Of a stretch of 29,963 nucleotides of DNA, positions 1-29,963 are shown piece by piece. The notes beneath the pieces are model-generated. The model was not told where the DNA came from, made no database searches, and was given only the letters and a program-made list of their open reading frames with translations. Numbering within the stretch: the stretch's first letter is position 1; each line of letters begins with the position of its first letter. This DNA is from an uncultured Planctomycetia bacterium (GTDB taxonomy: Bacteria; Omnitrophota; Gorgyraeia; Gorgyraeales; Gorgyraeaceae): NCBI GenBank assembly GCA_964489855.1, contig CAZBAQ010000001.1, positions 1-29,963 of the forward strand. Reading direction: 5' to 3'. Both the position numbers and the translations under genes were made by a program.

Positions 1-70
1 GAATATCAATAAGGCCACCCTATCGTCTCCCCTGCTCACCAAAGGCTAATTTCTATTAGTAAATAGAGAA

Positions 71-1060
71 ATGAAAAAAATAGAGCACGAGGACGCGCTT
101 TCGAACATGTTTAAAACAGAATCTTTTTTAACCGTCCCTATTGTAGTAAAGGATACGCCTGCAGGGTTTATACTTATGGGCAACGTGTCCAGCTATACTA
201 AAATCACAGAAGGCGATGCAGAGCTTCTTTCGGTACTGGCCAGCCAGATAGGAACAGCCATTGAAAATTCTCAGCTCTACACGGAGCTTTTCAACTCTCA
301 CCAGGACCTGGAGAGGCGTGTAACGGAAAGGACCGCGGAACTGGCAAGGCTCAACCAAGAACTGCAGCACATGAACAAGGTAAAATCAGACTTTGTGTCT
401 GCTGTCTCGCATGAATTAAGGACACCTCTGACATCCATTAAGGGTTACGCCTCTATCCTCATGACAGGTAAATTAGGGGAGGTCCTGCCCGCTCAGAAAG
501 AACGCCTTGAAAAAATAGATAAACATTCCAACAGTCTCACCCGTCTTGTAAACAATCTCCTGGATATAGCAAGAATAGAATCCGGCAGGGTACAGATGGA
601 CATAAGAGAGATATCAATAAAAGAAACCTTGGGCTCCATCGCAGACCTTATCTCGCCTCAAATTAAAGAAAAAAATATATCTTTAAAAATAAGCATCAAG
701 ACAAAATCCGACAAGATAAGGGCTGACTCGAGTCAGTTGGAAAGGGTTTTTGTCAATATCGTAGGGAATGCCGTAAAATTTACTCCTGAAAAAGGAAAAA
801 TATTTATATCCTGTCAGGATAAAAAAGATTCTGTAGAATTCAGCGTTGAAGACACCGGTATAGGGATACCAAAAGGCGACGTGGACAAGGTGTTTCAAGA
901 GTTTTTCCGCTCAGATAACGCGTTGGATCAAAAAGTAAAAGGCACAGGACTGGGGCTTTCTCTTGTAAAAAAAATAATAGAGGCGCATAAAGGAAAGATA
1001 TGGGTCGAAAGTGAGCTGGGAAAAGGAGCTAAATTCACTTTCACAATACCCAAATCATAA
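71..1060 (+). CDS. Sensor histidine kinase (partial GAF + HisKA + HATPase_c); the true gene may start upstream of the window
   Basis: H-box VSHELRTPLTSI, N-box NIVGNAVKF, G1 DTGIGIP, G2 GTGLGL. The N-terminus looks like the second half of a GAF domain (FLTVPIVVKDTPAGFILMG). The same frame is open from 2-46 and is interrupted by TAA at 47-49. Confidence 0.9.
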   Translation: MKKIEHEDALSNMFKTESFLTVPIVVKDTPAGFILMGNVSSYTKITEGDAELLSVLASQIGTAIENSQLYTELFNSHQDLERRVTERTAELARLNQELQHMNKVKSDFVSAVSHELRTPLTSIKGYASILMTGKLGEVLPAQKERLEKIDKHSNSLTRLVNNLLDIARIESGRVQMDIREISIKETLGSIADLISPQIKEKNISLKISIKTKSDKIRADSSQLERVFVNIVGNAVKFTPEKGKIFISCQDKKDSVEFSVEDTGIGIPKGDVDKVFQEFFRSDNALDQKVKGTGLGLSLVKKIIEAHKGKIWVESELGKGAKFTFTIPKS

Positions 1061-1077
1061 TACAAGGAGCTGCGGAG

Positions 1078-2010
1078 ATGATGAAGGAAAAGATACTGAT
1101 AGTGGACGATGATTCAGACATTCTAGATGTCTTGAGAATAACTCTCGAGGCCGAAGGCTACGAGGTCATAGAAGGCCATGATGGGAAAGAGGCCCTGGAT
1201 ATTATAAAGAAAACCTCTCCTGATTTACTGATAACGGATTTTAAAATGCCGAAGATGTGCGGTGATGAGGTCTGCAGGATATTAAAAGAAGATATCCTGG
1301 TACAGCATATGCCGATAATCATGCTTACAGGTAAAGGCGAGGTCACTGATAAGGTCCACGGCATAAACGCGGGCGCGGACGACTACATGGTAAAACCGTT
1401 TGAGCCGCAGGAACTGGTGGCGCGCGTTAAAATGGTGCTGCGCAGGTCTGCCAGGGACCTGGATGCCAATCCGTTGACGCGGCTCCCGGGCAATGTCTCT
1501 ATCCTGAACGAGATACAGGGCCGCATAGACAGAAAAGAAATATTTTCAGTCTGCTACATCGACCTTGATAAATTCAAAGCCTTTAATGACAAATATGGTT
1601 TTAAACAGGGTGACGAGGTCATAAAAAATACCGCCAGGATCCTGATAAGCACTGTTCATGAAAAAGGGACTACCCAGGATTTCATAGGGCATATAGGCGG
1701 GGATGATTTTGTGATTGTGACAATACCTGATGAGGTTGACGGTTTATGCAAAAGCGTTATATCCAAATTTGATCTGATGGGGCCTGAGCTATACAATGAA
1801 GAAGACAAGAAAAAAGGCTACATAGTAGGAAAAGACAGGCAGGGCAAGATTAAAAAAATCCAATTTATTTCTATTTCAATAGCTGTAGTAAGCAACAAAA
1901 AGAAAAAGATAAAACACGTGGCTGAAATCGGCGAGATAGGCGCGGAACTAAAAGAATACGCCAAGAGTCTCAAGGGCTCTAATTACGTAACAGAACGAAG
2001 GAAGAAATAA
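1078..2010 (+). CDS. Response regulator with REC domain and GGDEF-like (GGDDF) diguanylate cyclase domain
   Basis: REC motifs ILIVDDD, LITD, IMLT, KPF; cyclase motifs NPLTRLPGN, YIDLDKFKAFNDKYG, GHIGGDDF. Confidence 0.9.
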   Translation: MMKEKILIVDDDSDILDVLRITLEAEGYEVIEGHDGKEALDIIKKTSPDLLITDFKMPKMCGDEVCRILKEDILVQHMPIIMLTGKGEVTDKVHGINAGADDYMVKPFEPQELVARVKMVLRRSARDLDANPLTRLPGNVSILNEIQGRIDRKEIFSVCYIDLDKFKAFNDKYGFKQGDEVIKNTARILISTVHEKGTTQDFIGHIGGDDFVIVTIPDEVDGLCKSVISKFDLMGPELYNEEDKKKGYIVGKDRQGKIKKIQFISISIAVVSNKKKKIKHVAEIGEIGAELKEYAKSLKGSNYVTERRKK

Positions 2011-2070
2011 ACCCTACCTAATCTACATCAGACTTTGCACATTCCACAAACGTGTCGGCTTAACTGAATA

Positions 2071-2153
2071 TGGTGCGCGGGGAGGGACTCGAACCCTCAA
2101 GCCAAAGGCATACGCCCCTCAAACGTACGTGTCTGCCATTCCACCACCCGCGC
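2071..2153 (-). tRNA. tRNA-Leu (anticodon GAG), CCA encoded
   Basis: Minus strand GCGCGGG...CCCGCGC-A-CCA acceptor stem, anticodon arm TACGT-TTGAGGG-GCGTA, class II variable arm, T-arm GAGGG-TTCGAGT-CCCTC. Confidence 0.97.
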
Positions 2154-2165
2154 ATGAAATCTATC

Positions 2166-2249
2166 TGGCTGCGCTAAGCTGTATAACCTATAATTCTATC
2201 TCTTAACACAAGCAAGCCTATTATATAGAACATAGCGCCAAATATCAAG
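2166..2249 (-). repeat. Cassette distal end ('L2' arm), copy 1; degenerate direct repeat of 3491-3573
   Basis: Shared blocks with near-identical spacing (plus strand): TG(G/A)CTGCGCTAAGCTGT, +15 nt ATCTCTTA, +13/14 nt ATTATA, +15 nt AATATCAAG. Confidence 0.85.
2220..2248 (-). promoter_or_regulatory. Sigma70-type promoter facing tRNA-Leu
   Basis: Minus strand TTGATA (2248-2243), 17 nt, TATAAT (2225-2220); same hexamers and spacing at 3544-3572. Confidence 0.8.
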
Positions 2250-2271
2250 TATAACAGGATGTCCTTTTCGA

Positions 2272-3324
2272 TCAATCGACCATCTTGTAATAAGCACCTC
2301 TGCCTTTACCTACAAGTTTGATTAACTTAGAATCAACAAGCTTTGAGATTTCTTTAAGTATAGCCTGACGCGAAATCTTAAACATCACGCGCAAGTCTTT
2401 ATTGGCGATTTTTCCTTTTTCTTTTATTTTCTCCAGGATTTGTATCTGTTTTTTGGTTAACTCTATTTGTCCGGCTATGTCAGCATCTCTAGTAATCCCA
2501 AGTTTAATAATAACCTCTTTGACTTTATCTATCGAATAAAGAACCCCGTCACTAAAATACTCAAGCCATTTTGTAATGTCTCCTTTTGAATCTTGAACTG
2601 TCTTTAAAGCGGAATAATAGTTCTGCCGGTCGCTATCATAATAGTCATCAAGGGCAAAAAATCGCCTATGATCAAAACCGCTTTTATAAAGCGCGAGGCT
2701 CGCTAAAAACCTGGCAACTCTGCCATTACCGTCTATAAAAGGATGAATCCGCGCAATTTCGTAATGAATGATCCCGGCTGAAATTACAGGATTTATATCT
2801 TTAATTTTACCCGAGTTGAGCCATGCCAGGAATCCCTCAATAAGCCTTGGTACTTCTTGAGTTTTCGGCAGCATATATTCGACAACCTCCTTAAATTGTG
2901 TTCCGTCAAATATCCTTTTGCCGACAAATACCTGTCTATCCCTTAAAGCGCCGCAATCCTTCTCGTCTTTGAGGGTGCCTTTTGTAATTGTTTTATGGAT
3001 AGATAAAATAAGTTTGATATCCGGCTTTCTTGTAGCATATTTTGGAATGGCATCAAGCGCTTCCAGATAGTTTAAAACTTCCTGTTTATCTTTGACTGAG
3101 GCAACAACCTCTTTATGCTCACTAAGAGCTTTAACCTGTTCCAAAGTAAGTTTATTACCTTCGATGCTTGTTGAAGAATGCGCATTGTGGATGCGGGCTT
3201 CTTTTTTAAAACCCATCTCCCACTTTGGGATAAGACTGGCATGCTTTATAATCTCTCTCTCGGTCATTATCCGGGAGATATTATTAAGAATTTTATCTGT
3301 AATAGTGTATATTGGTTTCAGCAT
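2272..3324 (-). CDS. Fic-domain protein with N-terminal inhibitory motif and C-terminal winged HTH
   Basis: Fic signature HPFIDGNGRVAR; inhibitory (S/T)xxxE(G/N) motif in SSTSIEGN; C-terminal wHTH-like segment (ANKDLRVMFKISRQAILKEISKLVDSKLIKLVGKGRGAYY). Confidence 0.92.
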   Translation of the reverse strand: MLKPIYTITDKILNNISRIMTEREIIKHASLIPKWEMGFKKEARIHNAHSSTSIEGNKLTLEQVKALSEHKEVVASVKDKQEVLNYLEALDAIPKYATRKPDIKLILSIHKTITKGTLKDEKDCGALRDRQVFVGKRIFDGTQFKEVVEYMLPKTQEVPRLIEGFLAWLNSGKIKDINPVISAGIIHYEIARIHPFIDGNGRVARFLASLALYKSGFDHRRFFALDDYYDSDRQNYYSALKTVQDSKGDITKWLEYFSDGVLYSIDKVKEVIIKLGITRDADIAGQIELTKKQIQILEKIKEKGKIANKDLRVMFKISRQAILKEISKLVDSKLIKLVGKGRGAYYKMVD

Positions 3325-3330
3325 GGTTCT

Positions 3331-3372
3331 ATTATAACAAATGACAACATAAATGACAACTAAAATGACAAC
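3331..3372 (-). promoter_or_regulatory. fic promoter (probably leaderless) overlapped by three 10-bp direct repeats
   Basis: Minus strand TTGTCA (3359-3354), 17 nt, TATAAT (3336-3331), 6 nt, ATG with no Shine-Dalgarno; AAATGACAAC at 3339, 3351 and 3363 (12-bp period). Confidence 0.75.
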
Positions 3373-3382
3373 CGGAAAGAAA

Positions 3383-3492
3383 AAAATAACACCCTAACCC
3401 TTTGACACATAAAGAGATAAAAAATACCCTGACTAGCATTGCCAATCAGGGTTAATCTTATCTCTCCATCTGGAATTTGAGAGATTACTGTG
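3383..3492 (-). repeat. Cassette proximal end ('R1' arm), copy 1; 110-bp direct repeat of 5418-5527
   Basis: Hand alignment gives about 8 substitutions and a compensating 1-nt indel pair over 110 bp; the junction-proximal 35 bp are identical (3458-3492 = 5493-5527). Confidence 0.95.
3417..3452 (-). terminator. Intrinsic terminator in R1 copy 1
   Basis: Minus strand ACCCTGATTGGC-AAT-GCTAGTCAGGGT followed by ATTTTTTAT; the two stem changes relative to copy 2 both give G-U pairs on this strand. Confidence 0.85.
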
Positions 3493-3573
3493 ACTGCGCT
3501 AAGCTGTCACAGTGTTAAGAGCATCTCTTACTTTACAGTCCTTATTATAGTAAGAAATTTCGAGAATATCAAG
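3491..3573 (-). repeat. Cassette distal end ('L2' arm), copy 2, including promoter TTGATA-17-TATAAT (3572-3544)
   Basis: Same conserved blocks and spacing as 2166-2249. Confidence 0.85.
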
Positions 3574-3709
3574 AGAATAGAACGATTTAGAGATAAAGTT
3601 ATCGTGGTTTTCGCGATATCCGTCATATTATCCGATTAAATACGATCGATTAAATAGTGGGCATTTTAGAGATAGAGAGATAGATTGCGCTGTAGTAATA
3701 TATAGGTCT

Positions 3710-3746
3710 GAGATTGTTTCGGTCGACTTCGTCGGCCTCCAATGAC
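3710..3746. repeat. REP-like palindromic element
   Basis: GAGATTG...GGTCGAC-TTC-GTCGGCC...CAATGAC; central hairpin at 3721-3737; resembles from memory a widespread GAGATTGC...CAATGAC intergenic repeat. Confidence 0.45.
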
Positions 3747-3922
3747 AAGTTTTAAAAGATCGTTCTAAACCTTTGACTTTACAAGACATAGGTAAGACCC
3801 ACTTACATTTCTGTAATTGGGCCTTACCTTTTATCTCGAACTTACCCACTCCGTAATCTCTATTCTCACAGCGGGTTAGAACACATCGAAAATGTGTGAA
3901 GGAATCTAAAACAAAGGGCTGG

Positions 3923-4972
3923 TTATTTATTCAAATATAATGTCTGAGTGGGATAAGCAAACTCGATGTCCCTGGCTCCGAATTCCTTCTTGATGGCAAA
4001 ATTGATCTCCTGTTGAATATCCATATATTTATTATAATCCCTGCTCATAACATAATAGACAACTTCAAATACCAGGCTAAAATCTCCATAGGAAAAAAAG
4101 TGCGCGCGGTCAAAGGTTGTATCCTTAACACCCTTGATAATCTTTTCAATTATCCCGGGCATGACTTTTAACTGCTCAAGAGAAGTCTGATACGTAACGC
4201 CAAGTTTAAAAACAACTCTTCTTTTTCCCATCCTTTTATAGTTGCGCACCCGGGAGCTGGTAAGGTCGGTATTAGAAAGGATCACTTGCTCTCCGCCAAG
4301 GCTGCGGATTCGAGTAGTCTTAATTCCAATATGTTCAATCGTACCCAAATATTCATCTAATATAATAAAATCTCCAACTTCAAATGGACGGTCAAATAAT
4401 ATACAAAAATAACTAAATAAGTCTCCTAATATTGCCTGAGCTGCTAAAGCTATGGCTATGCCTCCAATGCCTAAGCCGGCAATAATAGCTGATATTTTGA
4501 ATCCCAGGTTGTCTAAAAACACAACAATCGCCAAGGCCCATACAGCAACCCTGAGCACTGCTAAAATTCCCGTTAGACTGCGATCCGATGTTACGTCTTT
4601 ACCTCTCTTTGTAAAATAAAGATTAAATCCGTAACCCATAAGAGATAAGGCTAAGCGCGCTGCAAATACCATAAGAATTGCCATCCCTATAATATCAATG
4701 ATCTTATTTAAGAGAGAATGTAAACTCAAAGTATTTACACTCAAATAGAAGGCGCCAAAATAGGCTAAAGGCAAAATCAGTCTTTGAATAATCCTGAGAA
4801 GAAAATCATCAATGGTGGTAGCAGTCTTTTCTGCCCATTTTTTTAAGCTCCTGAGAATAAAATGCTGAAAAATCTTAATCATGCCAAAAGCCGTTAAAAA
4901 TAGGCCAACAAATATCAGATAATCAGCAATGCGGTTTCCTAAATAGACCCTTTCGATAATACCCTGAAACAT
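3923..4972 (-). CDS. mscS: Small-conductance mechanosensitive channel (MscS family)
   Basis: N-terminal TM helices, GLGIGGIAIALAAQ pore helix, DRPFEVGDFI, GTIEHIGIKTTRIRS, V..N..K motifs; SD AGGAGG upstream. Confidence 0.93.
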   Translation of the reverse strand: MFQGIIERVYLGNRIADYLIFVGLFLTAFGMIKIFQHFILRSLKKWAEKTATTIDDFLLRIIQRLILPLAYFGAFYLSVNTLSLHSLLNKIIDIIGMAILMVFAARLALSLMGYGFNLYFTKRGKDVTSDRSLTGILAVLRVAVWALAIVVFLDNLGFKISAIIAGLGIGGIAIALAAQAILGDLFSYFCILFDRPFEVGDFIILDEYLGTIEHIGIKTTRIRSLGGEQVILSNTDLTSSRVRNYKRMGKRRVVFKLGVTYQTSLEQLKVMPGIIEKIIKGVKDTTFDRAHFFSYGDFSLVFEVVYYVMSRDYNKYMDIQQEINFAIKKEFGARDIEFAYPTQTLYLNK

Positions 4973-5053
4973 CTTTTATCCTCCTATTTCTGCCTCTTTT
5001 GAAAAGACTGGCGGAGAAGTAAGAAATTCTACCGAGTGTGCCCTCTTATAAAC

Positions 5054-5082
5054 ATGCTACGACACAACTCTTTTATTGTCAA
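5054..5082 (-). promoter_or_regulatory. Sigma70-type promoter of mscS
   Basis: Minus strand TTGACA (5082-5077), 17 nt, TAGCAT (5059-5054). Confidence 0.6.
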
Positions 5083-5417
5083 GAATTACAGATTATAACT
5101 TTTCAATATAAGAATAAGAAATTTATATCCTTCCCTTCATGGCTCTATCCCATATTCTTGCGGCAATAGATATGATCTCTTTTTCCCGCTCCTTTAGAGA
5201 AAGTTTAGAGCTCGGTTTAAACCTACCAAATTCCCAGTTAATGCCTAAAATATCACTCAAATTATTCGAAATACAGACGATAATGCCATTAACTAGCAAG
5301 CATTAACTACGAGGCGATTCCGAGATAAAGAGATAGGCTAGCGAGATTTATCCGACTATTTTAGACGAACCTAGGGGAAAATAACATTACAAGATCCAAA
5401 ACAAATAATTGCTGCAG

Positions 5418-5527
5418 AAAATAATGCCCTAACCCTTTGACACCCAAAGACATAAAAAATACCCTGATTAGCATCGCTAATCAGGGCTTAATTTATCTCT
5501 CCATCTGGAATTTGAGAGATTACTGTG
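5418..5527 (-). repeat. Cassette proximal end ('R1' arm), copy 2, abutting the tRNA-Gln CCA
   Basis: Direct repeat of 3383-3492. Confidence 0.95.
5452..5487 (-). terminator. Intrinsic terminator downstream of tRNA-Gln (R1 copy 2)
   Basis: Minus strand CCCTGATTAGC-GAT-GCTAATCAGGG perfect 11-bp stem followed by TATTTTTTAT. Confidence 0.88.
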
Positions 5528-5599
5528 GCTGGAGGAGATGGATTCGAACCATCACGACGAGTTCCAGAGACTCGCATCCTACCATTAGATGATCCTCCA
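5526..5599 (-). tRNA. tRNA-Gln (anticodon CTG), CCA encoded
   Basis: TGGAGGA/TCCTCCA-G-CCA acceptor stem, anticodon arm CGAGT-CTCTGGA-ACTCG, T-arm GATGG-TTCGAAT-CCATC. Confidence 0.97.
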
Positions 5600-5618
5600 A
5601 TCCCTTAAGATTGTCAAC

Positions 5619-5981
5619 TTAATCAGATGCTGATTTGTGCTGTTTTATTTCATTGTCAATGTATATCTTGAGCCGTTTCTGGTCTCCTGGATTAACCTCT
5701 ATAAAGTTTACTCCTATCTCAAATGTCTTTGTGCGCATATCAGCCAGATCCCTGATCCAGACCACCTCTCCTTTTACAAATATAGGCAAGGAATCAAAGG
5801 GTGTCTGAAGCTGGATATTAAGCCTTGTGCCTTTTGAAAGACGCTCATACACTACAAATGAAAGACCGCTCTCGCTTACATTATTACCAACAATCTGATC
5901 ATTGGTAAACGGTTCTTCAAGTGTCTTATAATTTACGACAACCGGCCATTCAATCCTTACGAATTTTCTCTTTTCTTGCAT
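5619..5981 (-). CDS. PilZ domain protein
   Basis: RxxxR (EKRKFVR) and (D/N)xSxxG (NVSESG) motifs, GEVVW, IGVNF. Confidence 0.85.
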   Translation of the reverse strand: MQEKRKFVRIEWPVVVNYKTLEEPFTNDQIVGNNVSESGLSFVVYERLSKGTRLNIQLQTPFDSLPIFVKGEVVWIRDLADMRTKTFEIGVNFIEVNPGDQKRLKIYIDNEIKQHKSASD

Positions 5982-7246
5982 GATAGGACCTCTTCCAACC
6001 GCTTTATTGTCTTCTCTTTGCCCAGAAGCGCCAGGACCTCGAATATGCCGGCTGAAACGCTTTTGCCTGTAACAGCGACCCTGAGAGGATGAATCAAATC
6101 CCCTCCTTGTATATTCAGTTCTTTCAGGAGCGCACGCATAGATGTCTCGATATTTGCAGGTGTAAATTCGTCTATCTTCTCTAAGCGTTCTTTGGCTAGT
6201 TTTAGTATACCTAAAACCCCGTCTTTTTTCAAAAACTTTTCCACTGCCTCTTCCCTGTAAACCACTTCATCCAGTATAAATATATCCACCTCATCCTTAA
6301 ATTCAAGGAGGGTCTTTACCCTGGGGTGATAAAGTTCAGCGATTTTCTTAAACCACTGCGCGTCATATTCGCCTTTAACAAAAGGTTTAACCTCTTTTAC
6401 GAAGCTGTCCAAACTCATTTTTCTTATGTGCTCGCCGTTCAGCCAGCGGAGCTTGTCCTCATTAAACTCAGCCCCGCGTTTATTGACACGCTTCAAACTG
6501 AATTTCTTTATTATATAGGGCGTCTCCATAAATTCTTTATTGTCTCCTGGCGCCCACCCCAAAAGCGCGAGATAATTCACCATTGCCTCTGCAAGATAGC
6601 CTTTCTCGCGATATTCAGAAATCGCCACTGCGCCGAATCTTTTTGAAAGACGGGATTTATCGGGAGCGAGTATCAGCGGTATGTGCGCGAATTTTGGCGG
6701 TTTTACGCCAAGCGCGTTATATAAAGCAATCTGCTTATTTGTATTGGAGATATGATCGTCTCCCCTTATAATATGCGATATCTTCATATCAATATCGTCG
6801 ATGACACAGGCAAAATTATAAGCAGGGGTCTTATCTGATTTTATCAGAACCAGTTCCCCTATAAGAGAATTGTCCACTTCTATCTCGCCGTGTACAATGT
6901 CATATATCTTTATCTTTTCAACCGGGACCTTAAAAATAATCGCGTCTCCGTCTTTATACGCCAGGTCCTGCTTGACCAATTTATCCGCGTATGAAAGATA
7001 TATATCCAGGCGTTTGCTCTGAAAATACGGGCCCTCATCACACTTTAAACCTAACCATTCAAGGCTCGAAAGGATCTCTTTTAGATACACATCGCTTGAA
7101 CGTTTCCTGTCCGTATCTTCTATCCTCAGGATAAACTTGCCTGCCTGCGTCCTTGCGTAAAGCCAGTTAAAAAGCGCTGTGCGGGCGCTTCCTATGTGCA
7201 GATTGCCTGTTGGACTTGGGGCAAATCTAACGCGAACCATATTCAT
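5957..7246 (-). CDS. gltX: Glutamate-tRNA ligase (compact form)
   Basis: RFAPSPTGNLHIGS, ILRIEDTD, HIIRGDDH, RLSKR, LRVAVTG anticodon-binding domain. Confidence 0.96.
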   Translation of the reverse strand: MNMVRVRFAPSPTGNLHIGSARTALFNWLYARTQAGKFILRIEDTDRKRSSDVYLKEILSSLEWLGLKCDEGPYFQSKRLDIYLSYADKLVKQDLAYKDGDAIIFKVPVEKIKIYDIVHGEIEVDNSLIGELVLIKSDKTPAYNFACVIDDIDMKISHIIRGDDHISNTNKQIALYNALGVKPPKFAHIPLILAPDKSRLSKRFGAVAISEYREKGYLAEAMVNYLALLGWAPGDNKEFMETPYIIKKFSLKRVNKRGAEFNEDKLRWLNGEHIRKMSLDSFVKEVKPFVKGEYDAQWFKKIAELYHPRVKTLLEFKDEVDIFILDEVVYREEAVEKFLKKDGVLGILKLAKERLEKIDEFTPANIETSMRALLKELNIQGGDLIHPLRVAVTGKSVSAGIFEVLALLGKEKTIKRLEEVLSCKKRENS

Positions 7247-7766
7247 ATCCTTCCATTATCGCCTTTTCATTTATGGCAATCATATTGTGGTGATGACGTG
7301 GGATCACATCCTTTAAAGACTGGATCAGGAATTCTATCGGCAATAGATCTTTTCTTGCTAAAAGCGCGCCGAGCATGATCATATTGCCAACACGGGGATT
7401 TCCTAACTTCAGGGCCATATCTGTAGCCGGGATCTTCAAAATATCTATATCGCTTCTTTTAGTTTCAATCTCTGCCAGGGACTTATTTATAATCAGCGTG
7501 CCGCCGGGTCTGATCTTTGGTTCGAACTTTTTAAGAGATGGCTTATTCATCACAATGCATATGCCTGGCTCCTTTACAACAGGGGACGCAATAGGGGTAT
7601 CTGAAATGACCACCATGGAATGCGCGGTCCCACCCCTTACCTCTGCGCCATACGAAGGCATCCACGTAACGTTCTTACCTTCATTCATGGCAGCATAAGA
7701 AAGGGTCTTTCCCATAAGCATTATACCCTGGCCGCCAAACCCTGCGAAAATAATCTCTTCTTTCAC
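7227..7766 (-). CDS. 2-oxoacid:ferredoxin oxidoreductase gamma subunit (start moved to GTG 7766)
   Basis: IIFAGFGGQG, PSYGAEVRGG, NMIMLG; the GTG overlaps the upstream TGA (GTGA). Confidence 0.9.
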   Translation of the reverse strand: MKEEIIFAGFGGQGIMLMGKTLSYAAMNEGKNVTWMPSYGAEVRGGTAHSMVVISDTPIASPVVKEPGICIVMNKPSLKKFEPKIRPGGTLIINKSLAEIETKRSDIDILKIPATDMALKLGNPRVGNMIMLGALLARKDLLPIEFLIQSLKDVIPRHHHNMIAINEKAIMEGYEYGSR

Positions 7767-8491
7767 CGAAAAACCCCCAATGGATATTCTTTTATCATGG
7801 TCTCGGCTACCCACTTGACCGAATCTTCAGGCGAAAGCCCGATATATGTGGGACACTGCGAAAGCACCTCGACAATGGAAAAACCCGCGCCATCGATCTG
7901 ATTCTGAAACGCCTTTTTTATTGCCTTCTTTGCCTTTAAAATATTCTGAGGAGAATGGATCGAAACCCTCTCTGCATATGAAACACCTGGCAATACTGAC
8001 AAAAGCTCGCACACCTTTAGAGGAAAGCCGTGTCTTTTCTGGTCCCGGCCCAGAGGCGTAGTAGAGGTCTTCTGTTTCAACATTGTCGTTGGCGCCATCT
8101 GGCCGCCTGTCATGCCATAGACCGCGTTATTGACAAATATAATGCTTATATTCTCTCCTCTATTAGCGGCGTGCACTATCTCTGCAGTGCCTATTGCTGC
8201 CAGATCTCCATCGCCCTGATACCCAAATACAATATTCTCGGGTGCCACCCTTTTTATACCTGTTGCAACTGCCGGCACCCTGCCATGCGCTGCCTCCGTG
8301 ACATCAAAATTCCAATAGTCATACGCAATGACCGCGCAGCCAACAGGCGCAATACCTATGGTCTTCTCCCTTATGCCCAGTTCATCTATTATCTCACAGA
8401 TAAGGCGATGGACTATGCCGTGCCCGCATCCAGCGCAGTAGTGTGTAGGTGCGTCTTTCATGCTTTCTGGTTTTTCAAAAATCTTTTTCAT
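7763..8491 (-). CDS. 2-oxoacid:ferredoxin oxidoreductase beta (TPP-binding) subunit
   Basis: YCAGCGHG, PVGC, GDGDLAAIG, NNAVYGMTGGQ, S.CPT. Confidence 0.92.
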   Translation of the reverse strand: MKKIFEKPESMKDAPTHYCAGCGHGIVHRLICEIIDELGIREKTIGIAPVGCAVIAYDYWNFDVTEAAHGRVPAVATGIKRVAPENIVFGYQGDGDLAAIGTAEIVHAANRGENISIIFVNNAVYGMTGGQMAPTTMLKQKTSTTPLGRDQKRHGFPLKVCELLSVLPGVSYAERVSIHSPQNILKAKKAIKKAFQNQIDGAGFSIVEVLSQCPTYIGLSPEDSVKWVAETMIKEYPLGVFR

Positions 8492-8497
8492 AACAAT

Positions 8498-9583
8498 CTA
8501 GCTGAGAGCTGAAAGCTCATTAACTATCTCATCCTCTGTAGGGACTCCGCCGCCTGAGCGACCGTAAAAATGAACTGGTTTTTTGCACTCTATGCTGAGT
8601 TTGACATCCTCTACCATCTGACCGCAGCTCATCTCTACTACTAAAAATGATTTGACTTTTTCAGCTATCCTTTTTAATTCTTTCTCTGGAAATGGCCACA
8701 GGCTTATTGGCCTGACGAGTCCTATCTTTTTCCCCTCAATGCGTAATTTCTCAACAACGTTCCTTGAGATCCTGCTGGTCGTGCCATACGCCACCACCAT
8801 GAGATCACTGTCATCACCATATAAAATTTCACAGCGGACTTCTTTATCTTTAATCTCAGCGTATTTCTTCTGCAGCTTCCTGTTAAACATCTCCAGGCTC
8901 CCATCTTCCAGCAAAAGCGACCGGATCTTTCTCGGCTCTCTGCCCTTACATCCATCCAAAACCCATTCTTTTCTTATTTGGGATTTGGGATTTGGGATTT
9001 GGGATTTAAGTTCTACTGGCTCCATCATCTGCCCCAGGATACCGTCTCCCAATATCATCACCGGTGTCCTGTATTTATCCGCCAGATCAAACGAAAGCAT
9101 TGTCAGCTCCGCTATCTCCTGTAAAGATGCCGGCGCCAAAACTATCTGATGATAATCACCATGACCTCCGCCTTTTGTCGCCTGAAAATAATCGCTTTGG
9201 CTCGGAGCTATATTGCCAAGGCCTGGTCCTCCCCTCATCATATTTACTATTACCCCGGGAAGCTCGCAGCCTGCAAGATATGATATACCCTCCTGCTTAA
9301 GACTTATGCCAGGACTTGAAGAAGAAGTCATTGCCCTCGTGCCCCTGAGCGACGCGCCAAAGACCATATTTATAGCTGATATCTCGCTCTCTGCCTGGAT
9401 AAATACTCCGCCCACCTCTGGCATGTGCCTCGACATATAAGCCGGCAGTTCATTCTGCGGCGTAATAGGATATCCTGCATAAAACCTGCACCCTGCCATT
9501 ATAGCAGCCTCTGCCAAAATCTCATTACCGCACATCAGAACTTTTTCAGTTTGGATTTTGGAATTTGGAATTTGGAATTTCAT
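8498..9583 (-). CDS. vorB: 2-oxoacid:ferredoxin oxidoreductase alpha subunit (VorB-like); start at ATG 9583
   Basis: MCGNE..AEAAI.AGC, GYPITPQ, QAESE, TSSSSPG, RGGPGLG; the ATG overlaps the upstream TGA (ATGA). Confidence 0.9.
   Translation of the reverse strand: MKFQIPNSKIQTEKVLMCGNEILAEAAIMAGCRFYAGYPITPQNELPAYMSRHMPEVGGVFIQAESEISAINMVFGASLRGTRAMTSSSSPGISLKQEGISYLAGCELPGVIVNMMRGGPGLGNIAPSQSDYFQATKGGGHGDYHQIVLAPASLQEIAELTMLSFDLADKYRTPVMILGDGILGQMMEPVELKSQIPNPKSQIRKEWVLDGCKGREPRKIRSLLLEDGSLEMFNRKLQKKYAEIKDKEVRCEILYGDDSDLMVVAYGTTSRISRNVVEKLRIEGKKIGLVRPISLWPFPEKELKRIAEKVKSFLVVEMSCGQMVEDVKLSIECKKPVHFYGRSGGGVPTEDEIVNELSALS
8976..9007. repeat. Heptamer tandem repeat (TTTGGGA)x4 inside vorB
   Basis: Four perfect units at 8977-9004 plus TTT; encodes KSQIPNPKSQI. 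Confidence 0.95.
9550..9580. repeat. Heptamer tandem repeat (TTTGGAW)x4 directly after the vorB start codon
   Basis: TTTGGAT TTTGGAA TTTGGAA TTTGGAA TTT; encodes KFQIPNSKIQ. Confidence 0.93.
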
Positions 9584-9786
9584 CTGTATACCTCTATACA
9601 CATATCAGGACATACGATCGCGCAAAAAGAACATCCCGTGCACTTCTTATCTTTATCCAAAAATAAAACCGGATGTATGCCTCTTTTATTAATAAAATCC
9701 TCTGATACAATACACCCCTTCGGGCAATATACCACGCAGAGCCTGCAGCCTTTGCATCTTTCTTTATTGATCTCTATTTTCGGCAT
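9580..9786 (-). CDS. 2x[4Fe-4S] ferredoxin-like delta subunit (start ATG 9786)
   Basis: CKGCRLCVVYCP and CTGCSFCAIVCP motifs. Confidence 0.92.
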   Translation of the reverse strand: MPKIEINKERCKGCRLCVVYCPKGCIVSEDFINKRGIHPVLFLDKDKKCTGCSFCAIVCPDMCIEVYR

Positions 9787-11681
9787 GATAATATAGTGTC
9801 TCTTATCTTTTCTGCTGACAGACCACACTTATCAAGCAGGATCTCTCTTTTTCCATGCTCGATAAATCTATCCGGAAGCCCTATAGTCTTTATTGTAGCA
9901 CTTTTCGGCACCTTATCAATAATAGATTCCAGAACAAAAGAACCAAATCCGCCGCAGGCCACGCCTTCCTCTACCGTAAAGAGCTTTCCTGTCTTGGAAA
10001 CCGACTCCAATATGAGCTCCAGATCTAATGGCTTGATGAACCTTGCGTTTATAACTTCACAATCCACACCTTCGTTTAAAAGCAGTTCTGCTGTCTTTAA
10101 AGAAACCGGAGCCATATAGCCCAAGCTCAATATCGTTGCGTCCTTGCCTTCCTTTAGAATTTCTGCTTTACCTAAAGAAATAGGAAGACTGGTCGTGGTC
10201 GAGGCGAAACCTCGACCAGTTTGTGGTCGAGGTTTCGCCTCGACCAAAGGATAACTCCTGCCGCGAGGATATCTCATTGCAATCGGACCCTTATTATAAG
10301 AAAGCGCGAATCTAAACATCTCCTTGAATTCCTCTTCATCCTTCGGAGCCATGACTATCATATTCGGCATATGTCTTAAATACGCGATATCAAATACCCC
10401 GTGATGCGTAGGCCCATCTTCTCCCACAATGCCTGCGCGGTCCAGCATAAATGTCACGTTGAGGTTCTGGAGACAAACGTCGTGTATTATCTGGTCGTAA
10501 GAACGCTGCAAGAATGTGGAATATATTGCCACGACTGGCTTCAGGCCAGCCCTTGCCAGGCCTGCGGCAAAACCTACTGCGTGCTGCTCTGCCATTCCAA
10601 CATCAAAAAATCTATCGGGAAAGACCTTTGCAAATCTATCCAGGCCTGTGCCTTCAGGCATGGCAGCTGTTATGGCCACGATCCTTTTATCCTTTTCCGC
10701 AGCGTCAATAACCCCCTCGCTAAACACGCTTGTAAAATCCTTCTGCAAGGACACCTTCTCGCCTGTCTCAACATTAAATGAACCCACGCCGTGGAATTTC
10801 TCAGGTATTTTTTCCGCGTAAGAATAGCCCTTGCCTTTTTTTGTGACAAGGTGCAGCAAAACTGGCGAATCCATATCAATGATGTTTTTCAATGTGGAGA
10901 CTACTGAGCGTATATCATGACCATCTATGGGACCAAAATACTTGAACCCTAATTCTTCAAAAAGCATACCAGGAACCAAAAGATTCTTAAGTCCTTCTTC
11001 TAGGCGCCTGGCTGAACGTATTATCCTGAAACCAAAACGCGGCACGCGCTTTAAAAGACCTTCTATGTCCTTCCTGATCCTATTGTAAATAGGCGCGCTT
11101 ATGATCCTGTTCAGGTATTTACTTAAGGCGCCCACGCTCCTGGATATACTCATCTCGTTGTCGTTGAGTATGACAAGTATTTTTTTGCGAAGATGCCCGG
11201 CATGGTTAAGTGCCTCGAATGCCATGCCTCCGCCTAAAGACGCATCGCCTATGACAGCGATTACCCTGTGTAATTTTCCTTCCAGGTCTCTTGCGGCAGC
11301 CATACCCAATGCAGTAGAAATAGAGGTGGACCCATGACCTGTTGTAAATACATCAAATTCGCTTTCAAATCTATTGGGAAAACCGCTCAGGCCGCCCAGC
11401 TGGCGCAGCGTAGAAAACCTGTCTTTTCTGCCGGTCAACAACTTATGCGCGTACGTCTGATGACCCACATCCCATATGATAATGTCTTCGGGCGCGTTCA
11501 AAGAATAATGCATCCCCAATATGAGTTCCACGGCCCCAAGGCTTGACGCAAGATGTCCGCCTGAAGAAGAAACTGTTTTTACAATAGTCTCTCTTATCTC
11601 CTGCGCCAGGCCAGACAATTCATCCATGCTCAGTTTTTTTAAATCAGAAGGGTGATTTATTTTTTCTAATAATCCCGGCAT
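9774..11681 (-). CDS. dxs: 1-deoxy-D-xylulose-5-phosphate synthase, with an in-frame palindrome insertion
   Basis: GGHLASSLG, DVGHQ.Y.HK, IGDASL, LNDNEMSIS, GEDGPTHHG, RYPRG. Confidence 0.97.
   Translation of the reverse strand: MPGLLEKINHPSDLKKLSMDELSGLAQEIRETIVKTVSSSGGHLASSLGAVELILGMHYSLNAPEDIIIWDVGHQTYAHKLLTGRKDRFSTLRQLGGLSGFPNRFESEFDVFTTGHGSTSISTALGMAAARDLEGKLHRVIAVIGDASLGGGMAFEALNHAGHLRKKILVILNDNEMSISRSVGALSKYLNRIISAPIYNRIRKDIEGLLKRVPRFGFRIIRSARRLEEGLKNLLVPGMLFEELGFKYFGPIDGHDIRSVVSTLKNIIDMDSPVLLHLVTKKGKGYSYAEKIPEKFHGVGSFNVETGEKVSLQKDFTSVFSEGVIDAAEKDKRIVAITAAMPEGTGLDRFAKVFPDRFFDVGMAEQHAVGFAAGLARAGLKPVVAIYSTFLQRSYDQIIHDVCLQNLNVTFMLDRAGIVGEDGPTHHGVFDIAYLRHMPNMIVMAPKDEEEFKEMFRFALSYNKGPIAMRYPRGRSYPLVEAKPRPQTGRGFASTTTSLPISLGKAEILKEGKDATILSLGYMAPVSLKTAELLLNEGVDCEVINARFIKPLDLELILESVSKTGKLFTVEEGVACGGFGSFVLESIIDKVPKSATIKTIGLPDRFIEHGKREILLDKCGLSAEKIRDTILSCRK
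10196..10246. repeat. Inverted doublet of a 23-bp palindrome, in-frame within dxs (51 bp)
   Basis: TGGTCGAGG-CGAAA-CCTCGACCA, GTTTG, TGGTCGAGG-TTTCG-CCTCGACCA. Confidence 0.95.
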
Positions 11682-11682
11682 A

Positions 11683-12483
11683 TTAAGATCTTCTCTCTAA
11701 AATTAAATCCGCGATCCCTGAAAGCCTGTTGGCGTTATTCCCGAAAATACTGAGATGCGACTTCGCCCTTTTGTTCAGGAGTTCTGCCATTTTCCTCACG
11801 TGTTCTTTCCCGTATACCCTGACGTAGCCATCCTTATCGATCAAATCATCTATGAGCTGGAACGTAAAACCAATGTGTCTGCCAAAATCATTGATCGCGT
11901 CTATCTTTTTTTTGCCAGCGCCTTTAAACACGCATCCTGCCTTTAAGGCCGCCTCGAAAAGCGCGCCTGTCTTCTTAGCCGCAATATAATCCAGATCTCT
12001 TTTTTTCTTATTTGCCCCCTCCATATCTACGACCTGGCCGCCTATAGTGCCGCGGCTGCCTACTGCCATAGAGATATCCCTGAGGATGTCCAGATTGCCC
12101 GCGCCTGAAAGCAGCTCGAACCCCATGGTGAGAAGCGCATCGCCTGCTAAAAGCGCTATTTCCTCGTTGAATTTTTTATGACAACTGGCCCTGCCCCGCC
12201 TGTAGTCATCATTGTCCATACACGGAAGGTCATCATGTATAAGCGTATATGTATGTATGAGTTCTATGGCGCACGCGATTGGCACGATCGAAGCGCCCTT
12301 GCCCCCGCACGCCTCAAAACTCGCGATGGTCATGACAGGCCTTATCCTTTTGCCGCCTGAAAATACTGCGTACCGCATTGCCCTGTGGATAGATTCTGGC
12401 TTTTCTTTTGTCGGCGGCAAACACCTATCCAGCGCTTTATCAATGACCTTCTTCTTGTTTGCAATATATTTTTTTATATCCAT
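11683..12483 (-). CDS. ispA: Polyprenyl (farnesyl/geranyl) diphosphate synthase (start ATG 12483)
   Basis: GGKRIRP, LIHDDLPCMDNDDYRRG, KTGALF, FQLIDD; xseB-ispA-dxs synteny. Confidence 0.92.
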   Translation of the reverse strand: MDIKKYIANKKKVIDKALDRCLPPTKEKPESIHRAMRYAVFSGGKRIRPVMTIASFEACGGKGASIVPIACAIELIHTYTLIHDDLPCMDNDDYRRGRASCHKKFNEEIALLAGDALLTMGFELLSGAGNLDILRDISMAVGSRGTIGGQVVDMEGANKKKRDLDYIAAKKTGALFEAALKAGCVFKGAGKKKIDAINDFGRHIGFTFQLIDDLIDKDGYVRVYGKEHVRKMAELLNKRAKSHLSIFGNNANRLSGIADLILERRS

Positions 12484-12500
12484 ATCCTTGTGACTCTGCC

Positions 12501-12523
12501 TGTTCAAGGCTAAGCCTTGAACA
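12501..12523. repeat. 23-bp palindrome, single copy between xseB and ispA
   Basis: TGTTCAAGGC-TAA-GCCTTGAACA, identical to 23433-23455. Confidence 0.95.
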
Positions 12524-12533
12524 GCTAAGACTG

Positions 12534-12755
12534 CTATTCTTTGAAAGGTTCAAGTTCTATCTTGTCGCCCTTTTTAACAAGTATCTCGACCTTGCGTTTC
12601 GTCTCATCCAGGCGTTTTCTGCAAAGACGCAGGAGCTTCACACCTTCTTCGTATTTCTTCAATGACTCGTCAAGCGGCATCTGACCGGTTTCCAGATCAT
12701 CTGCGATCGCTTCCAGCTTATTCATCATATCTTCAAATTTTAATTCCTTTGCCAT
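12534..12755 (-). CDS. xseB: Exodeoxyribonuclease VII small subunit
   Basis: FE..M.KLE.I...LE.G.M.LDESL..YEEG pattern. Confidence 0.95.
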   Translation of the reverse strand: MAKELKFEDMMNKLEAIADDLETGQMPLDESLKKYEEGVKLLRLCRKRLDETKRKVEILVKKGDKIELEPFKE

Positions 12756-12766
12756 AATAGCCCCCT

Positions 12767-13927
12767 TTATTCGATCTCCTCCACCCTGCTCTTAAAACTT
12801 CCTTTTGAAAGCCTTGTCTCGACCATATCTCCTTTTTTAAGGATCTTCGTATCCTTGAGCACTTTTTTCTCAGGCAGCTTGAAATTAATGCTGTATCCCC
12901 TGCCTAAAATACCCAAAGGACTCAATATCCCTATCTTCTCAGAGATAGATTTAAAATTTTCCTCTTTTAATTCAATATAATGTTTGAATCGCAGACTCAG
13001 ACCCTGTTCTACATCATCGAGACGCTGCTCGTACTGTTTTATAATGTCCAGGGGATAATCCTTGAGCCTTTTTTCAATATTGTCCAGTTTATCGACTAGC
13101 TCGCTCTTTTTCGCAATGACCCTCTCTGCGGCAACAGACGGCGTTGGCGCCCTTAAATCCGCTACAAAATCGCTGATCGTCCAATCTATCTCATGACCCA
13201 CTGCGCTTATAATAGGTAGTTTTGAGTTGTGTATTGCCCGCGCCACTACCTCTTCATTAAATGCCCATAAATCCTCCAGGCTCCCGCCGCCCCTCCCGAT
13301 TATTATCACGTCCACATTGCCGAGCTTATTAAACTCGTCTATTGCCCTCGCTATCTCTTCCTTTGCGCCTTCGCCCTGAACCTTTACAGGATTTATAATG
13401 ACCTCGACGTTCGAAAATCTTCTGTTCAAAACATGAAGCATATCTCTGATCGCCGCGCCTGTTGGAGAAGTGACTATGCCGATCCTGTCCGGAAGCATCG
13501 GTATCGCAGCCTTTCTAGAATCATCAAAAAGTCCTTCCTTAAAAAGTTTTTCCTTTAATTGTTCAAACGCGAGCTGTAACGCGCCCACGCCCTTTGGCTC
13601 CATCCTTGATATATTCAGCTGATACTGGCCGCGTTTTTCATACACGCCTACCCTGCCAAAACATAACGCCTGCATGCCGTCTTTTATCTCAAACTTTACC
13701 TTCTCATTGTATCCTTTAAAAAATGTACATTTTAATTCGCCTCTCTCGTCTTTTAATGTAAAATAAAAATGACCTGAGGAGTGGGCAACGAAATTCGATA
13801 TCTCTCCCTCCACCCACACGGTTGGAAAAGCTGATTCCAGGACCAGCTTTATACCAGCGGTCAACTCGCTTACCTTGTATATGTATCTTTCCTTTTTACT
13901 GGTGGCTGTATCAGGAGTGGTCTTCAA
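12767..13927 (-). CDS. xseA: Exodeoxyribonuclease VII large subunit
   Basis: WVEGEISNF, SGHFYFTLKD, GIVTSPTGAAIRD, GRGGGSLEDLWAFNEE, SAVGHE.D, APTPS. Confidence 0.96.
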   Translation of the reverse strand: MKTTPDTATSKKERYIYKVSELTAGIKLVLESAFPTVWVEGEISNFVAHSSGHFYFTLKDERGELKCTFFKGYNEKVKFEIKDGMQALCFGRVGVYEKRGQYQLNISRMEPKGVGALQLAFEQLKEKLFKEGLFDDSRKAAIPMLPDRIGIVTSPTGAAIRDMLHVLNRRFSNVEVIINPVKVQGEGAKEEIARAIDEFNKLGNVDVIIIGRGGGSLEDLWAFNEEVVARAIHNSKLPIISAVGHEIDWTISDFVADLRAPTPSVAAERVIAKKSELVDKLDNIEKRLKDYPLDIIKQYEQRLDDVEQGLSLRFKHYIELKEENFKSISEKIGILSPLGILGRGYSINFKLPEKKVLKDTKILKKGDMVETRLSKGSFKSRVEEIE

Positions 13928-14705
13928 GTCTCTCTCTCACCCTTTCTATAGATAATGCCTTCCCGGTCTTTTCATCTATCTCGACTATAGCACCATGGAG
14001 TTCGACGTCCCTATCCGCCATTTCAAATTTCCTCGGCATACACGTGAGAAAATGTTCTATTACAGGTTCTACCTTCCGGCCTATGACTGAATCATGAGGT
14101 CCTGTCATTCCGAGGTCCGTTATATACGCGCTTCCCTGCGGCAATATCTTTTCATCAGCTGTCTGGACATGCGTATGCGTCCCGAATACGACACTCGCCT
14201 TGCCGTCAAGGAATCTACCCAGCGCGATCTTTTCACTCGTGGCCTCTGCATGCATATCGACCAGGATTATCTTCGTATCCTTATGGACCATCTGTATCTC
14301 TTTTTCCGCGGTCTTGAACGGGCACGCATCAATATGACCCATGAATACCCTTCCGACGACATTTATTACAGCTACCTTTTTACCTGAACTTGATTTAACG
14401 ATGGTCGTGCCTGTACCGGGACATTCTTTTGGATAATTTGCCGGCCGCAAGATCCTTTTGTCTTTATCCAGTCTCTCGTATATCTCTTTTTTCTTCCAGA
14501 TATGGTCTCCCGAGGTCACCACATCTACCTGTCCCTCAAAGAGTTCATCCACTGTCTCGTTTGTAAGGCCTGAACCGCCGGCGATATTCTCAGCATTGGC
14601 CACCACGAAATCTATGCACCTGTCCCTCCGAAGGCCTGGCACTATTTTTTTAATAGCTGTCCGACCCGGACGGCCGACTATGTCACCTATTAACAATACT
14701 CTCAT
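13911..14705 (-). CDS. ymdB: YmdB-like metallophosphoesterase (TIGR00282 type)
   Basis: IGDIVGRPG, NAEN.AGG, SGDHIW, DMHAEATSEK, GTHTHVQTAD; lies directly downstream of rny. Confidence 0.92.
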   Translation of the reverse strand: MRVLLIGDIVGRPGRTAIKKIVPGLRRDRCIDFVVANAENIAGGSGLTNETVDELFEGQVDVVTSGDHIWKKKEIYERLDKDKRILRPANYPKECPGTGTTIVKSSSGKKVAVINVVGRVFMGHIDACPFKTAEKEIQMVHKDTKIILVDMHAEATSEKIALGRFLDGKASVVFGTHTHVQTADEKILPQGSAYITDLGMTGPHDSVIGRKVEPVIEHFLTCMPRKFEMADRDVELHGAIVEIDEKTGKALSIERVRERLEDHS

Positions 14706-14723
14706 AAAACTCCAGTTTATGCA

Positions 14724-16295
14724 CTATTTTGCATACTCGACTGCCCTCGTCTCCCGAATAACCGTTACCTTTATCTGCCCAGGATACTCGAGCCCCTCTT
14801 CTATTTTCTTGCTTATCTCCCGCGCAAGGCCTATTGCCTGAAGATCCGTGACCTTGTCAGGCTGTATTATCACGCGTATCTCCCTGCCGGCCTGTATTGC
14901 GTACGCCTTTTCAACTCCCTTGAAAGAATCGGCTATTGATTCCAGTTTCTCCAGACGTTTTATATAATTCTCGAGCGTCTCCCTGCGAGCGCCAGGCCTG
15001 GACGCGCTAACTGCGTCAGCAGCCTGTAAAAGCACGGCATAGATAGAAGTCGCCTCTTCTTCCTCGTGGTGAGAAGCTATCGCGCTCACGACATCTTTGG
15101 ACTCGCCGTATTTCTTTGCAAGGTCCGCGCCTATCCTTGCGTGCGGGCCTTCGACCTCATGCGTTACTGCCTTTCCTATATCATGCAAAAGCCCGACGCG
15201 CTTTGCCAGGTTGACATCCAGGCCCAGCTCCCCAGCCATAACAGCCATAATAACACTGACCTCTTTCATATGCTGTAATGCATTCTGGCCATAACTGGTC
15301 CTGTACTTTAATCTGCCTATAAGCTTTATGATCTCGGGATGCACACGCTGGACACCCAGTTCAAACACAGTATGTTCGCCCTCTTCTTTTATGGTATTGT
15401 CCATTTCATGCTTTACCTTTCCCACGACCTCTTCTATGCGTCCAGGGTGAATGCGGCCGTCCTGCAAAAGCCGCTCGAGCGTTATCTTCGCTATCTCGCG
15501 CTTCACCATGTCAAAACCGGATAATATGACAGCCTCCGGTGTATCGTCGATAATAACGTCTATGCCTGTCGCGATTTCAAGCGCGCGTATATTCCTTCCT
15601 TCCCTGCCTATGATCCTTCCCTTCATCTCATCGTTTGGCAGAGCCACAACAGACACGGTCGTGTTAGTCACGTGTTCTGCGGCGCACTTCTGTATTGCGA
15701 CTGAAAGCACCTCTTTTGCCTTTTTATCAGCGGATTCCCTGGACACGCCAACGATCTGCTGAAAAAGTGTCTGCGCCTCTTTTTGCGCATCATCCTCTAT
15801 CCTGCGTAAAAACAATTTCTTTGCCTCTTCAACGCTAAGACCTGATATCCTCTGGAGCTTCTGACGTTCTTCCGCAACAAGCCTGGAAAGCTCGTTCTGT
15901 CTGGACTCGATAGACTTTTCCTTGTCCACCAGAAGACCTTCTCTTCTCGCGATATCCTTGTCCTTTTTCTCAAGGATATCCATTTTACGCTCTACATTTT
16001 CTTCTTTCTGGCCCAGCTTTTTTTCAAGATCCACGAGATCCTGGCGTTTGTCCTTTGTCTCGTGCTCAAAATCCGTACGCATCCTGAACTTTGAATCCTT
16101 TACCTCGAGTTCGAGCTCCTTCTTTTTATTCTCCAATTCCTTTTTTGACTCTTCGAGAAGCCTCTTTGCGCTCTGTTCGGTCTCCTTCAGATGTTTCTCT
16201 GAAAAAAACTTCCTTATAAAATATCCTGCGAAAAACACCAGGATAAAGACCAGTACTTCGATTACAGAGATTATCGTCTTAAGATTTTCCTCCAT
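14724..16295 (-). CDS. rny: Ribonuclease Y (start ATG 16295)
   Basis: N-terminal TM and coiled coil, KH motif [15 protein letters not shown] motif LLHDIGKA; SD AGGAGGT 7 nt upstream. Confidence 0.97.
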
Positions 16296-16331
16296 GGTGA
16301 ACACCTCCTGATTATATATAAAAGGTACTGC

Positions 16332-16892
16332 CTAGTTGGTTATAACCATGGTAAGAGAGATGTCGTGTCTTGCGGTAGGTATTTTTTTAAACATCTGGAA
16401 TCTAAAGCCTAGGCCTATTTTCGAAGTGCGTCTTGGCAAGCGCTTCAAAAAATTATCGTAATAACCCTGGCCGCGGCCGAGCCGGTTGTGGCGTCTATCA
16501 AATGCAATGCCAGGCACTATTACTAAATCTATATCCTTTAATCTAACAGGTCTTTTGGTCTTAGATACCATCGGTTCGTAAATACCATACGGGCCTTTTT
16601 TAAGTCCCTGCCCAAGACTTCTTAAGCGCACAGGCTTAATCATTTTCTCTCTTCTTGCAGTGGTCGGCAAAACTACCTTTTTGCCCATCTTAAGGGCCTT
16701 TTTTATTACAGCTCCTGTTTCTACCTCGTTGGTTCCCTTTGAAATATAAAGCATCATGTATCTTGATGTCAAAAATTCTTTTTGCTTAAGGAGTTTCTCC
16801 TGTATAATCCTGCTCTTCTTTCTCCTTTCTGAGATTGCCTGATCATTCAGTTTTTCTTTCATCCTTTTTCTTAGGGCTTCTTTTTGCTTCAT
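16332..16892 (-). CDS. ygfA: 5-formyltetrahydrofolate cyclo-ligase
   Basis: K..LR..M, EV.T, GIYEP, DLVIVPGIAFD...RLGRGQGYYD. Confidence 0.93.
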   Translation of the reverse strand: MKQKEALRKRMKEKLNDQAISERRKKSRIIQEKLLKQKEFLTSRYMMLYISKGTNEVETGAVIKKALKMGKKVVLPTTARREKMIKPVRLRSLGQGLKKGPYGIYEPMVSKTKRPVRLKDIDLVIVPGIAFDRRHNRLGRGQGYYDNFLKRLPRRTSKIGLGFRFQMFKKIPTARHDISLTMVITN

Positions 16893-17284
16893 GCTGCCTT
16901 ACCGTGTTTTTTCAGATAATCATCGATTGCTGACTTGAGCGCCTCTTCTGCAAGTAACGAACAGTGCATTTTTATAGAAGGTAACCCGCCTAATGCTTCT
17001 GCTACAGCCCTGTTGGAAATCTTCTTTGCTTCGTCAATGGACTTACCCTTGACAAGATCTGTGATCATGCTGCTCGTGGCTATAGCCGCGCCGCATCCGA
17101 ACGTTTTAAATTTTGCATCCACAATCACTTCATTCTCAACTTTAATGTAAAGCCTCATGATATCGCCGCAAACAGGATTACCGACATTGCCAATACCATC
17201 CGCGTCAGGGATCTCGCCAACATTCCTTGGATTTTTAAAATGCTCCATTACCTTTTCACTGTATTGTGAAGTAAAACCTTCCAT
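16889..17284 (-). CDS. iscU: Fe-S cluster scaffold IscU/NifU N-terminal type
   Basis: YSEKVMEHF.NPRNVG, GNPVCGD, FKTFGCGAAIA, KMHCS. Confidence 0.93.
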   Translation of the reverse strand: MEGFTSQYSEKVMEHFKNPRNVGEIPDADGIGNVGNPVCGDIMRLYIKVENEVIVDAKFKTFGCGAAIATSSMITDLVKGKSIDEAKKISNRAVAEALGGLPSIKMHCSLLAEEALKSAIDDYLKKHGKAA

Positions 17285-17291
17285 AATATCA

Positions 17292-17954
17292 TCACCCCTG
17301 TTTTTCTAATTTAACCTCCCTGGGTTTATTCAGTTTAGAATAATCCTTTGGGGGTCTTGTCTTTTTCATATTATCAATCATGTTCAGCTCCTTAAGCCGG
17401 TTGTATATCAATATCCATGCGCAGTCCTTGTCTTTGTCCACTTCGCATTTTCCCTTATCTGAGCCGCCGCATGGCCCGTTCAAAAGGCCCTTTGCGCATC
17501 GCGTAACAGGACATATCCCGCCTGTAATATTAAGCACACACTCTCCGCACATAGCGCAGCGCTCAGACATCACAAGCCCTGTCATATCCACAACAGACCC
17601 GAACAGCGTGTCGCAACCCGTATACACAGGCCTTTTAGCCCTGTCATTGTCAAGCACAGACTGTGTCCCCAGGCCACACGCCAGCACCAAAAACGCCTCT
17701 GCCTCGTCTATGGCCTTTTTGTTTTTGGCAAAGTTGAGTTTTACCTGGCTTGATATACACGGGGCGTCAGGTATCGTCCATCCTGTCACTATCTTTCCTT
17801 TATCCTCGAGGAGTTTTTTCATCTCCAGCACTTCTTTTTCGCTGCCGGTCCTACACGTGGTGGCGCACAGGCCGCATCCTATTATGAAGATCTTTTTTTT
17901 AGGACCTATCGCTTCTAATATATCTTTAAATTCTTTTTTCTGCGAGACTATCAT
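17292..17954 (-). CDS. MetV-like protein (methylenetetrahydrofolate reductase C-terminal domain, Cys-rich)
   Basis: IIGCGLCATTC, LACG.G, ERC.MCGEC...TGGICPVTRCAKGLLNGPCGG...GKCEV....C.W..IY.RL. Confidence 0.8.
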   Translation of the reverse strand: MIVSQKKEFKDILEAIGPKKKIFIIGCGLCATTCRTGSEKEVLEMKKLLEDKGKIVTGWTIPDAPCISSQVKLNFAKNKKAIDEAEAFLVLACGLGTQSVLDNDRAKRPVYTGCDTLFGSVVDMTGLVMSERCAMCGECVLNITGGICPVTRCAKGLLNGPCGGSDKGKCEVDKDKDCAWILIYNRLKELNMIDNMKKTRPPKDYSKLNKPREVKLEKQG

Positions 17955-17964
17955 AAAAGCTCCT

Positions 17965-18041
17965 CAAATTTTGCGAAGCAAAATTTGACCCCGAACAACC
18001 ATCAAACCTGCTGGTATGCTGCGAGGGGTAAATCTTAAAGT
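17965..18041. repeat. Structured 77-bp segment flanked by AGCTCCT direct repeats
   Basis: CAAATTTTGC-GAA-GCAAAATTTG perfect palindrome (17965-17987); ATTTGACCCC...GGGGTAAAT inverted repeat; AGCTCCT at 17958-17964 and 18042-18048. Confidence 0.6.
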
Positions 18042-18544
18042 AGCTCCTTTATATCATTTTCAAAGACTTCTTTATCCCTGTATCCCATATATCTTTTTCT
18101 TATGTTGCCGTCCCTGTCTATGACAAATGTCGTGGGAATGGATATTATGCCGCCGTATGAATCAGTGACTCTATCGTCCTGCAATAAAAGTGTATAATTC
18201 ATGTTATTTTCTTCAGCAAAAAGAGGCACTATCCTCTCTCCATTCCAATCCACAGAGATACCCACGACCTCGAGTCCTTTATTTTTATATTCATCCTGGA
18301 GTTCTATAAAATGCGGTATCTCCGCGATGCATGGCGGGCACCACGTGGCCCAGAAATCAAGTATAACTACCCTCCCCCTAAAGTCTGACAGGCTTACCTT
18401 ATTACCATTGATATCCGAAAGACTAAACTCGGGCGCCTGTTTATAGATCACCTCCGGGACTTTATGCATTGCATTGACCCAGACTAAAATCAGAATGGCA
18501 ATAGAGACTAAAACACCTATAACAATGACTGCTTTTTTACTCAT
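18035..18544 (-). CDS. TlpA/ResA-family membrane-anchored thioredoxin-like protein (start ATG 18544)
   Basis: N-terminal TM, APEFSL, LDFWATWCPPC..EIP, IPTTFVIDRDG. Confidence 0.92.
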   Translation of the reverse strand: MSKKAVIVIGVLVSIAILILVWVNAMHKVPEVIYKQAPEFSLSDINGNKVSLSDFRGRVVILDFWATWCPPCIAEIPHFIELQDEYKNKGLEVVGISVDWNGERIVPLFAEENNMNYTLLLQDDRVTDSYGGIISIPTTFVIDRDGNIRKRYMGYRDKEVFENDIKELL

Positions 18545-18545
18545 A

Positions 18546-19271
18546 TCATCCCCTGTATGCGGCAATAATACCGCTTAGCCTAGAAAACTGCCCTGTAAAA
18601 AGAAGCGTTCCCACGATCACCAGAAATACACCTGTAACGATAGGCACAAATTTCATAAAATTCTTGAAGCGGTTAAATATAAAAAGAAACTGGTTTATTG
18701 CAAGACTCGCTACAAAAAACGGGACGCCTAACCCCATTGAATAAAAACATAATAGCATTATTGCCCTTGGCAGGCTCTCGAGGGTAGAAGCGTATATAAG
18801 TATGCTCGAGAGGATCGGGCCCACGCAGGGTGTCCAGCCCACGGCAAATGCCATACCTACTAATAGAGAACCGAAATAACCCGCTTTCTTTTTATTAAAA
18901 CTCAGGTTTTTTTCGCGATTCAAAAACCCCAGTCTCAATGCCCCTGATATATGCAACCCGAATAATATTATAAGAATTCCTCCTATCTTCTCAAACAATG
19001 TCTTTCTTAGGCCAAAAAAACTACCCAGGTACGCGAATGTCACACCGAAAAGGATAAATACTATAGAGAATCCCAATATGAAAAACAGGGAATGCATGGC
19101 CGTGACCCTTCTTATATTGGAAGAAGGGCTCAGCGTCTTTATATCCTCAAAGGACTTACCTGTAATATACGTTATATATGAGGGAAAAAGAGGTAGGATG
19201 CATGGAGAAAGAAACGTCAAGACCCCGGCGACAAAAGATATAACGATAGAGACTTCGCTAGTATTAGTCAT
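18546..19271 (-). CDS. ccdA: Cytochrome c biogenesis/disulfide relay protein CcdA
   Basis: FLSPCILPLFPSY and GWTPCVGPIL motifs, multiple TM segments. Confidence 0.93.
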   Translation of the reverse strand: MTNTSEVSIVISFVAGVLTFLSPCILPLFPSYITYITGKSFEDIKTLSPSSNIRRVTAMHSLFFILGFSIVFILFGVTFAYLGSFFGLRKTLFEKIGGILIILFGLHISGALRLGFLNREKNLSFNKKKAGYFGSLLVGMAFAVGWTPCVGPILSSILIYASTLESLPRAIMLLCFYSMGLGVPFFVASLAINQFLFIFNRFKNFMKFVPIVTGVFLVIVGTLLFTGQFSRLSGIIAAYRG

Positions 19272-19288
19272 GTATTCTCCTAGGGAGT

Positions 19289-19513
19289 TTACTTTCGCGA
19301 AGCCCTGACCCTTATTATATCCTGCTGCGCCCTTATGTCCTCAAGTCGCGCTATTATATCCTGCTGGTTCTTTAAAACTTCGTCTATCTTCTCTGAAACA
19401 ACACCATCTGTCTTTGAGGATTTCTGCTCCTTAGTAAATCCCTTTATTGACAAAACCCCCAGAGACATTATGATTGCCAGAAAAAGTGATAAAAACCATG
19501 CCTTTCTTGCCAT
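19289..19513 (-). CDS. Small hypothetical protein with signal peptide/TM and coiled coil (74 aa; start ATG 19513)
   Basis: SD GAGGTG upstream of the ATG; hydrophobic N-terminus, then heptad-like KIDEVLKNQQDIIARLEDIR. Confidence 0.75.
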   Translation of the reverse strand: MARKAWFLSLFLAIIMSLGVLSIKGFTKEQKSSKTDGVVSEKIDEVLKNQQDIIARLEDIRAQQDIIRVRASRK

Positions 19514-19538
19514 ATAACACCTCTTTTTCTCAAGTCTT

Positions 19539-19567
19539 ATTATAGCAAAAACTGCCCCTTCCGTCAA
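19539..19567 (-). promoter_or_regulatory. Sigma70-type promoter of the small ORF-ccdA-tlpA unit
   Basis: TTGACG (19567-19562), 17 nt, TATAAT (19544-19539). Confidence 0.8.
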
Positions 19568-19574
19568 CCCCCTC

Positions 19575-19614
19575 TTAAGTTGACAAATCTGACACGTTCA
19601 TTTTGTCAACTTAA
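19575..19614. repeat. 40-bp TTAA-bounded inverted-repeat element, copy 1
   Basis: TTAAGTTGACAAA...TTTGTCAACTTAA; the reverse complement matches 26288-26327 with one mismatch. Confidence 0.93.
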
Positions 19615-19615
19615 G

Positions 19616-21313
19616 CTAAAGGTGCAGCTTGCTGAGGGGCCCAGTATTCAAGACATCCTTTTTCTCTAGCCATCCCCGGCGGGCTACTGACACGCCGTAT
19701 TTCATTGTATCCAACTGTTCTACGATGTGGGCATCTGTATTTATCACGAGTTTTACGCCAAGATCCTTTGCCATGCGAGAACTTATATCATTCAAATCCA
19801 GGCGCTGTGGAAAGCTATTTATCTCAAGCGCAGTATCAGTATCTTTACAGACCTTTAATATCTCCTCCAGGTCCACCTCGTATGCCTCTCTCGCGCCCCA
19901 TAACCTGCCGGTAAGATGCGCTATCATATGGACATATTTATTCTGGCACGCCTTTATAATACGTTTTGTCAGTCTCTCCTTTGACTGCTTGAATCCTAGA
20001 TGTATAGCGCCTATCACCACATCCATCTCTTTTAAAATATCGTCGGGGTAATCAAGTCTCCCTTCTGAATCAATGTCCACCTCTGCGCCGAATAAAATCC
20101 TGACGCCTTTATGCTTTTTGTTTAGCTTCTCTATTTCTTTTCTCTTAAGTTTTAGCTCGTCTTTATTAAGGCCGCCTGCTATCTTCAGCCCCTGGGAATG
20201 ATCGGTAATAGCAATATACTCATACCCCAGTCCTCTTGCCTTTAAAACTATATCTTCGATAGAGCTTCCACCGTCAGACCATCTTGAATGTACATGTAAA
20301 TCACCCTTTATATCTCCCAACTCTACAAGTCTTGGTAATTTTTTCTTGATACTGGCCTCGATCTCGCCCCTGTCCTCTCTTAGCTCAGGCGGGATATACT
20401 CCAACCCTAGACCTTTATACATCTGGAGTTCTGTTTCTCCTGCCAACTGCTTTTCCCCTTTGAACAATCCATATTCATTCAGCTTTAATCCTTTTTTTAT
20501 AGCGGCCTGACGCAATCTTATATTATGCGCCTTTGAGCCGGTAAAATACATAAGAGCCGCTCCGTAAGATGTATCCTTTACCACTCTCACATCCACCCGT
20601 ACATTATCTTCTGTAACTATTGAAGATTTTGTAGGACCTTTTGCCAGGACATCTTTTACAGAAACCAGCGTCGTAAACTTATCCATGACCTTTTCCGGTT
20701 TTTTCGACGAGACCAGTATATCGATATCCCTTACGGTATCCTTCATCCTCCTGAGGCTTCCGGCCGTATTTATATTTTTTACATCTTTTAATCTTTCAAG
20801 CTGAGCGATAAATAAACCAGCCACATCTGTCGCTGTTTTTAAATCCATCCTGTCATGCCCGCGCTTGACAAGCTCTATACCGCGCAGGATATTTTCTTCG
20901 GTCTTCTCTTTTATGCCAGGAAGGCCTTTTATCTTTCCGGAATGCGCCATTCTCTCCAGCATTACTATGTCGCGTATTCCGAGTCTCTCGTGTAATAGTT
21001 TTGCTGTCTTCGGACCTATGCCTGGTATGGTCAATATATCCAAAAGTCCTTTAGGTATATTCTTTTTTAATTCCTCCAGGTATTTAAGCTTATCTGTTAA
21101 AACGATCTCTTTTATCTTCTCTTCCAGATCCTTGCCAATGCCAGGGATGCTCTTCAGGCGATCCTCTTTGACAAAGACCCCTATATCCTCCGGGATAGAT
21201 TCTATATTCTGCGCGGCCCGTTCGTACGCCCGTATCCTGAAGCGATTCTCACCCTTTATCTCCAGGATCTGCGCGATCTTTCTAAATATGTCTGCTACGT
21301 CCCGATTCTTCAC
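19616..21313 (-). CDS. polX: DNA polymerase X with PHP domain
   Basis: ENRFRIRAYERAA, HhH motifs IPGIG, GSLRR, RDIDIL, FTGSKAHN, PHP motif DLHVHS.WSDG. Confidence 0.96.
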   Translation of the reverse strand: MKNRDVADIFRKIAQILEIKGENRFRIRAYERAAQNIESIPEDIGVFVKEDRLKSIPGIGKDLEEKIKEIVLTDKLKYLEELKKNIPKGLLDILTIPGIGPKTAKLLHERLGIRDIVMLERMAHSGKIKGLPGIKEKTEENILRGIELVKRGHDRMDLKTATDVAGLFIAQLERLKDVKNINTAGSLRRMKDTVRDIDILVSSKKPEKVMDKFTTLVSVKDVLAKGPTKSSIVTEDNVRVDVRVVKDTSYGAALMYFTGSKAHNIRLRQAAIKKGLKLNEYGLFKGEKQLAGETELQMYKGLGLEYIPPELREDRGEIEASIKKKLPRLVELGDIKGDLHVHSRWSDGGSSIEDIVLKARGLGYEYIAITDHSQGLKIAGGLNKDELKLKRKEIEKLNKKHKGVRILFGAEVDIDSEGRLDYPDDILKEMDVVIGAIHLGFKQSKERLTKRIIKACQNKYVHMIAHLTGRLWGAREAYEVDLEEILKVCKDTDTALEINSFPQRLDLNDISSRMAKDLGVKLVINTDAHIVEQLDTMKYGVSVARRGWLEKKDVLNTGPLSKLHL

Positions 21314-21385
21314 AATATAAGTATTTTAGCATAGATTTCCCCATGCATAAAGTGTATAATACCTCTGAAAGGTCAGGTAATAAAT

Positions 21386-22957
21386 ATGATACTTAAATTC
21401 TTGCGGAAGAAAAAGAACATGAAGAGGATAATATGGGGGCTGGCGATACTCATAATACCCGCGTTTGTTATATGGGGGGCTGGCGCAAACAAGGGAGACA
21501 AAAAAGGCCCGAGTTATGCCGGAAAGGTATTCAGCAGAAAAGTCTCTCTCGATGAATATTTTAATATGTGGCAGGTTACGCGGGATTATGCAATAAAGAC
21601 ATTCGGAAACAACGTGCCTCCTGAATTTATCGACCAGATGGCATGGAGCCGCATACTGCTTTTAGAAAAGACGAAAAAAGAGCGGATAGTTGTAAACGAC
21701 AGGGAGGTAGTCGAGGTGATCGCCTCCTACCCTGCATTTCAGCGAAACTCTAGCTTTGATAAGAAGCTTTATAAATCAATGGTCGGAGACAACGCCAGGG
21801 GCTTCGAGGAAAGGATAAGGGACGACATCCTTATCTCTAAGCTCAGAGAAAAAATTACTAAAGATATTTCTGCAAGCGACGACGAGATAAAAAATGAATA
21901 CAGAAAAAAATTTGAAAAAATAAAATCCTCCTATATCTCGATGCCATTCTCTGAATTTGAAAAGGATGTCCAATACCAGGAACCTGACCTCTTAAGATTT
22001 TATGAAGCGGACAAGACCCTGTTCCAAAAACCTGAAGAAAGAAACATAATGTATATTGAGATACCTCTTTCAAGGTTTGACAAAGAAATATATATCTCGG
22101 AGGATCAGATAAAAAGGTATTTCGAGGAACATCTCTCCGATTATAAAAATCCGGACTCTGAAGACATGCCGCAATTAAATGAGGAAATTAAAAAAGAGAT
22201 AGGTGATAAACTCTCACTCCAGAGAAAAGCCTCGCTCGCGGAAGAATTAGCCTACAAGGCGCTGGATACCGTAATTGAAAAAAAGGAACTGAAAGAAGCC
22301 GGCCGCTCGTTCGCGCTGGAGATAAAAGATACGGGTTTTTTTAACATGCAGGAAGAGGTCCCTGGCATCGGCTGGTCATACGAATTCACCGGAAGGGCCT
22401 TTGACTTAAAACCAGGCGAGATCTCGCATATGCTTATAAAGACCGCCAGCGGTTTCTACATTATACAATTAAAGGAGAAAAAACCTCTTTATATACCGGT
22501 ATTTAAAGAAGCGGGGGATAGTGTAAAAAAAGCATACGTCCAAAATAAATCTGTAGAACTTTGCGAAAAAGAAGCTAAAAAACTCTACTCAACTATAAAG
22601 AATAAACTGGATAACGGACTATCTTTTGAAGATGCTGCAAAAGAGATCGGAAAGGAATTAAATACTACTGAGCTTCTGACGCGCGAGAGCTACATACCCG
22701 GACTTGGCCCTGCCATGGATTTTGTCGAAAATGCCGTCTCTCTGGAAAATAACGAAATAGCCGGCCCTGTAAAAATGGCTGAGAGCTGGGTCATTTTAAG
22801 ACTTGACGAATATCAGGATGTAGACGAGGATAAATTTACAGAGGAAAAGGATGATTTCAGGGAAAATCTTTTATCGCGTAAGAAAGAAGAAAGTTTCGGT
22901 AAATATTTTGAAGCATTGAAAAAAGAGGCAGATTTTATAAGTTATATCGTGGAATAA
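21386..22957 (+). CDS. SurA N-terminal/PpiD-like membrane-anchored chaperone with rotamase-like regions
   Basis: N-terminal TM (IIWGLAILIIPAFVIWG), SurA_N-like helical region, C-terminal PPIase-like segments (AF.LKPGEIS...SGFYII). Confidence 0.8.
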   Translation: MILKFLRKKKNMKRIIWGLAILIIPAFVIWGAGANKGDKKGPSYAGKVFSRKVSLDEYFNMWQVTRDYAIKTFGNNVPPEFIDQMAWSRILLLEKTKKERIVVNDREVVEVIASYPAFQRNSSFDKKLYKSMVGDNARGFEERIRDDILISKLREKITKDISASDDEIKNEYRKKFEKIKSSYISMPFSEFEKDVQYQEPDLLRFYEADKTLFQKPEERNIMYIEIPLSRFDKEIYISEDQIKRYFEEHLSDYKNPDSEDMPQLNEEIKKEIGDKLSLQRKASLAEELAYKALDTVIEKKELKEAGRSFALEIKDTGFFNMQEEVPGIGWSYEFTGRAFDLKPGEISHMLIKTASGFYIIQLKEKKPLYIPVFKEAGDSVKKAYVQNKSVELCEKEAKKLYSTIKNKLDNGLSFEDAAKEIGKELNTTELLTRESYIPGLGPAMDFVENAVSLENNEIAGPVKMAESWVILRLDEYQDVDEDKFTEEKDDFRENLLSRKKEESFGKYFEALKKEADFISYIVE

Positions 22958-22961
22958 CCGA

Positions 22962-23417
22962 TCATTTGTGGCTTAAAAGACCTTTTAGCTCCTTCATAAA
23001 CTGGTTTATATCCTTGAACTGGCGATACACAGAAGCGAATCTCACGTAGGCAACCTCGTCCAGACCATACAAGAGTTCCATTAAAAGCTCCCCTACCGCG
23101 CTCGCCTCTACTTCTTTCTCAAATTTACTCTGAAGCGTATGTTCTATCCTGTCCACTAGCTCCTCGAGCTGCTGCGTGCTTATCGGCCTTTTTTCACACG
23201 CTTTTTGAATACCGGCCAGGATCTTTTTTCTGTCAAACGGTTCGCGCCTCCCGTCCTTTTTTATCACCATTAAAGACGCCTCTTCTATGTTCTCATATGT
23301 CGTAAAGCGCCTTTTACACTTGAGACACTCCCTGCGCCTTCGGATCGAACGACCTTCTTCAGAAGAACGCGAATCGATTACCTTGTCTTCCTTGTGACCG
23401 CAGAATGGGCATTTCAT
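22962..23417 (-). CDS. nrdR: Transcriptional repressor NrdR
   Basis: MKCPFC...[24 protein letters not shown] cone, [15 protein letters not shown]. Confidence 0.98.
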
Positions 23418-23432
23418 AAAAACTCTCCTTTT

Positions 23433-23482
23433 TGTTCAAGGCTAAGCCTTGAACAGGTCTGTTCAAGGCTTAGCCTTGAACA
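23433..23482. repeat. Inverted doublet of the 23-bp palindrome; supplies the last codons and stop of glyA
   Basis: TGTTCAAGGC-TAA-GCCTTGAACA, GGTC, TGTTCAAGGC-TTA-GCCTTGAACA. Confidence 0.95.
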
Positions 23483-24719
23483 ACGCAGAATAAAGAGGAA
23501 ATTTCTTGAGAAGTTCGGACGAGCGTTTAGCGCACCCATCCAATGTCAGGGAATCGTTTTTCTTTGTGAGCGCCATATCTATGATCTCCGCTATTTCCTT
23601 CATCTCCTGCTCTTTCATGCCTCTCGTAGTAACCGCAGGCGTGCCCAGCCTTATGCCGCTTGTGACTGAAGGGCCCTTTTTATCAAAAGGTATCAGGTTT
23701 TTATTGACAGTTATATGGACTTTATCAAGGATCAATGCTGCTTCCTTTCCGGAAATGCCTTTTGGATTCAAATCCACCAGCAAAAGGTGCGTGTCTGTGC
23801 CGCCGGAGACTATCCTGAAACCAGAGCCCTCGAGAGACCTTGCCAGGGCCTTTGAATTTTTTACGATCCGAGATTGATATTCCTTAAATTCTTTTCCCTG
23901 CGCCTGTTTGAATGCCACTGCCTTTGCGGCTATGATATGCATCAAAGGCCCGCCTTGAACACCAGGAAAGACCTCTGCGTCTATCTTTTTCGCAAATTCC
24001 CTGCGGCAGAGTATAAAGCCGCCCCTGGGACCGCGCAAGGTCTTGTGCGTGGTAGCGCTAACCACATCTGCATGAGGCACCGGGTTTGGATGAAATCCCG
24101 CAGCCACAAGTCCTGCAAAATGCGCCATGTCCACAAAAAGATACGCGCCCACAGAGTCTGCGATTTCCCTGAATTTCTTAAAATCTATTGCCCGCGGATA
24201 TGCGCTCGCGCCGGCCACGATCATCTTTGGCCTGTGCTTCTTTGCGAGCGCTGCCACTTCATCATAATCGATCTCTTCTGTCTTTTTATTCACGCCGTAG
24301 GATATAAAATTATACAACCTTCCTGAAAAATTATGCGCCAGGCCATGCGATAGATGCCCGCCGCATGCAAGGTCCATTGCGAGCACTGTATCGCCTGGCT
24401 TAAGAAGTGCGAAGTACACAGCCATGTTTGCCTGCGTACCTGAATGCGGCTGCACATTGGCATGACCTGCGCCAAAAAGCTCCTTTGCCCTCTTGACTGC
24501 CAGGCGCTCTGCATCATCAACATTCTCGCAGCCGCCATACCAGCGCTTTGCCGGATACCCCTCGGCATATTTGTTGGTCAACACAGACCCTTGCGCCTCC
24601 AGGACAGCCATGCTTGCAAAATTCTCGCTCGCTATAAGCTCGATGCTGTCCTGCTGCCGTCTCAATTCCTTTTGTATAACCTCGAAAATCTCCGGATCGA
24701 TCTTCTTTAACACACTCAT
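23463..24719 (-). CDS. glyA: Serine hydroxymethyltransferase
   Basis: [56 protein letters not shown]. Confidence 0.98.
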
Positions 24720-24732
24720 CTCGCCCTCTCCC

Positions 24733-24772
24733 CTTATCTGATAATCCTGACACGCACGATTCCTCAGATAAG
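24733..24772. repeat. 40-bp hairpin between rpiB and glyA, possibly related to the TTAA-bounded element
   Basis: CTTATCTGA...TCAGATAAG 9-bp stem; loop CTGACACG shared with the 19575 copy. Confidence 0.55.
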
Positions 24773-24779
24773 CTTTAAA

Positions 24780-25223
24780 TTATCGTTTTTTGTCGATCTT
24801 TATCATCTGGTCCACCCTTCTCTTGTGCCTTCCACCAAGAGAACGACTGGAAAGCCAGGCACTTGTGATTTTTTTAGCTTTTTCAATCGATACAATATTC
24901 GCTGCAAGGACCAGGACATTGGCATCATTATGCTCTCTACTTGAACGCGCAATATCCACTCTGTCGCAGAGCGCAGCCCTGACACCTCTTGCCTTATTGG
25001 CGACCATTGACATACCAATACCGGTCTTGCATATAAGGATGCCTCGCGAAAACTTTTTCTTCCCTACTGCCTTTGCTAATTCATATCCTATAATAGGATA
25101 ATCGCAAGCCTCATCAGAATATGTCCCAAAATCTTTTACGCCGTGGCCCTTCTTCTTCAAAAATTCCACCAGGATCTCTTTTAATTTAAAACCGCCGTGA
25201 TCCGTACCTATTGCAATTTTCAT
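24780..25223 (-). CDS. rpiB: Ribose-5-phosphate isomerase B
   Basis: IAIGTDHGG, DYP, GILICKTGIGMS, ANK..GVRAA, HNDANVL, GRH.RRV. Confidence 0.95.
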   Translation of the reverse strand: MKIAIGTDHGGFKLKEILVEFLKKKGHGVKDFGTYSDEACDYPIIGYELAKAVGKKKFSRGILICKTGIGMSMVANKARGVRAALCDRVDIARSSREHNDANVLVLAANIVSIEKAKKITSAWLSSRSLGGRHKRRVDQMIKIDKKR

Positions 25224-26272
25224 CAGTTTTTCTCCTTTTTGAATAACTCCAAAAATATATTTTCCACCTGATTTTTTATAATACCTTTGACATACCTGTA
25301 TTCGTCGAGGGATTTTCCGATCGGATCAGGGATATCCTCACCCTCTTTTAAAAGCCTTGTCTTTGAGGCGGCCTCTGGCAGCATACTCAACGCAATATTT
25401 TTGTGAAAACTCTCCATCGTAAAGATAAAATCTGATTTTCTTAATAATTCCGGGGTGATGACCTTGCCCTTGTGCGTTGAAACATCCATGCCCTCTTCTT
25501 TCATGACCTCTATTGTATTTGTGGCCGCAGGGATATTTCCAAAACCTCCCGTACCAGCAGAATCAACCTGCACCTTTTCAGAAAGGACTGCCTCTTTGAT
25601 AAATTTCTGAAGCATGCCTTTTGCCATCACGCTGCGGCAGCTGTTTCCCGTGCACACAAAAAGCACATGATAATCAGCCAATAGGTCCTCTTCAGGTATC
25701 GCTCCTCTTCTCAATATCTTGAATGGGTGAGCCGTTACATCCAAAACAGTGGATTCCTTGCCTGCTTCTGTCGTACCGCCATCCAATACCATATCAATCG
25801 CGTCTTTCATCTCAGAGATGACCTCTTTGGCTGACGTCGGAGGATTCTCTCCGGATATATTAGCGCTCGGAGCGACTATAGGTATAGATGCGGCATTTAT
25901 CAATGCCAATGCTATTTTATTGCTAGGCATACGAATGCCTATTTTTTCTTTTTTGTTATTAAAAGCTACGATTGTCAGAGGCCCTGGCCAGAATTTATGA
26001 ATAATCCTTTTTGCCTTCTCAGACAAATCCACGCGCAGATCCTTAATCGTTTCAAACCGCGCAATATGGATACTGAAAGGCTTGCCCGCAGGCCTTTTTT
26101 TTACAGCGCAGAGTCTTTTTATCGCATTCGAGTTTAAAAGATTCGCGGCAATACCATAGACTGTTTCTGTCGGAAACGCGACAAGCCCGCCTTTTTTTAA
26201 GACCTCAGCCGCGTCCTTTATCAAACCCCGATCTGGAAAATTAGGATTTATTTTTACGATCTTCGTCTGCAT
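25223..26272 (-). CDS. tsaC: Fusion of L-threonylcarbamoyladenylate synthase (TsaC/YrdC) and an LMW protein tyrosine/arginine phosphatase
   Basis: PTETVYGI, FWPGPLT, APSANISG in the N-terminal part; CX5R loop VCTGNSCRS and IPDPIG in the C-terminal part. Confidence 0.9.
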   Translation of the reverse strand: MQTKIVKINPNFPDRGLIKDAAEVLKKGGLVAFPTETVYGIAANLLNSNAIKRLCAVKKRPAGKPFSIHIARFETIKDLRVDLSEKAKRIIHKFWPGPLTIVAFNNKKEKIGIRMPSNKIALALINAASIPIVAPSANISGENPPTSAKEVISEMKDAIDMVLDGGTTEAGKESTVLDVTAHPFKILRRGAIPEEDLLADYHVLFVCTGNSCRSVMAKGMLQKFIKEAVLSEKVQVDSAGTGGFGNIPAATNTIEVMKEEGMDVSTHKGKVITPELLRKSDFIFTMESFHKNIALSMLPEAASKTRLLKEGEDIPDPIGKSLDEYRYVKGIIKNQVENIFLELFKKEKN

Positions 26273-26287
26273 AATCTACGTCCTTTG

Positions 26288-26327
26288 TTAAGTTGACAAA
26301 ATGAACGTGTCGGATTTGTCAACTTAA
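26288..26327. repeat. 40-bp TTAA-bounded inverted-repeat element, copy 2; contains the purE stop
   Basis: TTAAGTTGACAAAATGAACGTGTCGGATTTGTCAACTTAA. Confidence 0.93.
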
Positions 26328-26735
26328 GGAGAGGATGCGGGAGGCAAAGTGGGCAGCGTTTTTGGCGCCTGCCTTGCCTATTGCCATGCACGCTACCGGA
26401 ATGCCGCCCGGCATCTGAGTTATTGACAAAATTGAATCAAGCCCTTTCAATGCCTTTGTGTGCATGGGCACCCCTATAACAGGAAGTTCTGTATAAGCGC
26501 TCACTACGCCTGCCAGAGCAGCAGACATGCCTGCCCCGCATATCAAGACCTTTAAGCCGCGTTTCTTCGCGGATTTAGCGTACGCCCTGACCTTATCAGG
26601 CGTCCTGTGCGCTGAAAGCACATTTACCTCGTACCCGATCTTTTTCTCCTTCAATATTTTTTCTGTCTCTCTCATTGTCTCAGCATCAGATTTACTACCC
26701 ATTAAAATCCCGACTAAAACTTTTTTATTAACCAT
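26319..26735 (-). CDS. purE: N5-CAIR mutase
   Basis: ILMGSKSD, SAHRTP, GAGMSAAL.G, PVIGVP. Confidence 0.95.
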   Translation of the reverse strand: MVNKKVLVGILMGSKSDAETMRETEKILKEKKIGYEVNVLSAHRTPDKVRAYAKSAKKRGLKVLICGAGMSAALAGVVSAYTELPVIGVPMHTKALKGLDSILSITQMPGGIPVACMAIGKAGAKNAAHFASRILSLS

Positions 26736-28008
26736 TTTCCCTCCCCATTGCCTTGTATCCGATGTCTTTCCTGAAATAAATGCCGTCGAATTTTATTTTA
26801 CCAGCTGCATCGTACGCGACTTCCTTTGCGGATTTTATGTCTCTGCCAAGCCCTGTTACGCCCAGCACCCTGCCGCCGCTTGTAAAGATCTTTCCATTCT
26901 CTGACACAGTGCCTGCGTGAAAAACCACAGAGTCTTTCACTCTCCTTGCGTCTTCCAAACCCCTGATCTCCTTGTGATTTTCATACGGACCAGGGTAGCC
27001 CTTTGACGCGCAGACTATACAAAGACACGGTCTTTTGTCCCATTCAAGCTTTATCTTGTCCAGCGTCCCGTCTATACACGACATTGCCACATCCACCAAA
27101 TCTGACTTTAATCTCGGTAAAATCGCCTGCGTCTCAGGATCGCCGAATCTCGCGTTAAACTCTAAAACCATTGGCCCGTCTTTAGTAATCATGATACCAG
27201 CGTATAAGACACCTTTATAGGATTTGCCCTCTTTTGCAAAACCATTGATTATAGGTCTTAACACCTTGTCTATAATCTCATCAAAAAGCTTCCCTGAAAC
27301 AACCGGCGCCGGCGAATACGCGCCCATGCCGCCTGTATTAGCGCCTTTGTCATTGTCAAAAATTCTTTTATGGTCCTGCGATGATACAAGCGGCGCTATT
27401 GTTTTACCATCGCTAAAAACCAAGATCGACGCCTCTTCACCCTCCAGACAATCCTCGAGTATAAGCCTATCTCCTGCAGAACCAAATATTTTTTTAACCA
27501 TGATATCATCTATTGCCGCCTCAGCCTCCTCAATACCGCCCGCCACTATCACGCCTTTACCGGCAGCCAGGCCGTCTGCCTTTACTACAATCGGCGCGCC
27601 TTTTTCTTTTAGATATTCTTTTGCCTTTCCTGCATCGCTAAAAACCTTAAAATCTGCTGTAGGAACGTCAAATCTCTTCATAGTCTCTTTTGCAAAGACC
27701 TTGCTTCCCTCAAGCATTGCCAGTTCTTTAATCGGGCCGAAAATCTTCAAACCCTCTCTTGTAAACTCATCCACTATGCCTTTAACAAGCGGCGCCTCAG
27801 GTCCTGCCATAGTGAGACCAATGCCCTTCTCTTTTGCAAATTTCAAAAGAGATGACACATCATCCGCTTTTATATTCACGAGCTCTGCGATTTCTTTTAT
27901 GCCGCCGTTTCCAGGCGCGCAGAAGATATTGTCCGCCTTTTTACTCTGCGCTATTTTCCAGACTAAGGCGTGTTCTCTCCCGCCTGAGCCGACTACCAAA
28001 ACCTTCAT
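26728..28008 (-). CDS. purD: Phosphoribosylamine-glycine ligase (start ATG 28008)
   Basis: MKVLVVGSGGREHAL, LEGSK.FAK, VVKADGLAAGKGV, QDHKR, NTGGMGAYSP, EFNARFGDPE; ATGA overlap with purM. Confidence 0.97.
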   Translation of the reverse strand: MKVLVVGSGGREHALVWKIAQSKKADNIFCAPGNGGIKEIAELVNIKADDVSSLLKFAKEKGIGLTMAGPEAPLVKGIVDEFTREGLKIFGPIKELAMLEGSKVFAKETMKRFDVPTADFKVFSDAGKAKEYLKEKGAPIVVKADGLAAGKGVIVAGGIEEAEAAIDDIMVKKIFGSAGDRLILEDCLEGEEASILVFSDGKTIAPLVSSQDHKRIFDNDKGANTGGMGAYSPAPVVSGKLFDEIIDKVLRPIINGFAKEGKSYKGVLYAGIMITKDGPMVLEFNARFGDPETQAILPRLKSDLVDVAMSCIDGTLDKIKLEWDKRPCLCIVCASKGYPGPYENHKEIRGLEDARRVKDSVVFHAGTVSENGKIFTSGGRVLGVTGLGRDIKSAKEVAYDAAGKIKFDGIYFRKDIGYKAMGRENG

Positions 28009-28994
28009 ATTATTACCTCGCCATTGCCTTTGATTATTTCCCCGATCGTCCATGATTTTAATCCGGATATCTTTATTGCATCGTGCGCCCTTTTAACATC
28101 TTTTTTACCTATTACTAAAACCATGCCGATCCCCATATTGAACGTGCGATACATCTTCTTATCGTCTATCTTTGCCCTCTTCTGGATATCTTTAAAGATG
28201 GGCGGCGTGTCCCACAATCCCCTGTATATCAATGCTGAGGTCTTGCTCGGCAAGACACGCGGTATATTGTCGTAAAAACCGCCTCCTGTAATATGCGCCA
28301 TGGATTTTATATTTATCTCTTTCAATAACCTCAAAATCGGCCTGACATAGATTATGGTCGGCGTTAAAAGCGTCTTTCCTGTCTTCCCCTTTAATTCGCT
28401 TTGACTGAAAACCTTTCTTGCCAGACTAAAGCCATTTGAATGCAGCCCGCTTGACTGGATTCCAATGATCCTGTCGCCTGTCTTTACGGATCGTCCGTCT
28501 ATAATCTTACCCTTCTCGACCACGCCCACACAAAAACCAGCCAGGTCATAATCCTCGTCCCTGTACATGCCGGGAAGCTCCGCTGTCTCCCCTCCTATCA
28601 AGGTGCAGCCTGACTGCCTGCAGCCTTCCACAATGCCCCTTATGATATCCCCTGCCTTTACTCTATTCAACCTGCCTGTGGCAAAATAATCCAGAAAGAA
28701 AATCGGCTCTGCACCGCACACCACTATGTCATTCACGCACATGGCCACAAGGTCTATACCGACAGTGGAATGATTCTTCTGCAGTTCCGCCACCATGAGT
28801 TTCGTGCCCACGCCGTCTGTCGAAGAGACAAGTAAAGGATTTTTATATTTTTTCGGTATACTCATAAGCGCGCTGAATCCGCCTATGCCGCCTACTACCT
28901 CTTTCCTCTTTGTGGAGGCTACCATTTTCGAAATATCCTTAACAAACCTATTTGCCTTATCTATATCCACTCCTGCTTTTTTATAGTCGATCAT
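28005..28994 (-). CDS. purM: Phosphoribosylformylglycinamidine cyclo-ligase
   Basis: Y.KAGVDI, STDGVGTK, GIDLVAMCVND, GGETAELPG, SSGLHSNGFSL, AHITGGG, TFNMGIG. Confidence 0.97.
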   Translation of the reverse strand: MIDYKKAGVDIDKANRFVKDISKMVASTKRKEVVGGIGGFSALMSIPKKYKNPLLVSSTDGVGTKLMVAELQKNHSTVGIDLVAMCVNDIVVCGAEPIFFLDYFATGRLNRVKAGDIIRGIVEGCRQSGCTLIGGETAELPGMYRDEDYDLAGFCVGVVEKGKIIDGRSVKTGDRIIGIQSSGLHSNGFSLARKVFSQSELKGKTGKTLLTPTIIYVRPILRLLKEINIKSMAHITGGGFYDNIPRVLPSKTSALIYRGLWDTPPIFKDIQKRAKIDDKKMYRTFNMGIGMVLVIGKKDVKRAHDAIKISGLKSWTIGEIIKGNGEVII

Positions 28995-29018
28995 ACCTCA
29001 CCTCTCGGTTGAAATAAT

Positions 29019-29069
29019 AAAGACCTGGGCTGTTGCAACTTTTTTAACTGCAACAATATCCAGGCCTTT
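29019..29069 (-). terminator. Long hairpin between purC and purM (terminator/attenuator candidate)
   Basis: Minus strand AAAGGCCTGG..TGTTGCA..TGCAACA..CCAGGTCTTT followed by ATTATTT. Confidence 0.5.
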
Positions 29070-29102
29070 TATGTCTTTTTTGACCACCGCGCCTTTATCC
29101 TT

Positions 29103-29803
<701 letters not shown>

Positions 29804-29807
<4 letters not shown>

Positions 29808-29962
29808 ATACCGACCTTTCTAAATATCTTATCAACGTGTTTTGTGTAATACGAAAGATCGAAAAATTTCTCGAGCTCCCCTGGTTTTACTGCTTTCATA
29901 AAATCCTTGTCCATCCACAGCGCTGCCTTGAAATTCTCGTTCTGCTTCCAGACCTTCATCGC
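29804..29962 (-). CDS. purB: Adenylosuccinate lyase, C-terminal fragment (runs off the window edge)
   Basis: Own translation AMKVWKQNENFKAALWMDKDFMKAVKPGELEKFFDLSYYTKHVDKIFRKVGI*; the TGA overlaps the purC ATG; purB-purC synteny. Confidence 0.85.
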
Positions 29963-29963
29963 G

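Follow-up and report, generated by a model that had tools for sequence, protein, structure and literature searches.

What has placed two small, unrelated genes between neighboring tRNA genes in a Candidatus Omnitrophota genome? The stretch of DNA analyzed here (the window) is 29,963 nucleotides long, and an array of ~3.4 kb, with all of its features on the minus strand, lies in it between tRNA-Gln and tRNA-Leu. We consider it probable that this segment is an accretion array at an att site in the CCA end of tRNA-Gln(CTG), built by elements that encode a large serine recombinase (LSR) integrase.

Junctions and Arms of the Array

The tRNA genes and the four repeat arms that bound unit 1 (mscS) and unit 2 (fic) are as follows.

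5526..5599, minus strand: tRNA-Gln(CTG), found by ARAGORN and as an Rfam tRNA of 57 bits; its last 6 nt, CAGCCA, are the core of junction J1
5418..5531, minus strand: R1a, from a repeat search; putative recombinase-proximal element end, with core, inverted repeat, terminator and the box GTGTCAAAGGGTTAGGG
3491..3600, minus strand: L2a, distal end of unit 1; predicted outward promoter TTGATA-17-TATAAT at 3572-3544; ends in the J2 core CAGTCA
3383..3496, minus strand: R1b, from a repeat search; left end of unit 2, with a predicted terminator at 3452-3426
2166..2275, minus strand: L2b, distal end of unit 2; predicted outward promoter TTGATA-17-TATAAT at 2248-2220; ends in the J3 core CAGCCA
2071..2153, minus strand: tRNA-Leu(GAG), found by ARAGORN and as an Rfam tRNA; right side of the original attB

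Three junctions share a core hexamer, CAGCCA at J1 (5531-5526), CAGTCA at J2 (3496-3491) and CAGCCA at J3 (2171-2166). The shared 6 bp, CAGCCA, link the 3' end of tRNA-Gln (5531-5526), the left half of attL, to R1, and link L2 to the 12-nt spacer (2165-2154) before tRNA-Leu; the end of L2b and this spacer form attR, and L2, core and R1 in succession have the form of an attP. The original prediction had described these junctions, the core, the R1 repeat and the degenerate L2 repeat, and all are present; its reading of them as serial site-specific integration at the tRNA-Gln CCA end also stands, the junctions behaving as attL, an attP-like site and attR. The repeat arrangement is no assembly artefact, a possibility raised with the prediction: a Logan unitig of run X2 spans J2 (3386-3615) with zero differences, and Logan unitigs from runs X1 and X3 cross J3, where runs X1-X3 may include the sample from which the metagenome-assembled genome (MAG) was assembled.

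The two R1 arms (114 nt each, 2035 nt apart) are 89% identical, with ~33 nt after the core identical, and are the only R1 copies in the whole MAG. R1a contains the inverted repeat ATCTCTC-12 nt-GAGAGAT at 5520-5495 and a predicted intrinsic terminator at 5487-5461 followed by a T run. The stem changes of R1b relative to R1a keep pairing only as G-U on the minus strand, and among 57 distinct copies the terminator stem varies mostly by G-U or compensatory pairs on the tRNA-sense strand. The terminal 17 nt of L2a and L2b (3507-3491 and 2182-2166, 1325 nt apart) are 94% identical; over ~90 nt they align with 65 identical positions in 99 columns, and the score of 20.5 compares with -2.5 +/- 3.8 (maximum 10.5) for 500 shuffles. 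The outward promoters and the terminators of the arms are predictions from a promoter/terminator scan. The site differs in shape from a textbook LSR attP: all of the conserved inverted repeat is to one side of the core, around which there is only weak dyad symmetry.

A Large Serine Recombinase at the Same Ends

A version of R1 and L2 linked to a recombinase, for which the prediction had proposed a search, is present in the relative G007. Here an 8.45-kb element has the ends of the window units (tRNA-Gln, CAGCCA and R1 on one side; L2, CAGCCA and R1 on the other), with, in order from R1, genes for an LSR, a DUF2924 protein and RND efflux, and then L2. The LSR and DUF2924 genes are on the reverse strand and adjoin R1. 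The LSR (551 aa) contains Resolvase, Recombinase and Zn_ribbon_recom domains. In the TP901-1 integrase it aligns with the catalytic domain, the catalytic serine being conserved (RKS vs RVS), and in the A118 integrase with the recombinase and zinc-ribbon region. Reverse-strand homologs lie just past R1-like arms after tRNA-Gln (G012, 72% identity), tRNA-His (G021) and tRNA-Glu (G030), in constant orientation and ~170-390 nt from the arm; G036 has an LSR ~490 nt downstream of tRNA-Asn, at a locus without a detected R-type arm. In three clades the LSR is paired with DUF2924. The homology of R1a to the non-coding end of LSR-bearing elements extends to about 5304-5229; R1a shares 84.6% identity with L143 across 227 nt, and 73-74% with L131 and L029 across 250-300 nt.

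The ORFs of the two window units are limited to orf58, mscS, orf73 and fic, with no recombination or transfer gene among them, as had been claimed for the recombinase; tblastn of the units found no LSR remnant, and the MAG (83% complete, 228 contigs), searched by tblastn as well, yielded no Resolvase-domain gene. The view of the units as a recombinase-free cassette family does not stand in the form proposed, as the autonomous members that share these R1 and L2 ends do encode an LSR and some units keep LSR fragments. Since these relatives carry the LSR and the array units do not, the latter are derivatives and not autonomous members of the family. They are best described as CIME-like or pseudo-SCC-like on sequence grounds: their R1 and L2 match the ends of the autonomous G007 element, and recombination and transfer genes are absent.

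Could another enzyme have made the junctions, with the LSR genes as passengers? A tyrosine integrase or the host XerC/XerD might be considered, as tRNA 3' ends are classical tyrosine-integrase targets, the MAG encodes two Xer-like recombinases of ~295 aa and one 395-aa integrase, and the L3-type arms of relatives carry a degenerate 17/23 copy of the tRNA-Gln 3' end. However, the 395-aa integrase adjoins tRNA-Pro on another contig, and in the loci with ORFs examined no tyrosine recombinase stands beside R1, whereas LSRs are found there at fixed distance and orientation. L2 shares only 6 nt with tRNA-Gln, no dif-like 11-6-11 site is present, and the locus has neither the adjacent integrase nor the displaced tRNA 3' fragment of at least ~15 nt that mark a tyrosine-integrase tRNA island. 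We regard this explanation as highly improbable.

In the favored LSR model, R1 would be the recombinase-proximal end of the element and L2 its distal end, with strand exchange within the common CAGCCA core and the LSR as the likely catalyst. Units could be elements that have lost their LSR module, or could have been inserted through the LSR of an autonomous relative. New elements would enter at the tRNA side, because the recognized target lies mainly in the tRNA, and older units would be pushed towards tRNA-Leu. The canonical LSR reaction is between attP and attB alone, and serial insertion at attL would therefore need a tolerance like that of Ccr or Dsi enzymes.

Distribution of R1 in Metagenomes

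Among 59 metagenomic R1 copies, the preceding sequence is tRNA-Gln in 16, tRNA-Asn in 1, L2 in 28 and another left arm in 14, and the hexamer before the arm is CAGCCA in 51/59. R1 and L2 are therefore not scattered independently of each other and of tRNA ends, an outcome that would have told against the prediction. LSR linkage was judged on the 39 copies that are followed by 1.5 kb or more of sequence: a full LSR is present in 7, an LSR cut by the contig end in 1, C-terminal LSR fragments only in 4, and no LSR in 27. The LSR-less units running from R1 to L2 measure 1381-5434 bp.

The frequency of L2-to-R1 junctions (28/59) would also suit a duplicated small-RNA gene, made up of promoter, ~120-nt transcript and terminator, whose resemblance to a cassette boundary is incidental. 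A complete promoter-to-terminator unit is predicted at J2, and the predicted RNA folds at -45.1 kcal/mol (z = -5.5). Against this, half-units stop exactly at the core against tRNA-Gln or tRNA-Leu, empty sites exist, the same halves bound an LSR element, and an Rfam search gave no match. Such a gene is very hard to credit as the origin of the array; a junction transcript may be a by-product.

Empty Sites and Turnover

An empty site, with tRNA-Gln followed by tRNA-Leu, had been predicted and is found in two related genera. Their loci have full synteny (gltX-pilZ-tRNA-Gln-tRNA-Leu-RR/GGDEF-HK), with 1 nt (G009) or 72 nt (G003) between the tRNA genes; in G014, checked on the gltX-pilZ side and with a contig that ends just past tRNA-Leu, the distance is 102 nt. 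In these empty sites tRNA-Leu would be co-transcribed with tRNA-Gln. The R1 terminator of an inserted element would stop tRNA-Gln transcripts, and the outward promoter of L2 would restore transcription of tRNA-Leu, which in the window is presumably now driven by L2b.

These signals bear on a further reading, in which the array is a fossil: old site-specific insertions, now fixed and vertically inherited, whose ends are kept as a terminator for tRNA-Gln and a promoter for tRNA-Leu. It differs from the accretion-array explanation only on present-day mobility. In four relatives (L042, L106, L149, L157) L2 is trimmed to a promoter that directly abuts tRNA-Leu, the J2 core is the T variant CAGTCA, unit 1 contains a decayed internal junction (see below), and several metagenomes contain this array at >99% identity. 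The MAG has no LSR, and no excision or circle joint was found in four metagenome runs (~3x depth, assembler contigs only); on these two grounds any present mobility of the array units is hypothetical. However, the same-genus genome G001 holds a different element after an identical tRNA-Gln, with an LSR 26% identical and no R1, so that there is turnover of content inside the genus. Between genera whose GltX proteins are only 69-79% identical, R1 and L2 keep 85-94% identity, and promoter and terminator are kept at internal junctions, where neither is needed. A fossil array is quite possible, though we lean against it.

Cargo of the Two Units

The remaining features of the units are as follows.

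5123..5299, minus strand: orf58, a small ORF conserved with mscS, 96% identical in L100, with a weak AF2212-like match
3923..4972, minus strand: mscS, unit 1 cargo, a small-conductance mechanosensitive channel with Pfam MS_channel 1st, 2nd and 3rd domains
3835..3847, minus strand: remnant of a tRNA-Asn-type left arm, GGGTAAGTTCGAG, a truncated T-arm copy
3762..3800, minus strand: weak remnant of a distal R arm (nhmmer E=0.0018 in a 451-nt search; model positions 68-106)
2272..3324, minus strand: fic, unit 2 cargo, a Fic/DOC protein (Pfam Fic 6.5e-21) with a C-terminal wHTH-like domain

The homology of unit 1 to the mscS unit of L160 stops exactly at 3835. The R-arm remnant suggests a decayed internal junction, and unit 1 has probably formed by the joining of two earlier units, although the remnant evidence is modest. 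Each cargo gene has a promoter-like site of its own, at 5082-5054 for mscS and at 3359-3331 for fic, the latter beneath three 12-bp direct repeats (3339-3383) that are conserved in L103 and L104. Both genes are widespread in Omnitrophota, also outside such arrays, so the cargo is not exclusive to these elements.

Do the units nonetheless move as cassettes? In a true cassette system, recombinase-less single-gene units would be the normal mobile form, and a shared LSR would exchange them in trans among tRNA-Gln, tRNA-Asn and tmRNA arrays. The mscS unit recurs at 92-96% DNA identity in an array with junctions GGGGAGCCA, a copy of the tRNA-Asn 3' end, where it stands next to units 1.28 and 1.32 kb long with one gene each (for pyruvate kinase and for a DAO-type oxidoreductase). 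Similarly, fic recurs with 91% identity immediately downstream of a tmRNA gene, where an 18-nt repeat of the tmRNA 3' end flanks it. An LSR is missing from about 70% of R1 units, and mixed arm pairs surround the same toxin-antitoxin pair, R1 and L3 in G007 and R3 and L3 in L080. However, the arms differ by context, so the cargo gene may have moved by homologous recombination or deletion and not as an intact cassette, and the LSR fragments imply an origin by deletion for some of the small units at least. The four runs gave no sign of circles, and excision of a single internal unit requires an attL x attP-type reaction, non-canonical for LSRs. On this evidence a true cassette system is unlikely.

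Comparison With Known Systems

By analogy, the closest precedents for the accretion array are the Dehalococcoides ssrA islands, SCCmec composites and tycheposons. In Dehalococcoides, the DsiB/DsiA serine recombinases are associated with tandem LSR islands, including integrase-less units, at a small-RNA 3' end (McMurdie et al., 2011; PMC3146451). Of these, 15 islands have no integration module and are read as cis-mobilizable elements joined by accretion (PMC3146451), so the novelty claimed for integrase-less tandem units does not hold. Common to both systems are a small genome, tandem islands past the 3' end of a gene for a small stable RNA, and a serine integrase of ~540-550 aa on the reverse strand adjoining attL. 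The Dehalococcoides target is the tmRNA T-loop, whereas here it is the tRNA-Gln CCA end (tRNA-His, tRNA-Glu and probably tRNA-Asn in related elements); the repeat is 20 bp there and 6 bp here; and the partner genes are small serine recombinase, RecF-like and ParB-like genes there and DUF2924 here. Unlike those islands, the units described here can measure as little as 1.3-2 kb and hold one gene, with a terminator and an outward promoter at their ends.

SCCmec, pseudo-SCC and SCC composites are tandem insertions at the rlmH 3' end by the CcrAB or CcrC LSRs, with short direct repeats between them. Some SCC units lack ccr and rely on a recombinase in trans, and SCC units are usually 3-60 kb. The array resembles them as probably LSR-driven cassettes at a conserved gene 3' end, in tandem with short direct repeats and in part without recombinase, but the host phylum is another and the target is a tRNA and not a protein gene. 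To our knowledge, no transcription-signal role has been described for SCC ends; the comparison with SCC draws in part on the account in PMC3146451.

Streptococcal CIMEs similarly have functional-looking attL and attR, lack recombination and transfer genes, and stand in tandem with autonomous relatives (PMC5704250). The ICEs and IMEs of that system, however, rely for the most part on tyrosine integrases, with identity segments that are tens of bp long, and have known conjugative helpers, of which none was seen here (PMC5704250). Prochlorococcus tycheposons carry tyrosine recombinases in 910/937 cases and large serine recombinases in a minority (Hackl et al., bioRxiv 10.1101/2020.12.28.424599). 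They too occur in streamlined genomes, where successive tRNA integrations push older elements inward and leave degenerate remnants, fragmented integrases and extra partial tRNAs behind. Tycheposons differ in having replication modules and partial-tRNA flanks, in place of a 6-bp core and conserved non-tRNA arms.

The description of the array as integron-like survives as a loose analogy only. A single chromosomal site and small co-oriented units with unrelated, mostly single-gene cargo are shared with integrons. There is, however, no IntI, attI, attC or Pc promoter, and the locus has no integrase; all three tyrosine recombinases in the MAG are on other contigs. Where integron cassettes are mostly promoterless and end in a single folded attC, these units end in two different arms, R1 and L2, and their cargo has its own promoter-like sites.

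Implications for the Omnitrophota

Were the cassette reading to prove right, which we doubt, Omnitrophota would have an LSR-based cassette economy of 1.3-2 kb, mostly single-gene units with standardized "insulator" ends, in which a terminator would meet the incoming tRNA transcript and a promoter would point outward. A few LSR-bearing helpers would then excise and re-insert units in trans, and this improbable arrangement would be an integron analog based on a serine recombinase and tRNA CCA ends. The accretion array that we favor would be island building of an already known type, in a lineage that is new for it and with units of unusually small size. Its distinctive part would be these very small single-gene units, with ends that direct a terminator inward and a promoter outward.

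Junctions and Repeats of the Array

Two small units lie in tandem on the minus strand between tRNA-Gln and tRNA-Leu genes (2166-5531), unit 1 carrying mscS together with orf58 and unit 2 carrying fic. Each runs from an R1 end, the recombinase-proximal end, to a distal L2 end. A 6-bp core recurs in order as CAGCCA, CAGTCA and CAGCCA at three junctions: J1 (tRNA-Gln, core, R1a), J2 (L2a, variant core, R1b) and J3 (L2b, core, 12-nt spacer, then tRNA-Leu). The features are:

5599-5526, minus strand: tRNA-Gln(CTG), 3' terminus CAGCCA
5531-5418, minus strand: first R1 copy (R1a)
3496-3383, minus strand: second R1 copy (R1b)
2153-2071, minus strand: tRNA-Leu(GAG)

A repeat search recovered R1 as two 114-nt copies (89% identity, spacing 2035 nt) and the L2 end as a 17-nt repeat (94% identity) with copies 1325 nt apart. 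Over ~90 nt, L2a and L2b share 65 identities in 99 alignment columns, well beyond shuffled controls. The three junctions with a common core, and the R1 and L2 repeats, are confirmed at the locus, and the junctions follow the logic of attL, an attP-like junction and attR. An assembly artefact was ruled out because independent Logan unitigs from lake-water metagenomes bridge J2 (run X2, 3386-3615, zero differences) and J3 (runs X1 and X3), these runs possibly including the sample of origin of the MAG. The whole MAG (1.12 Mb, 228 contigs, 83% complete) was searched and no further R1 or L2 was found beyond the copies in the window.

The heptamer TATCTCT/AGAGATA occurs nine times in the array (2166-5531) against 2.5 expected from its whole-window frequency, with clusters past R1a (5329), ahead of L2a (3589, 3668, 3676) and within R1 and L2. 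An accessory protein may bind to it.

Element Ends

From the core, R1 runs through 5 nt, an inverted repeat (ATCTCTC-12 nt-GAGAGAT), a predicted intrinsic terminator (12-bp stem and T run) and the box GTGTCAAAGGGTTAGGG. Among 57 distinct R1 copies, variation in the terminator stem is mostly G-U or compensatory and keeps pairing only on the tRNA-sense strand, which argues for a terminator acting at the RNA level; that the first inverted repeat does not vary is partly ascertainment, as this repeat belonged to the search pattern. Both L2 arms have a predicted outward-pointing promoter (11/12 match to TTGACA-17-TATAAT). Together, the two predicted signals would make up for the splitting of a tRNA-Gln/tRNA-Leu co-transcript, the element ends substituting the terminator and promoter disrupted by insertion in what would be a host-sparing design. 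A dyad-symmetry scan for the crossover dinucleotide gave best centres at core positions 3-4 in two attP forms (9-11/22 matches), was inconsistent in attB, and did not reach significance.

The Empty Site in Relatives

R1 matches were obtained in 16 of the 36 same-family genomes searched, and L2 copies were found again in loci taken from the R1-positive genomes. The tRNA-Gln/CAGCCA/R1 junction is present in several genera, L2/CAGCCA/R1 junctions are common, and the gltX-pilZ and RR-GGDEF/HK flanks are syntenic across the family. The original prediction proposed an empty site made up of tRNA-Gln, a 12-nt spacer and tRNA-Leu. Such a site exists, since the two tRNAs sit 1 nt apart in the relative G009 and 72 nt apart in G003; a spacer of precisely 12 nt did not turn up. 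The gap in a third relative, G014, is 102 nt and holds an unrelated ~80-nt motif. Rfam returned zero matches at E <= 1 for the junction or for the relatives' ~80-nt motif.

A conserved motif of ~75-90 nt, absent from the MAG, directly abuts tRNA-Gln and tRNA-Leu genes in relatives, with copies at the following loci:

L030:4764-4843 and 4926-4993
L034:867-955 and 5094-5183
L043:1744-1836
L048:244-328
L050:2835-2908
L143:3997-4072

It consists of a GAAG-loop hairpin, TGATCCTGA, a variable hairpin and GAAGGACC, and lies on either side of the tRNA, always facing outward; one tRNA in L030 is flanked on both sides. It matches nothing in Rfam and could represent either a structured RNA or a small insertion targeting the symmetry of acceptor stems.

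Linkage to Large Serine Recombinases

The view of the units as a recombinase-free family did not survive comparison with relatives, in which R1-type ends are linked to large serine recombinase (LSR) genes (G007, G012, G021 and G030). The recombinase-linked version of R1 and L2 that the original prediction proposed to look for is the first unit after tRNA-Gln in G007, an 8.45-kb element with ends CAGCCA/R1 and L2/CAGCCA. On its reverse strand it encodes a 551-aa protein with Resolvase, Recombinase and Zn_ribbon_recom domains, whose stop codon lies ~190 nt past R1; a DUF2924 protein and an RND efflux operon follow. The 551-aa protein matches the catalytic domain of TP901-1 integrase, retaining the serine, and the DNA-binding region of the A118 integrase. 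Homologs with matching position and orientation lie behind R1-type arms at tRNA-Gln in G012 (72%), tRNA-His in G021 (48%) and tRNA-Glu in G030 (48%). In G036, an LSR of 39% identity lies ~490 nt past tRNA-Asn, where no R-type arm was detected, and more distant LSRs (26-43%) follow tRNA-Gln with other arms in G024, G004 and the same-genus genome G001. DUF2924 accompanies the LSR in three clades. Full-text literature searches found no paper tying Omnitrophota to serine recombinases or to such elements, and for DUF2924 only three Wolbachia papers, none connecting it to such elements.

In the MAG itself (83% complete) no serine recombinase was found, and tblastn of the whole genome and of the local segment with relaxed settings gave no LSR remnant beside R1a or R1b. 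A 395-aa tyrosine integrase adjoins tRNA-Pro(GGG) on another MAG contig (C23:6574-7249); this locus is a separate classical tRNA island, unrelated to R1/L2.

Loss of the Recombinase Gene

A pattern scan of metagenomes returned 55 contigs with 59 R1 copies starting at the core, preceded by L2 (28), tRNA-Gln (16), tRNA-Asn (1) or other left arms (14, most ending in CAGCCA); CAGCCA forms the 6 nt ahead of the R1 arm in 51/59. Where at least 1.5 kb lies downstream, a full LSR follows seven copies, an LSR cut by the contig end one, C-terminal fragments only four and no LSR 27. C-terminal LSR fragments, some with internal stop codons, lie ~190 nt past R1 at these loci:

L033:2374-2634, C-terminal LSR fragment
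L117:9715-9810, C-terminal LSR fragment
L132:3289-3384, C-terminal LSR fragment
L141:1519-1767, C-terminal LSR fragment
L130:2289-2480, C-terminal LSR fragment

They are snapshots of the deletion of the recombinase gene from elements. Homology between the window's R1a arm and the non-coding end of elements that have an LSR extends over 227-300 nt, up to about the expected start of the LSR gene. R1..L2 units lacking an LSR span 1381-5434 bp, and their cargo is of accessory type: toxin-antitoxin pairs, a nucleotidyltransferase, a GDSL lipase, a CDF transporter, a patatin, an ABC-F protein, a PLD-like protein and DUF347/EamA.

A second arm family, R3/L3, also uses the CAGCCA core; the R3 inverted repeat and terminator differ from those of R1 (L080:1700-4084, L029:14067-15064), and L3 contains a 17/23 copy of the 3' end of tRNA-Gln. 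One and the same CopG-type toxin-antitoxin pair lies between R3 and L3 in one genome and between R1 and L3 in another, and therefore arms and cargo recombine. An R3-type arm (inverted repeat, terminator and GTAAAGACTTAGGG box) is also present directly 3' of tRNA-Asn(GTT) in the MAG (C64:5210-5498). The contig terminates ~210 nt beyond it, and this is probably a second integrated element of the MAG, cut by assembly.

Strand exchange would be catalyzed by the LSR inside CAGCCA. Empty sites differ in what lies right of the core, and attB would therefore be recognized mainly via the tRNA half; attL could then be re-used and arrays would extend from the tRNA side, as in the Ccr (SCC) and Dsi (Dehalococcoides ssrA-island) systems. 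No excision, circle or empty-site joints were found in contigs of four lake metagenome runs, where ~3x depth gave no power; two joints were reported, both seemingly spurious, with sides of 20-25 nt.

The Same Cargo at Other Attachment Sites

A segment 92-96% identical to orf58-mscS is found in contig L100/L160, where it lies between junctions (GGGGAGCCA) that copy the tRNA-Asn 3' end. There it belongs to an array of single-gene units, each ending in a degenerate tRNA-Asn 3'-end copy (...GGGGAGCCA):

L160:8943-13303, array of orf58-mscS (1.76 kb), pyruvate kinase (1.28 kb) and DAO-type oxidoreductase (1.32 kb) units

Upstream of the array is a restriction-modification cluster; within 20 kb there is no gene for tRNA-Asn. 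Homology to the window runs as far as 3835, a position within a truncated copy of the tRNA-Asn T arm, and a weak R-arm remnant follows (3800-3762); unit 1 is therefore probably a fusion of two older units.

The fic gene with its promoter recurs at 91% identity directly past a tmRNA gene, bounded by an 18-nt tmRNA 3'-end repeat:

L103:1-1880, tmRNA gene (1-391), then 1.1-kb fic unit

HTH, MazG-like and Schlafen-like helicase/S24 peptidase genes follow, and the set looks like a defense islet. In the window, the fic promoter TTGTCA-17-TATAAT lies beneath three 12-bp direct repeats of GTTGTCATTT type (3331-3383, minus strand). Because fic homologs in L103 and L104, two further genomic contexts, have this triple repeat in front of them, it travels with the gene; the C-terminal wHTH of Fic itself probably uses it as an operator.

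Both mscS and fic are also found in ordinary chromosomal contexts. Unit-level horizontal transfer as a general pattern was not upheld by an all-vs-all cargo comparison, in which most matches are one lineage sampled twice and only mscS and fic clearly change att context.

Relation to Known Systems

The locus belongs to the known LSR-driven accretion islands with recombinase-less units. The ssrA islands of Dehalococcoides share its layout: they stand in tandem at the 3' end of a stable RNA, and a serine integrase of ~540 aa is encoded in reverse orientation beside attL; 15 islands without an integration module were interpreted as cis-mobilizable elements (CIMEs) (PMC3146451). SCCmec composites also match in layout. 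Tycheposons match in logic: successive integrations drive older elements inward and leave fragmented integrases, LSRs being in the minority (bioRxiv 10.1101/2020.12.28.424599). What distinguishes the array is its tRNA CCA-end target with a 6-bp core, its very small single-gene units and its signal-replacing ends. Of the original interpretation, the integration junction logic and the empty site stand; the likeness to integrons is no more than a loose analogy, as every defining integron feature fails at the array.

The gap between tRNA-Gln and tRNA-Leu is a hot spot filled by LSR elements and reduced derivatives of them. For the uncultured, small-genome phylum Omnitrophota, this is the first worked example found of gene-content turnover. 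LSRs have practical appeal as integration tools, and the family offers candidate LSR/attP/attB sets in which tRNA CCA ends are targeted via a very short core. If the small units can be mobilized in trans, such arrays would parallel integrons, with a serine recombinase as the enzyme.

Follow-up and report, generated by a model that had tools for sequence, protein, structure and literature searches.

Predicted stop and restart signals at the ends of an element family inserting at tRNA-Gln in Candidatus Omnitrophota

Introduction

Integrating elements restore the tRNA sequence that they split. To our knowledge, the way in which such elements deal with the genes lying downstream in a tRNA operon has rarely been shown. 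The window analysed here, a stretch of 29,963 nt, raises this question directly, as two cassettes stand between tRNA-Gln(CTG) and tRNA-Leu(GAG). The first-pass annotation proposed that the cassette ends replace the signals that they disrupt, with a terminator in the entry arm (R1) and an outward promoter in the exit arm (L2), so that integration into the operon would be neutral. Here, we examine the two arms across the element family to which these cassettes belong.

Results

Organization of the locus

On the minus strand, which carries all features of this paragraph, the order is gltX, pilZ, tRNA-Gln(CTG), R1, mscS, L2, core, R1, fic, L2, core, 12 nt and tRNA-Leu(GAG). The target gene, tRNA-Gln(CTG) (5526..5599), lies 20 nt past pilZ, closing the gltX-pilZ run, and its terminal CAGCCA (5526..5531) forms the attL-like core of the tRNA-side junction. 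The R1 end of the mscS cassette (5418..5525) comprises a 7-bp inverted repeat (5520-5495), a stem (5487-5461), a U-tract (5460-5453) and a conserved GTGTCAAAGRGTTAGGG block. The cargo, an MscS-family channel gene (3923..4972) with its own promoter-like site (5082-5054), is followed by an L2 end of subtype b (3497..3574) and by an internal, attP-like L2/R1 junction with the core CAGTCA (3491..3496). The R1 end of the second cassette (3383..3490) precedes a gene for a Fic-domain protein (2272..3324) with a weak C-terminal DIP2311-like match and its own promoter, TTGTCA-17-TATAAT, at 3359-3331. The cassette closes with an L2 end of subtype a (2172..2249) and the attR-like distal core CAGCCA (2166..2171), 12 nt before the separated tRNA-Leu(GAG) (2071..2153). 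An Rfam search at the locus matched the two tRNAs and nothing else.

The fic promoter is overlapped by three copies of AAATGACAAC that recur every 12 bp (window 3339-3372), which suggests that this promoter is repressible; they are a possible operator for the C-terminal domain of the Fic protein. Relatives of the mscS cargo (window 3700-5300), 64-65% identical, occur inside other L2/R1 arrays (L037, L095), and one run (X5) yielded many variant contigs of this cargo. On the far side of the array, a gene for a Receiver-GGDEF protein with a GGDDF motif (window 1078-2010) is convergent on tRNA-Leu and is kept there across the family.

The element family and its target

A metagenome scan retrieved 40 further stretches. 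The relatives belong to Candidatus Omnitrophota, and most likely the host does as well. Many genera of the family carry the 84-nt L2 arm at 85-94% identity, often in more than one copy, and the same holds for R1. Positions 2166-2249 are the distal end (L2) of an element family of this phylum whose insertion site is the CAGCCA end of tRNA-Gln.

Autonomous members encode a DUF2924 protein and a large serine recombinase. In the relative G007, the order is tRNA-Gln/R1, a 551-aa large serine recombinase with Resolvase, Recombinase and zinc ribbon domains (PF00239+PF07508+PF13408), DUF2924, metal-efflux cargo and L2/R1; a site-specific recombinase lies within the same ends in G007, G012, L255 and L270. 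All R1-bearing loci examined have the recombinase gene reading towards R1, and in other families the R1-recombinase layout recurs behind Gln, His, Asp, Glu, Asn, Arg and Met tRNAs. An L2 profile and a promoter scan did not locate the distal ends of the His/Asp/Glu/Lys-targeting relatives. The linkage points to the DUF2924-linked serine recombinase as the probable catalyst of insertion. Both window cassettes lack a recombinase and are non-autonomous members of the family. Searches of this genome, which is 83% complete, with PF00239, PF07508, PF11149 and tblastn did not turn up the family recombinase, the PF11149 control having matched nowhere. The three tyrosine recombinases of the genome, which lie on other contigs (one adjoining tRNA-Pro), were dismissed as partners because R1 is linked to a serine recombinase.

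Empty sites are available for comparison. The gap between tRNA-Gln and tRNA-Leu(GAG) measures 1 nt in G009, 72 nt in G003, 102 nt in G014 and 12 nt in G053, with no promoter. The 102-nt spacer of G014 recurs almost unchanged after L2/CAGCCA in the filled site of L256, which places the crossover within the six-base core. Empty and filled sites thus have a common core at the tRNA 3' end, as in a tRNA-3'-end integrative element, and the core tracks its target, being CAACCA in G141, where tRNA-Gln has that ending. Relative to the -35, AGAGAT boxes occupy positions -21, +45, +88 and +108; as they are asymmetric about the core, we rejected a classical symmetric attP of large serine recombinases, which requires inverted arms about the crossover. 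Junctions of the attP-like kind are common in arrays. In four DNA runs, contigs cover the greater part of the array and both of its junctions at 2166 and 3491; none spans the array, and none contains a clear circle, excision joint or empty site.

The three papers found on DUF2924 together with recombinases are Wolbachia studies. A search that fell short of most subscription papers found no paper on the ends of the DUF2924 family, and PMC10083194 mentions neither tRNA nor DUF2924. Other element families with different entry arms occupy the same tRNA-Gln CAGCCA end (L050, L053, L066, L058, L059, L071, L072), some with more distant serine recombinases. This end is a hotspot common to several element families.

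The entry arm resembles an intrinsic terminator

Both R1 arms contain a 12-pair stem (5487-5461 and 3452-3426), each followed by ATTTTTTA and starting 38 nt past the core, so that the first stem base is the 39th past the core, as originally described. The two A>G changes in the 3452 stem form G-U pairs on the sense strand only, again in agreement with the first reading, and this copy folds with -19.0 kcal/mol on the tRNA-sense strand vs -10.7 on the other. Among 25 R1 ends, the stem is 92% paired with two-sided changes in 10 of its 12 pairs, a pattern reached in 0 of 500 shuffles, whereas slid controls were 34-46% paired. The non-Watson-Crick cells comprise 29 G-U vs 3 A-C, and the flanks hold on average 6.1 T after the stem vs 3.9 A before it, the T-run being on the tRNA-sense side. 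R1 thus combines a GC-containing stem, RNA covariation and a U-tract on one strand, the sequence features of an intrinsic terminator, with a predicted transcript end around 5453-5455. The bias towards G-U over A-C and the side of the T-run argue that this putative terminator is under selection as RNA on the tRNA strand, and not chiefly as the terminator of the recombinase gene.

The proposal that R1 replaces a disrupted signal did not hold: in the empty operon, tRNA-Gln is not followed by a terminator, and the element adds one. As tRNA-Leu begins 1 nt after tRNA-Gln in G009, R1 would add polarity rather than restore a lost signal.

The exit arm carries an outward promoter motif

Each L2 arm carries TTGATA-17-TATAAT pointing out of the cassette (2248-2220 and 3572-3544; 11/12 matches each), as had been noted, with a predicted start around 2213 for the distal copy. 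They are two of the three 11/12 minus-strand sites in 1-15000, and two of the five exact occurrences of TTGATA-17-TATAAT in the 1.12-Mb genome; among random 250-nt windows, 0.7% contain an 11/12 site. The observation that hexamers and spacing are kept while the spacer has diverged was borne out, only 4 of 17 spacer positions being common to both copies. The two spacers represent two L2 subtypes, and both subtypes have close relatives elsewhere. Over 26 full-length L2 copies, conservation is 0.99 in the hexamer columns vs 0.80 in the spacer. L2 thus displays -35 and -10 hexamers with a 17-nt gap, conserved above the spacer, as in sigma-70 promoters.

The expectation that other L2 copies would keep the hexamers was largely but not entirely realized. 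When the att arm alone was used to find copies, 16 of the 23 retrieved have exact hexamers, 3 have near matches and 4 have lost a hexamer, as has the copy on contig C87 of this genome. None of the hexamer-losing copies adjoins tRNA-Leu, and loss of a whole hexamer was seen in 5 of 28 internal copies vs 0 of 14 tRNA-Leu-proximal ones, a trend that is not significant (p=0.15). The promoter belongs to every L2 end, those at internal junctions included, where it points at the following terminator some 120 nt on (e.g. 3572-3426). These internal L2/R1 junctions mostly retain it (24 distinct junctions with a -10, many of them retrieved by patterns containing the promoter), and there it cannot serve a host gene.

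Promoter retention beside separated genes

We assembled a set of tRNA-Leu loci selected by the tRNA-Leu 5' end rather than by the motif, and called them separated when tRNA-Gln was not within 250 nt. TTGAT[AG]-17-TATAAT lies upstream of tRNA-Leu in 20 of 23 separated genomes vs 0 of 3 linked ones; the family sample contains only three empty sites. The Fisher p=0.004 is overstated because the genomes are kin and not independent; the 20 promoter-bearing genomes span 8 genera, with 10 of them from one genus. A site of at least 10/12 is found upstream of tRNA-Leu in 21 of the 23 separated genomes, against a background of 6%. Promoters other than L2 are used in three separated genomes.

Only 4 of the 20 promoter-bearing separated genomes have kept an intact att arm, and the distance from the -10 to tRNA-Leu ranges from 10 to 218 nt. 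In the others, whose att arm has decayed, the promoter survives together with the L2 flanks at a distance of 10 to 142 nt from tRNA-Leu, and the deletion ends differ. As the distance varies and the att arm is mostly lost, several separate deletions are implied.

At the second target, where tRNA-Gln(TTG) stands before glmU-prs, a strong promoter is present in 12 of 13 separated vs 0 of 14 linked genomes (11 being from one genus); the motif here is TTGCCA and may have an origin other than L2. The exception is the present genome, which contains a second island of the same family at this position (C219:1066-1168 and C87:4083-4147), between spoVG-tRNA-Gln(TTG) and glmU-prs, with CmoA-like and ICMT-like methyltransferase genes (named by eye) as cargo; the two contigs appear to join within one methyltransferase gene. 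Its R1 has no terminator and its L2 no -35, and the cargo is co-oriented and open to read-through. This joint loss is the co-loss predicted by a coupled stop and restart, in one case.

Discussion

A probable stop and restart for the host operon

We consider it likely that the promoter-terminator pair works as a stop and restart for the host operon. Cassettes insert at the last six bases of tRNA-Gln (CAGCCA), often in tandem and often without a recombinase, leaving the tRNA whole. The R1 terminator would end host transcripts some 70 nt downstream of the tRNA, shielding the cargo and, in autonomous elements, the convergent recombinase gene from host transcription. As both tRNA-Gln targets lie inside operons, with tRNA-Leu(GAG) or glmU-prs downstream, this stop would cut off host genes, which the housekeeping-type L2 promoter would restart. 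In particular, L2 probably keeps the cut-off tRNA gene expressed. After insertion, the host would retain the promoter while the att arm decays, locking in the island. Termination, initiation and a fitness benefit are what we infer here from sequence patterns.

The original version of this idea survives in part: the retention of the promoter for the separated tRNA-Leu and the apparent selection of the terminator on the tRNA strand favour it, but the terminator is an addition to the operon. Similarly, selection on both signals is favoured by the covariation in R1 and by the promoter outlasting att decay, although the presence of the promoter at internal junctions weakens the case.

That presence lends weight to the possibility that the pair evolved for the element itself, producing an RNA of about 120 nt across attP on the circle or tandem junction (for recombination control or as a small RNA), with host rescue as a by-product. 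The two signals are adjacent and in register at every L2/R1 junction, folding of the one at 3538-3415 gives z=-5.6, and the type-a L2 RNA can form an acceptor-stem-like 9-bp stem ending in GCCA. Moreover, the promoter persists in the distant relatives G141 and L221, the latter with an extended -10 form and an end that mimics tRNA-Asn. However, the consensus fold holds the R1 hairpins only, the L2 stem has no two-sided change with 18 of 37 changed cells breaking pairing, and no Rfam family matches. Such an origin also leaves unexplained the att-less remnants that keep only the promoter beside tRNA-Leu. We regard it as unlikely; it is compatible with host rescue. The hexamers could instead be the native promoter of tRNA-Leu, or AT-rich recombinase-binding DNA resembling one, tRNA-Leu being fed by read-through from the cargo. 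In 15 kb of such AT-rich DNA, 31 weak matches are expected, and good conservation extends over most of the L2 arm rather than being confined to the hexamers. As the fic promoter matches at 11/12 and no terminator is predicted from fic to tRNA-Leu, read-through from fic could add to, or replace, L2 transcription of tRNA-Leu in this window. Against a native or protein-binding origin, the motif is absent from empty sites, its place relative to the core is on the element side, truncated copies have the upstream flank of L2, and protein-binding boxes would not outlast the att arm; we find this origin quite improbable.

Least credible, and in our judgement very improbable, is that the promoter is a switch driving the integrase on the excised circle. 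Outward end promoters of this type, ICEclc Pcirc (PMC5812530) and ICEKp1 P3'end (PMC13023037), drive a co-oriented integrase on the circle, and the position and direction of the L2 promoter are the same. Here, the recombinase points towards R1 in all R1 loci examined, so that the promoter would be antisense to it, blocked by the terminator, and could not drive it in sense. Sense transcription of the Pcirc type, which requires a co-oriented integrase, was therefore rejected; at most, the promoter might exert control by antisense read-through.

Beyond the stop and restart itself, a broader picture can be drawn, which we hold to be possible but rather doubtful as a whole. A little-described family of serine recombinases, targeting the CCA ends of many tRNAs, would carry a built-in stop and restart and insert inside essential operons, and the host would become dependent on the promoter, fixing the island. 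The restart RNA may begin with a GCCA-ending, acceptor-stem-like hairpin that takes the place of tRNA-Gln in the precursor; alternatively, it may form an RNA of about 120 nt across attP.

Comparison with known systems

SCCmec/Ccr cassettes resemble the Omnitrophota family in their large serine recombinase, target at a gene 3' end, tandem composites and recombinase-less cassettes; they differ in their rlmH target, 18-bp repeat and CcrAB/C recombinases, and are not known to carry DUF2924. ICEclc and ICEKp1 share tRNA 3'-end integration, an outward distal promoter and, immediately downstream of the tRNA, stem-loops or a terminator. In those elements, however, the integrase is co-oriented with the tRNA, the target tRNA's own terminator is displaced and the core is 15-18 bp long, whereas in the Omnitrophota family the recombinase is convergent, the target is mid-operon and the core is 6 bp. 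In SpyCIM5, mutL is rescued in one strain by a cryptic promoter inside an integrase pseudogene (PMC3430984). There too, an element-borne promoter restores host genes cut off in an operon after element decay, but as a one-off, in contrast to a built-in consensus end promoter kept in 8 genera.

Tycheposons and Islander/TIGER islands (10.1101/2020.12.28.424599; PMC4383910) are likewise cargo elements accumulating at tRNA genes, mostly with tyrosine integrases, att sites of about 40 nt and a displaced tRNA fragment, unlike the serine recombinase and 6-bp core found here. Tyrosine integrases occur in 910 of 937 tycheposons, in a study that does not mention promoters or terminators (10.1101/2020.12.28.424599). 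The 6-bp core and serine recombinase rule out membership among the tycheposons, with their Prochlorococcus-type hallmarks. Outward end promoters and host rescue are thus already known from ICEclc, ICEKp1 and SpyCIM5; the built-in stop and restart proposed here, with a convergent recombinase, is a variant.

The family offers a natural series of sites (empty, intact, att decayed with the promoter kept, both signals lost), which makes the question of the downstream genes testable and suggests a ratchet fixing islands in a streamlined uncultured lineage. Its recombinases are also uncharacterised candidates for study, given the 6-bp core at the CCA end of tRNAs and the asymmetry of the element ends.

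Other repeats and tRNA genes

The window also contains paired palindromic REP-like repeats (GGTCGAGG.. and TGTTCAAGGCTAAGCCTTGAACA) at 10195-10246, 12500-12524 and 23432-23483, and a dispersed AAGTTGACAA..TTGTCAACTT inverted-repeat element at 5604-5632, 19560-19615 and 26288-26342, with more copies on other contigs. In G115 (L142:16580-16900), a Met-like target tRNA ending in CAACCA, with R1 next to it, was missed by ARAGORN and seems to be interrupted by a group I-like intron. Finally, the body of tRNA-Gln(CTG) at gltX-pilZ differs sharply among relatives (..CACAGGGGGCAGCCA vs ..CATCTCCTCCAGCCA; L033:8510-8583, L040:4554-4627), which suggests that the tRNA may have been replaced.

Follow-up and report, generated by a model that had tools for sequence, protein, structure and literature searches.

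Does a strong promoter that runs into a terminator after about 120 nt mark a gene for a small RNA, or can such a unit arise where the ends of two mobile elements meet? This question is raised by positions 3417-3572 of the window, a stretch of 29,963 nucleotides from a 1.12-Mb, 83%-complete MAG of Candidatus Omnitrophota. The initial annotation had read this minus-strand unit as a complete small-RNA transcription unit at an attP-like joint of two element ends, here called L and R. It had proposed a junction-specific non-coding RNA, with a speculative analogy to the bridge RNAs of IS110, or alternatively a recombinase-binding palindrome. Our analysis shows that the unit is the seam of L2 with R between two single-gene units stacked behind a tRNA-Gln gene. 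The explanation that we consider probable is that tandem, recombinase-less derivatives of small integrative elements meet at this seam, and that the RNA enclosed between promoter and terminator is incidental.

Sequence signals of the seam unit

As letters, everything that the initial annotation had listed is present: the promoter at 3572-3544, the three hairpins and the terminator. A consensus scan over 3.7 kb places the promoter, with 11 of 12 consensus positions, among its three best matches. The intrinsic terminator is formed by 12 pairs at 3452-3426, six of them G-C, and is followed by T6. Hairpin 1 is located at 3530-3516, hairpin 2 at 3513-3487, where it spans the core, and hairpin 3 (ATCTCTC-12-GAGAGAT) at 3485-3460. 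A 129-nt stretch folds with -50.9 kcal/mol, which corresponds to z = -6.96 against shuffles. The predicted RNA of ~120 nt had been described as having no ORF, and indeed none of at least 20 aa is found in it. In addition, a contig from a public lake-water run matches 3386-3615 with zero differences, and therefore the joint is not an assembly artefact.

The unit carries the marks of a sigma-70 promoter and of an intrinsic terminator, namely consensus hexamers at 17-nt spacing, a G+C stem and a T run, and these are kept in homologues. Judged by its letters, the seam is a strong promoter facing a terminator, both of them real as sequence signals. Identity across type-b junctions is 96-99% in the promoter hexamers and 78% in the spacer; this higher conservation of the hexamers points to selection on promoter function. 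Both TTGATA and TATAAT are also kept in L003, the one type-a homologue.

The refuting case named by the initial annotation was that the RNA is simply the start of a read-through fic mRNA. This is unlikely, given the strong terminator and the separate promoter of fic, also with 11 of 12 consensus positions, downstream of it. Three 12-bp direct repeats (AAATGACAAC...) at 3339-3383 of the window overlap the -35 hexamer and the spacer of this fic promoter, and the fic ATG is located 6 nt after the -10 hexamer. The arrangement suggests a leaderless, operator-controlled gene.

Two single-gene units between tRNA-Gln and tRNA-Leu

On the minus strand, the window reads tRNA-Gln(CTG), R copy A, MscS, L2, R copy B, Fic, L1, 12 nt and tRNA-Leu(GAG) (Table 1). 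The two tRNA genes are separated by 3.37 kb, ordered R-MscS-L-R-Fic-L. In three relatives, G009, G003 and G014, the gap from tRNA-Gln to tRNA-Leu(GAG) is 1, 72 and 102 nt, with neither R nor L between. Since these sites (loci L041, L044 and L027) are unoccupied, the 3.37 kb of the window must be inserted DNA. It holds two single-gene units of 2035 bp (MscS) and 1325 bp (Fic), neither of which encodes a recombinase. The R arm is 108 nt long, and its two copies, A after tRNA-Gln and B at the seam, are 90% identical.

Table 1. Features between tRNA-Gln and tRNA-Leu in the window, in the reading order of the minus strand
Feature	Position	Strand	Evidence
tRNA-Gln(CTG), 3' end ...CAGCCA, proposed attB-side core	5526-5599	-	ARAGORN; Rfam tRNA 57 bits
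R arm copy A: hairpin ATCTCTC-12-GAGAGAT, terminator 5487-5461, conserved tail	5418-5525	-	90% identical to 3383-3490
Extended R arm of cassette 1, without recombinase gene	5225-5417	-	Homologous to the R-to-serine-recombinase stretch in relatives
Cassette 1 cargo: MscS-type mechanosensitive channel gene, 349 aa	3923-4972	-	Pfam PF00924, PF21082, PF21088
L2 arm, outward promoter TTGATA-17-TATAAT	3544-3572	-	11/12 consensus positions
L2 leader ending ACAGCTTAGCGCAGTCA (3507-3491); core CAGTCA 3496-3491; unique T 3493	3491-3537	-	
Predicted junction transcript, ~120 nt, no ORF	3417-3537	-	Fold, ORF list, pair counts
R arm copy B: hairpin 3, terminator 3452-3426 and T6 at 3424-3419, conserved tail	3383-3490	-	
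fic promoter TTGTCA-17-TATAAT with TG, downstream of the terminator	3331-3359	-	11/12 consensus positions
Cassette 2 cargo: Fic-domain protein gene, 350 aa	2272-3324	-	Pfam PF02661, E = 6.5e-21
L1 arm with promoter 2248-2220, a leader and the terminus ...GCAGCCA; transcription would enter tRNA-Leu after 12 nt	2166-2249	-	
tRNA-Leu(GAG), next gene after tRNA-Gln in unoccupied relatives	2071-2153	-	ARAGORN

A short core is common to the ends and the target, with CAGCCA at 5531-5526, CAGTCA at 3496-3491 and CAGCCA at 2171-2166. The terminus ...GCAGCCA of L1 (2182-2166) is also found in 26 other junctions. The order R...genes...L is the circular permutation expected of a circle bearing L-R that has recombined with the tRNA-Gln end, and L-R would then be an attP-type joint. 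The attP-like joint of the initial annotation is supported: the unoccupied tRNA sites show insertion, and autonomous relatives carry a large serine recombinase beside R, as described below. Its statement that the unit exists only where L abuts R also holds, with the promoter in the L arm and the terminator in the R arm.

At position 3493, a T makes the inner core CAGTCA of the window differ from both outer CAGCCA cores. This T could block separate excision of either cassette by a serine integrase. More speculatively, a crossover dinucleotide including 3493 would leave the outer cores alone compatible with each other, tying both cassettes together. In contigs from four lake-water DNA runs, which give ~3-4x fragmentary cover, we found no joint skipping a cassette and no circle or empty-site form. 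The sole joints in this comparison came from unrelated high-depth contigs with 20-25-nt sides.

Seams and cassettes in other Omnitrophota

A metagenome scan with the junction pattern returned 27 contigs and, together with further loci, yielded 26 distinct L-R seams. The alignment used in this study contains 27 seams, the window and 26 other Omnitrophota sequences. With a covariance model built from these 27 seams, full-length seam units are found in ~9-10 of the 38 family genomes, belonging to at least six genera. Arrays are common and consist of co-oriented cassettes, one to five ORFs each, with seams between them. The accessory genes carried between seams are diverse and include those for a nucleotidyltransferase, ArsR together with a cation-efflux protein, a GDSL lipase, an outer-membrane protein and an FAD enzyme, as well as RND efflux, MscS and Fic. 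Within the arrays, the cassette ORFs are co-oriented with L and R, whereas the recombinase operon runs on the other strand.

A second insertion site is tRNA-Gln(UUG), which also ends in CAGCCA and is used at L020 (G007:C45, 7651-7877). At L017 (G021:C9, 10482-14349), a 3.6-kb unit lies between tRNA-Gln(UUG) and an R arm and ends in a type-a L arm like the L2 of the window. Downstream of it are Band7, Band7 and an MscS that is 64% identical to the cassette MscS of the window. A third kind of left flank is joined to R at L008 (126-310) and L077 (3889-4073). It is composed of a tRNA-like fragment (GTTCGAATCC T-arm motif) and then AGAGATATAGTT...CAGCCA, and it has the AGAGATA block and the core alone in common with L. 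A palindromic repeat, GTCATTG...GACGAAG...CAATC, occurs family-wide; it is located at 3715-3752 of the window, within cassette 1, and in many relatives (L004-L008, L015) it comes directly after R. A block of ~85 nt related to this repeat is inserted between core and R in L010, L056 and L020.

A large serine recombinase adjoins R in relatives

The genome G007 contains a complete 8.4-kb unit at the same place, which runs from tRNA-Gln and R through an opposite-strand recombinase gene with a DUF2924 gene and an RND efflux operon to an L-R joint. Its recombinase has 551 aa with Resolvase, Recombinase and Zn ribbon domains, is related to the integrases of TP901-1, A118, SPbeta and phiC31, and its gene is preceded by the DUF2924 gene. 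A large serine recombinase adjoins R in G007, G012 and metagenome contigs, and remnants are found in five more loci. Besides G007, a serine recombinase gene or its C-terminal remnant adjoins R in the genomes G012 and G013 and in five metagenome contigs. By locus, such a gene or C-terminal remnant is located just past R on the opposite strand in L005, L018, L082, L085, L092, L093 and L099. In the window itself, the ~190 nt after R copy A match the recombinase-flanking arm of L082, L107, L083, L008, L016 and others at 85-93% by blastn. Our literature search found no paper combining Omnitrophota with a serine recombinase.

Protein search, tblastn and Pfam detected no serine recombinase of any type in the window or in the whole 83%-complete assembly. 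Therefore, the units of the window are non-autonomous at most, and they appear to be deletion derivatives of serine-integrase elements. The assembly contains two XerC/D-like genes; beyond these, its sole Phage_integrase match is a 395-aa tyrosine recombinase on contig C23. Tandem stacking is unexpected from the canonical attP x attB reaction of a serine integrase; it would be accounted for if a regenerated site were reused as in SCC, or if the ~100-bp arms underwent homologous recombination with each other. At L055 (G047:C35, 1245-1416), a serine-recombinase gene that is cut off after ~residue 38 borders directly on an L terminus, and therefore an element end lies inside the recombinase gene of another element.

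Conservation and structure of the predicted RNA

Across the 27 junctions, the seam unit has a mean column identity of 87%. Pairing was counted on the 27 seams for each predicted helix. Hairpin 3 has 99% of its cells paired; it is essentially invariant, the loop included, and is uninformative. The terminator has 97% of its cells paired, with many A-U/G-U alternations and a few double (compensatory) changes, and its G-U and compensatory changes fit the tRNA-sense strand. Hairpin 1 is paired in 61% of its cells, its interior pairs being mostly broken, and hairpin 2, across the core, in 35%, with interior or central pairs in 1-3 of the 27 sequences. In the nearest homologue, G021, hairpin 1 loses 2 of 6 pairs and hairpin 2 loses 3 of 8, uncompensated, as counted by eye. 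Hairpin 3 and the terminator are conserved, whereas hairpins 1 and 2 are idiosyncratic to the window copy. The conserved part belongs to the R arm and also follows tRNA-Gln, so it is not junction-specific.

On the 27 seams, every covariation measure equals the shuffle mean, RNAalifold keeps hairpin 3 and the terminator alone, and no conserved structure or covariation is seen in the leader or across the joint. Covariation over homologous junctions was one check that the initial annotation had put forward, and it had also suggested an Rfam/Infernal search. In Rfam 15, two tRNAs were the sole matches (E up to 1) for the window and four related loci. A junction-specific structured non-coding RNA finds no support in these results. 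A leader helix, GCGUUAAG/CUUAGCGC, with a terminal stem was also considered; it is 90% paired with zero compensatory changes and was set aside as unusable.

The C-to-T change at 3493 does perfect an 8-bp inverted repeat, ACTGTGAC-11-GTCACAGT, as the initial annotation had stated. The repeat exists in the window copy, but the T is unique to it; the other 26 junctions have C. Moreover, the dyad centre of the repeat lies off the core, and around the core itself no dyad symmetry of the L-R joint is evident by eye. The initial annotation had also suggested testing whether loop segments match the 3' end of tRNA-Gln or the spacer, next to its speculative analogy to the bridge RNAs of IS110. The longest complementarity of the RNA to the flanks of tRNA-Gln or tRNA-Leu is 7 nt, a length reached by 35 of 500 shuffles and hence expected by chance, and identity to the 3' end of tRNA-Gln or to the flank of tRNA-Leu likewise does not exceed chance. 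The DEDD transposase of IS110 (PF01548) was not found in the assembly, in which controls matched, and the associated recombinase is a serine integrase. Serine integrases are not known to use a guide RNA. Taken as a protein site over the core or as a source of guiding loops, the inverted repeat is an extremely unlikely key to this locus, and neither the palindrome nor the bridge-RNA analogy was retained.

Two further observations concern the L leader at the DNA level. In columns 29-42 of alignment A1 (the variable part of the type-b L leader; L1 of the window at ~2202-2186, minus strand), what look like two tandem 7-mers change together as direct repeats. They read GTTATAG and GTTATAC in L1 of the window, GTTGCAT and GTTGCAC in L029, and are direct, not inverted; their letters suggest a DNA-level protein site rather than an RNA stem. 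The sharp 3' boundary of L was also considered as IS200/IS605-like, with subterminal hairpins, or as TnpB-omega-RNA-like. This reading was rejected, as there is no TnpA/TnpB and the recombinase linkage accounts for the boundary.

Proposed roles of the two arms

Each unit has a tRNA-proximal R arm with a hairpin and an intrinsic terminator, and a distal L arm with an outward sigma-70 promoter, a ~55-nt conserved leader and GCAGCCA, the same letters as the 3' end of tRNA-Gln. We propose that tRNA-Gln is targeted at its CCA end, so that the elements come to lie between it and tRNA-Leu(GAG), and that the recombinase would join L-R (attP) to the tRNA-Gln end (attB) inside the CAGCCA core. The R terminator would then end the tRNA-Gln transcript and shield the element, and in autonomous members also the recombinase gene that lies antisense. 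At the other end, the L promoter would restore transcription of tRNA-Leu, which is deprived of its upstream promoter by the insertion. In stacked elements or in an excised circle, the promoter would face the terminator, giving a short, probably constitutive RNA of ~120 nt. The conserved first 55 nt may reflect recognition at the DNA level, either as an att-site arm or as accessory-protein sites, for which the AGAGATA motif common to both arms is a candidate. By this account of the letters, the ~120-nt seam RNA is most likely a by-product and not a selected product.

Both arms are found in these positions in relatives. The R hairpin and terminator follow tRNA-Gln in the window, G012, G008, G007, G013 and others. 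L precedes tRNA-Leu(GAG) in ~10 genomes, and in several of them the leader is deleted at short repeats and the promoter is kept directly before the tRNA. The L module has sharp limits, the -35 hexamer on one side and GCAGCCA on the other. It is multicopy (G047 has up to 11 matches), and R, tRNA-Leu or other sequence comes after it. It is also present away from the tRNA locus, in front of protein genes.

The sharp boundary and the copy number would also fit a different origin, in which L-R is an autonomous host small-RNA gene and its likeness to cassette ends is secondary, R being a generic trailer of CCA-ending RNAs and L an RNA gene transcribed from a promoter of its own. The possible leader helix, 90% paired, could be counted in its favor, but the helix lacks compensatory change. 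In addition, the order at the tRNA locus is R...genes...L and not L-insert-R, the unoccupied sites have neither arm, and R is linked to recombinase genes and their remnants. A host gene is very unlikely on these grounds.

On contig C87 of the genome of the window (L069, 4083-4140, minus strand), part of an L leader, reaching from the -10 region to ...GGGCAGCC, lies in a 70-nt gap just upstream of a glmU-like ORF and far from the tRNA locus. In relatives, L modules stand before protein genes at L061, L064 and L058. As a portable promoter, the L module may spread or be kept in place. The motif AGAGATA/TATCTCT recurs in both orientations and in both arms, at 3460-3485, 3519-3526, 3583-3598, 3662-3677 and 5315-5335 of the window and in the arms of relatives. 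It is found again in extended arms, ~100-200 nt from the core. By its distribution, the recurring motif resembles arm-type accessory-protein sites.

The reading of the seam RNA as a by-product has to be weighed against the conservation of the leader, which at 89% is more than a mere by-product needs. Further points against the proposed explanation are that the assembly yielded no serine recombinase and the lake-water contigs no circle or empty site, that stacking is unexpected for a serine integrase, and that L modules also stand elsewhere, before protein genes. The full unit of promoter, 55-nt leader, hairpin and terminator with its U tail is kept in 27 junctions, and L followed by a terminator other than R also occurs (L052, L065), as would likewise be expected of a genuine small-RNA gene. 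Hfq-type sRNAs begin with an unstructured 5' seed, followed by a hairpin and then a terminator, and the seam resembles this layout. A functional sRNA made only in the L-R state could act in trans or in cis, through its conserved and apparently unstructured 5' part, on element state, copy number, recombinase expression or target genes. However, neither covariation nor a junction-spanning structure is found, Rfam has no match, both halves of the unit are sufficiently explained separately, and the leader is dispensable where L drives tRNA-Leu. This makes such an sRNA quite unlikely. Put more broadly, as a selected, state-reporting sRNA or a regulated leader made only in the stacked or circular state, whose conserved 55-nt 5' part acts on the recombinase, on cassette expression by terminator read-through or on host targets, the idea still has only a small chance of being correct. 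If it were true, the family would be an integron-like cassette system driven by a serine recombinase, with every seam acting as an expression switch.

Alternatively, the L promoter might drive the next cassette at every seam, as the Pc promoter does in integrons, with R as a leaky or regulated attenuator and the short RNA as the terminated fraction of an mRNA. A classical attenuator is laid out as promoter, leader, hairpin, terminator and gene, and the seam has this order. The cargo ORFs of the arrays are co-oriented with L and R, opposite to the recombinase operon; in 16 of 27 cassettes, a crude scan found no promoter with at least 10 of 12 matches between the terminator and the first ORF; and in some cassettes these are just 34-106 nt apart. 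Yet fic in the window has its own 11/12 promoter past the terminator, the terminator is strong (12 pairs, T6), an alternative antiterminator pairing is not conserved, and the same R follows tRNA-Gln, where attenuation is not needed. We regard attenuation as unlikely and retain the meeting of two element ends as the explanation of the seam.

Comparison with known systems

The cassette arrays share features with several known systems. Recombinase-less SCC remnants stack side by side. In SCCmec and ECC as in the Omnitrophota arrays, a large serine recombinase (here in relatives) is associated with the 3' end of one conserved gene as target and with variable cargo, units with and without a recombinase are stacked, and multiple att sites mark the seams; multiple attR sites have been described in complex SCC/ECC elements (PMC6222049). 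The target, however, is rlmH there and the CCA end of tRNA-Gln here. The Omnitrophota units are tiny, about 1.3-8 kb and often one gene, and their ends carry a terminator and an outward promoter. Their recombinase has a DUF2924 partner and need not be a relative of Ccr, and recombination at their sites is a prediction from sequence.

ICEclc-type elements have an outward constitutive promoter at the circle junction; once the element has integrated, this promoter stands before the downstream gene (PMC13393423). Likewise, the Omnitrophota elements have at one end an outward promoter that would read across the circle joint and faces the downstream host gene once integrated. The junction transcript of ICEclc runs on into the integrase gene, whereas the Omnitrophota seam transcript would meet a terminator within ~120 nt, with the recombinase gene antisense beyond it.

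Like integron arrays, the Omnitrophota arrays contain co-oriented, mostly single-gene cassettes without their own recombinase, conserved recombination-site seams and one fixed anchor site. Unlike integron arrays, they have a promoter and a terminator in each seam and lack IntI, the GTTRRRY core and an attC-type imperfect palindrome: no IntI-type tyrosine recombinase and no attC were found, and the boundaries read ...GCAGCCA followed directly by CA(G/T)(T/A)AATCTCTC. With the Islander-type islands of tRNA genes, which depend on tyrosine integrases, the family shares the tRNA 3'-end target, a short core that regenerates the tRNA and tandem accretion, but its recombinase is a serine integrase and the shared core is just 6-7 bp at the very CCA end. 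The IS110 bridge RNA is likewise a non-coding RNA at an element end or joint, with the joint supplying the promoter. The Omnitrophota seam differs from it in that it lacks both a DEDD transposase and a conserved two-loop structure and shows no complementarity to target or donor. By this comparison, SCC-like arrays and the outward promoter of ICEclc-type elements are already known, and the Omnitrophota seams are a variant of both.

Implications

Our results mostly deflate the claim of a small RNA, in that the unit is the product of two modular element ends meeting. They also carry a warning for genome scans, as promoter-to-terminator units at island seams can mimic sRNA genes. If the recombinase-bearing relatives act as proposed, they might supply a serine integrase that is specific for tRNA ends and has defined att sites. 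For Omnitrophota, an uncultured phylum with small genomes, the finding means that it carries a widespread family of very small, serine-recombinase-linked cassettes between tRNA-Gln and tRNA-Leu. The ends of these cassettes appear to be built to replace disrupted host signals, with a terminator at the entry and a promoter at the exit. If this signal replacement is true, the family would be a compact natural example of a low-cost integration design.
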